Assembly (NCBI GenBank): GCA_964491455.1
Contig: CAZBFM010000001.1
Location: 564,903 to 628,902, forward strand
DNA: 64,000 bases
Source: an uncultured Candidatus Saccharibacteria bacterium
GTDB taxonomy: Bacteria; Patescibacteriota; Minisyncoccia; 2-02-FULL-40-12; GWA2-44-9
Direction of reading: 5' to 3'
Shown here: positions 1 through 64,000 of the stretch, piece by piece
How the letters are laid out: every line of letters begins with the position of its first letter
Position numbering within the stretch: the stretch's first letter is position 1
Position numbers and translations under genes: made by a program
The notes under the pieces: model-generated
The model's database searches: none
What the model saw: the letters and a program-made list of their open reading frames with translations, nothing else
Told to the model about the DNA's origin: nothing

Positions 1-96
1 AGTTGCAACGAGAAATGCCGCACCAACAACAATCCACATGCGTGGATTCTCTTTAAAAAACTCTCTGATGCGTCGTACTACATCCATCATCTTCAT
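1..96 (-). CDS. hypothetical membrane protein, N-terminal part only (gene runs off the window start)
   Basis: Minus-strand ATG at 94-96 gives MKMMDVVRRIREFFKENPRMWIVVGAAFLVAT..., hydrophobic. No stop before the window edge. Confidence 0.3.
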   Translation of the reverse strand, partial: MKMMDVVRRIREFFKENPRMWIVVGAAFLVAT

Positions 97-147
97 TAAT
101 ACTACTTCTTTATCGGATTAATTACATCACCACTTTTGCACAGGGGA

Positions 148-825
148 CTACATTTTCACCAAGGTTGCCTGAATCGCGATGCGCTTGTAGTTGGTGCCAA
201 CGGGATAACAACTGATCAAGAGGAGTGTAGAGCCAGGAGCATTCTCGAGTGCGGTGAGTCGCTCGTCGCGCTCAAAAGGATTGAAAATAATCGACTGCGT
301 CATCTCATAGACAAAGGTGCGATTGTCGTCGTACTGCACATAGAAGCGATCACCGACCGCAAGCTTGCTCAAGAGCGCAAAGACGGCGCCATAATTGCCG
401 TTGTACCACGGATATGCAGAACTATGACCGAGTACAATCGCAACACCCGGGAGCCCTGGTTTTGCCGTGTCGCTGTAGTGCACCACGCCGCGTTCTAGGC
501 TCTTATAAATCACGTCATTATCGTTGGGCACATTGAACACGAGGGGAGCATTGACGCCAATCTTATCGATCACAATTCGCGCAGAATTCGTGAGCGGCTT
601 TTCTTCTACCTTATCGGAAATCGGCAGGAGTCGGATTGCATCACCAAGCGAGTCCTTGGTAGTGATAGAGTTGGGAGCAAGTGAGTACTGCAGGCTCTTT
701 TCAACGAAACGAATGTTGAGCAAGAGAAACGCACCCACAAAGGTGAGAATAAAAATCGCAAACAAACGAAACGCAATCACGCGACCCCGATGGTGTAAAC
801 GCATCACCATAAGTATAGCAAACAA
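148..825 (-). CDS. sortase family transpeptidase
   Basis: 225-aa protein with an N-terminal TM anchor, a conserved His (VAIVLGHSS) and a catalytic Cys in a TLxTC-like context (TLLLISCYPVG). Lies directly downstream of a surface-protein gene on the same strand. Confidence 0.8.
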   Translation of the reverse strand: MFAILMVMRLHHRGRVIAFRLFAIFILTFVGAFLLLNIRFVEKSLQYSLAPNSITTKDSLGDAIRLLPISDKVEEKPLTNSARIVIDKIGVNAPLVFNVPNDNDVIYKSLERGVVHYSDTAKPGLPGVAIVLGHSSAYPWYNGNYGAVFALLSKLAVGDRFYVQYDDNRTFVYEMTQSIIFNPFERDERLTALENAPGSTLLLISCYPVGTNYKRIAIQATLVKM

Positions 826-872
826 AAACCACTCCGTAGAATGGAGTGGTTTTTGTTTGCATCGGTCGGCGA

Positions 873-2132
873 TTACTTTTTGAAGTTCAAACCGGTCGAT
901 TGCGTAAGTCGAGCAATCTCAACGCGTGCCAATCGATTCTGGAATCGAAGCGTGCGCGTGTAGGCAGCGTAGGCAGCAGTCGCCAGCGCAGCAAGAAGAA
1001 GGGATACCATGACTGAATCAGCAGGACCCGTTTTCACTGAAGAAACACTCGTGATGACTGCATTCTGACCAAGCACTATCGGCAATGATGCGGATATTGT
1101 GCTCATAGAATCTGCGCGAGCCTGTGCAATCGAGTAGACAGTCGTCATGGTTGAGGCTGGTACATACGCGCCATCGACACGGACGGAGAATTTGACTACC
1201 GACGCACTGTAGGGAGACACGGTGCCGATATAAATGCCAGTTGAGGTGACGCCATCAGCAACAACGGTGCCGTTGAGTGTGGTGGATCCGGAGATATAGT
1301 TCAATCCTGCTGGAAGCTGATCCGTAACATACGCATTATACAAGGAGCTGCCATTGGTCGAGCGCACACGAATAATCAAATCAAGCGTGTCCCCACCACG
1401 AGCACTCACAATCGCATACTCACCACTCTGACCACGTGTCACATTGCGACCCGTTTCTGCGATCGTCATGTGCGCATACGGCGCTGGAGTAGGAGTCGGA
1501 GTAACGTAGGAATTACCATAGACTGTCACGCCACACGTCACGGTCTGATACCCGCTGGTAACAGTAACATTACGATTGACCGCGTAGTTTGCGTAGTTAT
1601 AGTAGCGAGTGACAAAGTTTGAGTAGTTGCCATACGTTGGCGACCCCTCAGATGTGTACCATGAGTAGTTGCCATTTCCGCCCCATGCATTGAAGGAGAC
1701 GAGATCACCAGAGTTTGCATATGACGTCACTGCAGAGCAGTAGAGCGTACCATCATATGGAGTTGGCGTAGGAGTTGGTGTTCCGCAGGTAGAGTTCACG
1801 TACACCGTTGCGGTTGCAACCGCGTAGCCACCAGTCGTATTCGTGCCGGTGATAGTATAGGTTGCTGTCTGTGTAGGATAGACATACCGCTCGCCATAGG
1901 GGAGCACCGAGCCGATACCCTGATCAATCCAGACGCTTGTTGCATCCGTCGAAGACCATGCGATTCGCACAGGCTGGCCGGAGCAAACACTCGCCGGGGA
2001 AGCGGTGATTGCTACTGATGCCAAAAGGACATCCGCCGCAAAAACCGGAGCCGAGACAACAAGTCCCATGACCGCTACAAGGATTGATACGATGACGCGC
2101 TGCGTCAATGATGGGGTGGTGTTCATATGCAT
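873..2132 (-). CDS. cell-surface protein with Thr/Pro linkers, DUF11-like repeat domain and a C-terminal sorting-signal-like tail
   Basis: Signal peptide, TPTPTPTP linkers, and a repeat domain around LDLIIRVRSTNGSSLYNAYVTDQLPAGLNY. The C-terminus has VKTGP, a hydrophobic stretch, then a long Arg/Lys-rich tail. Co-directional with the sortase at 148..825. Confidence 0.65.
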   Translation of the reverse strand: MHMNTTPSLTQRVIVSILVAVMGLVVSAPVFAADVLLASVAITASPASVCSGQPVRIAWSSTDATSVWIDQGIGSVLPYGERYVYPTQTATYTITGTNTTGGYAVATATVYVNSTCGTPTPTPTPYDGTLYCSAVTSYANSGDLVSFNAWGGNGNYSWYTSEGSPTYGNYSNFVTRYYNYANYAVNRNVTVTSGYQTVTCGVTVYGNSYVTPTPTPAPYAHMTIAETGRNVTRGQSGEYAIVSARGGDTLDLIIRVRSTNGSSLYNAYVTDQLPAGLNYISGSTTLNGTVVADGVTSTGIYIGTVSPYSASVVKFSVRVDGAYVPASTMTTVYSIAQARADSMSTISASLPIVLGQNAVITSVSSVKTGPADSVMVSLLLAALATAAYAAYTRTLRFQNRLARVEIARLTQSTGLNFKK

Positions 2133-2241
2133 GTAATGTGGTTATAAACCTCCTGCACAAAGGTGCAAGCAGGTCACTCACTAGATAATCATTATATACT
2201 ACTAGATAATATATGTCAATAGCCCTCAATCGCTCAAATAC

Positions 2242-2270
2242 TTGACAAAACAAGGTTTTTAGCTTACAAT
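2242..2270 (+). promoter_or_regulatory. sigma70-type promoter (TTGACA-17 nt-TACAAT) for the lipoprotein gene
   Basis: Perfect -35 TTGACA (2242-2247) and -10 TACAAT (2265-2270) with a 17-nt spacer. RBS AAGGAG at 2305-2310 precedes a TTG start at 2317. Confidence 0.6.
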
Positions 2271-2316
2271 TAGAGCCTATCGTAGCTCATGGTGAGCTGC
2301 GCAAAAGGAGAGTACC

Positions 2317-2808
2317 TTGAAAAAACTAGTTTTCGCCGCCGTGCTCCTGGCGATGATTTCGCTAGGAGCGTGCACCGGTCCCTGCAACGGCTGCGCACCT
2401 GGCTCGGGCCCGTCATCGTATGCCCCGACACCCACGCCGCGGCCGAGCGCGACACCAGCGCCAACGGCTACGCCAGCGCCGACGGCAACGCCTGCGCCGA
2501 CGCCCGTGCCGACGGCTACGCCAGTGCCGACCGCGACGCCTGCTCCGAACTGCACCTACGCAGTACAGGAGAGCCCTCAAAACTTCACCTATCAAGGTGG
2601 GAACGGTGGCTTCTCGGTCAGCGCCAGTCGCTCTGACTGCAGCTGGGGCGCCACTTCGAACGTAGGATGGATTGCCATCACCTCCAATTCGCAGGGGAGA
2701 GGTAATGGGTCGGTGACCTATTCGGTGGGTGGCAACGGCGCAGGCGCACGCACGGGCACGATCAGCGTTGCTGGAAAAGTCGTAGTAGTTGTCCAGCAGG
2801 GCAGGTAA
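2317..2808 (+). CDS. lipoprotein with Pro/Thr-rich linker and C-terminal Ig/BACON-like beta domain
   Basis: Signal peptide ending in the lipobox LGAC, a (TPAPTA)n linker, and a Cys/Gly-rich beta-strand domain. TTG start with a good SD. Confidence 0.65.
2425..2548 (+). repeat. in-frame tandem nucleotide repeat encoding a [10 protein letters not shown] linker
   Basis: Imperfect ~18-nt tandem units (acgccagcgccgacggct...) inside the lipoprotein CDS. The spurious Arg-rich ORFs on other frames come from this repeat. Confidence 0.7.
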
Positions 2809-2853
2809 GTGCTCATGGAGGTTCATCGTCGTCGATGCGCCTCCTTTTTTTAT

Positions 2854-2884
2854 ACAAAAAAAGGAGTCTCCGAAGAGACTCCTT
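2854..2884. terminator. rho-independent terminator of the minus-strand gene, flanked by A and T tracts
   Basis: A-tract, then GGAGTCTC-cgaa-GAGACTCC hairpin. On the minus strand this reads hairpin plus TTTTTTT, i.e. the terminator of the 2889..3998 gene. The plus gene ending at 2808 has a weaker 5-bp GGAGG...CCTCC stem before its own T-run. Confidence 0.6.
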
Positions 2885-2888
2885 ACGA

Positions 2889-3998
2889 CTACTTCGCCCA
2901 GAAGTTGAGCGTAACGCGTCCGTAGTACCGACCCGGATATTCGAATCCGATCACGGTTACCGCATAGCTGGCGCGGCTTCCGAGTGGTCCGGTAAATCCA
3001 ACACCAGCGCCACCCATCGGAAACGCAGATGCACTCATCAGCTCCCGAGCGGAAACTTTCTTAGTCACCGAAACGATAGTGCTTCGCGTTGTTCGCTGAT
3101 GGGCATCACCAACAATACGACCGACACCTGCACTGATGGATATCATCGGCTGGATGCCATGGCCACGGCCAACCGGAATCCTGAAATCACCCTCGATTCT
3201 CGCTCCCCACACGTTGACATTGGAGAGCGCCGTAGTCTCGATATCGAGGCCGCATGATGGGCACTGATATCGGGAAAACGAACCTTCGTAGATTGACTTT
3301 CGAGCAACGGTGAATCGCCACACCGTTGACGTTGGCGTGCCACGAGCAACGCCGATGTCGAAGTCTCGTCCCTGCATGCAAATCGTGCGACCAGTCATCG
3401 ACTCGAGGGCGCCACCCAGCGGCCGAGAGTCGAACTCGCCAATCATCGCACTCCCGGTGATACCCCACACAGGTATTGAGCTTTCTGGTGTGGGGACACG
3501 AGTGGGCGCGAGTGATTCGACCACTCTTCGCTCAGGCTTAGGTGATGACTGCAATTCAATGGTCCTTTGTGGAACCTCTTGATAGCTCGGGACTATCTGC
3601 ACGGGTTGCAACGGGGGAGCGATAGTGACGCCGTAGACGGGATTGCCACAATCATCACGAGCATAGAGCTGAAGCGACCCATCAGGCAGTCGATACGCCC
3701 GGAAGTAGGTGCCTTCACGTTGCGCAACGTACTTCTCGCCCCCGACCACCAGCATGCGGATGCACTGTGCGGACTCCAGCTGGACGCGGATCCTGTCGAC
3801 TCCGTTGACGGGATTTTTCGCGTTCAGGCCGAAGTACCGCGGCTCGTAATAGCGAAACTCGCCCGACTGCAAGGCCCCGTTGCAGGCAGCCAACGTAGAA
3901 AAGGTGTTCGGAGCGACCGGCGTGGTTGCATACGCATGATCCGACCATCCGATGACCAGACAGAACACACAAGCGAGAACGGCAAGCACTTTTTTCAT
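2889..3998 (-). CDS. secreted hypothetical protein
   Basis: 369 aa with a clear signal peptide (MKKVLAVLACVFCLVIGWSDHAYA) and no recognisable domain. Confidence 0.55.
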   Translation of the reverse strand: MKKVLAVLACVFCLVIGWSDHAYATTPVAPNTFSTLAACNGALQSGEFRYYEPRYFGLNAKNPVNGVDRIRVQLESAQCIRMLVVGGEKYVAQREGTYFRAYRLPDGSLQLYARDDCGNPVYGVTIAPPLQPVQIVPSYQEVPQRTIELQSSPKPERRVVESLAPTRVPTPESSIPVWGITGSAMIGEFDSRPLGGALESMTGRTICMQGRDFDIGVARGTPTSTVWRFTVARKSIYEGSFSRYQCPSCGLDIETTALSNVNVWGARIEGDFRIPVGRGHGIQPMISISAGVGRIVGDAHQRTTRSTIVSVTKKVSARELMSASAFPMGGAGVGFTGPLGSRASYAVTVIGFEYPGRYYGRVTLNFWAK

Positions 3999-4141
3999 GA
4001 AATCTCCTTTTGAGATGTATTGGTAAATAGCTAGAAATTGAGATAGCTATAATACATCATATATTATAGATGGTCAATACTCGAGAGCGCTAGCACCTTG
4101 TAAAACTGATAAGAATCGGGTATACTATCTTGGTCAAGACT

Positions 4142-4213
4142 GCTCTTGTCGTTCAATGGATAGGACGCTAGCTTGCGGAGCTAGCAATGTAGGTTCGATT
4201 CCTACCGAGAGCA
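4142..4213 (+). tRNA. tRNA-Arg (anticodon GCG)
   Basis: Hand-folded cloverleaf: acceptor GCTCTTG/CGAGAGC, anticodon stem CTAGC/GCTAG with loop TTGCGGA, and T-arm GTAGG-TTCGATT-CCTAC. The D-loop AATGGATA resembles the two other Arg tRNAs here. CCA is not encoded. Confidence 0.6.
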
Positions 4214-4216
4214 CAA

Positions 4217-4654
4217 ATGGAAACACCCGCGCCGTCACACGCGCTTTACACCTGCAGCCTCAAGCTCATTCTACGCAGAGGGGACGCATACCTCGTATTA
4301 CGCGACGCGGAAGGATATATCGACCTACCTGGTGGGCGCATCGACAACGATGAACGCTCGATTTCCATCCCGGAAATTCTCCAACGTGAAATCACCGAAG
4401 AGCTTGGAAGTGCGCTTCAGTATCAACTTGGAGCGCCCGCGTTCCAGTTTCGAAGAGACTTCGATACCGACGATACCCATGTATTGGTGTCAGTGTATTT
4501 CGCTGATTACCTCTCTGGCGATATTCAATTATCGGACGAGCACAAAACAGCACAGTGGCTCACCAAAGAAGAGCTCCATTTTCGCGAGAGCGATTTTCGT
4601 CAGCATGAAGAGTATCTCGCGTTCCAGAACTTTGCTCGTACATACGGCCAGTAG
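4217..4654 (+). CDS. NUDIX hydrolase
   Basis: Nudix box GGRIDNDERSISIPEILQREITEELG. Confidence 0.8.
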   Translation: METPAPSHALYTCSLKLILRRGDAYLVLRDAEGYIDLPGGRIDNDERSISIPEILQREITEELGSALQYQLGAPAFQFRRDFDTDDTHVLVSVYFADYLSGDIQLSDEHKTAQWLTKEELHFRESDFRQHEEYLAFQNFARTYGQ

Positions 4655-4659
4655 AGATT

Positions 4660-5298
4660 CTACGCGATACCTCCATCTCGTGGCTTGCGAATAAAATACT
4701 GAACGAGGGGAATTTTGTGATCACCCTCAGGAATGTATTGCGAAAGCACCGCATGGAGTTGGTGTGGATCTTGATCTCCGAGGGGTAATCGAAAATGGGG
4801 GAGGAATCTCTTTTCCGACTGAAGGCTGAGCTCTAGCGTTTCGTCGGGCATGCGATGAATATGAAACGATGAAAACGAGGCATGCTCGTGCCGCTGACCG
4901 TCAATCTCTACGCCGCGATGATCCACTGACACTGAAATCGGGGATCCAAAATGCTCACGCAATTCAAGCGCAGCTGCGCCAAACAACAAAACAAAGAAGG
5001 GGACGAAGCTTTGCTGCCAGATCGCGATAAGGATTCCAATGCCCACGATACTCATAGACACAATGAAATGCCTCTTGCGCGCTTCACCGACCAGTGGGTG
5101 GTGGGCGGTCCACGATGCTGTTGTTGGTAAATCAAGCATCATCGCATCAGTATCAAAATCGCGCACCTGCGGCATCGCCTCGATGATCGGCTCCTCGGAC
5201 GGCAAGTGAGTAAGCGCTTGGCGCCCCTCACGAGGAACCTCAGAGGTGGCCTCCACGAGACCCAGCTGGCGATTCTTGAGATCAAGCATATTGCTCAT
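4660..5298 (-). CDS. hypothetical membrane protein
   Basis: 212 aa with a central hydrophobic hairpin (IVSMSIVGIGILIAIWQQSFVPFFVLLFGAAAL) and no known domain. Confidence 0.45.
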   Translation of the reverse strand: MSNMLDLKNRQLGLVEATSEVPREGRQALTHLPSEEPIIEAMPQVRDFDTDAMMLDLPTTASWTAHHPLVGEARKRHFIVSMSIVGIGILIAIWQQSFVPFFVLLFGAAALELREHFGSPISVSVDHRGVEIDGQRHEHASFSSFHIHRMPDETLELSLQSEKRFLPHFRLPLGDQDPHQLHAVLSQYIPEGDHKIPLVQYFIRKPRDGGIA

Positions 5299-5359
5299 GT
5301 GTCACAAGTATACACCAAAATATAAAAACAGAATGCCGTAGCATTCTGTTTTCTTGATG

Positions 5360-5446
5360 CGGTGGGGGTGAGATTCGAACTCACGATACGGTTACCCGTA
5401 TGTCGCATTTCAAGTGCGGTGCCTTAAACCACTCGGCCACCCCACC
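5360..5446 (-). tRNA. tRNA-Ser (anticodon TGA)
   Basis: Type-II tRNA with a long variable arm. Acceptor GGTGGGG/CCCCACC, anticodon loop CTTGAAA, discriminator G73. Confidence 0.8.
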
Positions 5447-5460
5447 ACCAACACTGACTG

Positions 5461-5547
5461 CGGAAGCGGGAGGATTCGAACCTCCGATGGGGTTACCCCC
5501 ATGCCACATTTCGAGTGTGGTGCCTTCAACCACTCAGCCACGCTTCC
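5461..5547 (-). tRNA. tRNA-Ser (anticodon CGA)
   Basis: Type-II tRNA. Acceptor GGAAGCG/CGCTTCC, anticodon loop CTCGAAA, discriminator G73. Confidence 0.8.
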
Positions 5548-5607
5548 ACTGAACGCGAATTGTACCACTTTTAGTGGCTTTTATCAATTATCTTGCAGTC
5601 GTACCAA

Positions 5608-6357
5608 TTAGTAGTAGATCTCCTTACGAGGGGGATACTTGGCGATGATATCGAATGCCTCTTGCGCGGTGTCCACGAGGTGGTAGAGCTCCATGTCTTC
5701 CTTGTCGATACCCTGATACTTATCAAACACAGTGTCTTTGATATACGCCAAGAGAGGGGCCCAGAAATCTTTACCCACCAAAATAAGCGGCACCGACTCG
5801 CGATCAATCTTGTGTGTCTGCACCAGCGTAACCAGCTCGAAAAATTCGTCGAGCGTGCCAAATCCTCCCGGGAAAAACACATACGCTTGCGCGGTGTAAA
5901 ACAGCATCACCTTACGCACAAAGAAATAGTAGAACGGTTGTGTCTTGGTCAGGTACGGATTACTGCGCTGTTCGAAGGGGAGGCGAATGGTAATACCGAT
6001 GCTTTCACCACCAGCCTCATAGGCGCCACGACTGCCGCCCTCCATGATACCGGGGCCACCACCGGTGACGACGCCGATTTTCTTTTTGGCCAGCATTCCA
6101 CCGAGCTCGCGTGCAACCTGGTACCATTTGTTCTCTGCGGTGAATCGCGCTGAACCGAGAAACGAGACTGTGTTTTTGTAGTCGGTGATAAATTGCCATC
6201 CATCGACGAATTCCGCCATGATGCGAAATACGCGCCAGTGAAAACTGGACCGAAAATCCAGTGGCATATCCTTCATCTCTTGCTCCAACGGCAACTTCGA
6301 TGCCGGAAGATTCATCGTGCCCTTTTTGTCCTCGTCCATGTCAATAGTATACCACAA
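5608..6357 (-). CDS. LOG family protein (cytokinin riboside 5'-monophosphate phosphoribohydrolase-like, TIGR00730)
   Basis: Motifs GVVTGGGPGIMEGG and PGGFGTLDEFFE. Confidence 0.8.
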   Translation of the reverse strand: MWYTIDMDEDKKGTMNLPASKLPLEQEMKDMPLDFRSSFHWRVFRIMAEFVDGWQFITDYKNTVSFLGSARFTAENKWYQVARELGGMLAKKKIGVVTGGGPGIMEGGSRGAYEAGGESIGITIRLPFEQRSNPYLTKTQPFYYFFVRKVMLFYTAQAYVFFPGGFGTLDEFFELVTLVQTHKIDRESVPLILVGKDFWAPLLAYIKDTVFDKYQGIDKEDMELYHLVDTAQEAFDIIAKYPPRKEIYY

Positions 6358-6429
6358 GCGCCCCGCGAGATGCGGAGCGCTTGTGTGTTGGTGGGCTGCT
6401 CGATGAGATTCGGTGAGAATTCGAATAAC

Positions 6430-6819
6430 TCAACGATTGATTCGCTCCATCTCTCCCCATGGATGCGGCGCCTCCTTAGCTTCTTTCAGTTCTCTCCAGT
6501 GCAACCTTCCATATTCAAAATAACGTTCTATTTTTTCTCTACCGCCTCCGCGATTTTCGGAATGAGCCTTAAGCTCACTAATTTCTTCAAAAATTTCCGG
6601 ATGAACTTCAGCGATCCACTTTGCAATTTCCCATCCCTCCATTTTTCCTTCTCCCAAGTCATTATCAAAATCAAGCGACTCTATTTTTTCTCCACGAGTG
6701 AGAGCCTCCTCAAGCGCCCCCTTAAACTCTTCAAAATCTCGAACGCCAACATATCCCTCAGGGACCTGTCTATTTGGCATTCCTGGTTCGTTCATTTGAT
6801 CGTCCAAAAAGATTTTCAT
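6430..6819 (-). CDS. hypothetical protein (start trimmed to avoid tRNA-Ala)
   Basis: The ORF to 6912 overlaps the tRNA-Ala gene, so the internal start MKIFLDDQMNEPG at 6819 was chosen. Acidic protein with no recognised domain. Confidence 0.45.
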   Translation of the reverse strand: MKIFLDDQMNEPGMPNRQVPEGYVGVRDFEEFKGALEEALTRGEKIESLDFDNDLGEGKMEGWEIAKWIAEVHPEIFEEISELKAHSENRGGGREKIERYFEYGRLHWRELKEAKEAPHPWGEMERINR

Positions 6820-6850
6820 AATTGTGTATGCTTTTAGACTAACAGAATTG

Positions 6851-6921
6851 TGGACCCACGGGGAGTCGAACCCCGACTTCATCCATGCCATGGATGCGTG
6901 ATACCGCTTCACTATGGGCCC
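6851..6921 (-). tRNA. tRNA-Ala (anticodon GGC)
   Basis: G3:U70 wobble in the acceptor stem (GGGCCCA/TGGGTCC), anticodon loop ATGGCAT, A73. No CCA. Confidence 0.75.
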
Positions 6922-7020
6922 AAGCGTTCGTTAGGCCCAATATGTGCTCATAGGAGGCCCAATGCGTTTGAAAAAATATCACAAAAAATGTACCCTAGCA
7001 AGGTACTTCATTCATCCGTC

Positions 7021-7092
7021 GCCCCCGTAGCTCAACGGATAGAGCAGACCCGTCCTAAGGGTACGATGGAGGTTCGATTCCTTTCGGGGGCA
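7021..7092 (+). tRNA. tRNA-Arg (anticodon CCT)
   Basis: Acceptor GCCCCCG/CGGGGGC, anticodon loop GTCCTAA, T-loop TTCGATT. No CCA. Confidence 0.75.
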
Positions 7093-7101
7093 CACATCAG
7101 C

Positions 7102-8538
7102 ATGTTAGAAATTCATCCGAAAGTCGCCGAGATTCTCTCTACCCTCGAAGATGCAGGGCACCCTTCATATATAGTAGGGGGCTGTGTTCGCGATCGCCTC
7201 ATGGGCAACCATCCAACGGATTGGGACATCACGACCAGTGCGCGACCGGAGCAAATTCAGGCGCTCTTTCCGGATCACTTCTACGATAATGCGTTTGGCA
7301 CCGTTACCATCAAAACACGTGACGATGATCCCATCGTGCGCACTGTACAGGTAACGCCATTTCGCACTGAAAGCGACTACACCGATAAGCGACACCCCGA
7401 CGTCATCGCATTTGCCGACACCGTCGAGGAGGATTTATCACGTCGTGATTTTACCGTGAATGCCATTGCTGTTCGCCAGAATGGCGACATCGTCGATCCC
7501 TACAACGGCCAAGCCGACATCAAGGCGCGCACACTCCGAGCGGTAGGGAAGGCAACTGATCGATTTGAGGAAGATGCCCTGCGCATGATGCGAGCGGTAC
7601 GATTTGCGACTTCGCTTAATTTTGTGATTGAAGATGAAACACTCAAAGCGATCACGACGCACGCCGGCTCGCTGAAAGATATTTCGATGGAGCGCGTGCG
7701 CGACGAGCTCACCAAAATCATCGACACATCACGAGCATTCGAGGGAATCCAACTTCTCGAAGATGTTGGTCTTCTGAAGTATATCATCCCCGAATTGCGT
7801 GAGGGCCTTGGCGTAGAGCAAAATCTGCACCACATCTATTCCGTCTGGGAGCACAATCTGCGCACCATGAAATACGCGTCGGAAAAAAAGTATTCGTTCG
7901 CCGTTCGCATGGCGTGCCTCTTGCACGATGTCGGCAAGCCGCGCACCAAACGGGGACAGGGGCGACACTGCACCTTCTACGCCCACGACTCCGTTGGTGG
8001 CAGTATGACCAAGCTCATTATGGAGCGCCTCAAGTATCCAAAAGAGTTAAGCGAAAAAGTCGCCCTTCTGGTGCGCTATCATATGTTCTACTACAGCGTC
8101 GGTGAAGTGACGGAGTCATCCGTACGACGACTCATCGCAAATGTCGGGCTCGAGAATATCGATGATCTATTACGTCTCCGCGAAGGGGATCGCATCGGAT
8201 CAGGCACGCCTAAGGCAGTGCCCTACAAGCTCCGCCACCTCAAATACATGATCGACAAGGTGAGTCACGATGCCATCTCGGTGAAGATGCTCAATGTCGA
8301 CGGGAAGGAAATTATGGAAGCACTCGCTATGCCACCCGGTCCAAAACTTGGCCTCATTCTCAATTCGCTGCTCGCCGAAGTGCTCGATGACCCAACGCTC
8401 AACGAGAAAGAAGCCCTCCTCAAGCGCGCAAAGAAGCTCGATGCAAAGTCTCCCGAGGAACTCACAAGTGCGCTGGAACGCATCAAGAAAGCACTCGATG
8501 ACGAAGAGCAGGAGCGTATGAAGAAGTACTACGTGTAA
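7102..8538 (+). CDS. cca: CCA-adding tRNA nucleotidyltransferase with HD domain
   Basis: Motifs GGCVRDRLMG...DWD of the polymerase-beta nucleotidyltransferase head, plus an HD domain (LLHDVGK). The ORF extends upstream across the tRNA, so the start MLEIHPK at 7102 was chosen. Confidence 0.85.
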   Translation: MLEIHPKVAEILSTLEDAGHPSYIVGGCVRDRLMGNHPTDWDITTSARPEQIQALFPDHFYDNAFGTVTIKTRDDDPIVRTVQVTPFRTESDYTDKRHPDVIAFADTVEEDLSRRDFTVNAIAVRQNGDIVDPYNGQADIKARTLRAVGKATDRFEEDALRMMRAVRFATSLNFVIEDETLKAITTHAGSLKDISMERVRDELTKIIDTSRAFEGIQLLEDVGLLKYIIPELREGLGVEQNLHHIYSVWEHNLRTMKYASEKKYSFAVRMACLLHDVGKPRTKRGQGRHCTFYAHDSVGGSMTKLIMERLKYPKELSEKVALLVRYHMFYYSVGEVTESSVRRLIANVGLENIDDLLRLREGDRIGSGTPKAVPYKLRHLKYMIDKVSHDAISVKMLNVDGKEIMEALAMPPGPKLGLILNSLLAEVLDDPTLNEKEALLKRAKKLDAKSPEELTSALERIKKALDDEEQERMKKYYV

Positions 8539-8541
8539 ATC

Positions 8542-8567
8542 AAAAAGATCCCGCCAGGGATCTTTTT
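8542..8567. terminator. bidirectional intrinsic terminator
   Basis: AAAAAGATCCC-gcca-GGGATCTTTTT, a perfect 11-bp stem with A and T tracts. Confidence 0.7.
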
Positions 8568-8581
8568 GATTGTTGCCATAT

Positions 8582-8618
8582 GTCGGGCCGCCGAGAATCA
8601 AACTCAACGGGGCTTCAT
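8582..8618 (-). other. partial degenerate copy of the tRNA-Pro 3' segment (acceptor 3' strand plus T-arm)
   Basis: atgtcgggccgccgagaatc is identical to the tRNA-Pro 3' end plus its trailing nucleotides, then diverges (caaactcaacgggg versus gaactcggtc). Confidence 0.6.
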
Positions 8619-8641
8619 TTCTTTCATTTTTCGCATCAATG

Positions 8642-8712
8642 TCGGGCCGCCGAGAATCGAACTCGGTCTTCATGAACCCGAATCATGCGTACGACCGGTA
8701 TACTACGGCCCG
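8642..8712 (-). tRNA. tRNA-Pro (anticodon CGG)
   Basis: C1:G72 acceptor (CGGGCCG/CGGCCCG), anticodon loop TTCGGGT, T-loop TTCGATT, A73. No CCA. Confidence 0.75.
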
Positions 8713-8739
8713 CCATTACGACGAAAAATGTAAAAGCCC

Positions 8740-8767
8740 GTCGTGCGTGAAATCGTTCACGCACGAC
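8740..8767 (-). terminator. 12-bp perfect hairpin followed on the minus strand by a T-rich tract
   Basis: GTCGTGCGTGAA-atcg-TTCACGCACGAC, with GGGCTTTTACATTTTT after it on the minus strand. Sits between the upstream tRNA-Pro 5' pseudo-fragment and the intact tRNA-Pro. Confidence 0.5.
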
Positions 8768-8811
8768 CTTCATGAACCCGAATCATGCGTACGACCGGTA
8801 TACTACGGCGC
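8768..8811 (-). other. 44-nt perfect direct repeat of the tRNA-Pro 5' portion (nt ~4-46), a pseudo-tRNA fragment
   Basis: cttcatgaacccgaatcatgcgtacgaccggtatactacggc is identical to 8668-8711. It lacks a T-arm and a 3' acceptor strand. Confidence 0.7.
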
Positions 8812-8853
8812 GCTTTCGCACTTGAAAGCCGCACTATCATACCATGGAAATCA

Positions 8854-9375
8854 CTAGTCTTCCAGCTCTGTCCGAGAGCTGTCTTCAAGGTTGAGATGCT
8901 CATTGAGATCGTTGAGTTCGCTCTCGAAGTCCTCCTCCGCAGCACCATCCGACTGATCCTCTATGTCTTCTGTCGTATACTCGTCTTCATCAATAGAGAG
9001 CTGCTGATCACGCACGCCATCTTCATCATCAATCATGCGCTGCATGTGCTCCATCTCAATATCCAAACGCTGTTCGTCGTCTCGAATGAGCGATGTCTGG
9101 ATACGATCATTTACTGCTACGCGAAAATCGTACAGCGCATCCCCGGGATCCGCGAATTGTGCTGACACTCCCGTTGCGCTACCAGCGATGATAAGACCAC
9201 CAACAAAGGCCGCAATACTATGGCGTCCAATCCATCCAACTGCCTGTGAAAAAAATCCGTTCATGGGACGATTCGAAAGCGCGAATGCGTGGAGTCGAGA
9301 CCGCACGGCAGAACGCTCCTTCGGGGTAAGGGTTAAACGTTTGTACTCTGCAATAAAATTATCTGGAATTGTCAT
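8854..9375 (-). CDS. putative anti-sigma factor (single TM, acidic extracytoplasmic tail)
   Basis: 4-nt overlap with the upstream ECF sigma gene. Cytoplasmic N-terminus, one TM (HSIAAFVGGLIIAGSATGV), then an Asp/Glu-rich C-terminus. Confidence 0.5.
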   Translation of the reverse strand: MTIPDNFIAEYKRLTLTPKERSAVRSRLHAFALSNRPMNGFFSQAVGWIGRHSIAAFVGGLIIAGSATGVSAQFADPGDALYDFRVAVNDRIQTSLIRDDEQRLDIEMEHMQRMIDDEDGVRDQQLSIDEDEYTTEDIEDQSDGAAEEDFESELNDLNEHLNLEDSSRTELED

Positions 9376-9869
9376 ACGTGAAGTAATGCTCTCAACTGCT
9401 CTAGTCCGCGAGTGATCCGGGTTGAAATCACCGACTCCTTCAATCCCGTGATCATCGCAATCTCACGAGGCATGAGCTCATCGAGAAGCCGCATCGTCAC
9501 AACATCACGATAATTTGGCTCGAGCTGTTGCAGAACGCGGATAACATGCTGGCTCGTGGCTCCAAGAAGGGGATCAATAGCTTGCGGATCTGAGATATCA
9601 AACCCTTCCTCTCGAATACTATCTAGCGACTGCGCAACTGCCTTGCGGCTATGATCAATGAGCGCGTTGCGAGCGGTCGAATAGAGGAATGGCCGCATGA
9701 GCCGAATACTTCGACCACGCTGTAGGTGCTTCCATGCCCGGACGAACGTGTCTTGCATGAGATCGAGCGCAAGATCACGTTGTCCGGTTTGGGCATAACA
9801 AAATCGGAAGATGGCGTCGGCGTGCTCATCATAGGCCGCAAGAAAGCGCTCTTCCAATTGCAACGACAT
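9372..9869 (-). CDS. RNA polymerase sigma-70 factor, ECF subfamily
   Basis: Region 2 and region 4 features (DLMQDTFVRAWKHL and VVTMRLLDELMPREIAMITGLKESVISTRITRGLEQLR). Confidence 0.85.
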   Translation of the reverse strand: MSLQLEERFLAAYDEHADAIFRFCYAQTGQRDLALDLMQDTFVRAWKHLQRGRSIRLMRPFLYSTARNALIDHSRKAVAQSLDSIREEGFDISDPQAIDPLLGATSQHVIRVLQQLEPNYRDVVTMRLLDELMPREIAMITGLKESVISTRITRGLEQLRALLHV

Positions 9870-9875
9870 ACGTGA

Positions 9876-10451
9876 TTACGGAGTCGCTGTCGGTGTTGGC
9901 GTAGCAACTTTCGACATGCCGCGAGTAGCCACAATCACATCCACGAGTGACTTGTGAGCATCGCGAATCTTATCGGTGACCGTTTTATGAATTTCGCGAG
10001 TTGCTGCGGTGAGCTCGGCATTCGTCTTACCATCCGTCACCATTTGCGCCAACGATACCTTCGCTGCATCGAGCGCCGACTGAGCGGCTGTGATTGCCGC
10101 ATTAGCGGTCACCATGAGTGCCTCTGGCTTCGTTGTGTCCTTACCAGCCGCCTTGAGCTTTGCCAATCGCTCTGTGCTTTTCCTTGCGAGTTCTTTTTCG
10201 CGATTGATGAGTTTCTGGAGACGCTCTGCAGAATTCTTCCAGAATTTCGTGAGACGCTCTTTCTGTTGCGTGGCCTTCTTTTCATCTAACTTCGCTCGAA
10301 GCTCCTGCTTCTTTGCGTCGACTTTTTCTCTCACTTCGCCACGCACCTCCTGGCGTTCCTGACGAGCTTCTCCCTCTCTGGCAAATGCCGGGGCAACAGA
10401 TCCACCAAGCACGACACCGAGGGTAAGCATTGATACGATGTGTTTATTCAT
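9876..10451 (-). CDS. secreted coiled-coil protein
   Basis: Signal peptide (LGGSVAPAFA) followed by Glu/Lys/Arg-rich heptad sequence. It is the first gene of the sigma/anti-sigma operon. Confidence 0.55.
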   Translation of the reverse strand: MNKHIVSMLTLGVVLGGSVAPAFAREGEARQERQEVRGEVREKVDAKKQELRAKLDEKKATQQKERLTKFWKNSAERLQKLINREKELARKSTERLAKLKAAGKDTTKPEALMVTANAAITAAQSALDAAKVSLAQMVTDGKTNAELTAATREIHKTVTDKIRDAHKSLVDVIVATRGMSKVATPTPTATP

Positions 10452-10634
10452 ACGGAATAGTATAGCTAATATCGTTACAGAGTGTAAGACGTATCAGATT
10501 GCAAATCCTTACAGGACTAGCAGAAACAGCCTATTTATGGTACTTTCCCATGGATTCGGCGGGCCCCTATGAATACATACGCGGCCCGACATTCGCACGA
10601 GTATGATGTAAGCAATTCTATTCGATGCTCGCTT

Positions 10635-10707
10635 GGGCCCATAGCTCAGCTGGTAGAGCGCGTCATTCGCATTGACGAGGTCAGGAGTTCGATTCTCCTT
10701 GGGTCCA
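10635..10707 (+). tRNA. tRNA-Ala (anticodon CGC)
   Basis: G3:U70, anticodon loop TTCGCAT, T-loop TTCGATT, A73 followed by CC. Confidence 0.75.
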
Positions 10708-10744
10708 CCGTTTGCACTCTAACAATTCAAACAAGGAAGCAATC

Positions 10745-11854
10745 ATGCAAAGCGAAAAAGCGTTTACTTCGTATCGATTCTGCGAAGGAAGAACCGGCAT
10801 AGGTCAGGCAGTGCGGTTTACCTGCCGACCAGATGAAGCAGAACAGGTTGGTGCATTCTTACGAGATAAAATTCGCACGATTGATCGACCAATGACCGGT
10901 CGCACGAGGAATATCGCTCATGGAACATACGGGCGATACACGCGCTACAACATCAAACAACACGACTATGCTGGTGGGGGAAGCGGATATATCGAGGTAC
11001 TCGAAATACAAGATCCCCCTGAAGAACGCCATGGAATAGTAATCTTTAATTACGACTTTCAGAGAGGCGCTTCATTTTCTGAATGGGAAACACTCGGACA
11101 AGCTCGCAAGGCGTGGGATCATTTCTTGAGAGGCTCAAATCCGAATAAGGAGTTTCCTAAGCTTCCTGGTTTTAAACGCCTCGTCCTCTGCGGCGCTCTG
11201 ACTCCTTGGTTTTACGCGTTTGGCGAAGAGCACCTTATTGGCGATTATGCATTCCCAGACGGACTTCAAGATGATGCAGTGTATCGTTTTGGACGGCAAT
11301 TTGTTCTCACTGATCGGGAAAACAACCCAACCGTTAAAACGTGCATGGGAACTCGATTAATTACTCGAAAAAGCGAGCGCCATCCATACAAGGAAGAGAT
11401 GTTCCGGGTTGTTTATTGGGATGATGGTAGCTACTGGGATGAACACGCCAGCTGGGATACACTCGGTCACCCGCGCCCGCTCGAAGCAGGGGAGCTCTGG
11501 ATCACTGAAGCGATTGATAAGTTTCGAGCACTCCTGGCGGGTAAGTCTACTGCGTTTTCAATCGACTTTTCGGATGGATCTAAGTTCTCCGGAAAACTAG
11601 TACAAAAACGCCCTCGTGTGCCATGCGCTGAAGGTGAATACTTCGCAACCGTGCACGTCAAAGGAGAAAAGAAGCCACGAACTGGAGTGGTTGGTGACTT
11701 TATTCCAACACCCGAGACGCCCGATATCGTGTCGTATATAACGAAAAGATTTACCGATAAAGGGAATGAAGTTGAGAGGATTAAGGTCAAAGCTAATAAA
11801 ACAAAGAAAAACGGAAAAAAGTGGGCTGGTGTTTTCTTTCGACCACCTCAATAA
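10745..11854 (+). CDS. hypothetical protein with no recognisable domain, encoded immediately 3' of tRNA-Ala
   Basis: 369 aa. ATG at 10745 preceded by AAGGAAG. The TTG at 10712 sits too close to the tRNA to be the likely start. Confidence 0.55.
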   Translation: MQSEKAFTSYRFCEGRTGIGQAVRFTCRPDEAEQVGAFLRDKIRTIDRPMTGRTRNIAHGTYGRYTRYNIKQHDYAGGGSGYIEVLEIQDPPEERHGIVIFNYDFQRGASFSEWETLGQARKAWDHFLRGSNPNKEFPKLPGFKRLVLCGALTPWFYAFGEEHLIGDYAFPDGLQDDAVYRFGRQFVLTDRENNPTVKTCMGTRLITRKSERHPYKEEMFRVVYWDDGSYWDEHASWDTLGHPRPLEAGELWITEAIDKFRALLAGKSTAFSIDFSDGSKFSGKLVQKRPRVPCAEGEYFATVHVKGEKKPRTGVVGDFIPTPETPDIVSYITKRFTDKGNEVERIKVKANKTKKNGKKWAGVFFRPPQ

Positions 11855-11860
11855 TCTGTT

Positions 11861-11896
11861 GCCGTCTGGAGCATCTGAGCTTCCGACGGTTTTTTA
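11861..11896 (+). terminator. intrinsic terminator
   Basis: GCCGTCTGGAGC-atctga-GCTTCCGACGGT followed by TTTTTT. Confidence 0.55.
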
Positions 11897-12010
11897 TTCA
11901 TAAAACCACCGCCCGAACTTCGCAGCGAGTAGGGAGCGATAATTGACGTATGCATTATAAATGCTATAATATTTATATTCAGCCGCAGCACATTCCCAAA
12001 GGAGTCTCTC

Positions 12011-12781
12011 ATGAAGTGGCCATCGTGTCTTACGCTTATCCGACATGACGTTTCAGCGTTCAACAATCTACGCGCAAAAAAGGCGCGCAGCCCTCTCTAT
12101 CAGCAGTTCATGACGGCATGGAGTGCTGACCCAGCATCCGAAGAAACGAGAGCGCTTGCAGGGCAAGTCCAGAGCGACTTCGCGCTTGGAGTGGGGGATG
12201 CAAACACACCTCTCGCCGATGACACAGGAGCGCTCGCGATCGAAACCGGCAGAGAGTTACCACGGTACATCGCGCTGCCAGACGTGATATTCACGTCGCC
12301 ATATGTGCGGACCCAAGAGACGCTTCGTTTTCTGAAGATCGGCTGGCCAAGCCTGGCGTCGGTACCCACGATCATCGACGATCGCGTCCGTGAGCAGGAG
12401 CATGGGCTCGCGCTTCTGTACAACGACTGGCGTGTTTTCCATGCACTCCATCCCGATCAGCGCAAGCTATTTGAAATGGAGGGCCCTTACTGGTATCGGT
12501 ACCCCCAGGGCGAATCTGCGGCGGACACACGCGCTCGAAACCGTGAGTTTCTGTCGATGTTGATTCGCGAATTTCGCCGTAAGAAAGTGCTGGTGATCAC
12601 TCACCACCTTCACATTCTTGCTGCAATCGCCAATCTCGAGCGGCTCAGCCCTGAAAGATTCATCGAAATGGATCGCGATGAGAAGCCGCGAAACTGCGGT
12701 GTCACCATCTTCAAGGGAGACTCCACCTTGGGGAAAAACGGCCGACTTGTTCGCGCGGCATACAATCTTCAGTTGTACTAG
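12011..12781 (+). CDS. histidine phosphatase family protein (phosphoglycerate-mutase-like fold)
   Basis: N-terminal LIRHD catalytic motif (an RHG variant) and a later ITHH motif. SD AAAGGAG lies upstream. Confidence 0.65.
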   Translation: MKWPSCLTLIRHDVSAFNNLRAKKARSPLYQQFMTAWSADPASEETRALAGQVQSDFALGVGDANTPLADDTGALAIETGRELPRYIALPDVIFTSPYVRTQETLRFLKIGWPSLASVPTIIDDRVREQEHGLALLYNDWRVFHALHPDQRKLFEMEGPYWYRYPQGESAADTRARNREFLSMLIREFRRKKVLVITHHLHILAAIANLERLSPERFIEMDRDEKPRNCGVTIFKGDSTLGKNGRLVRAAYNLQLY

Positions 12782-12788
12782 TCGTTTC

Positions 12789-12817
12789 ACCGGAAGCTCA
12801 TCGCTTCCGGTTTTTTT
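12789..12817 (+). terminator. intrinsic terminator
   Basis: ACCGGAAGC-tcatc-GCTTCCGGT followed by TTTTTTT. Confidence 0.7.
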
Positions 12818-12854
12818 ATTTCTCTATACATTTTTCTGCTATACTCAGCGCGAT

Positions 12855-14819
12855 ATGAATTCGATTCTGGATGGACTCAATGCGAAGCAGATTGAAGCGG
12901 TCACCACTATTGAGGGGCCGGTTTTGGTTATCTCGGGGCCCGGCTCCGGCAAGACGCGAGCACTGACGCACCGCATCGCGCACTTGATAACATCGGGCAT
13001 TCCTGCATCGGCAATTCTGGCGGTCACCTTTACCAATAAAGCCTCCAAAGAAATCCGAGAGCGCGTCCACAAGCTTCTAGGGACGCGAGCCTCGCAACCA
13101 ACACTTGGGACGTTTCACTCGTTGGGGCTCCGCATCATGCGTCGTCACGCCGAAAAACTCGGCTACGGCACGAACTTTACCATCCTCGACTCCAGTGATC
13201 AGCAGACACTCATGCGACGCATCATCGCTGATTTTGAACTTGACCCGAAGCGCCACACGCCGGGGGGAATGCTGAGTAAGGTGCAAAAGCTCAAAACGGA
13301 CCTCATCCACTATCGCGACTACAGTGGCACCGGATACACAGAAAAGATCGTCGCGCGACTCTACAGCGCATACCAATCCAAGCTCGAAGCTATGAACGCG
13401 GTAGATTTTGGCGACCTCATTATGTTGCCCGTGCGACTCTTTCGAGAACATCCTGATGTGCTCGCTCAATACCAGCAACAGTGGAAGTATCTCCTCGTCG
13501 ATGAGTATCAGGACACCAGCCACGACCAATATACACTCATCGGCATGTTGGCCGCGCAGCACGGCAATCTGTTCTGCATAGGTGATGACGCGCAGTCGAT
13601 ATATTTGTTCCGCCAAGCCGACATTCGCAACATCCTCAACTTCCAACGCGACTGGCCAAAGGGAAAGATTATTTTGCTCGAACAAAATTATCGCTCAACC
13701 AAAACCATTCTGGCGGCGGCGCAAGCGGTGATTTCAAATAACAAATCTCAAATTCCCAAAGACCTCTGGACCGAGAATGGGGAAGGGGATGCCATCGCCG
13801 TTACCGAGACCGTCAATGAGCGTCACGAAGCACAATACCTCATCGAGACCATCCGCAATCTCCAGAAGAAACGCTACACGCTTTCCGATGTTGCGGTGCT
13901 CTACCGAACGCATGCACAAAGCCGCGCACTCGAAGAACAGCTCGTGCGCGAAGGGGTGCCGTATCGCATTGTGGGAGGCATTCGATTCTATGAGCGTCGT
14001 GAAGTCAAAGATATTCTTGCCTACGCGCGACTCCTGCACAACGGCGCTGATGTAGTGAGCATGGAACGTATCGCCAACGTGCCCACGCGAGGCATTGGAA
14101 AGACCACCGTCGATAAGCTCATGAATATCGATGCGCCCGACCGTATCGCCGCAGTAGGCATGCTCGCCTCTGAATTTCCGCCCACGGGAAGAACCGGGAA
14201 AGCGCTATCGGGATTTCACGTGATGATGGTCAAATTACAGCGACTCGCTCAAACGGCAAAACCGAGCGAACTATTGAAAGAAATTCTCAAGCAAACCAAA
14301 TATGAAGAATATCTGCGCTCACCAAAGAGTATCGACGCAGAAAATGTAGAAGATCGCATTGAAAACGTGCGCGAACTTCTCACGGTGGCAAAAAAATACG
14401 ATGAAGCTGGGCCCGCAGGGTTGGGTCAACTCCTCGAAGAGGTGGCGCTCCTGCAAGACACTGACACGCTCGCCGCAGGAGACAGCGCGGTTACGCTCAT
14501 GTCGATGCACGCAGCCAAGGGCCTCGAATTTCCAGTGGTATTCATCTGCGGCATGGAAGAGGGACTCTTTCCACACAGCAGAACGATCTATTCACCTCAT
14601 GAGCTAGAGGAGGAGCGACGGCTCTGCTATGTCGCCGTCACCCGAGCAAAAGAGAAGCTCTTCGTTAGCATGGCAAAATGGCGTACCATTTATGGGTCGC
14701 GTCACGCAAACATACCGTCACGGTTTCTCGATGAGATACCAGCGCGCCTGCTCGCCTGGCACAAATTGGAACTTGAAGACATACCAGATCGAGAAGAGCG
14801 CATCTACTATGACGACTAA
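12855..14819 (+). CDS. uvrD: ATP-dependent DNA helicase UvrD/PcrA
   Basis: Walker A GPGSGKTRALTHRIA, DEYQDT, and the C-terminal helicase motifs (VTRAKEKL). The start at 12855 (MNSILDG) was chosen inside a longer ORF. Confidence 0.9.
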   Translation: MNSILDGLNAKQIEAVTTIEGPVLVISGPGSGKTRALTHRIAHLITSGIPASAILAVTFTNKASKEIRERVHKLLGTRASQPTLGTFHSLGLRIMRRHAEKLGYGTNFTILDSSDQQTLMRRIIADFELDPKRHTPGGMLSKVQKLKTDLIHYRDYSGTGYTEKIVARLYSAYQSKLEAMNAVDFGDLIMLPVRLFREHPDVLAQYQQQWKYLLVDEYQDTSHDQYTLIGMLAAQHGNLFCIGDDAQSIYLFRQADIRNILNFQRDWPKGKIILLEQNYRSTKTILAAAQAVISNNKSQIPKDLWTENGEGDAIAVTETVNERHEAQYLIETIRNLQKKRYTLSDVAVLYRTHAQSRALEEQLVREGVPYRIVGGIRFYERREVKDILAYARLLHNGADVVSMERIANVPTRGIGKTTVDKLMNIDAPDRIAAVGMLASEFPPTGRTGKALSGFHVMMVKLQRLAQTAKPSELLKEILKQTKYEEYLRSPKSIDAENVEDRIENVRELLTVAKKYDEAGPAGLGQLLEEVALLQDTDTLAAGDSAVTLMSMHAAKGLEFPVVFICGMEEGLFPHSRTIYSPHELEEERRLCYVAVTRAKEKLFVSMAKWRTIYGSRHANIPSRFLDEIPARLLAWHKLELEDIPDREERIYYDD

Positions 14820-15588
14820 CATTCGAGTAACCGCAAAAAAATCGCTTGGACAAAACTTTCTCGTCAACGAGGGTGTACTTGATCGGATTATCGCAGCGGC
14901 ATCCATAACCTCAACGGACACCATCGTCGAGATAGGGCCGGGGACTGGAGCGCTCACTCAGCGACTCGCTGCCACAGGCGCTCGTGTTCTTGCGCTCGAG
15001 AAAGACCGTCGACTCATAGAGCCTCTCAAAGAATCCTTTGCTGCAGCTGGTCACGTCTCCATCGCAGAAGCTGATGTTCTCGCCTGGCAACCACCGTTCA
15101 CCGCTGGCACCTACAAAGTAGTCGCCAATATTCCATACTACCTCACCTCAAATCTATTACGTCGCATGCTTGAATTGTGGCCATCGCCGTCAAAAGCAAT
15201 CCTCATGGTGCAATATGAAGTCGCTAAGCGCATGATGGCGCGCCCAACTGATATGAATCTTTTGGCGCTGTCAGTGCAACTATTCGCTCGTCCGTCGCTA
15301 GTGATGCGCGTGTCTCCGGGAAGCTTCCGCCCTGCACCCGATGTTGATTCGGCGGTGATATCGCTGGTCATTGACACACTCACAGATGAGCAAAAAAAAC
15401 GTAACACTCGCATCCTCGCCCTTGCGAGGCCTGCATTTGGTCAAAAACGAAAGCAACTCAAGACGACTATCGCATCGGACATCCTCAAATCAGCCAACAT
15501 CTCACCAACCGCACGCCCGCAAGAACTCTCGGTGGACGACTGGATTCGTATCGAGCGAGCATCGAATAGATATGCACATGAAGTGTAG
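14809..15588 (+). CDS. rsmA: 16S rRNA (adenine1518/1519-N6)-dimethyltransferase RsmA/KsgA
   Basis: LGQNFL, VVEIGPGTGALT and NIPYY motifs. The start overlaps the uvrD stop. Confidence 0.9.
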   Translation: MTTNIRVTAKKSLGQNFLVNEGVLDRIIAAASITSTDTIVEIGPGTGALTQRLAATGARVLALEKDRRLIEPLKESFAAAGHVSIAEADVLAWQPPFTAGTYKVVANIPYYLTSNLLRRMLELWPSPSKAILMVQYEVAKRMMARPTDMNLLALSVQLFARPSLVMRVSPGSFRPAPDVDSAVISLVIDTLTDEQKKRNTRILALARPAFGQKRKQLKTTIASDILKSANISPTARPQELSVDDWIRIERASNRYAHEV

Positions 15589-15625
15589 ATTTTCTGCGCT
15601 TCAATCGTGCTAGAATTGCTAGTAT

Positions 15626-16540
15626 ATGAGTGGAAGAATAAAACTCCTACTCGCTCTTTTAGCCGCGGGTGCCGGCCTGACTTTTTGGTACTCAACACGC
15701 TCTCTCTTCGCTGACACGCCAGCAAGCGCAACGATCGCAAAGACCTTCACAGCCGACGCGACGTGTAGCGATCAAGATGGTGATGGCCTTTGCGATTATG
15801 ATGAAACCTATTGGTCTACGGATTTTAACAATCCCGACTCTGATGGTGACGGATTTAAAGATGGGGAAGAGGTGCTCTCGGGACATGATCCCGCAAAGGC
15901 TGGCCCCGATGATGCTATTCGCAAACAAGAAAACCTCACGCAAAAAGCAGGAAAGATGATATTGGGTGCAATGCTGACCGGTGACATCGCCGACAATAGT
16001 GCGACCTATGAAGCATCCGTCCAAAAATTAATCGATCTACTATTCCAGCAATATGACGCGAACACAGCGATCGACCTGGATTCTATTGTTAAAGCTCCCG
16101 CGGGAAGCGCGAGCACAATCCAATACAGTGCCGCGATGTCACGCATCCTCACGCAAATGATGCCTGAAATTCAGGCAAATGAGCTCGCCGTTCTAGAAAC
16201 GATTCGTGATATTCAAATCGAAGACTTGCCCCGCCTCGATACAAGCAGCCCGGAGAAGTACGCGGCATTCATTCATGCAATTGATAATGAAATCAGCGCA
16301 TACAACGAACGCGTCAACGCGATCAAGTCCGTTCGAGTGCCCACATCGCTTGTCTCGTTTCACACATCGCTCATTCAGTATCTCCGCGGTGCCCAACAGC
16401 AATACCGAATGATACGCACCATCACGAAAGACCCCGTGCAGGGGCTCTTGTCGCTCCAAGTGCTTCATACGCTAGTCTCAGAAACATCGGCGCAAATAAC
16501 GGAATCGTTCACGAGACAGGTAACAAGTGCACTCCCATGA
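15626..16540 (+). CDS. membrane-anchored protein with thrombospondin-type-3-like Ca-binding repeats
   Basis: N-terminal TM, then DQDGDGLCDYDE and DSDGDGFKDGEE repeats. First gene of a co-directional cluster. Confidence 0.5.
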   Translation: MSGRIKLLLALLAAGAGLTFWYSTRSLFADTPASATIAKTFTADATCSDQDGDGLCDYDETYWSTDFNNPDSDGDGFKDGEEVLSGHDPAKAGPDDAIRKQENLTQKAGKMILGAMLTGDIADNSATYEASVQKLIDLLFQQYDANTAIDLDSIVKAPAGSASTIQYSAAMSRILTQMMPEIQANELAVLETIRDIQIEDLPRLDTSSPEKYAAFIHAIDNEISAYNERVNAIKSVRVPTSLVSFHTSLIQYLRGAQQQYRMIRTITKDPVQGLLSLQVLHTLVSETSAQITESFTRQVTSALP

Positions 16541-18153
16541 GAACTTCTCGACTTACCTCCACGACACTTCTCATCCTCTACGTGTGCGCGTTTACGTATC
16601 TTGGCGCGCTGCTGGGACTAACACTCACTCGTGCAGCTCAACCAATCGAATTTAAAAATGGCCAACCACCAAGTAGCTTGAGCGTCGGACAAATTATTGC
16701 AGAAGCAGGACTCAATGGGGGCAAGTATCAGGCATGCAAAGGGGATATCTTTACGCTCTTTCAAGGGCAACTCGACAAAAAACTTACGAGAGTCGCCACT
16801 GAATTAGTCTCTGACGCATTACGCGCATACAAAGATCAAATGGCTTCGTATCTTGTATGCCGCGCTGAAAGCTTCCTTAATAATTTGTGCGTTTTTGGTA
16901 GCTGCGCAGGAGGAGGCATTGATTGCAAGAAGCCGATTGCAAGTGATGTGACATCATATCTCAAATTAAATTGGAAGGACTCTCTCAAGTCATCATTTTT
17001 AGCGAGCTGCACATCTCTTTACGCACTCAAATTCACTGGCGACACCGTGGACCAAAACATCCTTGAAAACGGCCCCGGTGGCGCTCCCGCCTATGCGACG
17101 AACTGGATTGAGACCGCCAACACAGCCTCAGATAAAGAGGGGAAGCGGCGATTCTGGACAATTCTGTCTAACACGAAGATTTGCCCGTATTTCAAGGAAG
17201 AAGTGTATCGCTATTTTGAAGTTCCTAGAGAATACATCGAGACTCCTCCACTCATGAACGCTTCTGACATGCAGGTGTCTGCTGATACTCCATTTACTCT
17301 TGTAGGCGGATGCACACTTCCTACGCAAGAGTTCGATACAGGTTCCTACGAATTTCTCTCCAAACTCATCGAGCCTCAGAATAACTTTAACGGCTTTGTG
17401 AGATTAGCCGAGGAAGAACAAAAGAAGCAACGAGAAGCAGCCGTATCCGCTGCCAAAGAACAACTGATTGCCGGTGGGGGATTTCTACCCACGTACGCGT
17501 CGGGAAGTTGCAACGAGGATCCGAACGGTAAGTGCATTAGCTACGGTGGCATCGCATTGCCACCGGGTGCAGTTCGGGACTCTCGTATGGCAGATATTAC
17601 GGCAAATTATAATAAGATGCTCCAATCAAATGGAGAGAATTATGTTGGCATGACCGACCTCGGTGCGCGCTTGCAAGTCCGTATCTTGGGGCTCATGAAC
17701 AAACCGCTTCCACTCAAGCTTGAGCTTGGCTCCGAATTTGATGAAGCAAACTTTACTCCCATTGCCACTCCCGTTACTGGCACCAACCCCAATGATCCAA
17801 CATGCACCGGTGGCAACGCGCAATGCACCTGCGTCAAAGACAATCCAGACGCCCAGAGGATCGCCTCGAGCATTCTTGCTCCGGCGATTGAGCGCGCCCG
17901 GTCCAAGCACCCCGAATTTTTTGTGACTGGGTCAAGCCAAATTGCGCCAGGCGTCGATTACCGCCTCGTACTTGCGGCCATCTGCAGCGACTTCAGCGCT
18001 GTTTGCGCTCCTCATCCAAACCAAGACGATGAAATTGTTATTATCAGCGCCGATGGCCTGACCATTTCCTACGATGTCATCACTGGAGATGGCTACGCAC
18101 GCACCGATGGGGGAGCCCCCGTAGCGCAATGTGAGCCTGGTATTCAAAACTAG
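16537..18153 (+). CDS. Cys-rich secreted/membrane-anchored hypothetical protein
   Basis: 538 aa with an N-terminal TM or signal, many Cys and no known domain. 4-nt overlap with the upstream gene. Confidence 0.5.
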   Translation: MRTSRLTSTTLLILYVCAFTYLGALLGLTLTRAAQPIEFKNGQPPSSLSVGQIIAEAGLNGGKYQACKGDIFTLFQGQLDKKLTRVATELVSDALRAYKDQMASYLVCRAESFLNNLCVFGSCAGGGIDCKKPIASDVTSYLKLNWKDSLKSSFLASCTSLYALKFTGDTVDQNILENGPGGAPAYATNWIETANTASDKEGKRRFWTILSNTKICPYFKEEVYRYFEVPREYIETPPLMNASDMQVSADTPFTLVGGCTLPTQEFDTGSYEFLSKLIEPQNNFNGFVRLAEEEQKKQREAAVSAAKEQLIAGGGFLPTYASGSCNEDPNGKCISYGGIALPPGAVRDSRMADITANYNKMLQSNGENYVGMTDLGARLQVRILGLMNKPLPLKLELGSEFDEANFTPIATPVTGTNPNDPTCTGGNAQCTCVKDNPDAQRIASSILAPAIERARSKHPEFFVTGSSQIAPGVDYRLVLAAICSDFSAVCAPHPNQDDEIVIISADGLTISYDVITGDGYARTDGGAPVAQCEPGIQN

Positions 18154-18155
18154 AT

Positions 18156-20846
18156 ATGAATTTTCGCAAGGCATCTTCTATTATTCTGCTTCTTCTGATC
18201 ATCATCTGGCCTCAACCAGCGCACGCATTTGGCGAGGGGGCGATGGCGACCGTTTTGAGCGTTTTTAATGCCGTCATTGAAATTATTCAAGCGGCAATTG
18301 TGAAGCTTCTTATTACGTCGGGTCAACTCCTTCAAGACGTCATCCATCTTGAGATGTCGTACGGGGGAGCAGCTGTCTATATGGTCTGGAAAATCTTTCG
18401 CGATATTTGCAATTCGCTGTTTATCATCTTTTTCATCATCATCGCCTTTAGTACCATCTTCAACTCTATCGCCCCGAAAGGCTTAAAGCCCTATTTCTGG
18501 AAGGAAGCGCTCACCAATGTCATCTTGGCTGCGATTTTGATTAATTTTAGTCTCCCCATTGGGCAGGCGATGATATGGGCTGGCAACGCATCTGGTAGCT
18601 ATATGCTCAAGGCAATAGGAGTTGGCGATTTTGGCAAAAAAATTGCCGAAAATCTCAATTTTGCCGCTGTCATTGCTGGAACAAGCGCACAGCAATATCC
18701 CACCGTTTCTGTAGACTTTCCGGAATCGAGCAATCTTTCCGCTGCCAACCTCACTGGCGTTCAGTCTTGGGTAGCTGCATCGCAATACGACACAGCACTT
18801 GGCCAGGCAGCACGCGCTGCAATACCCGTTATGAAAAAGTGTCTGGAAGCGAATCGTCCGCCAGTGGAATGCTACAACGAGGGAGTCGCTATGCATAAAA
18901 ATGAATTGATAGTTGCCGCCGACAAAGACGCCAAGGCAAAAGCGGCGGCGGAAAAAGCGCAAGCTGATTACGACGCTTGTATGAATCCATCATCGCCGAA
19001 TCGAGATAGCGTCGTCGTAAAAAATTGCGGTGAAAAACCACCTTCCGCTCCTAGCTCCGACTACCTAATGGACGCCGGGCAGTATACTCGTTTCTTTGGA
19101 TCTATGCTTCTCACTGGAAAGTGGGCAATCACCGCGCCCTCGGGCCCCACAGACTTAGACGGGCAGGTGAGTTTATTACTAAGTAATATCCTTCATCTCA
19201 TAATGATGCTTGCCATCGTATTGTCGTTTTCATCGATCATCATCTTCCAGGTTGCGCGTATTCCTGCGGGATGGTTTCTCCTCTCATCGTCGGCAATGGC
19301 ATTTTTTTCGATAGCTATGCCAGGCTCAACTCTCTTTGGTAAGTGGCGCGATAATATGATTGGATGGGCACTCTTTACGCCGCTCTATCTTTTTGTGATT
19401 TATATTGGATTGTTTGTGCTCGAACAACGAGGCACGCTTTTGGCAAGCATGAGCAACGCTCAGATGCCATTTTTCATGGGTAAACTGGGAATTGTACTCT
19501 TCTACTTCATCACGGCATTTATTTTCATGCGTGGTGCGAAGTGGGCACAAGAAACGGCATTCGGGTATAGCAAGATGGCGGGCACAGCATTTGGCGCAAT
19601 CGCGTCGAGGATGGGTGTCGATGAGAAGTCCAACTTTGGCCTCACAACAGCGGCGGGTGGTCTAGCGAAGTATTCTGGCGCACAAGGAGCCTACGAGTCC
19701 GTGAAAGCCACGGGCGAGGCACGCATCGCAAAGATGAAGCAGGGGATCTCTGACAGCTCGTTTTTGGCAATGCCTTCTTATTTGCGATCTAAAACCTATG
19801 CTGAAAAACTTGCTGAGGGCAAAGCCGCGATGGGAGTGCGCGGCGCGGATGCCGAAGTGGATAAATTCCTTCAAGAAAGGATCAAGGGTCACAAAGAAAG
19901 AATTGAATACGAGGCAGATAAAATCACTGATAAAACTAAGAAAACCGCCTATCTTCAATCTCAACTCAACAGCGGAAATCGCGATGTAGCGCTGGCCGCT
20001 GGCGAGATACTCCTCAAGCAAGGGAAGCTCACCCCAGCTCAAATCTCTATGCTTTCTGGTAAGTATGGAGACATTTCTCAGGTCGCTAAGAAAGAATTCC
20101 AGAAGCGAGTCACTGAGCAATCCAAGAAAGATGCGCGCAAATTGGTCCCAGCAAATTTTGCAGAACTACTAGAGCGCGTAAAAGTAGCTGGAAAATCAGA
20201 AGACAAACGGGCATTCCTTGAAGCTGGTTTATCAGGAGAGATAGGCCAGATGAAGCTATCCGGTGCAGACTTATTAGCGCTCACGGGTGAAATGGATAGC
20301 GTCGAAGACAAACGGGCATTCCTTGAAGCTGCCACTAAAACCGGCCGCAACAAAGTAACTGCCATTGAAACTATGGCCAACCTTGGGCTCATAACGGATC
20401 GAAATGGTGTTAAAACTTCTGCGGCTGAAGCGATTGAAGACCGTGCGAAATCTTTATCAGATGTAGATCTACTGGATGCAGAAGAGTACTTTCATGCCGG
20501 AGGGAAGCCCATGTCTCCAGTATTGAAGGAGAAAATGAAGCAATCAATTAAGAATCCGGAAAAGTTTGGTCAAATTATAAGAAACGTCTCGGGTCCAGAT
20601 CAGCAACTACGAATACTCGATGAATTTTCAGATATAAAACACGCTAGTTCAATTGCGCGACGGGACGTTAAAGAACTTGAAAAGAAAGAGCGGAAATACG
20701 CGAAAGGAATCAAGCAATTACAAAAGAAGGCTGATAAATTGGTCGGTGCTAAGAAGAAACGAATAGAAGACTGGATTGAGGATTTGGAGGTAAAACGAAG
20801 CGAAATGAAGGAAGAGATGCAGAAAAAGAAAAAAGAAATAACTTAA
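18156..20846 (+). CDS. polytopic membrane protein, VirB6/TrbL-like (putative), with Lys-rich coiled-coil C-terminus
   Basis: At least 7 predicted TM helices in the first ~480 aa, then a long charged or coiled-coil tail ending KKKKEIT. Lies 1.5 kb upstream of virB4. Confidence 0.45.
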   Translation: MNFRKASSIILLLLIIIWPQPAHAFGEGAMATVLSVFNAVIEIIQAAIVKLLITSGQLLQDVIHLEMSYGGAAVYMVWKIFRDICNSLFIIFFIIIAFSTIFNSIAPKGLKPYFWKEALTNVILAAILINFSLPIGQAMIWAGNASGSYMLKAIGVGDFGKKIAENLNFAAVIAGTSAQQYPTVSVDFPESSNLSAANLTGVQSWVAASQYDTALGQAARAAIPVMKKCLEANRPPVECYNEGVAMHKNELIVAADKDAKAKAAAEKAQADYDACMNPSSPNRDSVVVKNCGEKPPSAPSSDYLMDAGQYTRFFGSMLLTGKWAITAPSGPTDLDGQVSLLLSNILHLIMMLAIVLSFSSIIIFQVARIPAGWFLLSSSAMAFFSIAMPGSTLFGKWRDNMIGWALFTPLYLFVIYIGLFVLEQRGTLLASMSNAQMPFFMGKLGIVLFYFITAFIFMRGAKWAQETAFGYSKMAGTAFGAIASRMGVDEKSNFGLTTAAGGLAKYSGAQGAYESVKATGEARIAKMKQGISDSSFLAMPSYLRSKTYAEKLAEGKAAMGVRGADAEVDKFLQERIKGHKERIEYEADKITDKTKKTAYLQSQLNSGNRDVALAAGEILLKQGKLTPAQISMLSGKYGDISQVAKKEFQKRVTEQSKKDARKLVPANFAELLERVKVAGKSEDKRAFLEAGLSGEIGQMKLSGADLLALTGEMDSVEDKRAFLEAATKTGRNKVTAIETMANLGLITDRNGVKTSAAEAIEDRAKSLSDVDLLDAEEYFHAGGKPMSPVLKEKMKQSIKNPEKFGQIIRNVSGPDQQLRILDEFSDIKHASSIARRDVKELEKKERKYAKGIKQLQKKADKLVGAKKKRIEDWIEDLEVKRSEMKEEMQKKKKEIT

Positions 20847-20849
20847 TTC

Positions 20850-21365
20850 ATGAATCCAGAGATAGTAGCCGAAAAAATACCAGCGCCGTTCATCTGTCTT
20901 TTGATGGGGAGGGACGCGGATGAACAATATCTGCTTTCTGCCGCTTTCCTAGCGCTCGATGATTCTGAGCAAGAGATTCTAGTCGGGGAAAGTACTGTCA
21001 AAGAAATTGCAACCTGGATTTCGAGTGGTTTATTACCTCAAACCCATGCGGTCGCGATAGCAAAAATCATAGGAATGCTAGCATTAGAAGACGACATCTC
21101 CCCGGGCGCACTTCCTCAAATTCTCGATAGCATCGGCATTCAATCTGCGGCAAAGTTAATTCTCTCTGAAAAGATAACTCAACTCGTTCAGCCATTCCTT
21201 GAAGACACGAACGAATTTGAACCCGAAACACCTCCTTCGCAGTCCCTTAATTCGACACCAACCATCGCGCCGCTGTCGCCGCTTAGAACATCGAAGCCTG
21301 TGCCCGTGCCACCTCCGCCAAACCGTACTACAATAGACCTACGAGATAAGAAATTAACACCGTGA
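20850..21365 (+). CDS. hypothetical protein (Pro-rich C-terminus)
   Basis: 171 aa, tightly packed between the TrbL-like and VirB3-like genes. Confidence 0.45.
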   Translation: MNPEIVAEKIPAPFICLLMGRDADEQYLLSAAFLALDDSEQEILVGESTVKEIATWISSGLLPQTHAVAIAKIIGMLALEDDISPGALPQILDSIGIQSAAKLILSEKITQLVQPFLEDTNEFEPETPPSQSLNSTPTIAPLSPLRTSKPVPVPPPPNRTTIDLRDKKLTP

Positions 21366-21679
21366 GATTTCAAGTCCCACAATTTATTGATACCGAGACC
21401 AAGCTCATTGGGCCTTTCACGTTAATGCAGTTTTTGTTTGTAGCTGGCGGCGTGAGCCTACTTTCGGTTGTGTGGATACTCTTCAACGGCATTTTGTTTG
21501 CCATTCTCGCGCTCCTCATCGCTGCATTTTTTGGCTCACTCGCATTCTTGCGTATCGATGGGCAGCCATTTCTCAATTATTTAGCCTACATGTTGGCGTA
21601 TGCGCTTGGCTCTAAGAGGGCAGTGTATCAAATCAAGCAGGAACCGAATCAATTTACTCCACCCACGCATGGCAACTGA
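21362..21679 (+). CDS. small two-TM membrane protein, VirB3-like (putative)
   Basis: 105 aa with two TM helices. Encoded immediately upstream of virB4 with an 11-nt overlap, as virB3 is in T4SS operons. Confidence 0.4.
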   Translation: MRFQVPQFIDTETKLIGPFTLMQFLFVAGGVSLLSVVWILFNGILFAILALLIAAFFGSLAFLRIDGQPFLNYLAYMLAYALGSKRAVYQIKQEPNQFTPPTHGN

Positions 21680-22307
21680 AACCTCTACAACCGATCTCAT
21701 TCAAATTCAGGAATTGCGTGATGGGGTGCTTATCCTTAAAGACGGGTCGTTACGCGCCGTGGTCAAGATATCGGCAATCAATTTTGAGCTTCGCTCAAGC
21801 GATGAACAGCAAGCAATCCTGCAGCAGTTTGGGGCGTTTATGAATTCCATTGATTTTCCAATACAAATGGTTGCTCATTCTCGTCGATTCGATATTACTA
21901 CCTACCTCGCTAATCTTGAATCGGCTACGCAAGGTCTCACCAACGACCTCCTGAAGGTGCAGTCGGGGGAGTATGCAAGATTTGTTCGCGAATTGTCAGA
22001 GCTCGCCAATATCATGCAAAAGAATTTCTACGTCGTACTCCCTATGGAGGTCACAGCAACATCCGAAAGTACGGGATTCTTTGGAGGCATCAAGGAGATG
22101 TTTAAGAAAACACAAAGAGCACAATCGCTCTCGTCAGACCAGCTCGCCCTGTTTCGCTCTCAGCTCCAGCAACGCGCTGACCTGATATTAGGAAGCGTCT
22201 CTGGTATGGGCCTGAAGGGCTCTATGCTTGAGCAGGAAGAGCTCGTAGCTCTGTTCAATGATGTCTACAACCCCGTTGTACCCGCCGCACCTCAACCTAA
22301 CGCGTAA
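21669..22307 (+). CDS. virB4: VirB4/TrbE N-terminal domain fragment (ends at in-frame TAA 22305-22307)
   Basis: IQIQELRDGVLILKDGSLRAVVKISAINFEL..QQAILQQFGAFMNSIDFPIQM matches the VirB4/CagE N-terminal domain. It is in the same frame as the following ATPase ORF. Confidence 0.6.
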   Translation: MATETSTTDLIQIQELRDGVLILKDGSLRAVVKISAINFELRSSDEQQAILQQFGAFMNSIDFPIQMVAHSRRFDITTYLANLESATQGLTNDLLKVQSGEYARFVRELSELANIMQKNFYVVLPMEVTATSESTGFFGGIKEMFKKTQRAQSLSSDQLALFRSQLQQRADLILGSVSGMGLKGSMLEQEELVALFNDVYNPVVPAAPQPNA

Positions 22308-22310
22308 CCT

Positions 22311-24056
22311 ATGGAACTACCACCTGTCGGAGTATCTACAACACTTGCGCCCTCGGCAATAAAAATATCGCCCAACTTTTTGCAGGTCGGCGACAAATAC
22401 GCACGAACCATCTTTATAGCGACCTATCCGAGATTCTTAAATGCCAACTGGCTCTCGCCCATAGTGAACCTTGATAAGGTGCTCGATGTTTCGATTTTCG
22501 TAACACCGCAATCGACCGCCACTATGCTCAAGCAGTTGCGCGACCAGCTCACTCGCGTGCAATCTCAACTCATGGAAGAAGAGTCGGCGGGAAAAGTGAG
22601 AAACCCCATGCTTGAAACGGCAGTCGGTGACTTGGAATCGCTGCGTGATAGCCTTCAACAGGGGACCGAGCGATTCTTCCAGGTTGGACTCTACGTCACC
22701 ATGTATGAAAACAGCCTCCACGACCTCGACGAAACAGAGGGGAAGATAAAAAGCATACTCGATGGCCTCCTCGTGATTCCTAAGCAGACATCGTTTCGGA
22801 TGCTGGAAGGTTTTCTCACTACCTCGCCACTGGCCGATGATCGCATCCGTGCATTGACCCCGCTCAATACTCAACCCATCTCGTCGATGTTCCCGTTTGT
22901 GTCCAGCGACCTTACTTCCAACACGGGTATTCTATACGGTATCAACACCACCAATAACAGCATGGTGATATTTGATAGGTTCTCGCTTGAAAACGCAAAC
23001 TCCGTCATGTTTGCAAAATCAGGAGCCGGAAAAAGCTACACGGTGAAGCTTGAGCTTCTTCGCTATCTCTATCTGGGAACGCAGGTTCTCGTCATTGACC
23101 CTGAAAATGAGTATGGCTTTTTAGCGGATACTGTCGGAGGCACCAACGTTATAATCTCCATCAATTCCGATCAGCATATTAATCCGTTTGATTTACCAAC
23201 ACCGAAAGACGAAGAGTCTTGGAGTGACGTATTTAATTCGCATATCCTAAACTTAGCCGGACTCATGAAGCTCATCATGGGAGGGGGACTCACGCCCGAA
23301 GAAGAATCCATGCTCGATGAGGCGCTCATTCAAACATATGCGATTAAAGATATTGTGCCCGATTCAGATTTCTCCAAGCTTCCACCGCCTATCCTTTCTG
23401 ATCTTCACAACATTCTCTCCGGCATCACCGGCGCGGAGCGGATGGCAACACGTTTGGAAAAGTTTACCACGGGTACCTTTGCGGGCTTCTTGAATCATCC
23501 GACCAATGTACCACTCGATAATAACCTCGTTGTATTTGGTCTTCGTGACTTAGAGGACGAGCTCCGTCCAATCGCGATGTATTCGGTGCTTAATTATATC
23601 TGGGCGCAGGTGCGTCGTATACGAAAGAAGCGAATTCTCGTGGTAGATGAGGCGTGGGTACTCATGAAATACCAGACCGGTGCAGAATTCTTATTCAATA
23701 TCGCAAAGCGTGGACGTAAGTATTACTGCGGACTCTCGACGATCAGCCAAGACATTCCCGACTTCATGTCCACGCCGCAGGGGAAGGCAATCGTCACCAA
23801 CTCATCGATGCAAATGCTCATGAAACAATCACCCGCTTCCATCGATATCATTCAGCAAACGTTCAACCTTACCGATTCTGAGAAATTCTACCTCCTGGAA
23901 GCACGCGTAGGCTTTGGATTGTTCTTCCTCGGCGCTAACCACGTGGGCCTGCGAGTAATGGCTTCGTACGCAGAAGATCAAATCATCACATCCGATCCTC
24001 GTCAGCTTCTCGAGATAGAGAAGGCAAAAGAGGAGTGGGCTAAAGTAGGCAATTAA
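22311..24056 (+). CDS. virB4: VirB4/TrbE/CagE-family type IV secretion ATPase (C-terminal ATPase part)
   Basis: Walker A FAKSGAGKSYTVK, Walker B ILVVDEAW, and VGDKYARTIFIATYP at the start of the middle domain. Confidence 0.85.
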   Translation: MELPPVGVSTTLAPSAIKISPNFLQVGDKYARTIFIATYPRFLNANWLSPIVNLDKVLDVSIFVTPQSTATMLKQLRDQLTRVQSQLMEEESAGKVRNPMLETAVGDLESLRDSLQQGTERFFQVGLYVTMYENSLHDLDETEGKIKSILDGLLVIPKQTSFRMLEGFLTTSPLADDRIRALTPLNTQPISSMFPFVSSDLTSNTGILYGINTTNNSMVIFDRFSLENANSVMFAKSGAGKSYTVKLELLRYLYLGTQVLVIDPENEYGFLADTVGGTNVIISINSDQHINPFDLPTPKDEESWSDVFNSHILNLAGLMKLIMGGGLTPEEESMLDEALIQTYAIKDIVPDSDFSKLPPPILSDLHNILSGITGAERMATRLEKFTTGTFAGFLNHPTNVPLDNNLVVFGLRDLEDELRPIAMYSVLNYIWAQVRRIRKKRILVVDEAWVLMKYQTGAEFLFNIAKRGRKYYCGLSTISQDIPDFMSTPQGKAIVTNSSMQMLMKQSPASIDIIQQTFNLTDSEKFYLLEARVGFGLFFLGANHVGLRVMASYAEDQIITSDPRQLLEIEKAKEEWAKVGN

Positions 24057-24061
24057 CACCA

Positions 24062-25063
24062 ATGCCCGAGCAATTATCCCAACGCAGCGCCTCGCCACGG
24101 ATGACCGATATTCGGCCGCAGCAACTTCGTGCGCCTTCGATTCCATTGCCATCCCGCAGTGACCACGTTGCGTCCAGAAAAACTAGTTCATCTCAACTCA
24201 ATACAATCCTCGACGGCTATGATCATGCGACTGCACTTTTTGCATCCCTTCGAAGAACTCAGCAGGGAATCTCTAGCGCATATACACAGGTTCAAAAAGG
24301 TCACGCACGCGAAATGGACGACGCCTCACTCGATGCCGCACGAAAGGTAAAGAAACCCTCTAAGCTTCGGTATTCGCTCTTCATTTGGCTTTGTATTATT
24401 GCAGATACCGCTGGCGCGGCTCTCATAACCGGAGCTTTTGCGGCAGCCCCAGAAACGTTTGGAGTTGGCGCGGTTCTAGGAATTCTAGTAACGATATTGA
24501 TAACGATCATCATGTGGATTGGATCTAGAATTTTTCTAGGAAAACGAGCAAAGGAAGTAAAAGAACACATCGACCAGTTGCGAGAAAAATCAAAGGATCT
24601 TGCACGTGACATTCAGGTGGCACAACAACAATACAACAATCTGTTGACCTGGATGGGCACTGCGAAGAAAGAATTCCCTCAGCTGGCCTCGCAAGGAAGC
24701 GCGCTTATTGTAAAAGCAGGCGCTCTTGCACAGAAAACAAACATGATTAAATACTCTGGAAAAGCCATGATTTGGGTGAGTAACATCATAAAAAATCCTA
24801 TCTTCGTCCGCATCAGCGAGTTAATTCCTTTTTGGAATATATTGCCCTGGTGGACGATTGGCGCGGTAGCAACATACATCTCGCATAAGGCTGACTGGCG
24901 TGAGGCACAAGATATACTAAATGGTTATACGAGCGGCAAACAAGAAGTAATGAACACTACTAGCGCACTCTATAAAACGCGCCTTGCTCTGACTCAAGCA
25001 ATTTTCAAAAAGAATATCAATACATTAACTGCAAACCAACTTCATGAAGCGGCGACAACTTAA
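24062..25063 (+). CDS. hypothetical membrane protein of the T4SS-like cluster
   Basis: 333 aa with TM helices around residues 105-150 and a coiled-coil segment. No known domain. Confidence 0.5.
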   Translation: MPEQLSQRSASPRMTDIRPQQLRAPSIPLPSRSDHVASRKTSSSQLNTILDGYDHATALFASLRRTQQGISSAYTQVQKGHAREMDDASLDAARKVKKPSKLRYSLFIWLCIIADTAGAALITGAFAAAPETFGVGAVLGILVTILITIIMWIGSRIFLGKRAKEVKEHIDQLREKSKDLARDIQVAQQQYNNLLTWMGTAKKEFPQLASQGSALIVKAGALAQKTNMIKYSGKAMIWVSNIIKNPIFVRISELIPFWNILPWWTIGAVATYISHKADWREAQDILNGYTSGKQEVMNTTSALYKTRLALTQAIFKKNINTLTANQLHEAATT

Positions 25064-26201
25064 TTTTATGTCACCTTCGCCTCACTCTCTTCGCACTCTT
25101 CAAGTGAGCACCTTTGTCGTACTGGCAAGTTGCGTCGCGCTAGGATCTGCTCTCATAGGTAAGAACGGAGAGACCACAGATTTAACCGCTTCCATCGCTG
25201 ACGCCACCTCACCCTCAACGCCCACTACCTCAATCGAACCACCACGCGAGCGAACTCCAAAAGTAGTAAGTGAAAACACTGTTCTCTCGTCTGCGGTTGA
25301 CCAAGGTCGAGATTCAATACGATTCTTTGAGAAAGATACTGGCAAGTCATTTCGAGTTGATGTATCAAATCTCACAACCTCAATTATCTCCGCGGATAAG
25401 ATTATCGGTTTTCAAAGGGGAGCGTGGGTGCCACTCGCACAAGGCGCTCTTATCTTTGCTCGTGAGCCGTCTGGCGTTCGTGTAAAATACCTTCGCTTCA
25501 GTAATCAATCATCAATCACACTCGATAGTTCGTTTGTAGATGCAGCGGTTTCCCCAGATGGGCAGCGTGGGGCTTTCATTCAGGAAAACAACAATGATTC
25601 GCGCACGATCCTTACCGCAGCTCTTGATGGATCAAATCCGAGAGAATACCTCGTGACCCGCGCATCGGATATGCGTCTGTATTGGAAATCAAATGATGCG
25701 CTTTCATTTACCTCACGAAGATCGGACCATGCAGGCTATGACCTTACAATTGTTGACTCCGCACATATCTTGAGACAACTACTGACGAACAAGGAGAATC
25801 TTGAATTGTCTTGGTCGCCCGATGGGAAGCGTCTTTTGTACTCGTATTTTAGCCCAACTGATGGAGTTTCGTTGTGGATCTGGGATGAGAACACCGCAAT
25901 GAGCGCGCCACTTCTCGTACCGACGAGTGCACAGAAATGTGCATGGACTCCACAGGGGGATTCTATTGTCTGTGGTATTCCCGCAAAAAACACTCTCACT
26001 CGCGATATACCTGCCGATAAAACGGCAACGATAGATAATATCGAAGTCATCGACCCCACAACGAATGCGCGACGTCGTATATACACGGGCGTCCCTGGTC
26101 GTCTATTTGGAGTAACAAAACCGCTCGTAACAACGAGCGGGGAATACTTCGTTTTCACGAATATGTTTGACGCTCGGCTCTATGTAGTGCCACTACAATA
26201 A
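25044..26201 (+). CDS. secreted protein, TolB/WD40-like beta-propeller (putative)
   Basis: Signal peptide and repeated ...DG.R..Y....DG.S.W.W... blades (SPDGQRGAFIQ, SPDGKRLLYSY). Confidence 0.45.
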   Translation: MKRRQLNFMSPSPHSLRTLQVSTFVVLASCVALGSALIGKNGETTDLTASIADATSPSTPTTSIEPPRERTPKVVSENTVLSSAVDQGRDSIRFFEKDTGKSFRVDVSNLTTSIISADKIIGFQRGAWVPLAQGALIFAREPSGVRVKYLRFSNQSSITLDSSFVDAAVSPDGQRGAFIQENNNDSRTILTAALDGSNPREYLVTRASDMRLYWKSNDALSFTSRRSDHAGYDLTIVDSAHILRQLLTNKENLELSWSPDGKRLLYSYFSPTDGVSLWIWDENTAMSAPLLVPTSAQKCAWTPQGDSIVCGIPAKNTLTRDIPADKTATIDNIEVIDPTTNARRRIYTGVPGRLFGVTKPLVTTSGEYFVFTNMFDARLYVVPLQ

Positions 26202-26202
26202 C

Positions 26203-26661
26203 CTACGCAGACGGCTTAATAACGACACGCCGGAGCGGATCTTGTCCTACGCTTTCGGTGGAAAGATCACTATAGGAAGCAAGCTCAGTGTGCACAACAC
26301 GACGCTGATAGGATGTCATTGGCTCGAGAGCTTCGGAGCGCTTTGTCTGCTGAACACGCACGGCCGTCGCATGGACTATATCGATGAGTTGTTGTGTCTG
26401 TTCGGCGCGATAGTTATTGACATCAACGGTCACCGCTCGCTGATCAAGCTCATTACGAACTGCCACCATCCGTACGATATGCTCTAATGCTTTGAGGTTT
26501 TGCCCGTTCTTTCCGATAAGCAACCTTCCGTCCTCGGCAACGCTCAGCGCAACACGTACCGCTCCATTCTCAGCGGTAACCGACAGCTCGCAGGGGATTT
26601 GCATGCACGATGTTACGTGGCGAACAAATTCTTCGATTTTTTGTGTCGAGCTTGAGCTCAT
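26203..26661 (-). CDS. jag: Jag/KhpB RNA-binding protein (KH + R3H)
   Basis: KH-like LLIGKNGQNLKALEHI and R3H YQRRVVHTELA motifs. Lies 3' of yidC as in the canonical operon. Confidence 0.8.
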   Translation of the reverse strand: MSSSSTQKIEEFVRHVTSCMQIPCELSVTAENGAVRVALSVAEDGRLLIGKNGQNLKALEHIVRMVAVRNELDQRAVTVDVNNYRAEQTQQLIDIVHATAVRVQQTKRSEALEPMTSYQRRVVHTELASYSDLSTESVGQDPLRRVVIKPSA

Positions 26662-26675
26662 GTGGCAAGTATGCC

Positions 26676-27356
26676 TTATGAACGCCGTAAATACAACTGC
26701 TCACCAATTGACCAAAGCGAGGTGGTTACCCAATAGAGAGCGAGTCCCGCTGGCAAGTTCCAGCTAATCACAATAATCATCACCGGGAGCATATACATCA
26801 TCTGCTGACCGATAGCGGCCGTCTGCGGTGAAGAAGATTGACTTGCCATAGCGGTGCGCGCCTGGAAAAACTGGGTCACTCCTGCGAGTATGGCAAGGAT
26901 CGGATTTTTCGCACTAATATCGAGGACACCGAACATCATGTGATTTATCACGCCTGGGTGCGGCATAAATGAATACAGTAGATTGAGTGTCTCCGGTTTA
27001 AATATATTAAGAAACACCTGGTACACACCTATAAGAATAGGTAGCTGCAACAGCAGAGGGACGCAACCAGCTAGGGGATTAACTCCTTTTTCTTTATAGA
27101 GTGCCATCACCGCCTCAGATTGAGCGGTTGTATTTCCTTTATGTGTTTCTTTAAGTTTCTCTATATGCGGGGCTAGCTCCGCCATCGCTTTTTGTGACTT
27201 TGCTGTTTTGATCGAGAGTGGTAGTAGTGCGGCACGCACAACGACGGTCATCGCTATGATCGCAACGCCGAGATCATGAAATCCCAATGTCGAATACAGG
27301 AGAACTGTAAGGTTGAGGATGGGTTGATAAACAAGGGATGTGAATAAAGATTTCAT
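26676..27356 (-). CDS. yidC: membrane protein insertase YidC (short form)
   Basis: Conserved NPLAGCVPLLLQLPIL region and 5 TM helices. Confidence 0.9.
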   Translation of the reverse strand: MKSLFTSLVYQPILNLTVLLYSTLGFHDLGVAIIAMTVVVRAALLPLSIKTAKSQKAMAELAPHIEKLKETHKGNTTAQSEAVMALYKEKGVNPLAGCVPLLLQLPILIGVYQVFLNIFKPETLNLLYSFMPHPGVINHMMFGVLDISAKNPILAILAGVTQFFQARTAMASQSSSPQTAAIGQQMMYMLPVMIIVISWNLPAGLALYWVTTSLWSIGEQLYLRRS

Positions 27357-27586
27357 GTGGAGTGTGTTTGTTGTGCTACAAAAAATGAGTGACAGCCAGC
27401 AAAACGTCGAACCGCTTTCATGGTGCCAATAACAACACCGTGATTTTCAATAACAGAATATGCGTACTCAGAACAGGTTGGCCATGAACAGCATCCCGAA
27501 TACGCCGGCAACAAAAAGGGAGTGGCCACGCCACTTCGCGTAATCGCTTGATACAATCGAATACCCCTCAGGAGGATGTCCTTCAT
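27353..27586 (-). CDS. yidD: membrane protein insertion efficiency factor YidD
   Basis: CxxxPSCSEY signature (CSWPTCSEYA). Confidence 0.85.
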   Translation of the reverse strand: MKDILLRGIRLYQAITRSGVATPFLLPAYSGCCSWPTCSEYAYSVIENHGVVIGTMKAVRRFAGCHSFFVAQQTHST

Positions 27587-27927
27587 GACTGAAGGATACC
27601 AGATTTCTTGAGTAGCAGCATTAGCGTTGCTTCGAGTTCATCCTGAGAGTTCGGCGTACTACGAACAGTAACAAGGAGGGAATAGCCTGTGCGTATTTTA
27701 TGCTGCGCAATGAGGTGTCTCATACATTCTAATACTTTTCGCTTCATCTCGTTTCTCATGTGCGCCTTTGCAATGCCGCTCGACGGCACCACAACAGCAA
27801 CTCTATAGTCTGCGGTAGTAGGCTGAATTCGTAAGGAAAATCCCAGCACATTACTAGGACGCGTGGAAGAAAACAGCGTTGAAATATCTTTTGCCCGCTT
27901 TAGACGATGTCGTTTTGGGAGTGCCAT
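27583..27927 (-). CDS. rnpA: ribonuclease P protein component
   Basis: Basic 114-aa protein (LPKRHRLKRAKD...), positioned between rpmH and yidD. Confidence 0.85.
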   Translation of the reverse strand: MALPKRHRLKRAKDISTLFSSTRPSNVLGFSLRIQPTTADYRVAVVVPSSGIAKAHMRNEMKRKVLECMRHLIAQHKIRTGYSLLVTVRSTPNSQDELEATLMLLLKKSGILQS

Positions 27928-27978
27928 AATGAGATATCCACTCTAACAGCACACCGCCCCTTGTTGGGGCGGTGTTGA

Positions 27979-28116
27979 CTACACAGAAAGACGTGCTCGT
28001 CCCTTTGATCTCCGACGGGCGAGAACCTTCCGACCTGACTTTGTTTCCATACGAGAAAGAAACCCATGTTTGCGGCTCCGTTTCAGTTTCTTTGGGCGAA
28101 AGCGTGTAATTTTCAT
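27979..28116 (-). CDS. rpmH: 50S ribosomal protein L34
   Basis: Hand-translated 45 aa [45 protein letters not shown]. Not in the ORF track because it is under 60 aa. Confidence 0.85.
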
Positions 28117-28325
28117 AGCGTCGTTGTGTGATATGCGCACGTAAGCGCTTCAGTGAGAAGTCTACTATGTTTGATCATGCGAGTCAATATTTACCCGCAG
28201 TTTTCCACCTGTTATAAACACTCTATCAACTTATTGAGGTTTACTGTTCGCTTGAGAGAGTTTCATAGGACTGTATACTGGCGACACATGAGAAGCACGC
28301 GTATGATTTTTCTAATTCGTAATTC

Positions 28326-29708
28326 ATGACCACTGTTGCGCCTGATGACATTTGGAAAACAGTGCTTGGTGAAATGGAACTCTCTCTTTCACGTGCGCAC
28401 TTCACCACGTGGTTCAAAAACACCAATGTGGTCACACGAGATCAAAATTCTGTGACCGTTAGCGTCCCGAATGGATTTGTGAAGGAATGGCTCGAGAGTA
28501 AATATAATCGTCAGATACTCACATCGATTCGAAAGCTCTCAAATGAGATCCGCGAAGTAAAGTATATCGTGGGACAACCAAAACCGGAGCCTCTCCGCCA
28601 AGATATATCGAAGATTATTAGCGAGAAGGAGTTTCAGGAGCAGGTTACCTATGATCAGAGTCAAGACGTTGATAAGGTTACTCATTTAAATAAGAAATAC
28701 TCATTTGATTCCTTTATTGTTGGTGGATCAAATGAATTCACCTTTGCATGTTCTCAAGCTGTTGCTGCAAATCCCGGGAAAAACTATAACCCGCTCTTCG
28801 TGTATGGGGGAGTTGGTCTTGGAAAGACCCACCTCATTCAATCAATTGGCAACCAAGTTCTGCAACAGTGGGGTGACAAGAAAGTCCTCTATACAACAGG
28901 CGAAAAACTCACTGCCACTATTGTTGAATCGATTAAAAATCGGACCGTGGAAGACGTGAAGACACAATACTCGAAACTCGACCTACTCATCATCGATGAT
29001 ATTCAGTATATCGCTGGCAAAGACAAGACACAGGAAATTGTATTCACGATTTTCAATGAACTTCACAATCGGAATAAGCAGGTAGTATGCACTTCTGATC
29101 GACCACCAAAAGCAATCCCAGCAATCACAGAGCGTCTCCAGTCTCGACTCGAAGGGGGGATGCTCGCGGAGATTAATATGCCAGACTACGAGACGCGATT
29201 AGCAATCTTAAAAACAAAGAGCCAAGAGAAAAATTGTCCACTGACCGACGAAGCCCTTTCGTATATTGCTACGCACATCCAAAAGAATGTACGAGAACTC
29301 GAGGGTGCTCTTAATAGAGTTATCGCCATAGCACAGATCTATAATCGAGTTCCTGACGTGAAAGAGATTAAGAACATTCTGAATGCATACCTTGCAGTGC
29401 CATATAGGAAGACGTCCCCGCAAGTAATACTCAAGACAGTCGCGGATTTCTTTACTATTCCTGTAGCAGACCTCACAAAACGTAGTCGCAAGAAAGAAGT
29501 TGTAAAGCCACGGCAAATTGCTATGTACTTACTACGAGAGGAAATAAAACTTTCATTCCCCGAAATCGGCCAGAAACTTGGCGGACGTGATCACTCAACC
29601 GTAATTCACGCGTGCGAGAAGATACGTCGAGAAGAAGGTGTTGATGAGCCACTCAAAAATGAGCTCACCATGATTCGACAGAGGATTTACGATTCGTTTG
29701 AGCACTAA
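28326..29708 (+). CDS. dnaA: chromosomal replication initiator DnaA
   Basis: AAA+ Walker A GGVGLGKTHL and the C-terminal DNA-binding domain (RQIAMYLLRE...GGRDHSTVIHA). Confidence 0.95.
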   Translation: MTTVAPDDIWKTVLGEMELSLSRAHFTTWFKNTNVVTRDQNSVTVSVPNGFVKEWLESKYNRQILTSIRKLSNEIREVKYIVGQPKPEPLRQDISKIISEKEFQEQVTYDQSQDVDKVTHLNKKYSFDSFIVGGSNEFTFACSQAVAANPGKNYNPLFVYGGVGLGKTHLIQSIGNQVLQQWGDKKVLYTTGEKLTATIVESIKNRTVEDVKTQYSKLDLLIIDDIQYIAGKDKTQEIVFTIFNELHNRNKQVVCTSDRPPKAIPAITERLQSRLEGGMLAEINMPDYETRLAILKTKSQEKNCPLTDEALSYIATHIQKNVRELEGALNRVIAIAQIYNRVPDVKEIKNILNAYLAVPYRKTSPQVILKTVADFFTIPVADLTKRSRKKEVVKPRQIAMYLLREEIKLSFPEIGQKLGGRDHSTVIHACEKIRREEGVDEPLKNELTMIRQRIYDSFEH

Positions 29709-29943
29709 TCTAATAACCTGTTGATGAATAGGTCTTATCTCTGTTGATAGAACGCCTTCAATGCTCCATGAAGAGGCGTATCCCTAAAAGAACCCACAGA
29801 TACTCCCCAGCTATCCCAAAGTTATACACACAGCGATTCCATTGATTCGTCAGAGCCTGTCAGGATTTTCTCACTACGTATCCCCATATCCACACCCTTA
29901 GTAGTATGTAGTAGTATTACATTATCTTCTTACTAATTATCCG
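29709..29943. promoter_or_regulatory. putative oriC region (dnaA-dnaN intergenic) with DnaA-box-like 9-mers and an AT-rich stretch
   Basis: TTATACACA (29822-29830) and ATATCCACA (29886-29894) each differ from TTATCCACA at one position. The AT-rich run gtagtattacattatcttcttactaattat follows. Genes to the left run on the minus strand and genes to the right on the plus strand. Confidence 0.5.
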
Positions 29944-31035
29944 ATGAAGATCACCGTACACAAAGAAAGGCTCCAGAGAGTACTTGGATTTGTCGAAAGA
30001 GTGACGTCCCGGAATGCGACGCTTCCTATTCTGAGTAATATTCTTTTGGTGACTGAAAATGGGAGATTACGTGTATCTGCCACAAACCTTGAAGTTGGTG
30101 TTAGTTCACTCATTGGTGCTAAGGTTGAACAAGAGGGGAAGATTGCGGTCCCTGCGAAGACACTATCTGATTTTATTCGGGGTGTTTCAGAGGAGAGTAT
30201 TAGTCTAGAGCTTCGTCAGCAAACACTCTTAGTTCGTGCAGGACGGTACCGAACGACCATCCTATGCTTTGATGCGTCCGAATACCCTATTATTCCTAAA
30301 ATCGATGGGGGCGACGTATTTGAGTTGCCCGTGGAGGACCTCAAACTTCTTATCGAAACCGTTTCTGATTCCATAGCTTCTACTGATTCACGACCTGAAC
30401 TCGCAGGTGCGTTTCTTCGTTTTGATACCAACGGCGTAACAATGGCTGCTACAGATATCTTCCGACTCGCTGAGCACAGTCGCCCTGGTGTGTTCACTCG
30501 TACTGCAACTGCGATCATTCCACGAGGTGCTATTCATGAGCTTGGGCGCATCCTTGGAGGTATCGAGGGTATGCTACAGATACGCCTCGCTGAAAACCAG
30601 GTGTCATTCTCACATGATGAGTTTGAGGTTATCTCAAGGCTTATTGACGGAAAGTATCCTGATTACAAAAAGATTATTCCTGAGCACTCGCTTGCAAGAG
30701 TTCTCGTTCGACGTGATGAGATTGAGAATGCAGCAAAAGTAGCGGCACTCTTTTCTTCAAGTATTTCCGATATCAAGATAGAGTGCTCCAGTGAAGAGAT
30801 TTCAATTAGTGGCAAGAATTCCAGTAAGGGCGAGGCATTCGCTGGAGTGGAATCGAATTTAAAAGGGGAGTCATTTGATGTCTCGATGAATTTTCATTAC
30901 TTCCTCGATGGATTAAAGGTTATTCCTAGTGATAAGGTAGTCATGGAGTATACAGGTAAGGGGAGTCCGTTTGTGCTTCGACCAAACGCGGATGATACAC
31001 ATATTGTGTATTTGATTATGCCCTTAAGGAATTAG
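29944..31035 (+). CDS. dnaN: DNA polymerase III beta sliding clamp
   Basis: 363 aa with the typical N-terminus MKITVHKERL...LPILSNILL. Confidence 0.9.
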   Translation: MKITVHKERLQRVLGFVERVTSRNATLPILSNILLVTENGRLRVSATNLEVGVSSLIGAKVEQEGKIAVPAKTLSDFIRGVSEESISLELRQQTLLVRAGRYRTTILCFDASEYPIIPKIDGGDVFELPVEDLKLLIETVSDSIASTDSRPELAGAFLRFDTNGVTMAATDIFRLAEHSRPGVFTRTATAIIPRGAIHELGRILGGIEGMLQIRLAENQVSFSHDEFEVISRLIDGKYPDYKKIIPEHSLARVLVRRDEIENAAKVAALFSSSISDIKIECSSEEISISGKNSSKGEAFAGVESNLKGESFDVSMNFHYFLDGLKVIPSDKVVMEYTGKGSPFVLRPNADDTHIVYLIMPLRN

Positions 31036-31044
31036 TCTCCATGT

Positions 31045-31326
31045 ATGTTTAAATCGATTAAGGGTTCACTTACTCGAAAGGAAGAAGATTTACAAAGTCA
31101 GAGTAGCGTAGCCGTGTTGGTTCGACAGGCGGTATATAGCTACCTCAGAGATAATTACCCTGAAATCCTTGTAACAGTTGGCGTTCGGTATCAACCAGAG
31201 GAGAGGTTGCTAACGATATCTACGCCATCAAAGACACTCGCGGGTGAGCTTACTATGAATGCAGGCGAGATTCGAGCGTATTTGACTGCTCACAATATAC
31301 GCGTAGATCGAATTATTACGCGTTGA
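31045..31326 (+). CDS. small protein downstream of dnaN (DUF721/DciA-like?)
   Basis: 93 aa. Placement right after dnaN is typical for DUF721-type proteins, but sequence evidence is weak. Confidence 0.35.
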   Translation: MFKSIKGSLTRKEEDLQSQSSVAVLVRQAVYSYLRDNYPEILVTVGVRYQPEERLLTISTPSKTLAGELTMNAGEIRAYLTAHNIRVDRIITR

Positions 31327-31328
31327 GT

Positions 31329-33458
31329 TTACAGACCTGATCTGTGCTGCACCGCCCATTCCCAGTTCTGAAACTGAGGGTCGCTTTCTGGCGTTTCGGG
31401 AGTGAGTCCTTGTGGATTGTCTTTTGAAACTAAAAATAGGATCGAATGATCTGAGGGTACTCCGTTCAATACAGGATGAGAGGCGATAATAGGGTCTGGG
31501 ATGATAAAAGATTCAGAAGGGGTACCAGAGAGCGCTTTGGACATAAAAGCGTTCCACAGAGGTCCTGCGGCGCTTATACCAGCACCCGCAGCTGTCATCG
31601 ACTGATTGCGATTGTTACCAACCCAGACACCAACTGCTAATGTGGGAGAATATCCAACAACCCATGCGTCACGATTCTCTTGGGTTGTACCTGATTTTGC
31701 CGCGACGTCGCGTCCAGAAATAAATAAAGCATTTGCATTTCCAAACGCTGCGGCTCGCGCCGGGTTATCACTGAGAACATCATTCATGAGGCGAGCCGTT
31801 TGTGCATCAAGAACTCGCTCGGGTTTTATTTGGCGTTCTTCTAAGATGGAGCCGTTGTTAAGTTCAATTTTCTGAATAAAACCCCAAGGAACGCGAACTC
31901 CATCGTTGGCAAAGACTCCATATGCAGATACTAAATCTACAGGACGAACTTCTGCGCCTCCTAGTACAAGCGATAATCCAAAACGTGAACGGTCGGTGAG
32001 TGTTGTGATACCCATACGAGTAGCGAGATCGATAACCGTATCAATGCCAGCAAGATAGAGCGTCTTTACTGATGTTGTATTGAGCGATCTCGCAAGCGAT
32101 TGGCGCATTGATACTGGTCCAGAATAGGAGCCAGAGTAATTCTTTGGATGATAACAGGCTTGGCCAGTTGGATCTTTTGTTTGCGAGGCATCGGGTGAAC
32201 AGAGGGGATTAAATTCTGTTTTTACATCCCACAGGATAGTACTGTCGGGGTATCCCTTCTGAAACGCAGCTGCGTAAGCGAATGGCTTAAATGCAGAACC
32301 GGGCTGACGTTGTGCGAGGGCAACATTGAAGTTTCCTTCATTTGCTACATCGAAGTAGTTCGCAGAACCAACAAGAGCTCGAACTTCGCCAGTTTTTGGA
32401 TCGATAGCTACAAGTGAGGCGTTGTTGGCTTTGTATTTCTCAGCATTAATCTTTGCGTACTTTGCTACGAGCTCTTCTGCGCTCTTTTGCATCTCGGCAT
32501 CGAGTGTGGTGATTATCTTGAATCCACCACTTGATACAATGTCCTTTCCATATTTTTGCGTAACATAATCGCGCGCCATGATCACAAAGTGTGGGGCAGC
32601 GAGACCGCTGGATTTTGCTTGAAACACGAGCTGCTCCTTTACGGCATTCTGATACACATCTTCAGTGATGAATCCTAATTGACGCATGCGACTAAGAACA
32701 TAATCCTTGCGGCCAAGAAGTTCATCGACATGAGAGCCGTAGGGGGATAAATACGAAGGTCGTTGCACGAGTGATGCCAGGAGAGCGCTTTGCGCTACTG
32801 AAAGATCTGATGCTGGAACCTTAAAGTATGTTTGGCTGGCAGATTCTATGCCATACGCATTGTCGCCGTAGGGAACTTGATTGAGGTACATCTCAAAGAT
32901 CTTGTCTTTTGTGTAGCGTTGCTCCACCTCGATAGCGAGGATCAATTCCTGAACTTTGCGGGTAAGATTCTTTTCACGACCAACGAGCGCATTGCCAACA
33001 AGTTGCTGGGTTAAGGTTGAACCGCCACCGGAACCAAAACCTTGTGAGATGTTCTGAAGAAGGGAACGAGCAAATCCACGAACATCGAATCCATGATGTG
33101 AATAGAATCGACTATCCTCAACGGCAAGTGTTGCATTCTTAATATTGATACTAATATGGTCAAAATCAACGACTGTGCGACGTTCTTCATCGTAGATGTC
33201 GTAGAGCACCGTAGTACCTGTTCTGTCGTAGATTTTTGTTGATTCTTTAATTTGACGTGAAACAATAGATTCAGGATCGGGAACTTTACTCTTCGCGTAG
33301 AGCACAAATAATGAAACACCAATAACACCGAGCGTGATAATCCACGCAGTGAGTGTGGCGATACTTGTAACCCACGATTTCCATGATGGAGCGCTACGGC
33401 GAATCGACCGTAGTAAGGAGGAAACCTTAAACTTCTTGGAGTAGGATGTGGTCTTCAT
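31329..33458 (-). CDS. class A penicillin-binding protein (glycosyltransferase GT51 + transpeptidase)
   Basis: GT51 motifs EDSRFYSHHGFD and GGSTLTQQL, plus transpeptidase SGSAFKPF (SxxK) and KSGTT (KTG). Confidence 0.9.
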   Translation of the reverse strand: MKTTSYSKKFKVSSLLRSIRRSAPSWKSWVTSIATLTAWIITLGVIGVSLFVLYAKSKVPDPESIVSRQIKESTKIYDRTGTTVLYDIYDEERRTVVDFDHISINIKNATLAVEDSRFYSHHGFDVRGFARSLLQNISQGFGSGGGSTLTQQLVGNALVGREKNLTRKVQELILAIEVEQRYTKDKIFEMYLNQVPYGDNAYGIESASQTYFKVPASDLSVAQSALLASLVQRPSYLSPYGSHVDELLGRKDYVLSRMRQLGFITEDVYQNAVKEQLVFQAKSSGLAAPHFVIMARDYVTQKYGKDIVSSGGFKIITTLDAEMQKSAEELVAKYAKINAEKYKANNASLVAIDPKTGEVRALVGSANYFDVANEGNFNVALAQRQPGSAFKPFAYAAAFQKGYPDSTILWDVKTEFNPLCSPDASQTKDPTGQACYHPKNYSGSYSGPVSMRQSLARSLNTTSVKTLYLAGIDTVIDLATRMGITTLTDRSRFGLSLVLGGAEVRPVDLVSAYGVFANDGVRVPWGFIQKIELNNGSILEERQIKPERVLDAQTARLMNDVLSDNPARAAAFGNANALFISGRDVAAKSGTTQENRDAWVVGYSPTLAVGVWVGNNRNQSMTAAGAGISAAGPLWNAFMSKALSGTPSESFIIPDPIIASHPVLNGVPSDHSILFLVSKDNPQGLTPETPESDPQFQNWEWAVQHRSGL

Positions 33459-33487
33459 CGGTGTAAATATACCACAAAAATTGAGTA

Positions 33488-33516
33488 TTTACAATGATTT
33501 CATGAATCTGTACAAT
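33488..33516 (+). promoter_or_regulatory. promoter TTTACA-17 nt-TACAAT ending ~7 nt before the tyrS ATG (leaderless transcript likely)
   Basis: -35 at 33488-33493 and -10 at 33511-33516. No SD precedes the ATG at 33523. Confidence 0.45.
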
Positions 33517-33522
33517 ACATCT

Positions 33523-34665
33523 ATGAACCACCACGAACGAATGAGTGCGGCCGAACAACTCCTACGACGGCGCCTGGAAAACGTGTATCCAAATCGTGAT
33601 GCATTTATTTCGCGAATTGCATCCGAAGAGAAGCTCACCTTTTATCTCGGTATTGATCCAACAGGTTCAGAGCTTCATCTTGGGCATACTATTCCGTTGC
33701 TCGTACTTCGTGATCTTGCAAAACTCGGCCACGAAATCATCTTACTTATTGGAGACTTTACGGCGCGCATTGGTGACCCTACAGGAAAGAGCTCTGCTCG
33801 GGTAGCGCTCAGTACTGAAGAGGTGGAAGCTAATATGAACTCGTACGTCCAGCAAGTAGAAAAGATTCTTGAACCTGGAACGTTCCGGGTTGTCTATAAT
33901 AGTGAATGGTTAAGTCGCTTGACAATGAGCGAGGTTATTCGTCTTACAAGTCATGTGACTGTTCAGCAAATGATTCAGCGAGATATGTTTCAAGAGCGAC
34001 TCACAGCTGAAAAGCCTATTTATCTGAATGAATTCCTATACCCACTCTTGCAGGGGTATGATTCCGTCGCTCTTCAGACTGACGGAGAAGTTGGAGGTAA
34101 CGATCAAACCTTTAACATGCTCATGGGGCGGGAGCTTGAACGAGCAATTCTAGGAAAAGAAAAACTGGTACTCGCTACACGACTCCTTGTGAATAGTGCT
34201 TCGGGAAAGAAGATGAGTAAAACGGAAGGATCTATTATTTCTGTGAATGATTCCGCTCAAGAAATTCGACGTAAAGTACTTTCGTTTGACGACAACATGA
34301 TTCGTGAATTATTCCTATTATGTACCGACATTTCGGAGGGAGAAATTTCCAACTGGCAGCGCGAAGGGGAGGCACCAGTACAACCTCGAGAGGCGAAAGA
34401 AGCGCTTGCAGCTGCTCTTATACGAACATATCAAGGGGAGGGTGCTGTGGGTGAGGCGGCGGCTCCGATTCCTACTGAGGCGGCGGATACACTGGTGCAA
34501 TTCTTAAAAGAAAATGGCATCTCCAATTCTTCAACAACGGCAAAGGCATTGATTGATCAGGGTGCGGTAATGGTAAATGGGGTCGTTGAGAAAGGGTGGA
34601 ATGTTGAGATTAAAAGCGGGGATGAAATTCACGTCGGAAAAGGAAAACGATTTCATGTGAAGTAA
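33523..34665 (+). CDS. tyrS: tyrosyl-tRNA synthetase
   Basis: HIGH-type motif HLGH, KMSKT, and a C-terminal S4-like domain. The start is uncertain: alternatives are ATG 33502 or GTG 33448. Confidence 0.85.
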   Translation: MNHHERMSAAEQLLRRRLENVYPNRDAFISRIASEEKLTFYLGIDPTGSELHLGHTIPLLVLRDLAKLGHEIILLIGDFTARIGDPTGKSSARVALSTEEVEANMNSYVQQVEKILEPGTFRVVYNSEWLSRLTMSEVIRLTSHVTVQQMIQRDMFQERLTAEKPIYLNEFLYPLLQGYDSVALQTDGEVGGNDQTFNMLMGRELERAILGKEKLVLATRLLVNSASGKKMSKTEGSIISVNDSAQEIRRKVLSFDDNMIRELFLLCTDISEGEISNWQREGEAPVQPREAKEALAAALIRTYQGEGAVGEAAAPIPTEAADTLVQFLKENGISNSSTTAKALIDQGAVMVNGVVEKGWNVEIKSGDEIHVGKGKRFHVK

Positions 34666-34666
34666 T

Positions 34667-34695
34667 AAAAACCCCGGTACATGACCGGGGTTTTT
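34667..34695. terminator. bidirectional intrinsic terminator
   Basis: AAAAACCCCGGT-acatg-ACCGGGGTTTTT. Confidence 0.75.
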
Positions 34696-34701
34696 ATTAT
34701 G

Positions 34702-34869
34702 CTAGGCTGCGACCTCTTCGTCGTCCTCATCATCTTCGTCCTCGTCCTTTTCGTCCTCATCATCTTCGTCCTCGTCTTCGTCTTCCTCATCTTTGTCGAT
34801 ATCATCAAATTCTTCCTCCTCTTCAACAACTGGTTCGTCTTGAGCGAACAATATCGTTTCTTCGTCCAT
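34702..34869 (-). CDS. possible small, extremely acidic protein (55 aa; about 45 of 55 residues Asp/Glu)
   Basis: Hand translation: MDEETILFAQDEPVVEEEEEFDDIDKDEEDEDEDEDDEDEKDEDEDDEDDEEVAA. The DNA is an internally repeated GAGGACGAAGATGATGAGGACGA unit. It could be non-coding. Confidence 0.3.
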   Translation of the reverse strand: MDEETILFAQDEPVVEEEEEFDDIDKDEEDEDEDEDDEDEKDEDEDDEDDEEVAA

Positions 34870-34972
34870 AGCAATAACTCTTCAGAGATAGCGTGACGCA
34901 CACGAGGAGCGGTACGCGCATCTTTGATGAATCTTGATTATGGCATGTATTGTATCTTCACACATGACGATG

Positions 34973-35446
34973 TCAATATGTTTTTGCAGTTGCACAGCAG
35001 AGCGCAAGCGCGAGACCATCTGCTGCGTCATCGGGGGATACCTTGACCTTAATTCGAAGGAGCATTTGAATCATGTCTTGCATTTGCCGTTTCGTTGCTT
35101 TTCCGTGCCCGCACACGGTGAGCTTTACCTGTTGGGGTGTGAATTCTAATACAGGAATTCCCATTTGTTTTAGTACTAACATGATGACACCACGCATCTC
35201 AGATACAGACATAACCGTCCGCTGGTTGTTCATAAAGAATAATCGCTCAACACCAGCGCTGTCTGGTTTGTATTCTTCAATAAGCGCTCGAAGGTTTGCC
35301 GCTGTTGCAGCTTTATCTTCAGAGGCTTGCACACCCGGGTTTTCAATGATGCCCCAGGCGAGTGACTGAAATGAGCCCCGATGTTCTTCGATGATCCCAT
35401 ACCCAATACGCGTAGTGCCTGGATCGATGCCAAGGTAGCGCGTCAT
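34973..35446 (-). CDS. ruvC: Holliday junction resolvase RuvC
   Basis: N-terminus YLGIDPGTTRIGYGI and the catalytic acidic residues. Confidence 0.9.
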   Translation of the reverse strand: MTRYLGIDPGTTRIGYGIIEEHRGSFQSLAWGIIENPGVQASEDKAATAANLRALIEEYKPDSAGVERLFFMNNQRTVMSVSEMRGVIMLVLKQMGIPVLEFTPQQVKLTVCGHGKATKRQMQDMIQMLLRIKVKVSPDDAADGLALALCCATAKTY

Positions 35447-36147
35447 GAAAGGTCGGCATTGGTTACTACGGATTGCACGTCGTCGTGATCATCGATTGCT
35501 TCGAGGAATGCAAGAACCTTTTCTTTTGTAGTTGAGTCTTCAAGCGTAATCCAAGTTGTGGGGGAGAGTTCTATTTCAGATTCCATAACTATTGATCCAA
35601 GCGATGCCTTTACTGCTTCAAAATTCTCGGGCGTTGTCGTCACGAGAACCTCATCCTGCTCAACTGATACATCGTCTGCTCCTGCATCGATGGCAGATAA
35701 TTGCATAGCCTCATTCGTTGTTGCGGGAAGGTGAATGTATCCTGCTTTATGAAACATCCACATTACCGCCCCCTGGCCAGCCATATGAGCGCCGAATGTG
35801 CCCGCTAGCTTCTTGAGGTCATTGATGGTGCGATTGCTGTTGTTGGTGATTGCAGATACGATGAATGCGGTATTTGCGGGGCCAATGAATTCAATTTGTA
35901 TTTCATATAACGCCTCGGCGTCTTTATCGGTGACTCTTCGAATGGCACGTTGAATGTTCTCGTTGGGCATATTAACCGCACGAGCGCGTTCAATCTCTCC
36001 CTTGAGACGGAGGTTCGTTGAGGGGTCGGGATTGGCTCGAGCGGCAATGGAGATTGCCTGCGCTAGCTTGCCGAAAATCTTGCCTTTCTTTGAATCGGCA
36101 ATCGCTTTCTTGTGCTTAATTTGTGACCACTTTGAATGACCGGACAT
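35443..36147 (-). CDS. yebC: YebC/PmpR family DNA-binding transcriptional regulator
   Basis: N-terminus MSGHSKWSQIKHKKAIADSKKGKIF. Confidence 0.9.
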   Translation of the reverse strand: MSGHSKWSQIKHKKAIADSKKGKIFGKLAQAISIAARANPDPSTNLRLKGEIERARAVNMPNENIQRAIRRVTDKDAEALYEIQIEFIGPANTAFIVSAITNNSNRTINDLKKLAGTFGAHMAGQGAVMWMFHKAGYIHLPATTNEAMQLSAIDAGADDVSVEQDEVLVTTTPENFEAVKASLGSIVMESEIELSPTTWITLEDSTTKEKVLAFLEAIDDHDDVQSVVTNADLS

Positions 36148-36174
36148 AGCGAACCAAGAATACCCGAGGTTGCG

Positions 36175-37197
36175 TTAGAAATCCAGGTCGAGTGTGTCGG
36201 GGCTTGGAACGCCAATATGATCACGCCCAGCTTGTGTGATAACCCTGCCCTTCGTGGTACGAGCGATAAATCCTAAGCGCATAAGGTAGGGTTCATAAAC
36301 GTCTTCAATAGTTGTCTCTTCTTCTGATACCGTTGCCGCGATCGATTTAAGACCCACAGGGCCACCCGCAAACGTCACTGCGATAGTGCGTAGAATTTTG
36401 CGGTCCGTTTCCTCAAGTCCTTGTGGATCAACTTCGAGCATCGCCAACGCCGTTGTCGCGGTTGCCTCATCTACGGTGGTAATATTGTGTACTTGAGCAT
36501 AATCGCGAACGCGCTTGAGGAGGCGATTGGCGACACGTGGAGTGGCTCGAGCGGAGCGGGCGATAAGACTGAGTGCTGGTTGTGTGATTACTAGCCCGAG
36601 TAAGGATGCTGAACGCGTGATGATGCGCTCGATTTCTAGTGGCTCGTAGTATTCGAGTCTAAAATTTGAACCGAACCGCGAACGAAACGGAGCAGAAAGC
36701 ATGGAGATCTTTGTTGTTGCCGCTACGAGTGTGAAGTGGGGCAGATCAATCTGCAGGGTCTTTGCGGCGTTACCCTTTCCAATGACGATATCGAGCTTAA
36801 AATTCTCCATAGCTGGATAGATAACCTCTTCAACCATCTTATTGAGACGATGCACCTCATCGATGAAGAGGACGTCACCATCCGATAGTCCGGTGAGGAT
36901 AGAGCCGACATCACCAGCCTTTTCAAGGGCCGTCCCGGACGTCATACGGAGGTTGCTATTGAGCTCTTTAGCAACGAGGTATGCGAGGGTGGTCTTTCCA
37001 AGACCCGATGGACCATGAAAGAGGATGTGCTCAGGAGTTTCGTTGCGCTTTCTGGCCGCTCCTAGCACAATACGTAGGTTTTCCTTTGTTTTTTCTTGTC
37101 CGATGTATTCACTGAAATCTCTTGGTCGCAGGGTAAGATCAAGAACTTGGTCGTCTTGACCAACGAAGGGCTCGGTTTGAGGGGTCTTGACATTCAT
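36175..37197 (-). CDS. ruvB: Holliday junction branch migration helicase RuvB
   Basis: Walker A GPSGLGKTTLA and Walker B LFIDEVHRL. Confidence 0.95.
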   Translation of the reverse strand: MNVKTPQTEPFVGQDDQVLDLTLRPRDFSEYIGQEKTKENLRIVLGAARKRNETPEHILFHGPSGLGKTTLAYLVAKELNSNLRMTSGTALEKAGDVGSILTGLSDGDVLFIDEVHRLNKMVEEVIYPAMENFKLDIVIGKGNAAKTLQIDLPHFTLVAATTKISMLSAPFRSRFGSNFRLEYYEPLEIERIITRSASLLGLVITQPALSLIARSARATPRVANRLLKRVRDYAQVHNITTVDEATATTALAMLEVDPQGLEETDRKILRTIAVTFAGGPVGLKSIAATVSEEETTIEDVYEPYLMRLGFIARTTKGRVITQAGRDHIGVPSPDTLDLDF

Positions 37198-37292
37198 ATA
37201 AAAATAGAATAGAATAGTAGTAGCAGCCCAGGTAAAGGGTCAGTGCTTTTTTCTTTGTTTGGTAACCCTCGCCAGGGTTTCGTAGTCTCAAA

Positions 37293-37458
37293 GGACCTCT
37301 ATAATCTGTAGGCAACTGAGTCCAATGCTCCACGCACGACGACTCAGTCGGGATACTCTCTTAGCTCGGAAGATTTGGTTTCGACTGGATCTCTCCTCGG
37401 AATTATCCTGTCCCGCGGCCCTATGGTTGCGGATCTTGCCTACAGGTTATAAAGGTCC
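37293..37458. ncRNA. candidate structured RNA, or a MITE-like element, closed by a 21-nt long-range inverted repeat
   Basis: GGACCTCTATAATCTGTAGGC (37293-37313) pairs with GCCTACAGGTTATAAAGGTCC (37438-37458), 20 of 21 positions including one G-U pair. An internal 8-bp hairpin ACTGAGTC...GACTCAGT is also present. Confidence 0.3.
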
Positions 37459-37492
37459 TTTTCGCTGCTCCAGCGCCCTGCAGAGGGCTGCC

Positions 37493-39178
37493 TTAACCTA
37501 GCACTCTATGAATCTCCTCGATTGATGTGACTCCATCAATCAACTTTAGGTACCCGTCTTGCACCATCGTGACCATCCCTTCTTTGATTGCCAGGTCACG
37601 AATGTCTGTAACGGATGCCTCGTCTAAAATAAGTCGCTCCATAGCTCTGGTCACTTCAAACACCTCATACACTCCCACACGACCCTTGTAGCCGATTGAA
37701 TTGCACTCTGCGCACCCGCCAGGTCCATACAATGTCACGGTATCGAGCTTTGGAAGAGAGAATCGCTCCGCGATAGGGGAGATCTGTGCTGAGAGTTTTT
37801 GGGAATCTGCCTCCGAGAGTGTGACTGGTTTTTTGCAGTGTTCGCAAAGACGGCGAACGAGTCGTTGACCCATCGCCATTGTGAGCGCTGGGGCGACTGT
37901 GTCCGGCCGAACGCCGATATCAACGAGACGAGGTATGGTGCCAGCGGCGTCGTTAGTGTGAATCGTTGAGAGCACCATGTGACCCGTGAGAGCGGCTTCA
38001 AGGGCGATACTCGCTGTTTCGAGGTCGCGGATTTCACCGATGAGAATAATGTCGGGGTCTTGTCGTACGATTGCGCGTAGCCCTCCCGCGAATGTATAGC
38101 CCTTCGATGGTTCTACTTGGGTTTGGTTGACTCCCTTGATGTGATACTCGATAGGATCTTCCACGGTGATGATCTTCATATCGGGAGTGTTGAGGAAGTT
38201 CAAAAATGCATAGAGTGTCGTGGTTTTTCCAGAACCTGTGGGTCCGGTGGTGAGGAGGGTGCCTTGTGGGCGCGCGAGCAGTTCTTTCACTTTCTCGAGT
38301 ACGTCAGTACGCATGCCAAGGTCTTCAAGTTTTGCTTGAATGCCACGAGGGTCGAGCAAGCGCATCACAATAGACTCACCATATTCACTCGGAAGAACAG
38401 AAACACGAACTTCGATAGCGATGTCACTTTGACGGATGGTGAATCGGCCATCTTGCGGCGCCTTGGTGATGTTGAGCTTCATCTTGGAGAGCACTTTAAC
38501 GCGGCTCAACACGCGCTGATATCGCTCCTTATCAATTGTAGCGACTTCATGGAGAAGACCATCGAGACGATAGCGGAGACGTACAAGGTCTGATTCTGGT
38601 TCGAAGTGAATATCCGACGAGCGAGTCGCGAGTGCGCCAGCGATGAGCATTTCAAATAATTCAGTGACGGGAATATCAGCGAGCTTTGTTTTGATATCGG
38701 TGATAGTCTTGATTGACTGTGATGCTTTTGCAAGCGCGGCGTCATCAACATCAATAGCGCCCACCTCGAATACATCAGCGGTGGTGATGGTCGCGTAGCG
38801 TTGCCAAATCGACTCCATGGTGCGGAGGTCTACGATGAGGATCTTATTGGTGGGATATTGAGTGGTAATACTCGAAATGACCTCTTGCGCCTCTGGTGTG
38901 CGTGGGTCGAGCGCGGCAATTATCGCTGTCGCTGCTTGTACTTGAATGAGCGCAACGCCAGATGCGCGAGATTGGCTTTCTGGTACGTGCTTGAGAGCTG
39001 ATTGGTCTACAAGGAGTGCGTGAGAATCGAGAAAGGGCAAGCCAAGTTCTGTGGCGAGAGCTTGCGCGGTGCGAGTTTGCTCGTGTTCACTGATCTGTGC
39101 GAGCTTCTTATCGAGCTCAGCCGAGGCGTTGTTGGTGGTAGGGGGGACGGTGTTCGTCGACATATCTGAAGCCACCAT
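37493..39178 (-). CDS. pilB: GspE/PilB-family secretion ATPase (type IV pilus assembly ATPase-like)
   Basis: Walker A TGPTGSGKTT, Asp box, Walker B ILIGEIRD, and the C-terminal tetracysteine (CEHC...CAEC). Confidence 0.85.
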   Translation of the reverse strand: MVASDMSTNTVPPTTNNASAELDKKLAQISEHEQTRTAQALATELGLPFLDSHALLVDQSALKHVPESQSRASGVALIQVQAATAIIAALDPRTPEAQEVISSITTQYPTNKILIVDLRTMESIWQRYATITTADVFEVGAIDVDDAALAKASQSIKTITDIKTKLADIPVTELFEMLIAGALATRSSDIHFEPESDLVRLRYRLDGLLHEVATIDKERYQRVLSRVKVLSKMKLNITKAPQDGRFTIRQSDIAIEVRVSVLPSEYGESIVMRLLDPRGIQAKLEDLGMRTDVLEKVKELLARPQGTLLTTGPTGSGKTTTLYAFLNFLNTPDMKIITVEDPIEYHIKGVNQTQVEPSKGYTFAGGLRAIVRQDPDIILIGEIRDLETASIALEAALTGHMVLSTIHTNDAAGTIPRLVDIGVRPDTVAPALTMAMGQRLVRRLCEHCKKPVTLSEADSQKLSAQISPIAERFSLPKLDTVTLYGPGGCAECNSIGYKGRVGVYEVFEVTRAMERLILDEASVTDIRDLAIKEGMVTMVQDGYLKLIDGVTSIEEIHRVLG

Positions 39179-39240
39179 ACGCGAGAGCTTTGTTTTGTAA
39201 ACGGATTTTTGTGGACAACGTCATGCACATGTCTGAGGTG

Positions 39241-39269
39241 TTGACCATATGGCAATGATTTGCTATTAT
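39241..39269 (+). promoter_or_regulatory. promoter TTGACC-17 nt-TATTAT upstream of nusA, followed by a leader hairpin
   Basis: -35 at 39241-39246 and -10 at 39264-39269. A GAGGTCC...GGGCCTC hairpin lies in the ~70-nt leader. Confidence 0.5.
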
Positions 39270-39339
39270 ATTTGTAACGACGAGGTCCACGAGAGTGGGC
39301 CTCGAATTGTAGAGAGTAACAATTTAATAACAATTTAAG

Positions 39340-40584
39340 ATGATAGACATCAAGCAGTTCATGTCAGCGATCAAGCAGATTGCAGAAGAGAAGGGCATTG
39401 CGCAGGAGAGTGTATTGGACACCGTAGAAGCTGCACTCGCGGCCGCATACAAGCGCGACTACGGCAAGAAGGGACAGATTATTAAAGTGAAGCTCAATGC
39501 CGAAACCGGCGCCATGGATATCACCCAGACCCACTATGTTGTGGAGGGTTTTGACGAGGAAGGATATATCACGGGAGCACTTCCAGAGAAGGTAACCCAA
39601 GACCGCATCGATATCGTCGATATGCAGCGTCAGCGCGAGGCAGGGCAGGCGATTACCGGTGATCAGGAAATGACCGCCGAGGGTACCATCCGAGTGAAGT
39701 TCAACCCCGAAAAGCACATGACGCTTGAGGATGCAAAGAAGCACCAGAAGAAGATTGCTATTGGCGACGAAGTAGTTGAGGTGCTCGAGGCAAAGGAAGA
39801 CTTCGGTCGTATTGCCGCACAAACCGCAAAGCAGGTTGTTATTCAACGTCTCCGTGAGGCAGAGCGCGGAGCGGTCATGGCAGAGTATCGTGGCAAAGAG
39901 GGCACACTCGTGAGCGGTATGGTGCAGCGTCGCGAAGGGCCATTGGTGTTTGTTGACCTCGGAAAGACCAACGGGCTGCTTCCTGTGGCTGAGCAGATGC
40001 CATCAGACCATTATCGCATTGGGCAGCGCCTTCGCTTCTATATTGTAAAAGTAGAGGATAGTGCGCGTGGTCCTGTGATTGTGCTTTCGCGCGCGCATCA
40101 AAATCTCGTTCGTGAGCTCTTCCGTATGGAGGTGCCTGAAATTGATGGTGGCGCTGTGGCGGTTATGGGTATCGCGCGCGAGCCAGGTAGTCGCACGAAG
40201 ATTGCCGTCGCCTCAACGCAGGAAGGGGTTGACCCGATTGGATCACTTGTTGGACAGCGTGGTGTCCGCGTGCAGACGGTCATCAATGATTTGGGTGGAG
40301 AGAAGATTGATATCATTCAATACGATGAAGACGCGGCGAAATTTATTGCTAACGCATTGTCTCCTGCAAAGATTATGCAGGTGAACCTCACTGATATGGA
40401 TCATAAGGTTGCGCTTGCCGAGGTCGCTGATGATCAGTTCTCGCTCGCTATTGGAAAGGGCGGTCAGAATGTTCGTCTTGCTGCAAAGATCACCGGATGG
40501 AAGATTGATGTGCGTAGCCCAAAGGAGGTTGCATCATCTGATATCGAGGTGCCAGCTGTCGATGCGGTTGAGGCTGCAGAGTAA
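39340..40584 (+). CDS. nusA: transcription termination/antitermination factor NusA
   Basis: N-terminal domain, an S1 domain (GTLVSGMVQRREGPLVFVDLG) and two KH domains (SLAIGKGGQNVRLAAKITGW). Confidence 0.9.
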   Translation: MIDIKQFMSAIKQIAEEKGIAQESVLDTVEAALAAAYKRDYGKKGQIIKVKLNAETGAMDITQTHYVVEGFDEEGYITGALPEKVTQDRIDIVDMQRQREAGQAITGDQEMTAEGTIRVKFNPEKHMTLEDAKKHQKKIAIGDEVVEVLEAKEDFGRIAAQTAKQVVIQRLREAERGAVMAEYRGKEGTLVSGMVQRREGPLVFVDLGKTNGLLPVAEQMPSDHYRIGQRLRFYIVKVEDSARGPVIVLSRAHQNLVRELFRMEVPEIDGGAVAVMGIAREPGSRTKIAVASTQEGVDPIGSLVGQRGVRVQTVINDLGGEKIDIIQYDEDAAKFIANALSPAKIMQVNLTDMDHKVALAEVADDQFSLAIGKGGQNVRLAAKITGWKIDVRSPKEVASSDIEVPAVDAVEAAE

Positions 40585-40596
40585 TCACTTGTACGC

Positions 40597-41880
40597 ATGA
40601 ATATCACTACCACTACGGTCACGCCGTTCACCTTAAAGGCCAGCATCGAGCTCGATGCGACTGAATTGAAGAAGTTTATCGACGAAGCCAAGCAACGTAT
40701 CGCGCAGGATGTTACCGTTGAGGGTTTCCGGAAGGGGAAGGCGCCACAGCATCTCGTGGAGAAACAGGTACATCCTGAGGCAATTGCAAGTACTGCGCTT
40801 GAACTGGCTCTCGAGGCGAGCTTTAGCGATGCCGCTCAAAAAGAAGGATGGGATATAGTCCGAACATCAGACTTGAACGTTGAGAAAAACGATGCCACGG
40901 GATTACAGTATTCGATACAGGTGCACATCTGGCCGCCCGTTACACTCCCTGATTTGGCGGATGTGCGCATAGCACCCAAAGCAATCGACGTGAGCGAGCA
41001 GGAGATTGATGAGGCGCTTGATACTGTGCGCAATATGCGCGCAACGTTTCTTGATAAGACGGAGGCTGCATTGGAGGGGGATCGATGTGAAGTCGATTTC
41101 GATGCCTCTATGGATGGCGCCGTCATTGAGGGAGGATCAAGTCGCAATCATCCCTTGGTGATTGGAGGGAAAAACTTCATGCCGGGATTTGAGGAGCAAC
41201 TCGTCGGGCTTGCACCGGGAGAGACAAAGCAATTTACACTCACTGCTCCGGAGGATTATTACGAGAAAAAGCTCGCAGGAAAGGTTGTTGATTTCTCGGT
41301 AACCATGCGGAAGGTGCAGGCAGTGTTGAAGCCCGTTGCTGACGATGCATTTGCCGCATCGCTGGGCTCGTTTACCTCGATGGCGCAGCTGCGTGACAGC
41401 CTCCGAGAGGGGATCACCAAGGAGAAACAAGGAAAGGAGCAGCAACGAACTCGCTTGGCTGTTCTTGATGCGATCATCGAGAAAGCATCTGTGCCTGCCC
41501 CTGAAGATCACGTAAAGGCTGAGCTTGATGATATGGTGCATCGCTTTGGCCACGATCTTCAGGAGCGTGGAACTGACTTGAGTATGTATCTTGCGCGCAT
41601 GAAGAAAACAGAAGATGATCTCCGCAAAGACTGGACGCCAGAGGCTCAACGACAGGTGAAGATTCGACTGGTCTTACGCGAAGCGGCTAAGTCGCACAGC
41701 ATTACCGTATCACCCGAAGAGCTTGAAACAACGCTCAATCAAACCGTAGCTGAGCTCATCCGGCAGGGGCGTGCAACTGAAGATCAAATGGATCCACAAC
41801 GACTGCGCACGGCGCTGCTTGAGCGTATGCTTACCGACCGTACGTTGGAATTTCTCGAGAAGACGTGCGTTGTGGCATAG
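40597..41880 (+). CDS. tig: trigger factor
   Basis: GFRKGKAP signature in the N-terminal ribosome-binding domain, and a central PPIase domain (NFMPGFEEQLVG). Confidence 0.9.
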   Translation: MNITTTTVTPFTLKASIELDATELKKFIDEAKQRIAQDVTVEGFRKGKAPQHLVEKQVHPEAIASTALELALEASFSDAAQKEGWDIVRTSDLNVEKNDATGLQYSIQVHIWPPVTLPDLADVRIAPKAIDVSEQEIDEALDTVRNMRATFLDKTEAALEGDRCEVDFDASMDGAVIEGGSSRNHPLVIGGKNFMPGFEEQLVGLAPGETKQFTLTAPEDYYEKKLAGKVVDFSVTMRKVQAVLKPVADDAFAASLGSFTSMAQLRDSLREGITKEKQGKEQQRTRLAVLDAIIEKASVPAPEDHVKAELDDMVHRFGHDLQERGTDLSMYLARMKKTEDDLRKDWTPEAQRQVKIRLVLREAAKSHSITVSPEELETTLNQTVAELIRQGRATEDQMDPQRLRTALLERMLTDRTLEFLEKTCVVA

Positions 41881-41925
41881 TTGTGCACCGTTGTGACATG
41901 AGGCGTCGGTCCGTATACTAGGAAC

Positions 41926-42300
41926 ATGTTTCAATCGTATCAGTACTCGCACCTCTTGCTTCGTTGCGGTATCGCATTTGTGTTTTTCTGGTTGGGAGTT
42001 GAAAAGTTCATGCAACCTGCCACATGGGTCGGATCCTCGGTGCCACATTGGATTCAGGCGGCAACAGCTACTGTGGGGATGAGTGCGGCGAATGTGTTTG
42101 TGCTTACGGGTATCTTCCAGATACTCATCGCGACGAGTCTTGCTACGGCATTTTTTGAGCAATGGTTTGCGCCAGCAGGTGTGTTCTTTCTTGTCTGTTC
42201 ATTGTTTGCGTCAGACATATCACAGACAACTGCATACGATGTCGGACTTATCGCCTGCTTGCTTGCTCTGCTTTTGTGGCCGCATCGTCGGTATAGTTAG
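41926..42300 (+). CDS. small 4-TM membrane protein (DoxX-like?)
   Basis: 124 aa, hydrophobic. Confidence 0.4.
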   Translation: MFQSYQYSHLLLRCGIAFVFFWLGVEKFMQPATWVGSSVPHWIQAATATVGMSAANVFVLTGIFQILIATSLATAFFEQWFAPAGVFFLVCSLFASDISQTTAYDVGLIACLLALLLWPHRRYS

Positions 42301-42309
42301 TATCTCGTT

Positions 42310-43473
42310 ATGACCGATATCTATCTCGACAACGCAGCGGCAACACCGCTCGCGCCTCAAGCGCGCCGCGCGATGTTGCAAGCAACGAAGAGCTATGGCA
42401 ATCCATCGTCATTTAACGACGCCGGTCGCGCAGCTGCCGGCGTACTGCAACAGGCACGAGTCTCGGTGGCGAAATTTCTACACGCTCGTGAAGACGAGAT
42501 TGTATTCTGCTCTTCGGGTTCTGAGGCAAACGCTCTCGCGCTTGGCGGCGTCGTGCGAGAGCGGGGAGAGGGCGCGATTGTCACTGCTCCGACGGAGCAT
42601 TTGTCGGTGCTCGAAACATGTCAGGAGCTACAACGCGAGGGATACGAGATGCGTTTTGTGAGTGTCGATGAGGTAGGGCGGGTTCGTGTCGAGGATGTTG
42701 TGGCGATGCTCTCAACGGATGTGACCGTTGTGTCGTTGATGTATGCAAATAATGAGATCGGTACGATTCACGACATAGCCCGTATCGGCCGTGCAATCAC
42801 ACAGTGGAGAAAATCACGCAATTCGTCCTACCCCTTATTTCATGTTGATGCTTGCCAGGCGACGACGACGCTTCCCATGGATGTACAGCGCCTTGGGGTG
42901 GACCTTTTGACTCTCAATGGTGCGAAGGCGTATGGACCGCACGGAAGTGCAGCTCTCTTTGTGCGGCGAGGTGTGAGCTTAAGGGAGCTCGTGAGGGGTG
43001 GCTCGCAAGAGCGAGGGCGACGAGCGGGTACTGAAGATGTCGCTGGCGCGAGTGGTTTGGCGTCTGCGCTGATGCTCATTACTCCTGACGATGCGACACA
43101 TCTAGAGCAGCTCCGAGATTATTTTATCGATGAAATTATGACGCATGTTGTCGATGTGCGTATCAATGGCCCCATCGGACGTGAGCGTTCGCCGAGCAAC
43201 ATTCATATTTCAATTCCCGGATGCACTAGTGAAGAGCTTCTTTTGGAGCTAGATCGTCTTGGCGTCCATGCTGGTTCTGGTTCGGCGTGTACCGCTCACC
43301 GCGTAGAGCCATCGCACGTGTTGGTGGCGATCGGGACGCCTGCAGTGTATCTTGAAGGGGCGTTGCGGTTTTCACTAGGGAGGTCGACAACCAAAAAAGA
43401 CCTCGCGAGGGTTGCGAAAGCACTCCCTGGAATCATTGAGCGCATTCGCTCTCGCAAGGCGAGAGCTTCTTGA
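42310..43473 (+). CDS. cysteine desulfurase (class V aminotransferase, NifS/IscS-like)
   Basis: N-terminus IYLDNAATTPL, a PLP-Lys region, and the active-site HAGSGSACT loop. Confidence 0.85.
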   Translation: MTDIYLDNAAATPLAPQARRAMLQATKSYGNPSSFNDAGRAAAGVLQQARVSVAKFLHAREDEIVFCSSGSEANALALGGVVRERGEGAIVTAPTEHLSVLETCQELQREGYEMRFVSVDEVGRVRVEDVVAMLSTDVTVVSLMYANNEIGTIHDIARIGRAITQWRKSRNSSYPLFHVDACQATTTLPMDVQRLGVDLLTLNGAKAYGPHGSAALFVRRGVSLRELVRGGSQERGRRAGTEDVAGASGLASALMLITPDDATHLEQLRDYFIDEIMTHVVDVRINGPIGRERSPSNIHISIPGCTSEELLLELDRLGVHAGSGSACTAHRVEPSHVLVAIGTPAVYLEGALRFSLGRSTTKKDLARVAKALPGIIERIRSRKARAS

Positions 43474-43521
43474 GTCGTATCGTTTTTTGTGCTACAGTAT
43501 TGCCGGTTTGATCATTCACGA

Positions 43522-43593
43522 GTCCCCGTAGCTCAACGGATAGAGCAGCAGCCTTCGAAGCTGTTGATGGGGGTTCGATTCCCTCCGGGGACA
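43522..43593 (+). tRNA. tRNA-Arg (anticodon TCG)
   Basis: Acceptor GTCCCCG/CGGGGAC, anticodon loop CTTCGAA, D-loop AACGGATA. No CCA. Confidence 0.75.
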
Positions 43594-43615
43594 CACTCCG
43601 GCACGCACATTTCAT

Positions 43616-43691
43616 CCGCCCTTAGCTCAGTTGGTAGAGCTGCTCCCTCTTAAGGAGAAGGTCCCTGGTTCGAATCCAGGAGGGCGGACCA
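43616..43691 (+). tRNA. tRNA-Lys (anticodon CTT), CCA encoded
   Basis: Acceptor CCGCCCT/AGGGCGG, anticodon loop CTCTTAA, and a genomic 3' ACCA. Confidence 0.8.
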
Positions 43692-43698
43692 TCACAAA

Positions 43699-43730
43699 CA
43701 GAAAACACCCCGCGAGGGGTGTTTTCTGTT
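43699..43730. terminator. bidirectional intrinsic terminator (13-bp perfect stem)
   Basis: CAGAAAACACCCC-gcga-GGGGTGTTTTCTG with flanking A and T tracts. Serves the tRNA pair on the plus strand and the 3D-domain gene on the minus strand. Confidence 0.8.
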
Positions 43731-43733
43731 GGC

Positions 43734-44279
43734 TTACTTGATGACTTCAATCTGGACGAGGCGACGACCCAATTTAATAGCATCGGCCTTTGATTCAAAC
43801 CAGACGTCAACGTTCTTCTTGTACCGAGTGTTCATACGGTCTTCGACAACGAAGATCTTATCTCCAAAGAGAGAGGGGATCTTGATGGCGGTACCGAAGG
43901 GGAACATGTTAGTGGCAACGATACCATCACGGACGTGAGTACCTTTTGCTGTAATGAACGGACTGTCATCAGTCTGGCCCACCTCGGAGTTGTAAGCAGA
44001 CACTTCAACCATATAGTACTGACGAATAGTCTTTGCAGCGCCACCTTTGGGAGAGTTGATCGCGGCTATCGCATTACCAACGACGGTAGGCTGTTCATTG
44101 TCTTGAGCAGCACCCTGCGTGATAGAGGCGTAGAGAGAGTCGAAGGATCCGTTGCTGGCAACGTCCGAAGACGCAGCGTTAGAACGAAACCAATCGAGAA
44201 ATCCTGCCTGCGCAGATGTCGTGGTAAGGAGCGAGATTGCAATGAGCGATACGACCAGAATGTGCTTTCGCGTATTCAT
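43734..44279 (-). CDS. secreted 3D-domain (MltA-like) cell-wall-binding protein
   Basis: Signal peptide and a C-terminal 3D domain (GIVATNMFPFGTAIKIP...IFVVEDRMNTRYKKNVDVWFES...LGRR). Confidence 0.7.
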   Translation of the reverse strand: MNTRKHILVVSLIAISLLTTTSAQAGFLDWFRSNAASSDVASNGSFDSLYASITQGAAQDNEQPTVVGNAIAAINSPKGGAAKTIRQYYMVEVSAYNSEVGQTDDSPFITAKGTHVRDGIVATNMFPFGTAIKIPSLFGDKIFVVEDRMNTRYKKNVDVWFESKADAIKLGRRLVQIEVIK

Positions 44280-44537
44280 GGTGTTTCCGTCTACGATAGA
44301 GGGGTGAGTCGTTTCTGCCTATGCAGGACGGCTCTCCAGAATCGTTACAGGCGGCGTTGCAATCCAGCTCTTTATCAGGGGAGAGGAATTAAAAAATGGC
44401 CTACTTGAGCCATATATTAGTACCTCTATTACTCACTGGATTGTACATACAGTATAGCAAATATAGAGCAAAAAGTCAATAGCTGCGTACCATCACGAAA
44501 AGATGCAAAAACGCCCCTTTTGAGGCGTTTTATGGTG

Positions 44538-44608
44538 AGCGGGTAAGGGGAGTCGAACCCCTTTCTGGTCCTTGGCAAGGACCCATAATACCGGTATACG
44601 ATACCCGC
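44538..44608 (-). tRNA. tRNA-Gly (anticodon GCC)
   Basis: Anticodon loop TTGCCAA and U73 discriminator. An own promoter TTGATT-16 nt-TATACT lies at 44622-44649 on the minus strand. Confidence 0.75.
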
Positions 44609-44675
44609 AACTACGAAAGACAGTATACCACGAAGATGGAGCGAATCAATATCCAGGAGCTTGAGGGTGTGGGCG

Positions 44676-44884
44676 ATGTATGTGTCGCATAATTATCTTG
44701 TCGCACAATATAGAATACCTTGATCGGATGTGGATACCGAGTGGGGACTAGTATCGTGTCGCAAAATGAATTCTAGTGATGATGATCTGTGGACATGCGT
44801 AGCTGATAACTGACATGTCGCAAAATGGAAGTTTGTGTATCTGTTGTGTGGATACCGAGTGGGGAATACTATCGTGTCGCAAAA
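44676..44884. repeat. cluster of five GTCGCA(A/C)AAT-type motifs including two 38-bp direct repeats
   Basis: GTCGCA at 44684, 44700, 44757, 44817 and 44876. tgtggataccgagtggggaNtaNtatcgtgtcgcaaaa occurs at 44729-44766 and 44847-44884 with 36 of 38 positions identical. Confidence 0.6.
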
Positions 44885-44921
44885 GAAAACCACCCGATAA
44901 TGGATGGTTTTCTTGGTATTT

Positions 44922-44993
44922 GTGCCGGGCCCCAGAGTCGAACTGGGCACGCCTGCCTCTTCAGGGCAGCGCTCTACCGATGAGCTAGCCCGG
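44922..44993 (-). tRNA. tRNA-Phe (anticodon GAA)
   Basis: Anticodon loop CTGAAGA, A73, and -10 TACAAT 13 nt upstream. Confidence 0.8.
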
Positions 44994-45086
44994 CAGCTAT
45001 GACTATTGTATCCCTTCGCGCCTATGCGCTTGTGGGTACTTGGCCAGCCACTCTCTTCAGGATGCTGAATATTGAGTGGCCAAGTG

Positions 45087-45160
45087 TGGGCGATATAGGA
45101 CTCGAACCTATAACCTTCTCAACGTCAATGAGACGCTCTAGCCAATTGAGCTAATCGCCC
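45087..45160 (-). tRNA. tRNA-Val (anticodon GAC)
   Basis: Anticodon loop TTGACGT, A73. Confidence 0.75.
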
Positions 45161-45249
45161 GTATCTGATTGTTGTTCCGTGCGCCTATGCGCGTGTGGGT
45201 ACTTGGCCAGTATCCTGCCTCAACATACAGAACAAAGAGTGACCAAGTG

Positions 45250-45333
45250 TGCGCGGGAGAGGACTTGAACCTCCATGCCCTTGCGGGCGCTACCACCTCA
45301 AGGTAGTGCGTCTGCCAGTTTCGCCACCCGCGC
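45250..45333 (-). tRNA. tRNA-Leu (anticodon GAG)
   Basis: Type-II tRNA with long variable arm, anticodon loop TTGAGGT, A73. Confidence 0.75.
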
Positions 45334-45373
45334 ATCTATCGCTATACATTCAACTGCCGGCATAGCATAGCGC

Positions 45374-45402
45374 AAAAGCCCACCTTTTTCAAGGTGGGCT
45401 TT
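45374..45402 (-). terminator. intrinsic terminator of rplS
   Basis: AAAAGCCCACCTT-tttc-AAGGTGGGCTTT. The minus-strand reading is followed by TTTTGCG. Confidence 0.7.
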
Positions 45403-45411
45403 GGGGGAGGA

Positions 45412-45825
45412 CTAGGAGGTGGCCTCTTCGGTCGCCGGGGCTTCCTCGGCTGCGATTGATGCGACGGATGCCTCTGAGCGGGTCTTGCGGCGGATCTCTT
45501 TGGCGGTCTTGTCGCGGAGGTAGTACATCTTTGCTCGGCGAGTGCGTCCTGCTTTGACGACTTCGATCTTATCGATGGAAGGAAGGCGCAGTGGGTAGAC
45601 TTTTTCGACGCCATAGCCACCGATAGAGCGACGGACGGTCATTGTGGCGCCGGCCTCATCACCGTGCTTGCGGGCGATGATAATACCCTCGAAGATCTGG
45701 TTCTTTCCCTTTTCTCCTGCTTTGAGACGCTGGTGTACCCGTACTGTCATGCCGACCTTAAGGTCCGCATATTTGCTTGCGGGGTTGTGCTTGTCTGCGA
45801 ATGTAGAAATGATTTGCTGGGACAT
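45412..45825 (-). CDS. rplS: 50S ribosomal protein L19 (with C-terminal Ala/Glu-rich extension)
   Basis: Conserved core KVGMTVRVHQRLKAGEKGKNQIFEGIIIARKHG...YGVEKVYPL. Confidence 0.9.
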   Translation of the reverse strand: MSQQIISTFADKHNPASKYADLKVGMTVRVHQRLKAGEKGKNQIFEGIIIARKHGDEAGATMTVRRSIGGYGVEKVYPLRLPSIDKIEVVKAGRTRRAKMYYLRDKTAKEIRRKTRSEASVASIAAEEAPATEEATS

Positions 45826-45843
45826 GGGATTTGAAATGTCTGG

Positions 45844-46536
45844 CTATTGTAGCGTATCTAATACTTTTTGTAAAGGCTCTGGAAGGTCGGCTTCTAGGCG
45901 CATAGAAGTGCCTGACGGGGTGGTGAGTTCGAGCTTCCAGGCGTGCAAAAAGGGTCGATCAAGACCGAGGGTCTCTTTGCCAGGGGAGTAGAGCGGGTCG
46001 CCAACGATAGGGGTCCCGATTGCTTTGAGGTGGGCCCGAATTTGATGGGTACGACCCGTGCGAGGCATGCATTCGATGAGCGAATAACCATCGAAGCGAC
46101 GAGTGACTTTGTAGTCGGTAATAGCAGTACGCTCTACGAGGTCTCGAGTCCCGTGTATGTGGGTTGTTGTTTTGGCGCCAACCCGTCCGACGGGCATATC
46201 AATAGTGCCTGAAGCTTCTTTTGGTGTTCCATGTGCTAGTGCAAGGTAGGTTTTACGAATCTTGTGATCGTGAAAAAGGGACTTTAGGTATTCAAAACTC
46301 TTTTGATTTATTGCTAGCAGCATAACCCCTGAAGTGTCGCGGTCGAGACGATGCACTATTCCAGGGCGCAGAGGGTCTTCGCCGACGCCACTCATTTCCG
46401 GCCAGCGCTCAATGGCAAGATCGGCCAGAGTAATCTGGGGGTCATCTTGAGATGTTTTATGCACGGTAAGACCGGGCGGCTTATCGATGGCCACAAAATC
46501 GGAGTCTTCGTAGATGACGGAGAGGTCTAGAGCCAT
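45844..46536 (-). CDS. RluA-family pseudouridine synthase
   Basis: Catalytic motif HRLDRDTSGVMLLA. Confidence 0.85.
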   Translation of the reverse strand: MALDLSVIYEDSDFVAIDKPPGLTVHKTSQDDPQITLADLAIERWPEMSGVGEDPLRPGIVHRLDRDTSGVMLLAINQKSFEYLKSLFHDHKIRKTYLALAHGTPKEASGTIDMPVGRVGAKTTTHIHGTRDLVERTAITDYKVTRRFDGYSLIECMPRTGRTHQIRAHLKAIGTPIVGDPLYSPGKETLGLDRPFLHAWKLELTTPSGTSMRLEADLPEPLQKVLDTLQ

Positions 46537-46973
46537 AGGATGAAATTGATTGCGATCAATACGGTAAAGACGAAAGCCTCATATCGCGAGAAAAATCCAA
46601 CGGGTCCTCGGATGTTCACTGCTTGAAAGGGGTAGAATGGCCAATAGTCGGCAGAATCGAGTGCGTCGAGTAGGAGGTGTCCCAGATGAGAGAATGATAT
46701 AGTGGCGGCGTAGAGGGGAGCGAAAAGCAACGAAAATGCCATGATCAGCGAGAGAGTGAATACAGAATGTAGGTGTCCGCGTTGTCCGCTATACGGATCC
46801 TCGGTCTGGGTAATGGTTTTCCAAAACAATCTAGGATCTTTGAGGACTCCGTGGTGATAGTAAACTCCAAGATGATCGACGTCGATAAGCGCGGATGCCA
46901 CAAGTGCAAGGATGGGTTGGCCAGTGATGGCACCAATTATGCCACCGAGTGCAAGGTGAGTCGGGAGGGTCAT
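46527..46973 (-). CDS. membrane-bound metal-dependent hydrolase-like protein (YdjM/DUF457-like?)
   Basis: 148-aa polytopic membrane protein with His-rich motifs (DVDHLGVYYHHG, HLGHLLLD). Confidence 0.4.
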   Translation of the reverse strand: MTLPTHLALGGIIGAITGQPILALVASALIDVDHLGVYYHHGVLKDPRLFWKTITQTEDPYSGQRGHLHSVFTLSLIMAFSLLFAPLYAATISFSHLGHLLLDALDSADYWPFYPFQAVNIRGPVGFFSRYEAFVFTVLIAINFILWL

Positions 46974-46982
46974 GTTTGAGGG

Positions 46983-47056
46983 TGGGCGCTGAGGGATTCG
47001 AACCCCCGACCTACTCGGTGTAAACGAGTCGCTCTAACCAACTGAGCTAAGCGCCC
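46983..47056 (-). tRNA. tRNA-Val (anticodon TAC)
   Basis: Anticodon loop TTTACAC, A73. Confidence 0.75.
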
Positions 47057-47151
47057 TTTTCGGACACAGGATTATGCTACTTTTTGAGAGATTTAGCAAG
47101 CAATAATAAAACCGAGGATGGAGCCTCGGTTGCACATGCGCTATTTAGTGG

Positions 47152-47457
47152 CTATTTGAAAGCAGCGAAGTAGCCAGCGATTTCCTTGCGAAAATCAGGA
47201 TGGCACAACTGCAGGATGAGGTCCTCGGGCACGCCTATGTCCAGAGCATCAAACGCGGTGTTGAAAACCACATTTACGCGTTCTTCGATGACCGCGACGT
47301 TGAAGGCGGAGATGTGGCCGTCGACCAGAAGTGCGTACCTCTCCGAGGCCGCTTCGAGCGCGGCTACTGCCTTTTTTTGAGGCTCATTGAGGGATTCAAT
47401 GAGGAGTTGAGCCTGGTACCGATCTGGATTGAGCAATCGAAGAAAGAACCTGCCCAT
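47152..47457 (-). CDS. hypothetical protein (start trimmed to clear tRNA-Ile)
   Basis: Internal Met chosen (MGRFFLRLLNPDRY...). The ORF to 47613 overlaps the tRNA. A plus-strand alternative ORF at 47200..47469 is equally unsupported. Confidence 0.3.
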   Translation of the reverse strand: MGRFFLRLLNPDRYQAQLLIESLNEPQKKAVAALEAASERYALLVDGHISAFNVAVIEERVNVVFNTAFDALDIGVPEDLILQLCHPDFRKEIAGYFAAFK

Positions 47458-47579
47458 ACGATCGAGTAGCTTCACGAGACCTCCTTGGTAAATGACTAAA
47501 AATATAATAACAGCAAATATTATATGAGTCAAATCACGCACACAAGTCCGACACCGGGGAGGTATCGGACTTGTTATGG

Positions 47580-47653
47580 TGGGCCCGCCTGGACTCGAAC
47601 CAGGGACATCCAAGGTATAAGCTTGGCGCTCTAACCAGCTGAGCTACGGGCCC
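47580..47653 (-). tRNA. tRNA-Ile (anticodon TAT)
   Basis: Anticodon stem CCAAG/CTTGG with loop CTTATAC, A73, and standard D and T arms. Confidence 0.65.
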
Positions 47654-47660
47654 AAGGAGC

Positions 47661-49517
47661 CTACGCCTTCACGGGAGATGGTTCTCCTATGAGGGCATAG
47701 AATTCATCCTGTTCTATCGTCTCTTTTTCGATGAGATGAGCCGCTATCTTTTTGAGCTGCTCCATCTTACTGGTGATAATACCACGAGCGGTTTCGATTG
47801 CACTCTGCACGAGCGCAAGTACTTCTGCATCGATGAGCTGGGCAACGTGCTCACTATAGTTGCGTTCGTGCATGAGCTCTCGACCCAAAAAGATGGATTC
47901 GTGTGTTTCGCCGTACGAGAGTGGGCCGAGCTTTTCGGACATGCCGTATTGCGTCACCATGCGACGAGCAAGATCAGACGCCACGCGAAGGTCGTTGGAC
48001 GCGCCCGTGGTCAGCTCATTGAAGATGATTTGTTCAGATGCGTAGCCGCTCAACAGCACTGCAAGCTCTGCTTGGAATTCTGATTTGGTTTTGAGGTATT
48101 TATCCTGACTCGGGAGCTTGAGTGTGTAGCCACCTGCGCGACCACGAGAGATAATGCTGACCTTGTGGACGGGGTCTGAGTAGGGGAGTGATGCCGCTAC
48201 AATAGCGTGTCCGGCTTCGTGGTATGCCGTTACTTCTTTTTCCTTTTTGGATAGGACGTGCGAACGACGCTCAGGCCCGAGCATGACCTTCTCGATGGAT
48301 TCAACAAGATTTTCCTGGGAGACATCATCACGGCCTTTGCGTGCCGCTAAGATAGCTGCCTCATTGACGAGGTTGGCGAGGTCGGCACCGGAAAAGCCGG
48401 GTGTTCGCTCTGCAATGACGCGCATATTGATATCGGGAGCCATGGGCTTACCCTTGGAATGAATCGTGAGCACAGCGATGCGGTCTTCGAGGGAGGGCTC
48501 ATCGAGGATGATGCGTCGATCGAAGCGGCCAGGACGCAAGAGCGCTGGATCAAGAATATCGGGGCGGTTGGTCGCTGCCATAATGATGACGGCATCATCG
48601 GTGTCAAAGCCATCCATCTCAACGAGAATTTGGTTGAGTGTTTGCTCACGTTCATCATTGCCGCCACCAATGCCGGCGCCTCGCTGTCGGCCAACGGCAT
48701 CGATTTCATCTACGAATACAATCGCTGGCGCTACGCGCTTGGCCGTCTCGAATGTATCTCGAACGCGATTGGCGCCCACTCCCACAAACATCTCCACAAA
48801 CTCAGAACCGGATACATAGAAGAAGGGTACGCTAGCTTCATTGGCAACCGCTTTTGCGAGGAGTGTCTTTCCGGTACCAGGGGAGCCAACAAGGAGTACG
48901 CCGCGAGGAATGCGAGCGCCAAGACGATGAAACTTCTTTGGGTCTTTGAGGAATTCGACGATTTCAGTTACTTCTTCTTTCGCCTCGATCAAGCCAGCGA
49001 CGTCTTTGAAGGTAATATCCTTGTCGGACGCATTCATGCCGGCGAGCTTGGCGCGGGTTTTCCCAAAGGAGAACGCCTGTGACGATCCTTGTTTTGCCTG
49101 GCGATAGGTGAACCAAAAGAGCCCAACGATAAGGATGATGGGGAGGAGTATGGGGAGGTAATTGGCGAGAAAGACGCCTAGTCCTGTGGGGTCTTTTACT
49201 TCTACTTTCACTGCGGTGAGTTTTTCTTTGACAACGCCAGCGTTGACGAGGGTCTCAAAGATGGAGATTGAAAGTTCTTTTTGAGCGGAAAACTTTGTAT
49301 CGTCCGTTGCGGTGATTGCAATCTGATCTCCGCGCACCGTGATGTCTTTGATGGTGCCCGAGTTTACTTTTGAAACTAATTCACTGATAGCAATGGGTGT
49401 GACGGGTGTGACGGGCTGTGCAAACAACGACGCTGCAAACGCGAGGCTGATGAGGATTGCGAAAACGATGCCAATGGAGCGGATGATTTGTCTCATATGT
49501 GGAGGGTATCCTACCAT
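47661..49517 (-). CDS. ftsH: ATP-dependent zinc metalloprotease FtsH
   Basis: AAA+ Walker [16 protein letters not shown], an SRH region, and the HEAGHA zinc site. Confidence 0.95.
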
Positions 49518-49628
49518 GGAAACGATGCAACGGCAATCGGTTAAAAATTGACAAAATGATAATATATTAGTATGGTAGTGGCGATTTCTAGTCGTTTAAC
49601 AACGAAAAGACGAACGAAGGAGTACGGC

Positions 49629-50900
49629 ATGTCAGACGTCACATTTACATCGTGGGGCAGTGCAAATAGCATTGGCCCGAGTTGTCATGTGCTCAATTTT
49701 GGCGGATATCGTGTCGGTATCGATTACGGAGCTGGTCTGCGTCCGCACGATAGTGAGCCAGCATTCGAAGGCGAGCTGGATGCGCTACTACTGACGCATG
49801 GTCATCGTGATCACGTTGGTATGGTTCCGCGCGCTATCGCTCGCTGGCCCAAGATGTTGTGTTGGGCAACGAAGGAAACGCGCGAGCTTGCGCTTTGGAT
49901 TTGGGAAGATGGGATGAAGATCGAAACCCGTGAACAGCGGGCGCATCTCTTCTCTGCTGATGATATCCAGCGCGCATTCAATCGAACGCAGAAGATGATT
50001 CCCGGAACTCCATTGCGACTCACCAAGGAGCTTACGGTTACCCCGTTTTCCGCGGGGCACATCCTGGGAGCGGTTGGACTAATCTTCTCGTATCGCGGCG
50101 AGCAGTATATCGCGACGGGAGATATCGGCCTGAAGGATCACGGATTCATCTCACGGGCAGTGCTGCCAAAGTTTGAGCGGACACGCCTGCTGATCACCGA
50201 ATCTACGTATGCTGGCATTCGCACCACTAAGTCACGTCAGCAGATTGAGCACGAGTTTCTCAAGGCTGTCTGGTCAGTGATGGATGACGGTGGGCGGGTG
50301 CTTATTCCTACACTGGCAATCGATCGCATGCAGGAGATGTATCAGATTCTCCATGAAGCGGGCATCGATAAGAAGTGGGATTTGTGGGTCGTTGGTGGTG
50401 CCACGCCGACGGAAATCTATCGTCGGTACGCGCCTGATACTAAGCTTCTTACTACAATGCAGCGTTTCCGTGATATGCACCATCAGTTTCGTGTTCAGAA
50501 ATCGGAAAAGCCAGTCATTGTGCTGGCAAGCTCGGGAATGCTCGTCGAAGACACGCCTTCGTATGCGTGGGCGACGACACTGCTCCATGAGCCGGGAAGC
50601 GCGATCTTCATGGTCAACTGGCAGGATCCCTGTGAATTCGGAGGAAGGATCCTCGCGACTGGGCAGGGTTGCTTGGTTGAGGCGGCCGATGGCTACATCG
50701 CCAAGCGCTGCCGTGTTGAGCGATTTGATTTCTCGACGCACGCGAAGCAGGATGAGCTCGATGAGATTGTTCGAAGACTCAACCCTGATCGCATCATTCA
50801 CGTGCACGGTGAGAACGAACGCATCGATGAGTTCCTTTCGACGGCGCCCGATGCGTCTCGTCGAATCAAGGCGCTCGTAGGCGTAGAGATCCCCGTCTAA
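49629..50900 (+). CDS. MBL-fold beta-CASP family ribonuclease (RNase J/CPSF-like, putative)
   Basis: HGHRDHVG metallo-beta-lactamase motif and beta-CASP-like motifs downstream. Start at 49629 with SD AAGGAG 6 nt upstream. Confidence 0.7.
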   Translation: MSDVTFTSWGSANSIGPSCHVLNFGGYRVGIDYGAGLRPHDSEPAFEGELDALLLTHGHRDHVGMVPRAIARWPKMLCWATKETRELALWIWEDGMKIETREQRAHLFSADDIQRAFNRTQKMIPGTPLRLTKELTVTPFSAGHILGAVGLIFSYRGEQYIATGDIGLKDHGFISRAVLPKFERTRLLITESTYAGIRTTKSRQQIEHEFLKAVWSVMDDGGRVLIPTLAIDRMQEMYQILHEAGIDKKWDLWVVGGATPTEIYRRYAPDTKLLTTMQRFRDMHHQFRVQKSEKPVIVLASSGMLVEDTPSYAWATTLLHEPGSAIFMVNWQDPCEFGGRILATGQGCLVEAADGYIAKRCRVERFDFSTHAKQDELDEIVRRLNPDRIIHVHGENERIDEFLSTAPDASRRIKALVGVEIPV

Positions 50901-50904
50901 CGCA

Positions 50905-50932
50905 ACACCCCCGCTTGAGCGGGGGTGTTTTT
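50905..50932 (+). terminator. intrinsic terminator
   Basis: ACACCCCCGC-ttga-GCGGGGGTGT followed by TTTT. Confidence 0.75.
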
Positions 50933-50950
50933 GTGTGTCGCTGTCGCTTG

Positions 50951-52030
50951 TTAGGCGGCGGCTTGCTCGAGTGTCAAGATGAGCTTGTGGTCCTTGGAGT
51001 CGATGTTCACAATGGCGCAGTCATATTCTTTGCCAATCGTGACTACATCGGTTGCAACGCGTCCACCAAATTCTGTCGTTGGAAGAAGTCCAACAATATC
51101 TTCATTGAGCTTCACGAACGCGCCGTTGCTTCGAATCTTGATGACGGTGCCACGTACCTTCTGGCCGACTTTGAAGGCCTCATCAACGGTGAGCCATGGG
51201 TCGGGACGGAGCGCTTTGAGCGAGAGAGCTACGCGACCACCATCGAGACTGATAATTTTTGCTTTAACGCTTTCACCGCTGTGGAGAATCTGACGAGGGT
51301 CTTCGACGAACTTCCAATCGATTTCGCTGGAGTGAATGAGACCATCGAGGTTGTCCGTGAGGCGAACGAATGCACCGAAATCAGTGACTTCTGTGATGAC
51401 ACCTTCAACGGTATCGCCAAGTGCGAGCTTCGTGATTTCGCCTTTCGCCGCTTCCTCTTGGATGGCTCGCTCGGAGACGATGAGCTTATTCTCTTGCTCG
51501 CTGTAATCGAGGATCTTCACCTTGAATGGCTGACCTTTGAATTTTTGGAGAGCCTGTACGATTTTGGTTGTGTCGCCACCCTCTACCTTCGGGTAGTGCT
51601 CGCTGGAGAGCTGGGAGAGCGGTAAGAAGCCTTGGACACCTTCTACTTGAACAATGAGTCCACCTTTGTTGATGTTGCTGATGATGGTGGTCATAACGGT
51701 CCCTGCATCACGAAGTTCTTTGATACGCTGCCAGGAAGTCGTTAATTGAGCGGCTTTGAGTGAAAGCTCACGATAGCCATTCTCGTTTTCGAGCTCTAAG
51801 AGCACAGCAGATACTTCTTCGCCTGGCTTGAGGGCCTTGATTCGATCTGGATTATCATAAAACTGACCTGGGTACACGATACCGATACCTGCTGTCCCCA
51901 AATCGATGGTGACGCTGGATTTTGAAGCGCTAATCACTTTACCTGAGAGGATCTGACCTGCTCGGGGAAGCTGGAATTCCTCTTTTGCGAGAAGATCCTT
52001 CATTGTCTTGCCTGATGCTGATGTTGCCAT
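50951..52030 (-). CDS. rpsA: 30S ribosomal protein S1 (four S1 domains)
   Basis: Repeated S1-domain pattern (G..v.G.V..i...GafV.L.....Gl.h.se). Confidence 0.8.
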   Translation of the reverse strand: MATSASGKTMKDLLAKEEFQLPRAGQILSGKVISASKSSVTIDLGTAGIGIVYPGQFYDNPDRIKALKPGEEVSAVLLELENENGYRELSLKAAQLTTSWQRIKELRDAGTVMTTIISNINKGGLIVQVEGVQGFLPLSQLSSEHYPKVEGGDTTKIVQALQKFKGQPFKVKILDYSEQENKLIVSERAIQEEAAKGEITKLALGDTVEGVITEVTDFGAFVRLTDNLDGLIHSSEIDWKFVEDPRQILHSGESVKAKIISLDGGRVALSLKALRPDPWLTVDEAFKVGQKVRGTVIKIRSNGAFVKLNEDIVGLLPTTEFGGRVATDVVTIGKEYDCAIVNIDSKDHKLILTLEQAAA

Positions 52031-52151
52031 AATAAAAATATATCTCTCCGTCGCGGCTTAGACGACTCTCGAGACTGGGGCACAATATACATGATAAATT
52101 AGGTTTTTGCAAGAGTTGAATAATGCTCCGAATGCTGGTACGATATGGGCA

Positions 52152-52790
52152 ATGAATATCTCCTGGTACGGACATCGTTGTATTCGCATTGAAGCAAAAG
52201 AGGGCACCGTTCTTGTCGATCCATTTGATCCGAAGGTTGTCGGTATGCGCGGCCCTACTATCAAGGATGATCTCGTTTTATTGAGTGATGGCGCGCCCGA
52301 CCAAGAGGTCCTCGAGCGTATCAATGACGAGGCATTTATCATTCGCGGTGCGGGAGAATACGAGCGCCGCGGCATTGCCGTGCGTGGGATTCAGGCATAT
52401 GCAGATTCTCAAGAAGGGCGTGAGTTGGGGCTGGCTACTATCTATACTATTATCGCAGAGGAGGTTTCCGTGTGCCATCTTGGCGCCTGTGGGCAGGGGA
52501 AATTAACACCCGAGCAGCTCGAGGTTATTGGCGATCCCGATATTCTCATTATCCCTGTTGGTGGGCAGAGTGCGTTGGATGCAAAAGTTGCAGCCGAGTT
52601 TGCATCGCAGATAGAGCCCAAGATTATTATTCCTATACAATTTGCAGTTGATGGCGCAAAATACGAGGCTGATTCCGTGGAGAAGTTCGTGAAGGAAGTC
52701 GGTCTCACTCCGCAATATGTTGACTCATTCCGCGTCGCAAAGAAGCAACTTCCGACCGATCAGACGCAACTCATTATCATTAACGCGTAA
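52152..52790 (+). CDS. UPF0173-type MBL-fold metal-dependent hydrolase
   Basis: N-terminus MNISWYGHRCIRIE is typical for this family. Start 52152 chosen over the upstream TTG. Confidence 0.65.
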   Translation: MNISWYGHRCIRIEAKEGTVLVDPFDPKVVGMRGPTIKDDLVLLSDGAPDQEVLERINDEAFIIRGAGEYERRGIAVRGIQAYADSQEGRELGLATIYTIIAEEVSVCHLGACGQGKLTPEQLEVIGDPDILIIPVGGQSALDAKVAAEFASQIEPKIIIPIQFAVDGAKYEADSVEKFVKEVGLTPQYVDSFRVAKKQLPTDQTQLIIINA

Positions 52791-52795
52791 GGAGG

Positions 52796-53140
52796 ATGTC
52801 GATTATTCACGAGATTCACCAGCAGCATCCTACGGTTCGTCGAGCGCTTTTTTTGTTGTCGCTCGTCATCTCGGTATCTGCGGTTGGATTTTTCACCGCG
52901 TCATCCGTGCAGCAGGCGATCTATTTTGGTATGCACTCTGATCCCGCAGAGCAAGAAGCATTTCTTGCTGCGCGAGAAGCGGGGAGGCCGCAGCCGCTCG
53001 CCGCGATATCAAAAGCTACGGGTTCATTGATCGCCAGCATTGGCTCGCTTATTGGATGGGATACCAATGCCGGCTTTGACAGCAACGAGAAGTCAAGCAA
53101 TACTCAAGGCGGCGTATATCTGCTTCCGTTGTCGGAGTAG
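52796..53140 (+). CDS. small membrane protein, hypothetical
   Basis: 114 aa with one N-terminal TM. Confidence 0.4.
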
Positions 53141-53154
53141 TCTTTTTTCATTTT

Positions 53155-55626
53155 ATGGTCAAAAAAGTTACACAACCAACCGTCCCCGCTGTTGTACAGC
53201 AAACTCCCATTCGAGAAATTACGACGGAGATTCAAAAATCATATCTCGAGTATGCGATGTCGGTCATCGTTGCGCGTGCTCTTCCTGATGTTCGTGACGG
53301 ATTAAAGCCGGTGCACCGGCGTATTCTGTGGGGCATGTGGGAGTCGGGCAATACTGCAGGTGCAAAACTTAAGAAGTCTGCTAGTACCGTCGGAGATGTC
53401 ATGGGTAGGTATCATCCGCATGGAGACGCAGCTATCTATGATTCCTTGGTGCGTATGGCACAGGATTTTTCGTTGCGATATCCATTAGTGCAAGGGCAAG
53501 GAAACTTTGGCTCTATCGATGGAGATGGTGCGGCTGCTATGCGTTACACCGAGGCTCGTTTGGCGCGCATTAGCGACGAGATGCTCGGCGATATCGAAAA
53601 GGACACCGTGGACTTTAGACCGAACTACGACGGATCACGAAAAGAGCCGTCCGTGCTTCCTGCGAAGATTCCAAACCTTCTTATTAATGGATCGATGGGT
53701 ATTGCCGTTGGTATGGCGACCAACATTCCTCCACATAATCTCTCGGAGGTGCTCGATGGACTCGTTCACTTGATAGAGCATCCCGAGTCGGACGTGAAAG
53801 AGTTGATGAATTTTATCAAAGGACCTGATTTTCCGACCGGAGGCTCCATCTACAACGAAAAAGATATTCTCAACGCTTACGCCACTGGTCGTGGTCCCGT
53901 TATATCTCGAGGTACCGCAGAGATCACGGAAGGAAAGCGAGGCCAGCAGATTATTATCACTGAAATTCCGTATCAGGTTATCAAGTCGGATCTTATTATT
54001 AAGATCGCCGATCTCGTCAAAGAGAAGCGACTTGAGGGGATCCGCGATATTCGCGACGAGTCGGATAGGCAGGGAATGCGCGTTGTGATCGAGCTTAAGC
54101 AGGACGCTTTCCCAAAGAAGGTGCTCAACTCGCTCTATAAATGGACCGAGCTTCAAAAGACGTTTCACTTCAATATGCTAGCGCTGTCTGATGGTATTCA
54201 GCCGCAGACCATGGGCCTCAAGGTGATACTTGAGAAGTTCATTGAGCATCGACAGATTGTGGTGCGACGACGAAGTGCGTATGAGCTTGCACGGGCGTTG
54301 GAGCGCGCGCATATCTTGGAGGGCCTCAAGAAGGCGCTCGACCATATCGATGAGATTATTAAGGTCATCAAGCAGTCGCCGACACGTGAAGAGGCGTTTG
54401 TGAATTTGATGAAGCGATTCAAGTTTTCTGATCGCCAAGCTAATGCGATTTTGGAAATGCGATTGCAGTCACTCGCCGGTCTTGAGCGCAAGAAGATCGA
54501 AGACGAACTCAAGGCAAAGCGCTTGATCATTGCGGAACTTGAAGAGCTTCTCAAGTCGGTCAAAAAACTCTCAGGCGTTGTGAAGCAGGAATTTCTTGAG
54601 ATGCGACAGAAGTATGGCGATGAGCGTCGAACGCGAGTTATTAAGAGCGCACTGCGAGAGATTGGCGATGAAGAGCTTGTACCAGAAGAAGACGCCCTCT
54701 TTATGATTACTCTGGGCGGCTACATCAAGCGTCTTCCACCGGATGAGTTGCGCGCACAGAAGCGGGGTGGAAAGGGAGTCGGTGGTATCGCCACCAAGGA
54801 GGAGGATATTGTGAGTCATTTCTTCCTTGCGAATACACACGACAATATCCTATTCTTTACCAATTCTGGAAAGGTATTTCAGATACTGGGATATGAAGTT
54901 CCTGAAGCGAGTCGCCAAAGCAAGGGGCGCGCCATTACGAATTTCTTGCAAGTCACCACTGCGGATTCAATTACCGCAGTAGTTCCGCTTTCGAAGGCAA
55001 AAGAGCAGAAGCAAAAGAGCCAATTCCTGTTTATGGCGACTACGAATGGCATTATTAAGAAGGTTGCCATGGACTCATTCGATAACGTGCGACGAAATGG
55101 CATTCTCGCTATTAATCTTAAGGGCGATGACAAGCTTGGATGGGTGTTGCCAACCTCGGGAACTGATCAGGTTATTATGACAACAGCCACGGGATCAGCA
55201 ATTCGTTTTGCCGAAAAAGATGTGCGTCCTATGGGTCGGTCTGCGGCGGGCGTGCTTGGTATGCGCCTCGAGAAAGACGACAAGCTTGTCGGAGCTGACG
55301 TGGTTCCATCGAATGCAGATAAGGGATTGAGCTTGATGGCGGTTATGGCAAATGGTTATGGAAAGCGGACTGGGTTGAAGGAGTATAAGGTGCAACACCG
55401 AGGAGGCGTAGGGATACTAACCGCAAATATTACATCGAAAACAGGGAAGCTCGTCTCGGCCCATGTTACAAGCGAGGAGAACGAAGAGTTTGTAGCGGTA
55501 TCAAAAAAGGGACAAGTCATTCGCACGGCTATCACAGAAGTTCCCATGTTGGGGCGCGCTACTCAGGGTGTGCGTATCATGCGCTTGGACGGACAAGATG
55601 AGGTTGCATCGGTTGTGCTCTTCTAG
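53155..55626 (+). CDS. gyrA: DNA gyrase subunit A
   Basis: Active-site region [10 protein letters not shown] and the C-terminal beta-pinwheel repeats. Confidence 0.95.
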
Positions 55627-55687
55627 CTACTAATTTATACACACAACGCCCCGAATGAACGGGGCGTTGTGGTACCATAGAGTGTAT

Positions 55688-56236
55688 ATGGTTCAATCTC
55701 TCACTTCGGGTGCAGTTTTTGATACGCAGCGTGTCGTATCAATGATTGGAATAACATCCGGAAGTAAAGCTACTGATCTAGGATGCGGCTCAGGATACGT
55801 AACCATCGCGCTAGCACGAGCGGTGGGGCCTCAGGGTTTGGTGACCGCAGTGGACGTAATGGAGGAGCCCCTGCAGGCCGTTCGCACCAAGGCGGAAGCG
55901 GGTGGGTTCAAGAATGTTATCGCAGTACGTGCGAATCTCGAAGTGTACGGTAATACCAAACTCGCAGATGCAAGTCAGGACTACTCTGTATTGGCAAATG
56001 TCTTGTTTCAGTCAACTCAAAAAGATCATATTCTCGCTGAGGCGGTTCGTATTTTGAAGCCCGGAGGCACCCTCGCAATCATTGACTGGAAGAAAGGGAA
56101 GCCTGGGTTCGGTCCTCCTGATGCGTTGCGATCCGACGAGGAGACTCTCAAGACGCTCGGTGTTGCCGCTGGCGCTCACTTTGAGCGCACTATTGATGTG
56201 GGCGAGTATTACATTGGCCTCTTATTTAAGAAATAG
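55688..56236 (+). CDS. class I SAM-dependent methyltransferase
   Basis: Motif I DLGCGSGYVTIALA. The start is placed after the gyrA 3' hairpin at 55643-55670. Confidence 0.7.
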   Translation: MVQSLTSGAVFDTQRVVSMIGITSGSKATDLGCGSGYVTIALARAVGPQGLVTAVDVMEEPLQAVRTKAEAGGFKNVIAVRANLEVYGNTKLADASQDYSVLANVLFQSTQKDHILAEAVRILKPGGTLAIIDWKKGKPGFGPPDALRSDEETLKTLGVAAGAHFERTIDVGEYYIGLLFKK

Positions 56237-56240
56237 TCTC

Positions 56241-57569
56241 ATGAATATTACATCTATCCTTACCGACTCACGAAAGCTCACCTATATACTGGGCGCCTCG
56301 ATCGCGCTCTTGGTTTTTTTGGCGTTTTTATTCGTGCTCTCTAATTCCCTTGGTAATAGCACGGCCATATCTGCTGACCTCGTAGTGTGGGGGGTGTTTG
56401 ATGATGCCGCAGCTTTTCAAGAGTCTATCAGCGCATTTGAGGGTGCCAATAAGGGTATTAAAGTTTCGTACAAAATGTTTAAGCCGCAAGAGTATGAGCA
56501 GGCGGTGCTCAACGCGCTCGCAGCTGGAACGGGTCCAGATGTCTGGATGATTCATCATACGTGGCTTCCTAAGCACGCGGACAAACTCATCTCGATGCCG
56601 GCGGTTGCACCGGGACAAAAGGGGCCACTGATGACGCTGCGACAGTATCAGGATTTGTTTGTAGATGTTGCGCAGCAAGATCTCGTTGTTGACGGCAAGA
56701 TTTACGGGATGCCGCTGTACGTCGATACGCTTGCGCTCTACTACAACAAGGATATATTTGCGTCTTCGGGTATCGCTCAACCACCTGCGACATGGGCGAC
56801 CTTTTTGGACGACGTAAAAAAGATCACAACCTATGATGACAGCAGGAACATCACACGATCCGCGGTAGCCCTGGGAACAGCCCGCAATATTAATCGCGCA
56901 ACCGATATATTGATGATGCTTATGTTGCAATCTGGCGTGCGCATGACTGATGCTGACAATGCACAGGCTTCATTTGCTCGAGCCGTCGACGGTACTCCCG
57001 TGGGAGAAAACACGCTACAATTCTTTACTGATTTCGCAAATCCTCAGCGAGTATCATACACGTGGAACGATTCGATGGATTACTCGTTTGATGCTTTTAT
57101 TGCGGGCACAACAGCGATGATGATCAACTACGAGCACCAAATCCCGGCGCTGCGAAAGGCAGCCCCACGACTTCATTGGGCTGTTGCGCCTGTGCCTCAA
57201 GCATCGCTTGCTGATGTCCGTACCTATGCAAACTATTGGCCACTTGTTGTTTCGGCAAAAACAAAGTCTCCGGATGCTGCATGGAGCTTTGTGCATTACA
57301 TGACGGCCGGGGATGGCGCGATTGCGTATTTGAATGCATCAGGACGGCCTGCGGCTCGCAAGGATCTCATCGAACAGCAGAAGTCGGATCCCGATCGAGG
57401 GGTGTTTGCTGAGCAGGCATTATCTGCGCGATCGTGGTATCAGGTTGACTCGGCAGCGATAGAAACAATTTTTGCCGAGATGATTGACGGTGTAAATCTT
57501 GGAAAACAAACAATATCACAGGCATTGAAGGCCGCAGATGCGCGCGTGTCTGTGTTGATGTCGCGCTAA
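56241..57569 (+). CDS. ABC transporter extracellular solute-binding protein (family 1, sugar-type)
   Basis: N-terminal TM or signal and the family-1 fold. No permease or ATPase is adjacent. Confidence 0.7.
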   Translation: MNITSILTDSRKLTYILGASIALLVFLAFLFVLSNSLGNSTAISADLVVWGVFDDAAAFQESISAFEGANKGIKVSYKMFKPQEYEQAVLNALAAGTGPDVWMIHHTWLPKHADKLISMPAVAPGQKGPLMTLRQYQDLFVDVAQQDLVVDGKIYGMPLYVDTLALYYNKDIFASSGIAQPPATWATFLDDVKKITTYDDSRNITRSAVALGTARNINRATDILMMLMLQSGVRMTDADNAQASFARAVDGTPVGENTLQFFTDFANPQRVSYTWNDSMDYSFDAFIAGTTAMMINYEHQIPALRKAAPRLHWAVAPVPQASLADVRTYANYWPLVVSAKTKSPDAAWSFVHYMTAGDGAIAYLNASGRPAARKDLIEQQKSDPDRGVFAEQALSARSWYQVDSAAIETIFAEMIDGVNLGKQTISQALKAADARVSVLMSR

Positions 57570-57578
57570 CGGTACCCC

Positions 57579-58742
57579 ATGAAAGGATTACGCTTACCAT
57601 TACTCTTCATAGCGATTATCGGGTTGGCTCTTGGGCCTACGGTGGTTTCTGCGGCTGATTTTCTTCCTATCGTAAAATGCGGAGCAACAGGGCAGGCGCC
57701 ATGTACGCCGTGCGATATTTTTGGATCGCTCAAGAATATTATCGATTTTATTCTCAAGGGAGTTACAGGTCCGGTCGCTGCGTTTATGATTGTCTATTCT
57801 GGCGGCATGATGCTTCTGGGTGGAGGGAAACCCGAACTCTATAGTGAGGGCAAGAAGATGCTCACGAACACACTTATTGGTGTCACGATCATTCTGCTTG
57901 CGTGGGTAGTGACTAATTTCTTGATTCGCGCACTCATGCCGGGAGTGTCGACGGGCTCGTCTTGGTTTGAGTTTTCGTGTCCTGCGAGCTTATCTGCTAT
58001 CGCACCAATCGACACGACGCTGCCAAGTCCAGTTCCTAGTACAGCGGCTGACGGCTCCACTCCTGCTGCGCCCCCAACCACGAAGCCTTCGTATGCGGGT
58101 ATCTTGTGCCCAATTAGTGACAAGATAAATACATGCAGCACAGACTATGTGTGCCAAGGATGTCCAGAGTATAGAAATGCTGGATATTTTACAAAATATG
58201 GTGCAGACGCGAGAATCCTCGAGGCCATCATGGCAGTGGAGTCCTCCTGCGGAAGCGCGGGGTCGTTGGTGAGTAGTGCGCAAGCTTACGGTATAATGCA
58301 GCTTAAGACAGACACTGCCAATAAGCATGTGCAGCAGTGTCAGATCTATAAGCTGGGGGATGACGGTCAGCCACTACGAAATACAAAAACAGGACAATTT
58401 GTGTATGAGACGATTACTCCTGCGTGGTTGCTAAATAAAAATAACTTCGAAAAAAGTGTTTGCTTGGCAGCGATGGAGGTGCGCGCGGTCAAGGGCATAT
58501 GCAACAATGATATTCGAAATATTGCCGCTGGATATAATTCTGGACCTGGATGGTGCAAGATTAGCAAGGACTGTGCACAAATGCCGAGTTGTGGGGGTGG
58601 TGTGATGCGCGCCTGGGAGTGTCCATGGGATAACGCAACGCACACTGTATGTAACGAAACCCGTGAAGGTGGGGGGCTCATTGAAACGAAGCGGTACGCA
58701 CCGAAGGTCGCGACGCTAGCAACCTGCGCAAATCCAAAATGA
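57579..58742 (+). CDS. fusion of an N-terminal pilin-like two-TM domain (paralog of the 59365-60672 array) with a C-terminal SLT lytic transglycosylase domain
   Basis: N-terminus VYSGGMMLLGGGKPELYSEGKKMLTNTLIGVTIILLAWVV aligns with the four downstream paralogs. C-terminus has EAIMAVESSCGS...YGIMQL (SLT catalytic Glu-Ser and the GxMQ motif). Confidence 0.65.
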   Translation: MKGLRLPLLFIAIIGLALGPTVVSAADFLPIVKCGATGQAPCTPCDIFGSLKNIIDFILKGVTGPVAAFMIVYSGGMMLLGGGKPELYSEGKKMLTNTLIGVTIILLAWVVTNFLIRALMPGVSTGSSWFEFSCPASLSAIAPIDTTLPSPVPSTAADGSTPAAPPTTKPSYAGILCPISDKINTCSTDYVCQGCPEYRNAGYFTKYGADARILEAIMAVESSCGSAGSLVSSAQAYGIMQLKTDTANKHVQQCQIYKLGDDGQPLRNTKTGQFVYETITPAWLLNKNNFEKSVCLAAMEVRAVKGICNNDIRNIAAGYNSGPGWCKISKDCAQMPSCGGGVMRAWECPWDNATHTVCNETREGGGLIETKRYAPKVATLATCANPK

Positions 58743-59350
58743 AATATCTCCTGGTAATCGTTCTAGTGTCTGGATTGTTCATGCCTTTGTTGGCGTATGC
58801 TGAGAGCCTCTCCTACGATGAGGCGTATGGTAATTATTTGTATCAGTTTCACTTGAGCGTCTCGGGCACAACCCTGACGAGCAATGAGATCTACGATATC
58901 TTGACCGGGGATGTGCCAGCGATTCCTCGAGGCGATTGGTCGGTGATGGTCACTAATAGTCGCGGCGAAAAATTGTATTCGCAATTCTTCGACGCAGCGA
59001 AGCTTGCAGCTCAAGGCGGAGACTTTACCATTCCGTATCAAAATAGTGGAACAGAGGCGATTTTTAAAAACAGTACTGGCGTTACCGCTCTCTCTATTGA
59101 TTTAACGGGCAGTAGGGTGTGCGATGATAATGGAGTATGCTACGCAGACGCTGGAGAGAACTCTTATAACTGTCCCGGTGACTGTGGAGCTATAGCAGCG
59201 CAGCCTGCGCTGCAAGTGGCCACCGTTGGTGCTCAGATCCCGCTGTCGAGTAGGATTGGGGAGGTTGTGATGAAGCTGGCATTTGGGGTGGCGGGTATCC
59301 TTATAATCACCGGCGTTGCGCAATCGCTGGACAGGCGCCGAAGGGCATAG
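58739..59350 (+). CDS. secreted protein with C-terminal TM anchor and RRRR tail
   Basis: Signal peptide. C-terminus is LAFGVAGILIITGVAQSLDRRRRA. 4-nt overlap with the upstream gene. Confidence 0.5.
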   Translation: MKYLLVIVLVSGLFMPLLAYAESLSYDEAYGNYLYQFHLSVSGTTLTSNEIYDILTGDVPAIPRGDWSVMVTNSRGEKLYSQFFDAAKLAAQGGDFTIPYQNSGTEAIFKNSTGVTALSIDLTGSRVCDDNGVCYADAGENSYNCPGDCGAIAAQPALQVATVGAQIPLSSRIGEVVMKLAFGVAGILIITGVAQSLDRRRRA

Positions 59351-59364
59351 GATAATGACGAGGC

Positions 59365-59637
59365 ATGGCTTCTTACTCTATCGTTAATCCTCTTGGAGTT
59401 GATAATCTAGAAGATATTTTTAAGCTTCTTAGTGGGCGTTTGTTGGATGTCGTGATTCCTATTGCTGTGCTGCTCTATCTGTATGCGGGCTTTCTGTTGC
59501 TCACTGCAGCTGGGAATACTAAGAAAGTAGATGAGGCTAAGACTACATTCAAGAATACCTCGCTAGGTCTGTTGGTCATTTTAATTGGAGCTGGATTCGT
59601 CGATTTGATACGAAGCATTCTCAATGCGACTACCTAA
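59365..59637 (+). CDS. small two-TM pilin-like protein (TrbC/VirB2-like, paralog 1)
   Basis: 90 aa with two TM helices and a central charged loop (NTKKVDEAKTTFKNTSLG). Confidence 0.55.
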   Translation: MASYSIVNPLGVDNLEDIFKLLSGRLLDVVIPIAVLLYLYAGFLLLTAAGNTKKVDEAKTTFKNTSLGLLVILIGAGFVDLIRSILNATT

Positions 59638-59932
59638 TACACTATTGTCGGGAGTAACACTTACTGCTGCTGGAAGCAGTGGCTTTACCTACGATAAGCT
59701 CATTGCAATCCTCAATAATCTTGGTGATACGTTTCGTGCCTTTGGGCTGACATTGGCTACAGCCGTGGTGGTGTATTATGGATTTCAGATGGCTCTTTCA
59801 CGGGGCGATGCTGCAAAGTTTACCAAAGCAAAAGAGCACCTCATGATCGCAGCTCTGGGTGCAGCTATTGTATTTGGGATCGATACTATTATTGCAACTG
59901 TTCGGTATTTTGCGGACACGCTTACAAGCTAA
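59624..59932 (+). CDS. small two-TM pilin-like protein (paralog 2)
   Basis: VVVYYGFQMALSRGDAAKFTKAKEHLMIAALGAAIVFG. Confidence 0.55.
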   Translation: MRLPNTLLSGVTLTAAGSSGFTYDKLIAILNNLGDTFRAFGLTLATAVVVYYGFQMALSRGDAAKFTKAKEHLMIAALGAAIVFGIDTIIATVRYFADTLTS

Positions 59933-59952
59933 TTTTCTGATATACTTATTTT

Positions 59953-60300
59953 ATGAAACTCAAGCATATACTTTCGATCCAAGTCGCAATAGGAGCGCTC
60001 TTGACCATGACTTCATCGATTGTCCTAGCTGCCGGGGAGGCCCTAACACTTGAAAAGGTGGTTGGGCTCATTACCGACGGCATTACTGTCTTGATTGGGC
60101 TTGCAGTGACGGTGACCATCGGCATTCTCGTATATGGAGGATTTCAGATGGCGTATTCACGTGGAGAAAAAAAAGATTTCGATGCGGGAAAAGAGACTAT
60201 TAAAAATGCATCCATTGGTTTATTGGTCATCTTGGGGGTTGGAATAATAATCGCTACAATAAGCAGTATCGCGCAGAATCCATCGAGTATTGTGCGCTAG
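59953..60300 (+). CDS. small two-TM pilin-like protein (paralog 3)
   Basis: Signal peptide and ILVYGGFQMAYSRGEKKDFDAGKETIKNASIGLLVILGVG. Confidence 0.55.
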   Translation: MKLKHILSIQVAIGALLTMTSSIVLAAGEALTLEKVVGLITDGITVLIGLAVTVTIGILVYGGFQMAYSRGEKKDFDAGKETIKNASIGLLVILGVGIIIATISSIAQNPSSIVR

Positions 60301-60315
60301 AAGGGGGGTGCTACT

Positions 60316-60672
60316 ATGAAAAACATAAAACAATATATTTCTGTATTAGGGACGGCGCTAGCATCAACAGTTACAGCACATGCTGCGCAGTTGGGTTTAC
60401 CCAAGGCACCGGCAACGGGCACTACAACAGCATTGACTGGTCAAGGGGTTGTCAATATAATCACGGATGCTGTTAATTTGCTTGTTGGAGTTAGTACGGT
60501 GATTGCGGTTGGTGTGTTTGTGTACGGAGCAATTTTGTTCACTCTTCTTGAGAAAGCAGATGATGGAAAGAAAAAGATGCAGAATGCTGCATGGGGGTTG
60601 TTTTGGATTTTAGCGATAGGTCTTGGTATCAACACTATTTCTGAGTTGATCAAAAGAGGTCTCGCTATATAG
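60316..60672 (+). CDS. small two-TM pilin-like protein (paralog 4)
   Basis: Signal peptide and VFVYGAILFTLLEKADDGKKKMQNAAWGLFWILAIGLG. Confidence 0.55.
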   Translation: MKNIKQYISVLGTALASTVTAHAAQLGLPKAPATGTTTALTGQGVVNIITDAVNLLVGVSTVIAVGVFVYGAILFTLLEKADDGKKKMQNAAWGLFWILAIGLGINTISELIKRGLAI

Positions 60673-60701
60673 CCGGGTAGTATTCATAGCTATGAATAAC
60701 C

Positions 60702-60726
60702 AAAAACCCGCTCTGCGGGTTTTTGG
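60702..60726 (+). terminator. intrinsic terminator after the pilin-like array
   Basis: AAACCCGC-tct-GCGGGTTT followed by TTT. Confidence 0.7.
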
Positions 60727-60778
60727 TTTGTAGTCGATCGCCCTCTTTCATACATACAGAATATTGAGTGGCCACGTG

Positions 60779-60862
60779 TGCTGGGGAGAGGACTTGAACC
60801 TCCACGGGATTGCTCCCACCAGCTCCTAAGGCTGGCGCGTCTGCCAATTTCGCCACCCCAGC
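60779..60862 (-). tRNA. tRNA-Leu (anticodon TAG)
   Basis: Type-II tRNA, anticodon loop CTTAGGA, A73. Its 3' trailer carries the conserved CTTGGCCACTCAATATT motif. Confidence 0.75.
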
Positions 60863-60901
60863 AGGGGTAGATGTGTCGCGGACGCATCGTAGCACAGAAA
60901 G

Positions 60902-61306
60902 CTACTTGAGCTCAATCTTGAGGCGCTTGGTCTTGGCTTTCTCGAGAGTCGGGAGACGGATCGTGAGGATGCCATTTTTCATACTGGCTTTGGCTGCGTC
61001 AGCGTCGACTTCTTCGGGTAAAATGATAGAGCGAGAGAATGGACCCCAATAGAGCTCCTGATAGTAGTAGCTATTCTGACGGACTTTGGTTTCCGGTTGA
61101 CGAGCGCCTTTGATGGTGACCATGTCATTGAGAATGGTGATGTCGAGGTCTGGTGCGGTCGCTCCGGCAATGGTGGATTGAATAACAATGTCGCCATCAT
61201 CGCGATAGACATCGACGGTAAGGGATCCCTCCGTTTGTTCTTGGGGCTCTTTGCGAGCGGATGCTAGCTGTATGTCGAGCTCCTCGTCGTTGGGTATGTA
61301 GGGCAT
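60902..61306 (-). CDS. Hsp20/alpha-crystallin family small heat-shock protein
   Basis: Alpha-crystallin domain with the C-terminal GILTIRLP and I-x-I-like tail. Confidence 0.85.
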   Translation of the reverse strand: MPYIPNDEELDIQLASARKEPQEQTEGSLTVDVYRDDGDIVIQSTIAGATAPDLDITILNDMVTIKGARQPETKVRQNSYYYQELYWGPFSRSIILPEEVDADAAKASMKNGILTIRLPTLEKAKTKRLKIELK

Positions 61307-61310
61307 GAGA

Positions 61311-62042
61311 TTAGACTATGGTTGGAGTTACGTTCCCGTCTCGTTCTTTCATTTTATCAAACAATGTCGATACCAGAAAGGCCATAGCAATCAACAGGAC
61401 GGTGGAATAGAAAAGACTGGCGGAATGCTGCGCTTGCGAGATGAAGAGATTGAACACCCAGTGGAAGAGGGTGGCGAGTCCGAGGCCGACAATAAAGAGC
61501 GCCTTGCGGTGGTCAAAGTAATACCATGCCATAGCGATGAAGTAGCCTAAGAGCGCCGATGAGAGCGCGTGCAGGAGTGTGGCGCCCGCAAAACGGAGAC
61601 CCCAAATACTCAACGTTGCAGAAAAGCCATCACCGATGACGCGATTGATGACGAGGATATTCTCCATCGCGGCAAAACCCAGTGCGGCGGTTAGCATGTA
61701 GATCATTGCATCAACGGGTTCGTCGAAGTCGGGAGAACGAAGTACGACAAAGAAGACGGCGAGATATTTTACGACCTCCTCAACAAATGCTGCCCAGAGA
61801 TAAAAAACGGGGCCGTTGGTGGCAGTATCTGCGGCAATCCCAAAGAGGCGCGCAGCAAATGACGCAAACATGAGTTGGAGTGCGATGGCGAGGGGAGACA
61901 AGATGATGCCCAATAACAGCACCTTGGTGATGAGGACTTTTGGCTCGGGATGGGAGTCCTTCTGGAGCCAATACCACAACCAAATCAAGCTAGGCAGAAT
62001 TCCCAGGAGAACGAGCAACATATACGGCCCGAGCGAAAACAT
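61311..62042 (-). CDS. prsW: PrsW-family intramembrane protease (putative)
   Basis: EExxK-type motif AAFVEEVVKYL and FAAMEN motif in a polytopic membrane protein. Start trimmed to 62042. Confidence 0.6.
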   Translation of the reverse strand: MFSLGPYMLLVLLGILPSLIWLWYWLQKDSHPEPKVLITKVLLLGIILSPLAIALQLMFASFAARLFGIAADTATNGPVFYLWAAFVEEVVKYLAVFFVVLRSPDFDEPVDAMIYMLTAALGFAAMENILVINRVIGDGFSATLSIWGLRFAGATLLHALSSALLGYFIAMAWYYFDHRKALFIVGLGLATLFHWVFNLFISQAQHSASLFYSTVLLIAMAFLVSTLFDKMKERDGNVTPTIV

Positions 62043-62067
62043 TATCCAAAGTATACCACGAAAGACG

Positions 62068-64000
62068 CTAGATGGTCTTCTGCGGCCACGACTGCACCAT
62101 AAGCATATCGTTGCGTGCCTCACCAAAGAGGCGGCCCCAGATATCTTCGGTGACAAACGGTGCGAATGGGTGAATGAGTTTTAGTGTGTTCGTGAGGCAC
62201 CACACGAGAATGTGCTCGGTTGATGATTTGAGCTGTTCATCAGCGAGTTGTGGCTTTGATGCTTCTAGGTAGATGTCAGCAAGCTCTTTCCAGGTGAATT
62301 GGTAGACCTGATTTGCGGCTTCATGGAGCACATGTCGGTCGAGATTGCTGGTGACATCTGCGATAGTTGTCTCGAGTGCGCTCAAGATGGCGCGATCTGC
62401 GTCAGTGGCTGCGGAGGGTTGTGTCGTTGCGTATGACTTGAGCTGCTCGACGGGAACTGAAAGTAATACGAATCGGGTGATGTTCCAGAGTTTATTGGCA
62501 AAATGCTTGTAGGCGCGAACTTTGTCTTCTGAGATTCGACTATCGGTGCCCGGTGTGTTGCCGACGATGAGTGCCATACGTCCCGCGTCGGCGCCAAAGG
62601 TTCGAGCAATATCGATAGGATCGATGCCATTGCCGAGAGACTTGGACATCTTGCGACCTTGGGCATCGCGCACCGTGCCATGAAGATAGACTGTTTTAAA
62701 CGGTATTTGATTGATGGCATAGCCGCTCATCAAGATCATGCGAGCAACCCAAAAGAAAATAATCTCGTAGCCTGTCTCGAGGACATCGGTGGGGTGATAC
62801 AGCTTGAGATCAGGAGTCTCATCAGGCCATCCGAGTGTAGAAAACGTCCAAAGACCTGAGCTGAACCACGTATCAAGCGTGTCGGAGTCTTGTGTCCATC
62901 CATCGCCCGATGGCTCTTCGCCCACAGCGATCTCTTCGTTGCGATACCACACAGGAATGCGGTGGCCATACCAAATCTGACGAGAGATGCACCAGTCGCT
63001 CAGGTTGTCGATCCAGTGGAAGTATGTCTTTCCCCAATGCTCGGGAATGATGCGTATGCGTTCATCTGCGACGGGTTCGCGCATGAGCTCTTTGAGGGTC
63101 TTGTCGCGAGAGGGTATATTTTTGTTGACATCAATAAACCACTGCAGTTTGGGGAGTGGCTCAACGATGCCACCGGTGCGTTCTGCTGTGGCTACATTTT
63201 GCTGGATTGGCTCTGCATTTTCGAGGAGACCCTCTTGAGTAAGCCATGCGACGACCAGTTCGCGCGCCTCGGTGACCTTCTTGTCTTTGAGTGGCCCATC
63301 AACAATGATGCGTGCAAATTCATTGATGACCTGCACAACGGGTAACTGGTGTCGCTGAGCCATCGCCCAGTCAATCATGCTGTGTGCTGGGGTGACACCA
63401 AGTGCGCCCGTGCCAAAGGTGGGGTCCACTTCTTTGTCGGCAATGATTTTGATGTGAAGTGGGGCGCCACAAAAGACAACATCATATTCCTTTCCGATGT
63501 ATTGTTGGTAGCGCTCATCATCGGGATGTACAGCGACGCCTGTGTCGCCAAGTTTTGTTTCTGGTCGAGTGGTCGCAATAGCAATGGGGAAGTCTTTGGA
63601 ATACTTAAATGTCCAGAGAGTTGCGGGGCGCTGTTCGTGCACAACTTCATCGTCGGAGATCGTCGTTTGCCCTTTTGGATCCCAGTTCACAATGCGATTG
63701 CCGCGATAAATAAGGCCATCGTCGTACATGCGCTTGAACATGGTGCGAACAGCGCGATTTCTTGGTTCATCGAGCGTGAATGCTTCTCGGGACCAGTCGC
63801 ATGACGCGCCCATAACTTTCATCTGCGAGGTGATGGTAGCATGGCTTTCTGCGGCAAACGCCTCAACGCGACGCAGAAGCTCCTCTCGTCCCAAGTCGTG
63901 ACGGGATTTGCCTTCTTGTTTGTAGATATCCTTTTCCACGCGAGATTGAGTTGCGATGGCTGCATGGTCGGTTCCCGGTAACCAGAGTGTGCGACGTCCT
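62068..64000 (-). CDS. valS: valyl-tRNA synthetase, 5' end beyond the window
   Basis: KMSKSLGN motif and anticodon-binding domain. The reading frame stays open to the window edge and encodes ...LPGTDHAAIATQ, the class I region after HIGH. Confidence 0.9.
   Translation of the reverse strand, partial: GRRTLWLPGTDHAAIATQSRVEKDIYKQEGKSRHDLGREELLRRVEAFAAESHATITSQMKVMGASCDWSREAFTLDEPRNRAVRTMFKRMYDDGLIYRGNRIVNWDPKGQTTISDDEVVHEQRPATLWTFKYSKDFPIAIATTRPETKLGDTGVAVHPDDERYQQYIGKEYDVVFCGAPLHIKIIADKEVDPTFGTGALGVTPAHSMIDWAMAQRHQLPVVQVINEFARIIVDGPLKDKKVTEARELVVAWLTQEGLLENAEPIQQNVATAERTGGIVEPLPKLQWFIDVNKNIPSRDKTLKELMREPVADERIRIIPEHWGKTYFHWIDNLSDWCISRQIWYGHRIPVWYRNEEIAVGEEPSGDGWTQDSDTLDTWFSSGLWTFSTLGWPDETPDLKLYHPTDVLETGYEIIFFWVARMILMSGYAINQIPFKTVYLHGTVRDAQGRKMSKSLGNGIDPIDIARTFGADAGRMALIVGNTPGTDSRISEDKVRAYKHFANKLWNITRFVLLSVPVEQLKSYATTQPSAATDADRAILSALETTIADVTSNLDRHVLHEAANQVYQFTWKELADIYLEASKPQLADEQLKSSTEHILVWCLTNTLKLIHPFAPFVTEDIWGRLFGEARNDMLMVQSWPQKTI

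Follow-up and report, generated by a model that had tools for sequence, protein, structure and literature searches.

A separate TrsD-like gene precedes a short-form VirB4 ATPase gene in a chromosomal type IV secretion locus of Patescibacteria

Positions 21669-24056 of the window, by which we mean the whole 64,000-nucleotide stretch of DNA analysed here, very probably comprise two genes, distinct but transcribed together, that belong to a chromosomal type IV secretion system (T4SS) of Patescibacteria, one encoding a TrsD-like protein and the other a short-form VirB4. Such a two-gene arrangement of VirB4 is normal in the T4SS loci of Patescibacteria (CPR) and has already been described. The TrsD-like protein would correspond to the first ~200-210 residues of a canonical VirB4. 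An earlier note, made from the sequence alone, had read the junction of the two ORFs as a VirB4 ATPase gene interrupted by a single in-frame TAA; our analysis shows that the first gene ends at this TAA in the ordinary way and that the second starts, just as ordinarily, at the ATG following it. The features discussed below are listed in Table 1.

Table 1 Features of the TrsD-like/VirB4 locus and its surroundings (positions in the window)
Feature	Position	Strand	Evidence or remark
Tightly packed nine-gene operon	15626..26201	+	junctions -20 to +5 nt
Gene for an 896-aa protein with 7 TM-like segments	18156..20846	+	hydropathy; no family match
Gene for a PrgI family (VirB3-like) small membrane protein	21362..21679	+	Pfam PF12666, E 7e-10, above cut-off; 2 TM-like segments (hydropathy)
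TrsD-like gene for a 212-aa protein without TM segments, putatively the VirB4 N-terminal subdomain on its own	21669..22307	+	homologues
Stop codon TAA of the TrsD-like gene	22305-22307	+	genuine stop; sequence and stops of orthologous upstream ORFs
Intergenic spacer CCT, 3 nt	22308-22310	+	termination-reinitiation coupling probably occurs here
Gene for the short-form VirB4 ATPase, 581 aa, with the rest of the N-terminal half and the Walker A/B ATPase domain	22311..24056	+	NCBIfam, Pfam, PDB 4AG5
dnaA	28326..29708	+	

Results

Direct reading of the sequence at 22290-22320 gave the letters cct caa cct aac gcg TAA cct ATG gaa cta cca, and the ORF listing placed 21600..22307 and 22311..24056 in one frame, the downstream ORF starting with the ATG at 22311. 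The translation across the TAA is YNPVVPAAPQPNA*PMELPPVGVS, and the segment around the junction is rich in proline (7 of 20 residues). The TAA, the ATG 3 nt downstream of it, the common frame and the proline-rich surroundings of the stop are therefore all as the earlier note had described them. The listed upstream ORF opens at 21600, and alignments with its homologues place the start at the ATG at 21669 (MATETSTT...); residues 201-212 of the protein, next to the stop, were predicted with low confidence (pLDDT ~50). TAA is the most frequent stop of the long ORFs within the window (22 of 38), and an unrelated pair of genes in the operon, 18156..20846 followed by 20850..21365, shows the identical layout of an in-frame TAA, 3 nt and an ATG. 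A reassignment of TAA to a sense codon was considered and rejected, because no stop is used more often in the window than TAA and because the orthologues end with TAA, TGA or TAG at the junction. No Shine-Dalgarno-like motif was seen upstream of the CCT spacer and the ATG at 22311, nor ahead of any other start in the nine-gene operon.

When the upstream ORF was compared with a local Pfam copy, from which PF26593 is absent, no family was matched even at E 10; PF26593 is a precomputed label carried by all of its homologues. With NCBIfam, we obtained matches that stayed below the cut-offs but were consistent with each other, all falling on N-terminal positions of four VirB4 models. VirB4_plasma was matched at positions 101-233 of 894 (E 8e-10, below cut-off), the CD1110 VirB4 profile at positions 3-153 of 752 (E 4e-7, below cut-off) and TIGR00929 at positions 7-167 of 792 (also below cut-off). 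The 201-position TrsD/TraD model NF041427 was matched by residues 12-61 only (E 8e-7), and with a score of 29 bits, where the cut-off is 200 bits, the ORF is a remote relative, and not a member, by that model. The N-domain profile had no match among the PDB sequences. The encoded protein is small and free of TM segments, and its gene lies behind an overlapping PrgI gene and ahead of a short ATPase gene, which is the position of a TrsD-type gene. Position, size and remote homology together make the upstream ORF TrsD-like.

The downstream ORF reached 344.7 bits with conju_CD1110 (NF045971; cut-off 325, E 1e-102), was matched by P-loop_TraG, AAA_10 and DUF87 of Pfam, and holds a Walker A (KSGAGKS) and a Walker B (LVVDEAW) in its translation. 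Its residues 201-560 match the VirB4 C-terminal domain of PDB 4AG5 (E 5e-40), and residues 108-531 match residues 306-738 of TrwK (E 4e-4). It occupies only positions 190-733 of the 752 positions of the CD1110 profile, however, and thus departs from the one-polypeptide architecture of CD1110, the first ~190 profile positions being on a separate polypeptide. By score and motifs, the ORF can be assigned to the CD1110-type VirB4s, without their one-piece architecture. The upstream and downstream ORFs tile this single VirB4 profile in order (3-153 and then 190-733 of 752), and the break comes ~200 residues into VirB4, within the N-terminal half and far upstream of the ATPase domain. A tblastn search of plasmids with the ATPase returned only distant VirB4 homologues (<37% identity).

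The top 120 homologues of the upstream ORF (46-100% identity) are all 195-220 aa long, and the top 120 of the ATPase ORF (69-100% identity) all 555-591 aa. A search of 1.84 billion cluster representatives with the N-domain profile yielded 3,585 matches at E <=0.001. Among the best 150 of these 3,585 matches there were 148 new representatives, 146 of which are stand-alone N-domains of 147-443 aa, with low-complexity tails in the longer ones. Fused full-length VirB4s made up the other two of the 148, P0362 (797 aa) and P0365 (898 aa). The upstream ORF aligns to residues 5-213 of P0362 and the ATPase ORF to its residues 230-796, and the linker at the split site is variable in these fused relatives, being ~16 aa long in P0362 and ~120 aa long and rich in Pro and Ala in P0365. 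A fission within such a variable linker would be structurally tolerated.

We retrieved 73 genome loci encoding a relative of the upstream ORF, with labels of Paceibacterota, Yanofskybacteria, Saccharibacteria MAGs, Nanosynbacter, Daviesbacteria and generic Patescibacteria, and placed both genes by tblastn. Two loci were left out because of a stretch of N (L057 and L031), and two because the contig ends before the ATPase gene (L044 and L061); an apparent fusion of the two genes in L057 was rejected because the reading passes through the stretch of N. Another locus, L059, had no VirB4 within 4 kb downstream of the relative. The clean junctions amounted to 69, i.e. the window and 68 genome loci. 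The upstream ORF has its own stop in all 69 (TAA in 37, TGA in 21 and TAG in 11), and the split is at one position throughout, down to 30% identity, which shows that it is deeply conserved. The two ORFs overlap in 25 junctions, typically as ATGA but also as TAATG, and are separated by 0-10 nt in 29, by 11-50 nt in 10 and by more than 50 nt in 5; thus 54 of the 69 are overlapping or at most 10 nt apart. Relative to the stop of the upstream ORF, the ATPase ORF is in frame 0, +1 and +2 in 17, 16 and 36 junctions, respectively. Because the frame varies to this extent, the frame shared by the two ORFs in the window is incidental, an accident of the 3-nt spacer, and frame sharing is no more frequent than expected by chance.

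The closest genome locus, L001, is from a Paceibacterota MAG and is 95-99% identical. In L001-L006, where the small protein is 63-95% identical, 3 or 6 nt separate an in-frame TAA from the start of the ATPase ORF, and a 3-nt insertion at the junction of L003 preserves the frame. In L007, where the small protein is 62% identical, the ATPase ORF is out of frame, as it is in L008. L005 and L007, both labelled Yanofskybacteria, read TAAtccATG and TAAccATG, respectively, showing that an indel of 1 nt in the spacer switches the frame relation. With the in-frame TAA in L001-L006 and the out-of-frame arrangement in L007 and L008, the shared frame is inherited within a small clade and is unconstrained. 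Compared with L001, dN/dS (Nei-Gojobori) amounted to 0.078 (upstream ORF) and 0.037 (ATPase ORF), and the upstream ORF evolves about 2x faster than the ATPase ORF. Synonymous sites were saturated in the comparisons with L002-L008, where protein identity was 60-75% for the upstream ORF and 81-90% for the ATPase. Both ORFs are under purifying selection, judging from these ratios.

Within the nine-gene operon, the 3' end of the PrgI gene overlaps the start of the TrsD-like gene by 11 nt, and the clustering of VirB4, TrsD-like and PrgI/VirB3-like genes at the locus is as in the chromosomal T4SS of Patescibacteria. The operon adjoins the origin region, which consists of rpmH-rnpA-yidD-yidC-jag on the minus strand and dnaA-dnaN on the plus strand; the rnpA- and rpmH-like ORFs were identified by eye from their translations. 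A gene for a KsgA-type methylase (ksgA) lies just upstream, and the minimum of the cumulative GC skew was found at 28-30 kb of the window.

Discussion

In a previous report (PMC12102498; Quinonero-Coronel et al., Microb Genom 2025), TrsD was described as a remote homologue of the N-terminal portion of VirB4, with 2,272 homologues in Patescibacteria, of which 1,664 adjoin virB4 and 608 are elsewhere, and the T4SS loci of Patescibacteria were located near dnaA, ksgA, rnpA and rpmH. The locus in the window resembles them in its small VirB4-N-related gene beside virB4, in its PrgI/VirB3-like gene and in its chromosomal position near the same four genes, and we found no substantive difference between the pair in the window and the TrsD + VirB4 pair of Patescibacteria. 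In the report, TrsD figures as a component in its own right, to which no function is assigned; the junction is not dissected and the term "split VirB4" is not used. For Ca. Southlakia epibionticum ML1, a TrsD homologue is listed there as essential, after the Tn-seq data of Wang et al. (2023) as cited in the report.

Like the one-piece VirB4s, such as those of the CD1110 family, TrwK of R388 and the Thermoanaerobacter protein of 4AG5, the two ORFs combined cover the whole VirB4 profile in order; unlike them, the window has the first ~190 profile positions on a polypeptide of their own. In the structure of the R388 T4SS, the N-terminal domain of VirB4 contacts VirB3. With two separate genes, a ribosome ending at the TAA would most likely re-initiate at the ATG at 22311 by translational coupling; we infer this because there is no Shine-Dalgarno-like motif, because the spacing is operon-like and because the junctions of relatives overlap. 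Such coupling would lead to roughly matched amounts of the TrsD-like protein and the ATPase. The small protein presumably assembles non-covalently with the ATPase and the VirB3-like PrgI protein, and in this way the detached subdomain would take over the membrane-anchoring and assembly job done by the covalent N-terminal subdomain in a one-piece VirB4.

Several other explanations of the junction can be considered. If a recent nonsense mutation had split a one-piece virB4, the locus would be a pseudogene or on the way to becoming one. The stop is in frame, the fused relatives P0362 and P0365 are known, and most T4SS classes have a one-piece VirB4, all of which would suit such a mutation, but we consider it extremely improbable: pSK41 and all 69 junctions share the position of the split, both halves are under strong purifying selection, stand-alone proteins of uniform length are found throughout the top 120 homologues of either ORF, and L001, in spite of its 95-99% identity, has no sense codon at the site. 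A false stop produced by a sequencing or assembly error, which can be raised as a general possibility only, has a similarly negligible chance of being correct. The independent MAG of L001 carries the identical aacgcgTAAcccATGgaa junction and five more assemblies (L002-L006) have a TAA at the homologous site; moreover, a 97%-identical 212-aa protein (P0002) is encoded on 4 other contigs, and the ATPase ORF has an ATG of its own that is conserved as the start among relatives.

It is very unlikely, too, that the TAA is read through at a low level, in a programmed or tolerated way, and that some one-piece VirB4 is thereby added in the subclade formed by the window and L001-L006. This subclade keeps the in-frame TAA despite the synonymous saturation against L002-L006, and the 3-nt insertion in L003 left the frame intact; if readthrough were true, it might be the reason why the in-frame TAA is retained, and the secretion ATPase ring would be of mixed subunit composition. 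However, the spacer of L007, which comes next in identity of the upstream protein, is 1 nt shorter so that the frame is broken, and L008 is out of frame as well. A fused product cannot be required when all three frames, together with ATGA and TAATG overlaps, occur across the family, and both the standing of TAA as the commonest ordinary stop of the window and the in-frame TAA of the unrelated operon pair speak against readthrough. A recoding site should keep the zero frame and a single stop across relatives, while we found the distribution of 17/16/36 over frames 0/+1/+2 and 25 overlaps. A different kind of alternative concerns the upstream protein itself, which might be derived from VirB4 but have an independent role, for example as an assembly factor or a regulator, beyond that of a detached subdomain bound to the ATPase. 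Many stand-alone homologues with long low-complexity C-terminal tails, the TrsD homologues that lie away from virB4 (L059, and the 608 mentioned above from PMC12102498) and the ~2x faster evolution relative to the ATPase would all agree with such a role. We nevertheless regard it as unlikely, since tight or overlapping adjacency to the ATPase gene is very frequent and since the two ORFs are colinear with the VirB4 profiles and with the fused relatives, with the break at the linker. The place of the gene right after a VirB3-like gene would also mirror the contact between VirB3 and the N-terminal domain of VirB4 in the R388 structure.

The earlier note had listed four explanations and leaned towards a tolerated or functional split. 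One of the four, a genuine two-polypeptide VirB4, is now strongly supported by the lengths of the homologues, the selection on both ORFs and the 69 junctions. Those lengths and that selection, together with the free frame relation and the overlapping stop and start codons, contradict the other three, i.e. a recent nonsense mutation, a sequencing or assembly error and readthrough. To speak of an interrupted gene, and to lay weight on the TAA being in frame, was misleading, because the site is a normal gene boundary in a packed operon. For annotation, this means that the junction should escape flags for a pseudogene, a frameshift or an assembly error and that the two ORFs should stay unmerged. 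Fitting labels would be "TrsD-like VirB4 N-terminal-domain protein" for the 212-aa ORF and "intact short-form VirB4" for the 581-aa ORF. The locus is also a further example of the T4SS that has been reported, in the data cited above for a cultivated Saccharibacterium, as essential for epibiotic growth.

The order of a small protein, TrsD/TraD and a short VirB4-like ATPase (TrsE/TraE) is shared with the staphylococcal conjugative plasmids pGO1 and pSK41, of an MPF-FATA subclass. The pSK41 record shows trsD (227 aa) overlapping a small gene upstream of it, and 14 nt after trsD comes a gene for a 672-aa DUF87 ATPase; the small upstream protein is annotated as hypothetical only, and the label PrgI/VirB3-like applies to its counterpart in the window. 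Residue 24 of the ATPase in the window aligns to residue 50 of pSK41 TraE (E 1e-42, 25% identity), and hhalign gave a colinear alignment of the N-domain profile with pSK41 TrsD (22-204 to 47-216, 163 columns, E 8.7e-5, 21% identity) with a probability of only 60%, so that the similarity is remote. The ATPase alignment nonetheless puts the break point of pSK41 at the same place as that of the window. A fission point common to Patescibacteria and pGO1/pSK41-type plasmids, and located at the variable linker of rare fused relatives, makes a small addition to the published description; it would be consistent with one old fission event, without being proof of it. The two systems differ in other respects: pSK41 encodes a conjugation system that is plasmid-borne and includes a relaxase and a coupling protein, whereas the system of the window is chromosomal and lies beside oriC.

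Junctions in the operon and in related loci

The arrangement at the boundary between the TrsD-like gene and the VirB4 ATPase gene, an in-frame TAA followed by three nucleotides and an ATG, is also found at 20844-20852, the second such junction in the T4SS operon, where it lies between two unrelated genes encoding the 896-aa and 171-aa proteins. The junctions of the operon are all tight, with spacings of −20 to +5 nt at nine of nine, and no Shine-Dalgarno-like motif was detected at any of them.

Among the relatives of the TrsD-like N-domain, two are true one-piece VirB4 proteins (P0362, 797 aa, and P0365, 898 aa); in one of them the split site is occupied by a ~120-aa Pro/Ala linker. Some stand-alone N-domain proteins have Pro/Ala/Gln/Thr-rich C-terminal tails of 100-230 aa; P0256, P0273 and P0276 (378-443 aa) consist of the N-domain and such a low-complexity tail. 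In two of the fetched loci, L057 (~4380-4480) and L031 (~4680), runs of N, which are masked sequence or scaffold gaps, sit exactly on the TrsD/VirB4 junction, and a fused ORF in L057 was rejected since the N run itself produced the look of a fusion. In another locus, L059, PrgI-like and TrsD-like ORFs are both present (3485-4588) and tblastn with E-values up to 10 found no VirB4 ATPase gene within 4 kb downstream; this TrsD homologue is not adjacent to virB4.

Surrounding genes

Family assignment was weak or absent for several operon genes (15626-21365 and 24062-26201), and the 896-aa protein is a possible VirB6/PrgH analogue.

Features of the operon and its surroundings
Feature	Position	Strand	Remarks
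UvrD-type helicase	12618..14819		
KsgA-type methylase	14629..15588		start as listed
TSP3-repeat protein	15626..16540	plus	operon; family weak/none
538-aa protein		plus	operon; one N-terminal TM-like segment; family weak/none
896-aa protein	18156..20846	plus	operon; seven TM-like segments; family weak/none
171-aa protein	20850..21365	plus	operon; family weak/none
333-aa protein		plus	operon; two TM-like segments; family weak/none
385-aa protein		plus	operon; beta-propeller (PD40/TolB-like); family weak/none
jag/khpB	26203-26661	minus	
yidC	26676-27356	minus	
yidD-like	27353-27586	minus	
rnpA-like	27583-27927	minus	
rpmH-like	27979-28140	minus	
dnaA	28326-29708	plus	
dnaN	29944-31035	plus	

Upstream, the helicase ORF overlaps the listed start of the methylase ORF by ~190 nt. 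Because the KsgA Pfam match begins only at residue 68, the actual start of ksgA probably lies downstream of the listed one. On the other side, 26203-31035 is the replication-origin neighbourhood; the cumulative GC-skew of the window reaches its minimum at 28-30 kb, and dnaA lies only ~2 kb beyond the end of the operon.

Follow-up and report, generated by a model that had tools for sequence, protein, structure and literature searches.

The question raised by this locus is what the 295-nt spacer between ruvB and pilB (37198-37492) encodes, and on which strand, in a window (the whole stretch of 64,000 nucleotides that was analysed) in which both flanking genes are on the - strand. The spacer is exactly as it was given in a preliminary description of this DNA, which also reported a 21-bp long-range helix within it. 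The helix is real, but its length was understated, as the arms are 26 nt each (37290-37315 and 37436-37461) and 92% complementary, with 24 Watson-Crick pairs, one U-G pair and one C-A mismatch when counted by hand from the sequence. The 21-mer arm occurs at only two sites in 64 kb, which are the two arms themselves, against an expectation of 0 in 100 shuffles, and a search of the window that allowed up to 3 mismatches matched nothing beyond these arms. An 8-bp internal hairpin (ACTGAGTC/GACTCAGT, 37315-37322 and 37341-37348) and a repeated CTCGGAA motif (37365-37371 and 37396-37402), both pointed out at the same time, are present as well. However, the argument that a G-U pair in the arms speaks for RNA fails for this sequence, as the situation is symmetric: the + strand has a U-G and a C-A, and the - strand has a G-U and an A-C. 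Because each strand thus carries one wobble and one mismatch, this sequence taken singly tells neither whether the element is RNA or DNA nor which strand is meant, and it is the comparative data that decide.

The + strand of the element folds at -80 kcal/mol (z = -7.4), with none of 200 shuffles folding equally well, and the fold of the - strand is weaker (-72.6 kcal/mol, z = -5.8). In the + strand fold the closing helix, designated P1, encloses three hairpins, P2, P3 and P4, and the two CTCGGAA copies are located on opposite strands of P3. The predicted elements and the two flanking genes are, in the order of their coordinates:

36175-37197, - strand: ruvB, which begins at 37197, is the first gene of ruvB-yebC-ruvC and is the divergent neighbour of the RNA
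37187-37192, + strand: putative -35 box TTGACA, overlapping ruvB codons 2-4 on the other strand, in a promoter that agrees with the consensus at 11 of 12 positions
37210-37215, + strand: putative -10 box TAGAAT, after a 17-nt spacer from the -35 box
37222-37289, + strand: putative 5' leader, variable in length and sequence and not conserved even among close relatives
37290-37464, + strand: whole RNA, a covariance-model match of ~175 nt (180.8 bits, E = 5e-45, and 52.7 bits on the - strand, scored with a model that was itself built on the + strand)
37290-37315, + strand: 5' arm of P1, with a nearly invariant upper half, UAAUCUGUAGGCAA
37316-37347, + strand: P2, a hairpin of 7-8 bp with a small inner stem, 7/7 pairs compensatory
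37350-37409, + strand: P3, an irregular hairpin of considerable length that is the best-conserved core, 16/20 pairs compensatory over three segments
37413-37432, + strand: P4, a hairpin of 8 bp with a CUAU loop and of variable length, 8/8 pairs compensatory and 87% of cells paired
37436-37461, + strand: 3' arm of P1, which pairs with 37290-37315
37459-37462, + strand: U-tract at or after the 3' arm of P1, with the pilB stop codon 31 nt further on, on the other strand
37493-39178, - strand: pilB/gspE-type ATPase gene (T2SSE), with its stop at 37493, the convergent neighbour of the RNA

Comparison with homologues showed that the conserved part is ~170 nt long (range of homologue lengths 141-187 nt, median 174) and that at both ends the boundaries of sequence conservation coincide with the base of P1. 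P1 is a nearly perfect helix of 24-26 bp, for which 19 of the 23 model pairs show compensatory changes and 95-97% of cells are paired, and its most conserved portion is the upper half, (U)AAUCUGUAGGCAA / UUGCCUACAGRUUA. It leads into a four-way junction that is compact, its linkers being 0-4 nt long. The core of P3 is conserved far above the level of the flanking spacer. At its base is a near-invariant G-U pair (37350-37409), kept in 95/99 sequences, and within the hairpin G124-U155 and G125-C154 are found in 98/99 and 99/99 sequences, respectively. P3 also contains an asymmetric internal loop, in which UCUUAG... lies opposite UCG, and tandem G-U pairs (UUGG/CUGG, 37375-37378 with 37385-37388) located beneath the tetraloop, which in the window is UUCG at 37380-37383; the CUCCUCGGAAUUAUCC strand is among the most conserved features. 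Two motifs considered for P3, a T-loop at its tip and a K-turn, were rejected, since the positions concerned covary as Watson-Crick pairs. P2 is absent in two distant members (L049 and L050), which thereby have a three-way junction, and is apparently absent also in L051, L053 and L066, as judged by reading their sequences. Such P2-less members have ~1-8 unpaired nt at the 5' side of the junction and a hairpin at its 3' side.

The covariance model, R1, was built from the homologue alignment and comprises 175 positions and 58 pairs. Among 99 distinct sequences, 93.9% of the cells can pair and 50/58 pairs show compensatory changes; the corresponding values for a 50-sequence alignment are 94.8% and 46/58. 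When the 99-sequence alignment was subjected to controls, 76.6% of cells were paired in column shuffles and 36-50% when the partners were slid, the covariation score was 0.553 compared with 0.221 in shuffles, and none of 500 shuffles reached any of the measures. Mutual information, for which 38 of the top 60 column pairs were model pairs, added one P1 pair and the inner stem of P2. It did not provide any convincing pseudoknot or tertiary pairs, the rest being register shifts apart from a weak signal between columns 103 and 246. The comparative data also determine the strand. In the 99 sequences, 768 cells are G-U or U-G as opposed to 95 that are A-C or C-A (337 and 32 in a separate count), and for P3 alone the numbers are 448 and 17. 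This excess of G-U over A-C indicates that the paired molecule is the + strand of the window, opposite to ruvB and pilB, and the invariant G-U pairs, which would become A-C mismatches on the - strand, place the RNA on the + strand as well. The structured small RNA that had been suggested as one of two plausible identities is thus borne out by covariation and by strand-specific G-U pairs, and also by a conserved promoter of its own.

The orientation of this promoter agrees with the strand given by the G-U counts. A TTGACA box, a spacer of 16-18 nt and TAnnnT were found at 89 of the 95 homologous loci with enough upstream sequence, and of these 89 promoters 88 have the perfect TTGACA and 85 a 17-nt spacer; the -10 box occurs as TAAAAT, TAGAAT, TACAAT or TATAAT. 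We infer that in the window transcription starts near 37222. Within 37187-37197, the -35 TTGACA is the reverse complement of ruvB codons 2-4 (ATG AAT GTC AAG), and promoter and coding constraints therefore coincide at these positions. An overlap of the -35 box with the first ruvB codons exists at 42/89 loci including the window, the complement of the start codon lying 2-3 nt past the -35 box. A TATAAT within the 5' arm of P1 was rejected as a -10 box: its second position is variable and changes in concert with the 3' arm, and the part of the arm that precedes TATAAT is also base-paired in the RNA. P1 follows the -10 box at a distance of 3-82 nt (median 35), and the 5' leader before P1 is probably trimmed, which fits with the absence of leader conservation. 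Of the 58 leaders of at least 25 nt, 17 have a terminator-like hairpin followed by a U-run (AAUCCCG...CGGGAUUUU) between promoter and P1, for instance in L005 (~3940-3975), L010, L028 and L037, and similar ones occur in the leaders of the group-2 loci described below; these hairpins could be sites of attenuation or of processing, or could shield the 5' end. At the other end, a run of at least 3 T follows P1 in 53/99 homologues, the window having UUUU, and the preceding stem-loop is far larger than that of a normal terminator. The 3' end of the RNA is 1-25 nt from the end of the PilB match in most contigs.

The distribution of the RNA was followed through its position next to ruvB. A protein search with RuvB gave 80 genome loci, the closest of which belong to CPR/Patescibacteria MAGs that carry the labels Yanofskybacteria, Paceibacterota or Parcubacteria and include one with 99% identity. 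An nhmmer search with the element as the sole query found it upstream of ruvB at 44 of the 80 loci, and model R1 matched 56 of the 60 Patescibacteria loci (class Paceibacteria, 'Yanofskybacteria'), 50 strongly and 6 more weakly. All 56 matches are within the pilB-ruvB spacer and on the strand opposite to both genes, and relatives whose RuvB is as little as 53% identical have it at the same site. R1 had no match at any of the 20 ruvB loci from outside the CPR (Dehalococcoidia, Clostridia). In a pattern scan of metagenome contigs, 120 stretches were retrieved, of which 89 (60 + 29) were strong model matches, and RuvB was almost always encoded divergently upstream and PilB convergently downstream of the RNA. 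The RNA is also kept where other genes replace ruvB upstream (L114, L119 and L121) and where 1-1.4 kb of unrelated genes part it from pilB. In the contigs with such additional genes (L142, L098, L122 and L093), the PilB homologue is ~1010 aa as against 561 aa, and one of the genes (L142, 4433-4891) looks like an IS200/IS605-type transposase, by its N-terminal sequence only. No shared partner gene was found, the ORFs beside the RNA in the broken-synteny contigs being unrelated to one another. The 64-kb window contains a single copy, and ~200 loci have one each. A pattern scan of viral contigs yielded 2 pattern matches and no model match, and blastn against phages and plasmids gave no match. The RNA gene is single-copy, strictly syntenic and vertically inherited.

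The four Patescibacteria loci that complete the set of 60 contain the RNA only as a variant, termed group 2, so that the RNA or this variant is present at 60/60. Group-2 RNAs are clearly related and were found in the pilB-ruvB spacers of L056, L057, L061, L062 and L078, while one of the 6 weaker R1 matches is also a group-2 locus (L079); the loci include a Kaiserbacteria MAG. The closing helix of group 2 is 25-30 bp long, its top being CUCUAAGCAA/UUGCUUAGAG as compared with CUGUAGGCAA/UUGCCUACAG in the window RNA, and the branched core of ~95 nt folds with z values of -6.6 to -9.9. The promoter is of an equally strong type with an extended -10 (TGnTAGTAT). Group-2 RNA had no match in Rfam. With five sequences only, the fold proposed for its core is uncertain.

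In the surroundings of the RNA gene, the order ruvB-yebC-ruvC occupies 34973-37197, and ruvA, which in many bacteria is placed where the RNA gene stands here, is not directly upstream of ruvB. On the + strand no gene is located downstream of the RNA, where there is only pilB in antisense. A short hairpin of the - strand, GCCCU CUGC AGGGC (in 37465-37492), comes directly after the pilB stop but has no U-run, and pilB thus shows no evident terminator ahead of the region antisense to the RNA gene. A - strand sigma-70-like promoter for ruvB was not found in the spacer of the window, and some spacers are only ~30 nt. Elsewhere in the window, 26203-31035 looks like the neighbourhood of a replication origin, with a minimum of the cumulative GC skew at ~28-30 kb. 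The - strand there carries jag/khpB, yidC, a yidD-like ORF, an rnpA-like ORF (27583-27927) and an rpmH-like ORF (27979-28140), which face dnaA (28326-29708) and dnaN (29944-31035); matches to the DnaA box are not enriched in the window. The rnpA-like ORF implies that an RNA-based RNase P is encoded elsewhere in the genome. ARAGORN and Rfam together detected 16 tRNA genes in the 64 kb, including a tRNA-Ile with the anticodon UAU (e.g. 47577-47653), a density that fits a very small genome.

The RNA was compared with the 4227 families of Rfam 15, using gathering thresholds for the window and E<=10 for the region and its homologues. At gathering thresholds only tRNAs were detected in the whole window. 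At E<=10 there was no match in 37100-37600, nor at the RNA coordinates of 15 divergent homologue loci, and ARAGORN found no tRNA or tmRNA at 37198-37492. The covariance-model scan proposed in the preliminary description has therefore been run without matching any family, which leaves the RNA uncatalogued, and its statement that the element is not a tRNA, tmRNA, RNase P RNA or SRP RNA agrees with these searches. In full-text searches of the literature on CPR, Patescibacteria, Parcubacteria and Paceibacteria, no description of this RNA or of lineage-specific ncRNAs was found.

We regard it as close to certain that a real structured RNA gene is present on the + strand of the window, and we see in the RNA a strong candidate for a class of ncRNA that is new and belongs specifically to one major lineage of the CPR (GTDB class Paceibacteria). 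As to the nature of the RNA, we consider it rather probable that it is an independently transcribed, stable, trans-acting and probably protein-binding RNA of an uncatalogued family; the part of this reading that concerns action in trans and protein binding has, taken by itself, about an even chance. The predicted transcript would be read from the + strand by a sigma-70-type promoter, divergently from ruvB and convergently with pilB, and P1 together with the U-tract at 37459-37462 is likely to end it as an intrinsic terminator. P1 would probably serve in addition as a double-stranded handle for stability or processing, comparable to an RNase III-type stalk, and the RNA would presumably be abundant and stable. 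The invariant features, namely GGCAA/UUGCC at the top of P1, the junction, the basal G-U pair of P3, its asymmetric internal loop and the tandem G-U pairs near its tip, could form a surface for recognition by protein, so that the RNA would be a subunit or ligand of a housekeeping-type ribonucleoprotein in trans and not a cis regulator. The more specific proposal that it is a class-wide Paceibacteria housekeeping RNA, a subunit of an unknown ribonucleoprotein with no known bacterial counterpart, appears plausible to us, at somewhat short of an even chance. Such an RNA would be recognised by way of the invariant P1 top, the junction and the P3 loops, in bacteria whose genomes are among the smallest known. 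More speculatively, a four-way-junction RNA beside ruvB-yebC-ruvC could act as a decoy or regulator of the junction-DNA machinery, an idea that comes from the fixed position of such a junction next to these genes with no ruvA immediately upstream. Three observations count against the reading that we prefer: the genes beside the RNA at sites of broken synteny have no relation to each other, ~30% of the long leaders contain a terminator-like hairpin, an unexpected trait in a plain constitutive RNA gene, and a clear U-tract follows P1 in only half of the homologues. Furthermore, the RNA is antisense to any read-through from pilB and to the 5' part of the ruvB transcript, and a cis-antisense contribution is therefore possible.

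That the element is mainly a local device of cis-antisense or transcription interference is unlikely in our judgement. In such a device the promoter would fire against the pilB-to-ruvB direction, the RNA would pair with read-through pilB-ruvB transcripts, and P1 would be a bidirectional terminator separating the two genes. This would suit an RNA gene that lies on the opposite strand between two co-directional genes, with its -35 box over ruvB codons 2-4 at nearly half of the promoter-bearing loci, a 3' end so close to the pilB stop in most contigs that no room is left for a pilB terminator, no sigma-70-like ruvB promoter in the spacer, and a reverse strand that also folds well. However, a simple antisense RNA or terminator would work without a four-way junction, invariant loops and G-U pairs kept on one strand only, and the RNA persists without ruvB as a neighbour or with pilB more than 1 kb away, while its P3 core is conserved far better than the spacer around it. 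An element of the - strand pilB-ruvB mRNA, be it a terminator, the 5' leader of ruvB or a site of processing between the cistrons, would likewise be at home between two - strand genes and directly upstream of ruvB, and the - strand has a stable fold of its own; nevertheless, we consider this explanation remote, as the 768 G-U cells would turn into A-C mismatches, the conserved promoter points the opposite way, and the model score on the + strand is more than three times that on the - strand, though with a model built on the + strand. The mobile inverted-repeat element or MITE that had been offered as the other plausible identity of this DNA is refuted. It would account for 26-nt terminal inverted repeats ~120 nt apart. 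The signs by which it was to be recognized, additional copies and target-site duplications, were both absent, however, with a single copy in the window and one per locus elsewhere, and no direct repeats flanking the arms. Moreover, the arms covary as a helix, the element is syntenic in 60 related ruvB loci and keeps its site at RuvB identities as low as 53%, and no match exists in the phage, plasmid and viral collections searched.

Two further explanations assign the RNA to families that are already known. An extremely divergent form of a universal RNA (SRP RNA, RNase P RNA, 5S rRNA, tmRNA or Y RNA) would explain the housekeeping behaviour, namely a class-wide, single-copy gene with a consensus promoter, and an RNase P RNA is indeed expected somewhere in a genome with an rnpA-like ORF; in view of the negative Rfam (E<=10) and ARAGORN searches and of the following details, it is very improbable. 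SRP (4.5S) RNA was rejected because the loop of P3 is UUCG or variable and not the GNRA of helix 8, and because there is no AGCA motif. For RNase P RNA the molecule is too small (~174 nt, usually >270) and a P4-type pseudoknot signal is absent, and none of the 5S rRNA motifs that we know are visible in the sequence. A riboswitch or other cis-regulatory 5' leader was rejected as well, since the RNA strand is opposite to both ruvB and pilB and only pilB antisense lies downstream. A highly divergent 6S-type RNA, which would sequester sigma-70 RNA polymerase by mimicry of promoter DNA, with P1 as the downstream duplex, P3 as the upstream duplex and P2 and P4 as hairpins of the bubble strands, is quite unlikely, although 6S is the common housekeeping RNA that is most often missed by homology searches. 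Its favourable points are the size of ~170 nt with paired ends, the two long helices about a central domain, the strong housekeeping-type promoter, the occurrence as a single copy through the whole class, and the distant members without P2, in which unpaired nucleotides lie 5' of the junction and a hairpin 3' of it. Thus, of the 6S-like closing helix mentioned as a possibility in the preliminary description, the size and the pairing of the 5' and 3' ends hold, but the central bubble is absent: the linkers are 0-4 nt, and P2 and P4, which occupy the positions of the bubble strands, covary at 7/7 and 8/8 pairs. In addition, the stems of 6S RNA are irregular, whereas P1 is an A-form helix that is almost perfect, and neither the 6S nor the 6S-Flavo model matched at E<=10, be it in the window region or at the RNA in the 15 divergent homologue loci.

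A trans-acting RNA of an uncatalogued family would be of interest beyond this locus. CPR/Patescibacteria represent a large share of bacterial diversity, with genomes of ~1 Mb or less, and an RNA that all examined members of an entire class keep at a fixed locus, with a consensus promoter and ~50 covarying pairs, is very likely important in such a reduced cell. The covariance model and ~150 sequences with clear boundaries constitute a family resource from which studies of partners, processing and structure can start, and the annotation of CPR genomes, in which the pilB-ruvB spacer is currently blank, would gain from it. If the RNA were a true 6S analogue or part of a new ribonucleoprotein, the minimal RNA toolkit of episymbionts would have to be rethought.

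Among known systems, 6S RNA (SsrS, RF00013; 6S-Flavo, RF01685) shares with the window RNA a length of ~150-200 nt, a long closing stem in which the two ends pair, another long stem of irregular build, and a strong promoter of its own at a single-copy, lineage-wide gene, and differs in having a large single-stranded central bubble where the window RNA has a tight four-way junction. The precursor processing stalks of rRNA, which are RNase III substrates, resemble the locus in their strong promoter, non-conserved leader and flanking helix of ~25 bp. In contrast to them, the window RNA encloses ~120 nt that contain no rRNA, and the upper half of its helix is conserved in sequence; this upper half of P1 probably belongs to the mature RNA. 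With Y RNAs (YrlA and the Deinococcus Y RNA) it has in common a long terminal stem formed from both ends, a multi-branched core and a 3' U-run, but it has no match to Y RNA in Rfam and no T-arm-like module, the tip of P3 covaries as a plain stem with a tetraloop, and neither rsr nor rtcB is among the immediate neighbours. MITEs share the terminal inverted repeats and the size of ~170 bp, whereas the window RNA is single-copy and syntenic, lacks target-site duplications and has arms whose covariation is that of a helix in RNA. The general marks of a stand-alone ncRNA gene, namely covariation, strand-specific G-U pairs, its own promoter and conserved boundaries, are all present here. In this respect the RNA is comparable to orphan lineage-specific structured RNAs such as Bacteroidales-1, Chloroflexi-1, Acido-1 and the raiA motif, which also are stand-alone, covarying, multi-stem and lineage-restricted, with their own promoter and terminator. 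These orphan RNAs have no Rfam 15 match to the window RNA and come from lineages other than the CPR Paceibacteria, and the window RNA is set apart from them by an unusually long closing helix (24-30 bp) and by its fixed site between pilB and ruvB.

Follow-up and report, generated by a model that had tools for sequence, protein, structure and literature searches.

The 64-kb window analysed here (the whole stretch of 64,000 nucleotides) contains, beside a tRNA-Gly(GCC) gene, an intergenic array of three regularly spaced modules, each made of three short boxes in a fixed order, and 14 other genomes or contigs share this architecture. Sequence comparison favours reading it as a lineage-conserved set of composite candidate binding-site modules at a single locus, the number of loci being that seen in the 64-kb window and in the contigs of the relatives. 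Two of the three boxes look like DnaA boxes. Our preferred but tentative interpretation is that the array may be a cluster of DnaA boxes joined by a new companion motif, once the control region of a gene and now orphaned near the origin of replication.

Patescibacteria have tiny genomes with few recognisable regulators and are mostly uncultured, and to our knowledge almost nothing is known about how their replication and transcription are controlled. A full-text literature search for the DnaA box and Patescibacteria together returned no paper. If binding of DnaA were confirmed, the array would be, as far as we have found, the first candidate in this phylum for a DnaA-regulatory locus outside oriC. 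The locus offers a precisely spaced and conserved non-coding array with a plausible known binder, DnaA, for two of its box types, and a new, strictly conserved 10-bp motif (B) without a known binder.

Layout of the array

The original prediction had pointed to five copies of a GTCGCA core and to two near-identical 38-bp direct repeats 118 bp apart, and both observations hold. The motif TGTCGCANAA is found five times in the 64-kb window, always on the + strand and within 44683-44884, against an expectation of 0.92 from shuffled sequences (none of 100 shuffles reached five), and the two 38-mers (44729-44766 and 44847-44884) are 95% identical. What had been overlooked is that, exactly midway between these two, the 38-mer recurs in degenerate form (61% identical) at 44788-44825. 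The units of the array follow each other in start-to-start steps of 58, 59 and 59 bp (period 59 bp by Tandem Repeats Finder), so that the spacing is regular and not non-uniform as had been supposed.

On the + strand every module consists of box A (TGTGGAYAN), 13 bp further on box A' (GGGGATAA-like, nGGGATAA) and, after another 16 bp, box B (GTCGC-R-M-AA-Y), with the A and A' 9-mers arranged head-to-tail (Table 1). Upstream of the modules there is a pair of B boxes (B1 and B2, 16 bp start to start), the second of them 29 bp before the first module, and in the window a weak TGTGGGCGA precedes B1 by 16 bp. The spacers between modules are ca. 20 bp long in the window and mutually unrelated in sequence. 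The array as a whole has 43% G+C, i.e., it is not markedly AT-rich, and lies outside coding sequence. A module profile built solely from the modules of other genomes and then run on the 64-kb window found the three array modules (E = 1e-7, 5e-7, and 2e-4) and no further full module, the next match being a half-module at 44691-44713 (E = 0.07) and those outside the array having E values of at least 1. Allowing one mismatch in the B pattern, we detected no enrichment elsewhere in the window (44 found for 38 expected, the five array copies included). A further copy of the core had been proposed near tRNA-Leu(TAG) at ca. 60870; the sequence there is GTGTCGCGGACG, the rest of the box is missing, and the 7-mer GTGTCGC, here a chance occurrence, is found 17 times in the window.

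The array lies where it had been placed, between the promoter of the tRNA-Gly (TTGATT-16-TATACT) and the tRNA-Phe side, the latter represented by the terminator of a tRNA-Leu/Val/Phe operon that comes after rplS. The terminator-type hairpin falls outside the criteria of the scan that located the tRNA-Gly promoter. Its T-tract overlaps the last B box, and the hairpin is kept, with loop and stem bases altered, in L004, a relative ca. 95% identical to the window across the region. The window is a segment of a Patescibacteria (Paceibacterota) chromosome; the best match of rplS among public genomes is 99% identical and belongs to a Candidatus Paceibacterota MAG.

Table 1. Coordinates, in the window, of the array, its boxes and the features discussed with it
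Feature	Position	Strand	Description
dnaA	28326..29708	+	Pfam Bac_DnaA, Bac_DnaA_C, DnaA_N; candidate binder of A and A'
oriC core (dnaA-dnaN spacer)	29878..29917	+	GTATCCCCA and ATATCCACA, then TAGTAGTATGTAGTAGTAT; reference for the organism's own DnaA boxes
tRNA-Gly(GCC)	44537..44608	-	adjoins the array in every related genome
tRNA-Gly(GCC) promoter	44622..44649	-	TTGATT-16-TG-TATACT, diverging from the array; promoter scan
Weak A'-like 9-mer	44668..44676	+	TGTGGGCGA; 6/9 match to TGTGGATAA; 16 bp 5' of B1; not conserved in all relatives
B box 1	44684..44693	+	GTCGCATAAT; B1-B2 pair also in 13 other arrays
B box 2	44700..44711	+	GTCGCACAATAT; string TCGCACAATAT identical in L009, L011, L012, L013, L062, L064, L067, L072, L073
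Module 1 (first 38-bp repeat)	44729..44767	+	A TGTGGATAC 44729-44737, A' TGGGGACTA 44742-44750, B GTCGCAAAAT 44758-44767; E = 4.6e-7 with the relatives' profile
Module 2 (degenerate)	44788..44826	+	A TGTGGACAT, A' AGCTGATAA 44801-44809, B GTCGCAAAAT 44817-44826; E = 2e-4 with the relatives' profile
Module 3 (second 38-bp repeat)	44847..44885	+	A TGTGGATAC, A' TGGGGAATA 44860-44868, B GTCGCAAAAG 44876-44885; E = 1.1e-7 with the relatives' profile
Terminator-type hairpin of the tRNA-Leu/Val/Phe operon	44883..44914	-	13-nt arms, 92% complementary, 6 nt apart; ends the operon on the - strand

Conservation in related genomes and loss of the downstream gene

Relatives were gathered by scanning genomes with rplS, by scanning metagenomes with the B1-B2 pattern (four true and four chance matches) and from contigs encoding homologues of the gene downstream of the array; the contig of one distant homologue of that gene held no upstream DNA, and exact matches to the proteins flanking the array led only to the same organism or to contigs broken at the tRNAs. 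The 14 that share the architecture are L004, L009-L013, L062, L064, L067-L069, L072, L073, and L076, which together with the window gives 15 arrays; L063 duplicates L011, L070 and L071 duplicate L062, and L074 and L075 retain only part of the architecture. Among the array-bearing relatives the identity of ribosomal protein L19 to that of the window goes down to 64-74%. The tRNA-Gly(GCC) gene adjoins the array in all 15 cases, in variable orientation (co-directional in L009 and L012, divergent elsewhere), and the direction of the boxes is constant in all 15 relative to the downstream gene or, where this was lost, to its former position. The conserved gene order runs DoxX, aminotransferase, tRNA-Arg, tRNA-Lys, a 181-aa protein, tRNA-Gly, array, GGCT, tRNAs, and rplS. 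A small repeat family tied to tRNA loci, one of the possibilities in the original prediction, does not agree with this picture, since all the arrays found are at one syntenic locus by tRNA-Gly(GCC), the copy at tRNA-Leu(TAG) is spurious, and strict B boxes outside arrays are at chance level: in 185 kb from array-bearing genomes 37 of the 41 fall within arrays, and the other four compare with 4.4 expected for the whole 185 kb.

The geometry is conserved too. Over 21 modules from 13 genomes the distance from A to B is 29 +/- 1 bp, from A to A' 13 +/- 1 bp and from A' to B 15-16 bp; B1 and B2 are 16 bp apart, B2 usually precedes the first A by 29 bp, and the distance from a B box to the A of the next module (24-30 bp) is looser than the spacing within modules. 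The module consensus across relatives is TGTGGAtA.Cggg.gggGataA......tGTCGCAcAA. Box B is the best conserved of the three, with GTCGC and the two As nearly invariant, and it is not palindromic. Comparing the window with L004, we found two substitutions in 104 nucleotides of boxes versus 13 in 98 nucleotides of spacers (Fisher p = 0.0019), and both changes within boxes either remain compatible with the consensus or bring the box nearer to it: one replaces T by C at the Y of a B box, the other turns GCTGATAAC into GCGGATAAC. A different situation was found in L074 and L075, where the tRNA-proximal part has been lost to an inserted gene of 275 aa; directly before the GGCT promoter stand two perfect TGTGGATAA boxes, 13 bp apart, and B boxes are missing. 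Short boxes at a fixed spacing, the unconstrained sequence between them, their conservation across genomes and the lack of a conserved RNA structure favour the earlier suggestion that these are regulatory protein-binding sites.

In 12 of the 15 arrays the array is directly upstream of a gene for a GGCT/AIG2-like protein of 121-127 residues. L010 has a deaminase gene in its place, and in the window and L004 no gene follows the array; a tblastn search of the 64 kb did not find the GGCT gene. The gene has been lost with the array kept in two lineages, that of the window and L004 and, independently, L010, and the array of the window has three modules, more than any relative. Every GGCT gene has a promoter composed of TTGATA or a near variant, a 17-bp spacer and a TGn-extended -10 (nAnAAT), with the ATG six bases on, from which a leaderless mRNA is predicted. 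This promoter being downstream of the array and so near the ATG, the array is upstream of the promoter and not within the mRNA. Most GGCT promoters have an A box, TGTGGATAT, within the spacer between -35 and -10, and in most relatives the -35 itself is embedded in TGTTGATA, an A box with one mismatch. A position between -35 and -10 is the classic site for a repressor, and by analogy the A box found there fits DnaA acting as one.

From these comparisons, the best reading of the array's past is that it was ancestrally the control region of the leaderless GGCT-like gene and is now orphaned in this genome. It may then be asked whether what remains is a neutral relic, that is, what is left of the region upstream of a deleted gene, functionless today, its units having been multiplied by slippage during replication. 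The missing GGCT gene, the 95% identity of the two 38-mers, which fits a recent duplication, and the last B box abutting a terminator with no gene behind it are all in keeping with such a relic. We nevertheless consider it improbable. The substitutions that separate the window from L004 avoid the boxes, and the spacers around the two near-identical modules are unrelated, which argues against a simple recent tandem duplication. Besides, L010 has retained its array independently of the gene. Loss of the gene accompanied by a gain of modules, the sparing of boxes by substitutions and the retention in L010 speak against a neutral relic and for a role independent of GGCT. A cis-element that outlives its gene and is still under selection would argue for a role beyond local gene control.

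Candidate binders of the boxes

By sequence, A and A' are candidate DnaA-box-like sites, similar to the DnaA box TTATCCACA, whose reverse complement is TGTGGATAA. The A boxes have on average 6.8 of nine matches to TGTGGATAA, and the best A' 9-mers 6.7, versus 4.5 for the best of 12 random ones. DnaA-box clusters hold several near-TTATCCACA 9-mers in a short intergenic stretch, and here 140 bp contain two with 8/9, one with 7/9 and three with 6/9 matches, all in one orientation. The position is also that of such clusters, non-coding and near oriC: dnaA and dnaN are both encoded in the window, the cumulative GC skew is lowest at 28-30 kb, and the intergenic array lies 14.8 kb to the right of the dnaA-dnaN origin. 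In the A box, positions 1-6 and 8 carry much information and positions 7 and 9 little, a profile that would mirror the DnaA-box consensus TTWTNCACA but for its N, which is here fixed to C. The oriC of this same genome has the ordered A and A' pair on the minus strand, TGTGGATAT followed by GGGGATAC (on the + strand GTATCCCCA and ATATCCACA). The DnaA of the window conserves the base-contacting motif (GGRDHSTVIHA versus GGRDHTTVLHA in E. coli, aligned to domain IV, 1J1V) and retains the arginine of PRQ and the proline of SxPEIG. Low-affinity sites in the oriC of E. coli are phased at 11 bp, unlike the 13- and 16-bp spacings of the array. The motif GATGATGAT in the spacer between modules 1 and 2 might be taken for a DnaA-trio, a motif of the TAG/TAA type; its phase and strand are wrong, and the other units do not conserve it.

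Box B is of a different nature and is absent from the oriC of this genome. Among the ca. 30 window ORFs scanned with Pfam, which include those within ca. 10 kb of the array, no DNA-binding or regulator domains were detected beyond DnaA and a protein of the YebC/TACO1 family. In datA and DARS2 of E. coli an IHF (or Fis) site stands among the DnaA boxes; the IHF pattern WATCARNNNNTTR had no match in 2.9 kb of arrays from 15 genomes. In the -10 element of sigma-70 promoters the A at -11 and the T at -7 are invariant, and a -35 is found 16-18 bp upstream or a TG at -15/-14. If B were such an element and the modules tandem promoters, the equivalent of -11 would be A or G and that of -7 T, C or G; the invariant bases are instead GTCGC and AA, and there is neither a -35 nor a suitably placed TG. 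Minus-strand promoters directed toward tRNA-Gly were also discarded, as there is only one weak site (TCCACA-16-TATATT), not repeated in other units, and the tRNA of L009 and L012 is flipped with respect to the array. The sole promoter-like site inside the array (44734..44707, 9/12) is on the strand opposite to the modules, and none of the sigma-70 type was found in their + direction. Relatives do not conserve the micro-ORFs that would begin at the ATG overlapping AAAATG, and these were discarded as well. A dif/Xer site (GTGCGCATAAT-like) would need an inverted XerD arm, which is missing, and the position is near the origin. The boxes of NrdR, PurR, CtsR, PhoB, and MarA show only half-site or partial resemblances, at the wrong spacing.

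Our preferred, tentative reading of the array as an orphaned DnaA-box cluster would work as follows. DnaA, encoded 15 kb away beside oriC, would occupy A and A', a separate sequence-specific protein would occupy B, and both would build a phased nucleoprotein complex. Its ancestral role would have been the upstream control of the leaderless GGCT-like gene, whose promoter holds another A box between -35 and -10. In this genome the GGCT-like gene has been lost and the modules have been amplified to three, with the boxes still under purifying selection. Having no gene left to regulate, the array would most plausibly be a DnaA-box cluster near the origin that could buffer or modulate DnaA, and possibly affects transcription of the flanking tRNA units. 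What the sequences show is the layout, its conservation and the selection on the boxes; the binders and the effects of their binding are inferred.

Other explanations and known systems

A different explanation would accept the same conserved protein-binding array and assign it to one or more dedicated regulators other than DnaA, for example a multidomain or oligomeric factor for which A, A' and B would be one 39-bp site. The likeness to DnaA boxes would then be coincidental and the ancestral role restricted to control of GGCT. We regard this as rather unlikely, although several observations go in its direction. The best-conserved box, B, is not DnaA-like, and the fixed 29-bp distance from A to B suggests that the whole module is read by one complex. 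Many A and A' boxes reach only 6-7/9 with respect to the DnaA consensus, A keeping mainly the TGTGG half (TGTGG-A-A) and A' mainly the other one (GGATAA), and this conservation of different halves would be possible for a different protein with a split site. Moreover, DnaA-like 9-mers with at most one mismatch to TTATCCACA are not enriched across the window (12 found, 12.2 expected). Against it, the perfect TGTGGATAA pair of L074 and L075 exists without any B box, the conservation profile of A matches the positions contacted by DnaA, and the pair A and A' recurs in the oriC of this genome. The regulator domains detected among the ca. 30 Pfam-scanned ORFs of the window are only those of DnaA and the YebC/TACO1-family protein, and the array outlasts the loss of the gene that such a regulator would have controlled.

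An element acting at the RNA level, whether tandem small RNAs, a structured leader or a riboswitch spanning the repeats, is very improbable. Short hairpins can be drawn in individual units (GACATG/CATGTC in module 2, GATAC/GTATC in module 1) and a terminator-type hairpin follows the array, but the candidate stems are in differing registers from unit to unit, the RNAalifold consensus of 17 equal-length modules is empty on both strands and the mean fold z-scores are -0.75 and -0.44. Rfam gave only tRNAs at gathering score, with nothing below E = 2 within the modules and nothing credible at E <= 10; a C/D-box sRNA match at 44764-44808 (E = 2.1) was taken as chance. It also counts against RNA that no sigma-70-type promoter reads the modules on the + strand and that in relatives the gene promoter is downstream of the array, 6 nt before the ATG, leaving the array outside the mRNA. 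Even harder to believe is an origin in a mobile element or replicon, whether as the end of a Tn7- or Mu-like transposon, as integrase arm sites where a tRNA serves for attachment, as iterons of the plasmid type or as a CRISPR array that has degenerated. Direct repeats with regular spacing beside tRNA genes, which are common integration targets, do bring such elements to mind, and the units start with TGT, as Tn7-like ends do. However, the position is syntenic across relatives with an L19 only 64-74% identical, the flanks are devoid of transposase, integrase, rep, and cas genes, the modules all share one strand and the window has no inverted partner array, and the B1-B2 pattern had no match in viral contigs. 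Transposon ends of the Tn7 or Mu kind come as two inverted ends with a transposase and a variable insertion point, and here the position is fixed. The iteron-like character once suggested for the array does not survive either: plasmid iterons are near-identical repeats of 17-22 bp accompanied by rep and an AT-rich unwinding element, and the units here are three different boxes with variable filler, with neither rep nor an unwinding element. That the array is not CRISPR-like was rightly concluded before, albeit for the wrong reason, as the spacing is in fact regular. The exclusion comes from the conservation of only short boxes in each unit, whereas CRISPR repeats (at least 23 nt and near-identical, with unique spacers and a cas locus or leader) are conserved over their full length; here the middle copy is only 61% identical, relatives conserve nothing but the boxes, and there are no cas genes. 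No CRISPR repeat family matched inside the array, and the sole match in the scanned region, CRISPR-DR53, is outside it (44508-44533, E = 0.94).

Returning to the reading as a DnaA-box cluster with a companion motif, there are several known systems with which it can be compared. We take as leads only the resemblances of B to the 0A box of Spo0A (TGTCGAA), the MtrA box (GTCACA) and box B of the P1 parS (TCGCCA). Spo0A and MtrA, regulators of Firmicutes and Actinobacteria, are response regulators whose sites in oriC are interleaved with DnaA boxes. The B box, (T)GTCGCA-AA, is about one base away from both and is likewise interleaved with DnaA-like boxes; it differs from them by its absence from the oriC of this genome and by its 16-bp spacing, compared to the 10-11 bp of OmpR-family direct repeats, and no regulator of this kind was identified among the Pfam-scanned ORFs. 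The parS of plasmid P1 combines box A, box B and an IHF site, so that two short box types at fixed positions form one nucleoprotein complex. The likeness is only architectural, the P1 box B being loosely similar to GTCGCA, and the array, unlike parS, has no adjacent par genes or IHF site and occupies a conserved place on the chromosome, upstream of a metabolic gene.

By analogy, the closest known systems would be datA of E. coli and the DnaA-box clusters of Bacillus. In Bacillus subtilis, such clusters and the promoters regulated by DnaA (sda, ywlC, yydA, dnaA) are intergenic, generally near oriC; they stably bind DnaA, as seen by ChAP-chip, and regulate the adjacent gene (PMC2533591). The array is equally intergenic, near oriC and, in relatives, adjacent to a gene. 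The Bacillus clusters consist of DnaA boxes alone at irregular spacing, whereas the array has the strictly conserved companion box B and its binding of DnaA is deduced. In turn, datA, the DnaA-inactivating locus of E. coli, is non-coding and combines several DnaA boxes that differ in affinity with the site of a second DNA-binding protein, IHF; it is intergenic, next to a tRNA-Gly(GCC) operon and a terminator (PMC10950094). The array is similar in being non-coding and outside oriC, in having DnaA-box-like sites plus a second motif and in its tRNA-Gly(GCC) neighbour. It differs in that none of the 15 arrays has an IHF site, B being different from it, in that its modules are repeated with a fixed 13/16-bp geometry, in its ancestral context, a gene promoter, and in that a role of DnaA is predicted from sequence.

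One could go further and consider the array the patescibacterial counterpart of datA/DARS, i.e., a dedicated non-coding locus near oriC, physically coupled to the tRNA-Gly(GCC) unit, on which DnaA would assemble with a B-box protein peculiar to the lineage and so adjust how much initiator there is or its nucleotide state. This we find improbable. If it were true, such a role would explain the retention and amplification of the array after the loss of the neighbouring gene, and the shared tRNA-Gly(GCC) would reflect a recurrent coupling of tRNA transcription and control of initiation. The common neighbour may also be a coincidence. In L009 and L012 the array is located directly downstream of the tRNA-Gly(GCC) terminator, just as datA is.

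Rearrangements around the array

Small local inversions around the array of predicted binding-site boxes beside tRNA-Gly(GCC) are recurrent: in some relatives (L009, L012, and L014, compared with the window) tRNA-Gly has been inverted by itself, as has the entire tRNA-Leu/Val/Phe unit, while the order of the flanking protein genes is unchanged. A different kind of event was found in L004, the 95%-identical relative, in which ca. 205 bp are inserted immediately after tRNA-Gly (L004:1816-2019). The 3′ end of the tRNA, CCCCTTACCCGCTCA, is duplicated there, with one copy at each boundary and each followed by its own terminator. The insertion resembles the trace left when an element integrates at a tRNA.

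In L074 and L075 a gene of 275 aa (226-1053 in both) has been inserted, separating tRNA-Gly from the promoter of the GGCT/AIG2-like gene found downstream of most arrays. It stands in place of the part of the array that carries the B boxes, two perfect DnaA boxes remain, and its product had no match in Pfam. All the GGCT-like genes of the clade (L011, L013, L062, L067-L069, and L072-L076) look leaderless, as their ATG follows a TGn-extended -10 at a distance of six bases. In public annotations these proteins often run N-terminally into the array, giving 138-186 aa vs. ca. 122-126 aa.

Repeats and candidate RNAs near the tRNA genes

The tRNA-Phe/Val/Leu spacers, together with the 3′ portions of those genes, are covered by a direct repeat of 92 nt whose two copies are 77% identical, each containing a long hairpin (CTTGGCCA...TGGCCAAG) and an A-box-like motif, TGTGGGTAC. 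This repeat is probably the reason why assemblies break at these tRNA genes (45018-45272).

Upstream (5′) of the gene for a 181-aa secreted protein there is a short conserved unit, consisting of a promoter (TTGACTTTT-N-TGcTATACT), ca. 55 nt starting with GTATGTACAATCCAG, and an ATGGCT...AGGCCAT hairpin with a T-run. Both the hairpin and the sequence are retained in 11 genomes, and Rfam gave no match to the unit, which may encode a small RNA or an attenuator leader. Archaeal C/D-box sRNA models matched the spacer of array modules 1 and 2, albeit weakly (sR18, E = 2.1), because of its GTGATGA and CTGA strings. The other units do not conserve it, and we took the match as chance.

The chromosomal origin and other features of the window

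The GC-skew of the window has its minimum at 28-30 kb, and the dnaA and dnaN genes flank the origin core. Farther along, the predicted nusA promoter (TTGACC-17-TATTAT) is preceded by a good DnaA-box-like 9-mer, ca. 25 bp upstream of its -35.

Positions of the features in the window
Feature	Position	Sequence or context
Chromosomal origin core	29822-29917	dnaA-dnaN spacer
DnaA box	29822	TTATACACA; origin core
DnaA box	29878	GTATCCCCA; origin core
DnaA box	29886	ATATCCACA; origin core
TAG-type trio run	29899-29917	TAGTAGTATGTAGTAGTAT; after the origin-core DnaA boxes
DnaA-box-like 9-mer	39210-39218	TGTGGACAA (reverse complement TTGTCCACA)
Short conserved unit	44388-44479	- strand
Spacer of modules 1 and 2	44764-44808	
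92-nt repeat, copy 1	45018-45109	
92-nt repeat, copy 2	45181-45272	
T4SS-pilin-like run	57579-60300	

The last of these is a series of small proteins with T4SS-pilin-like domains, which adjoins a protein with an SLT transglycosylase domain and has a solute-binding protein gene upstream.

Follow-up and report, generated by a model that had tools for sequence, protein, structure and literature searches.

A tRNA-Ile(UAU) gene beside ftsH and a tRNA-Arg(GCG) gene suggest decoding of AUA and CGN codons without lysidine and inosine in a member of the Patescibacteria

Results

The window and its organism

The window, as we call the whole 64-kb stretch of DNA analyzed here, has a GC content of ~50%. 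It carries the bacterial genes ftsH, gyrA, rplS, valS, dnaA, dnaN, yidC, rnpA, nusA, and tig, in addition to ruvABC-type genes and the gene of a CCA-adding enzyme. Two of its tRNA genes are the subject of this work. One is a tRNA-Ile with the anticodon UAU, located directly downstream of ftsH. The other is a tRNA-Arg with the anticodon GCG.

The exact sequence of the window's FtsH protein is not on record. In a scan with one genome per species, this protein shares 99% identity with that of a Candidatus Paceibacterota MAG (locus L001, JAGOPO010000003.1). The closest distinct relative is another Paceibacterota MAG (L002), with 72% identity. The values for Yanofskybacteria and other Patescibacteria are 55-65%. 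Judging by these matches, the organism is an uncultivated, ultra-small member of the Patescibacteria (CPR), more precisely of the Paceibacterota. A neighbor-joining tree of FtsH groups the window, L001-L005, and L008 in one clade. The remaining loci that bear a tRNA-Ile(UAU) are scattered among other Patescibacteria, with short internal branches.

The neighborhood of the replication origin is found at 26203-31035. On the minus strand, it has yidC and rnpA preceded by a gene for a jag-like KH/R3H protein; dnaA (28326-29708) and dnaN (29944-31035) come next. The GC skew changes its sign at about 28-32 kb. Surface and secretion genes typical of CPR lie at 148-825, 16537-26201, 37493-39178, and 57579-58742. 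This set includes a TraG/VirB4-like ATPase, a T4SS-pilin protein with an SLT domain, a T2SSE ATPase, and a sortase. Several large ORFs have no family match, for example one of 896 aa at 18156-20846.

A tRNA-Ile(UAU) gene downstream of ftsH

The genes around the tRNA-Ile(UAU) are the following.

46981..47056, minus strand: tRNA-Val(UAC) (ARAGORN), the conserved downstream partner of tRNA-Ile(UAU)
47577..47653, minus strand: tRNA-Ile(UAU) (ARAGORN, anticodon tat), with an encoded CCA; the Rfam core is 47580-47653
47661..49517, minus strand: ftsH (Pfam Peptidase_M41, AAA, and FtsH_ext), with promoter-like sites at 49590-49556 on the same strand
49572-50900, plus strand: beta-CASP nuclease gene, which occupies the interval between S1 and ftsH; there is no gmk-tilS in it
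50951..52030, minus strand: S1-domain protein (Pfam), which anchors the frame S1-(gmk-tilS)-ftsH on its upstream side

The original prediction placed at 47580-47653 a tRNA with the anticodon TAT, a normal elongator fold, and A73. ARAGORN and Rfam agree on the tRNA, Rfam with exactly these coordinates, and locate the gene on the minus strand, which the prediction did not state. The Rfam model RF00005 gives the tRNA-Ile(UAU) 71.4 bits (E 1e-13 window-wide), with a gathering score of 29. In the covariance-model alignment, its anticodon loop consists of the seven nucleotides CUUAUAC, with U33, the anticodon U34-A35-U36, and A37. Both this tRNA and the tRNA-Arg(GCG) present A73 and a full cloverleaf where no non-canonical pair was flagged. 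Likewise, both have a score above the gathering value, an anticodon loop of 7 nt, and U33. ARAGORN, run over the window, returned the anticodons tat and gcg for them, as had been claimed.

The tRNA-Ile(UAU) adjoins ftsH in ten further patescibacterial loci (L001-L005, L008, L009, L011, L017, and L020). Nine sequences were aligned. They show compensatory double changes at 14 of the 21 stem pairs, and no pair is broken. Neither the loop CUUAUA(A/C) nor A73 varies in this alignment. These compensatory changes span loci whose FtsH proteins are only about 55-72% identical to that of the window. The recurrence beside ftsH in ten loci, together with the covariation, means that the tRNA-Ile(UAU) is not a chance match. 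By these sequence comparisons, it is confirmed as a genuine, conserved, and functional-looking gene.

Only 7 nt separate the ftsH stop codon from the tRNA-Ile(UAU) in the window. The gap in the ten other loci measures between 9 nt and ~1.9 kb, and the tRNA of L004 is on the strand opposite to ftsH. The promoter scan of the window found nothing promoter-like in the interval that separates ftsH from the tRNA. A promoter of its own within the 3' end of ftsH was also considered and rejected, as none was found. On the 3' side of the tRNA, a hairpin (read from the sequence) is followed by a promoter-like site. With no promoter in between and with these two elements after the tRNA, the tRNA-Ile(UAU) is probably co-transcribed with ftsH.

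The pair formed by tRNA-Ile(UAU) and tRNA-Val(UAC) is also present in L001-L005 and L008, with the order reversed in L004. Between the two tRNAs, the window has an ORF of 108 aa (47152-47478, minus strand) with a strong AAGGAGG ribosome binding site and no family match. The promoter-like site at 47532-47504 belongs with this ORF. Just after the tRNA pair lies a gene for an RluA-family pseudouridine synthase lacking the S4 domain (45844-46536, minus strand), and its counterpart in L002 is at 12248-12937. The order ftsH, tRNA-Ile(UAU), rluA-like gene, rplS is kept in L002, L004, L005, L008, and L011. All of these except L011 have the tRNA-Val(UAC) beside the tRNA-Ile.

The tilS slot and the lysidine system

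We searched the window for TilS by tblastn, with E. coli TilS and two patescibacterial TilS proteins as queries, and by Pfam and NCBIfam scans of about 60 ORFs. None was found. For a window that covers so little of the genome, this result says little, and the comparison with other loci is more informative. Nine other patescibacterial loci (L016, L018, L019, L154, L155, L156, L158, L160, and L162) have tilS directly upstream of ftsH, usually in the order S1-gmk-tilS-ftsH. The TilS proteins of L016, L018, and L019 reach 167-180 bits on the NCBIfam model TIGR02432 (cut-off 93.6). In L156 and L160, the wider frame is gyrA-LactamaseB3-...-S1-gmk-tilS-ftsH. The UAU clade keeps this frame minus gmk-tilS, that is, gyrA-LactamaseB3-S1-ftsH-tRNA-Ile(UAU). 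In L002, L005, L011, L017, and L020, the S1 and ftsH genes almost abut.

The tRNA-Ile(UAU) and tilS do not coincide. No tRNA-Ile(UAU) is present in the nine TilS loci, and no tilS was found within 10 kb of the 11 UAU loci; 11 further loci have neither. The count refers to the local neighborhood (10 kb), and TilS itself served to select six of the nine TilS loci; TilS turned up otherwise only in L016, L018, and L019. The hypergeometric chance of such a null overlap is ~0.008, by hand arithmetic on the locus counts that ignores kinship. We also considered a tilS beside ftsH in L006 and L010, which are devoid of the UAU tRNA. It is not so, and the neighbors there are pilins, DAHP synthase, and the like.

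No tRNA(CAU) is present in the window or in the UAU-clade loci. The Ile2 type was found only in two loci that bear TilS, L156 (14756-14828, minus strand) and L158 (9108-9180, minus strand), 1-2 kb downstream of ftsH. The anticodon arm, variable loop, and T arm of these tRNAs are nearly identical to those of E. coli tRNA-Ile2, and a tRNA-Val(GAC) lies beside them in both loci. L046 (Berkelbacteria) has a tRNA(CAU) upstream of ftsH, and its assignment to the Ile2 type is ambiguous. The canonical lysidine pair, TilS and tRNA-Ile2(CAU), is found neither in the window nor in the loci of the UAU clade. These gene contents support the replacement of tilS and tRNA-Ile2(CAU) by tRNA-Ile(UAU) in the UAU clade. 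Considering the 64 kb of the genome at hand and the syntenic slot, tilS has probably been lost from the whole genome.

Searched by tblastn with E. coli IleRS as query, neither the window nor about 150 loci of relatives gave an ileS gene. A class I synthetase lies at 62068-63999; it was considered as a possible IleRS and rejected, as it is ValRS.

tRNA-Arg(GCG) and the CGN box

Three tRNA-Arg genes are present in the window.

4142..4214, plus strand: tRNA-Arg(GCG) (ARAGORN, gcg), 62.2 bits in Rfam at 4142-4213, with G37 and A73
7021..7093, plus strand: tRNA-Arg(CCU) (ARAGORN), a dedicated reader of AGG
43522..43594, plus strand: tRNA-Arg(UCG) (ARAGORN and Rfam), a reader of CGA and CGG

An Arg tRNA with the anticodon GCG had been proposed at 4142-4213, and ARAGORN and Rfam RF00005 both return it. 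Its anticodon loop is the heptamer UUGCGGA in the covariance-model alignment, with U33, the anticodon G34-C35-G36, and G37. Its D-loop had been described as matching those of the other Arg tRNAs. This holds up to one base: the tRNA-Arg(GCG) has AAUGGAUA, and both tRNA-Arg(UCG) and tRNA-Arg(CCU) have AACGGAUA. Among the metagenome relatives, the tRNA-Arg(GCG) is identical in L084, and the copy of L086 has compensatory changes in its acceptor stem and its anticodon stem (three sequences only). Its recurrence in two relatives, one of them with compensatory stem changes, means that it is not a chance match.

The tRNA-Arg(UCG) has tRNA-Lys(CUU) and nifS as conserved neighbors in L002 and L152. The tRNA-Arg(CCU) lies next to the gene of the CCA-adding enzyme in eight metagenome relatives. 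No tRNA-Arg(ACG) was found in the window or in any scanned locus. The original prediction was that the GCG anticodon would remove the need for the TadA deaminase. It agrees with the joint presence of GCG and UCG in the window, which would cover the four CGN codons without inosine.

For TadA, we used tblastn with E. coli and patescibacterial queries, and Pfam and NCBIfam scans of about 60 ORFs. None was found in the 64-kb window. The relative L002 encodes, inside a tRNA cluster (15426-15956, minus strand), a CDA-fold deaminase of 176 aa with the motifs HAE and PCVMC (PCxxC). TadA is its only strong NCBIfam match, with 64 bits on NF008113 (cut-off 150). The family of this deaminase has about 100 proteins with 40-50% identity, all below the cut-off of that model (63-99 bits). 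P0011, which belongs to this family, shares 43% identity with E. coli TadA. In the window, the syntenic tRNA cluster lacks the deaminase gene. The gene contexts retrieved for the family contained no Arg tRNA with A34 or G34, and no member comes from the species of the window. We would give even odds to tadA being lost or idle in this genome.

Codon use

We counted about 18,000 codons in the ORFs of the window. AUA represents 12% of the Ile codons, or 8.6 per 1000 codons. It is commoner than in E. coli, with 4.9 per 1000 (PMC12514573). The Arg codons are distributed as follows.

CGU: 25% of Arg codons
CGC: 34%
CGA: 22%
CGG: 9%
AGA and AGG: 7% and 4%, respectively

CGU and CGC together make up 59% of the Arg codons, and the CGN box, 89%. 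In alignments to the loci of relatives, the homologous residues under AUA are I, V, L, and F, with Met in 4% of the cases, and all four CGN codons align with Arg. It means that the standard codon meanings hold. With such Ile-like columns and so little Met, a reassignment of AUA was rejected. The claim that the UAU tRNA reads AUA fits with these data, where AUA behaves as an Ile codon in regular use. The window thus combines a genomic TAT tRNA-Ile with AUA kept as Ile.

The tRNA complement

The 64-kb window contains 16 tRNA genes with 16 different anticodons (ARAGORN; the same 16 by Rfam). Isoacceptors with C34 are present for Ser, Ala, Pro, Arg, and Lys. Val and Leu have pairs with G34 and U34; Ala, with G34 and C34; and Ser, with U34 and C34. 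A full CCA end is encoded in two of the 16 tRNAs, Ile(UAU) and Lys(CUU).

The gene of the CCA-adding enzyme (~7100-8538) is located amid tRNAs, with Ala(GGC) and Arg(CCU) upstream and Pro(CGG) and Ala(CGC) downstream. This arrangement (6850-10709 of the window) recurs wholly or partly in the 11 closest metagenome relatives (L084-L094). In L100, ARAGORN reports a 91-nt 'tRNA-Pyl(cta)' at 1819-1909. It falls within the coding region matched to the CCA-adding enzyme and is probably spurious.

The two anticodons had been read as a sign of a reduced modification repertoire, as in some minimal-genome bacteria. One part of this stands. The GCG and UCG pair corresponds to the state of the Pneumoniae-group mycoplasmas after the loss of tadA (PMC3711424). 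The other part does not, since the tRNA set is expanded, with 16 anticodons in 64 kb. The logic here is more tRNA genes and fewer modifications that expand wobble, rather than an all-round reduction.

Discussion

Decoding of AUA and CGN

Canonical bacteria read AUA with a tRNA-Ile2 whose CAU anticodon is converted by TilS to the lysidine form, and read part of the CGN box with a tRNA-Arg whose ACG anticodon is edited by TadA to ICG. The same codons are served here, and sister Patescibacteria keep the lysidine half of the canonical system in the equivalent neighborhood of ftsH. The window, however, has neither TilS, tRNA-Ile2(CAU), TadA, nor tRNA-Arg(ACG), and tilS is missing from its syntenic position. 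We propose that both genes encode functional elongator tRNAs. Direct reading of AUA would replace TilS and tRNA-Ile2(CAU), and CGN would be read without inosine. From the genes and alignments described above, we give this reading a probability of roughly 0.7.

The mechanism would be as follows. The tRNA-Ile(UAU) would be transcribed together with ftsH and charged by an IleRS that accepts U34. Its U34 would pair directly with the A of AUA, and some means would have to prevent U34 from reading AUG. In the UAU clade, this tRNA would do the job of TilS and tRNA-Ile2(CAU), as kept in sister Patescibacteria. In the Arg box, G34 of the tRNA-Arg(GCG) would read CGC by a G-C pair and CGU by G-U wobble. 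The tRNA-Arg(UCG) would take CGA and CGG. In this way, the whole CGN box would be decoded without the editing of A34 to I34 by TadA.

An alternative is that tilS with tRNA-Ile2(CAU), tadA with tRNA-Arg(ACG), or both, are encoded elsewhere. In that case, the UAU and GCG tRNAs would serve as additional isoacceptors for a higher decoding capacity. The window covers a small fraction of the genome, and its tRNA set is rich rather than economical. L002 encodes a TadA-like deaminase, to which about 100 proteins are related, and tRNA-Ile(UAU) and tilS co-occur in Lactobacillus casei and Cyanothece (PMC3575796). However, nine sister loci with this gene frame have tilS at exactly the slot where it is missing here, and it does not lie within 10 kb in any of the 11 UAU loci. 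Neither an Ile2-type tRNA(CAU) nor a tRNA-Arg(ACG) is found in any locus of the UAU clade, and the site syntenic to the L002 deaminase gene is empty of it in the window. We consider this redundancy unlikely, although it is the alternative with more weight.

The anticodons might also be misleading. The genes may be pseudogenes, or tRNAs gained recently from mobile elements or phages. U34 may also carry heavy modification that alters the decoding, or AUA may have another meaning, such as Met in mitochondria. Nothing positive speaks for this beyond the nearby gene of the RluA-family pseudouridine synthase. Against it are the high covariance-model scores, the intact cloverleaves, and the compensatory changes across divergent loci. 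The syntenic position of the tRNA-Ile(UAU) is fixed, and the alignment columns of AUA and CGN are those expected for Ile and Arg. Such an explanation is very improbable.

Comparison with known systems

The reading of AUA by an unmodified tRNA-Ile2(UAU) without TilS is known in Mycoplasma mobile (Taniguchi et al. 2013, PMC3575796). In this species, it depends on Arg865 of IleRS and on the ribosomal rejection of AUG (PMC3575796). The same was inferred for eight other species, and only nine species without TilS were known in 2013 (PMC3575796). This type is represented by M. haemofelis, M. suis, Bifidobacterium, and Neorickettsia, and it was inferred for 'Ca. Spiroplasma holothuricola' (PMC5861454). 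An IleRS able to charge a U34 tRNA would present a basic residue, such as Arg, at the position equivalent to Trp905 (E. coli numbering) or be of the eukaryote type. The window resembles this system in its genomic TAT tRNA-Ile, in the lack of tilS where it is expected, and in AUA as an Ile codon of moderate usage. Nevertheless, the present case concerns Patescibacteria and is conserved across many divergent genomes, not in isolated species. It also differs in that the tRNA gene is appended to ftsH at its 3' end, probably within one transcription unit.

With respect to the Arg box, the Pneumoniae-group mycoplasmas and M. pulmonis have lost tadA, and they carry Arg(GCG) in place of Arg(ACG) beside Arg(UCG) (Yokobori et al. 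2013, PMC3711424). A review reports tRNA-Arg(GCG) instead of ACG in Thermotogae and Spirochaetes (PMC8007984). The window shares with the Pneumoniae group the anticodon pair, GCG and UCG, that reads all CGN without inosine. On the other hand, it has a separate Arg(CCU), and a TadA-like gene is present in a relative. Moreover, Mollicutes are AT-rich and poor in CGN, whereas this genome is near 50% GC and uses CGN for most of its Arg codons.

Archaea have G34, and not A34 or I34, in the Arg box, and use triplets of isoacceptors with G34, U34, and C34 for each four-codon box. The window is similar in having G34 for Arg and paired isoacceptors for Ala, Val, Leu, and Ser. However, its genes are bacterial (FtsH, DnaA, GyrA, ribosomal protein L19, and sigma-70-type promoters). 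Most archaea, for their part, read AUA with a CAU anticodon modified to agmatidine, and not with UAU.

A possible lineage-wide change

A broader reading, which we hold only tentatively, is that the whole of a large and deep lineage of Patescibacteria (of the Paceibacteria type, including 'Yanofskybacteria') gave up lysidine and inosine-34, both nearly universal among the wobble modifications of bacteria. It may have adopted rules similar to those of archaea or eukaryotes, with G34, U34, and C34, and with UAU for AUA. As part of this reading, the AUA decoder would have moved from tilS, upstream of ftsH, to a tRNA gene downstream of ftsH. In eukaryotes, Pus1 pseudouridylates the UAU anticodon. 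As pure speculation, the neighboring RluA-family enzyme might do the same here.

The decoding by UAU and the decoding by GCG are both of known kinds. What is new is the lineage-wide and syntenically anchored occurrence. A full-text literature search on lysidine in Patescibacteria or candidate phyla found nothing, and searches on tilS in Parcubacteria and on IleRS2 in CPR gave nothing relevant.

The GCG and UCG set of Arg tRNAs would represent, in a genome that is GC-neutral and rich in CGN, an escape from TadA like that of the mycoplasmas. It would extend a scenario worked out so far for the AT-rich Mollicutes alone. If a whole patescibacterial class uses tRNA-Ile(UAU), TilS would not be a universal bacterial marker or drug target, and the annotation rules for tRNA(CAU) and Ile would need a lineage exception. 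It would also provide a model of how the ribosome and IleRS cope with an unmodified U34 beside the Met codon. The class Paceibacteria has cultured relatives, such as Minisyncoccus (PMC12281837). A lineage-wide loss, if true, would give the largest TilS-free group of bacteria by a wide margin, and would offer a natural test of the proposal that UAU for AUA is the ancestral state (PMC3575796).
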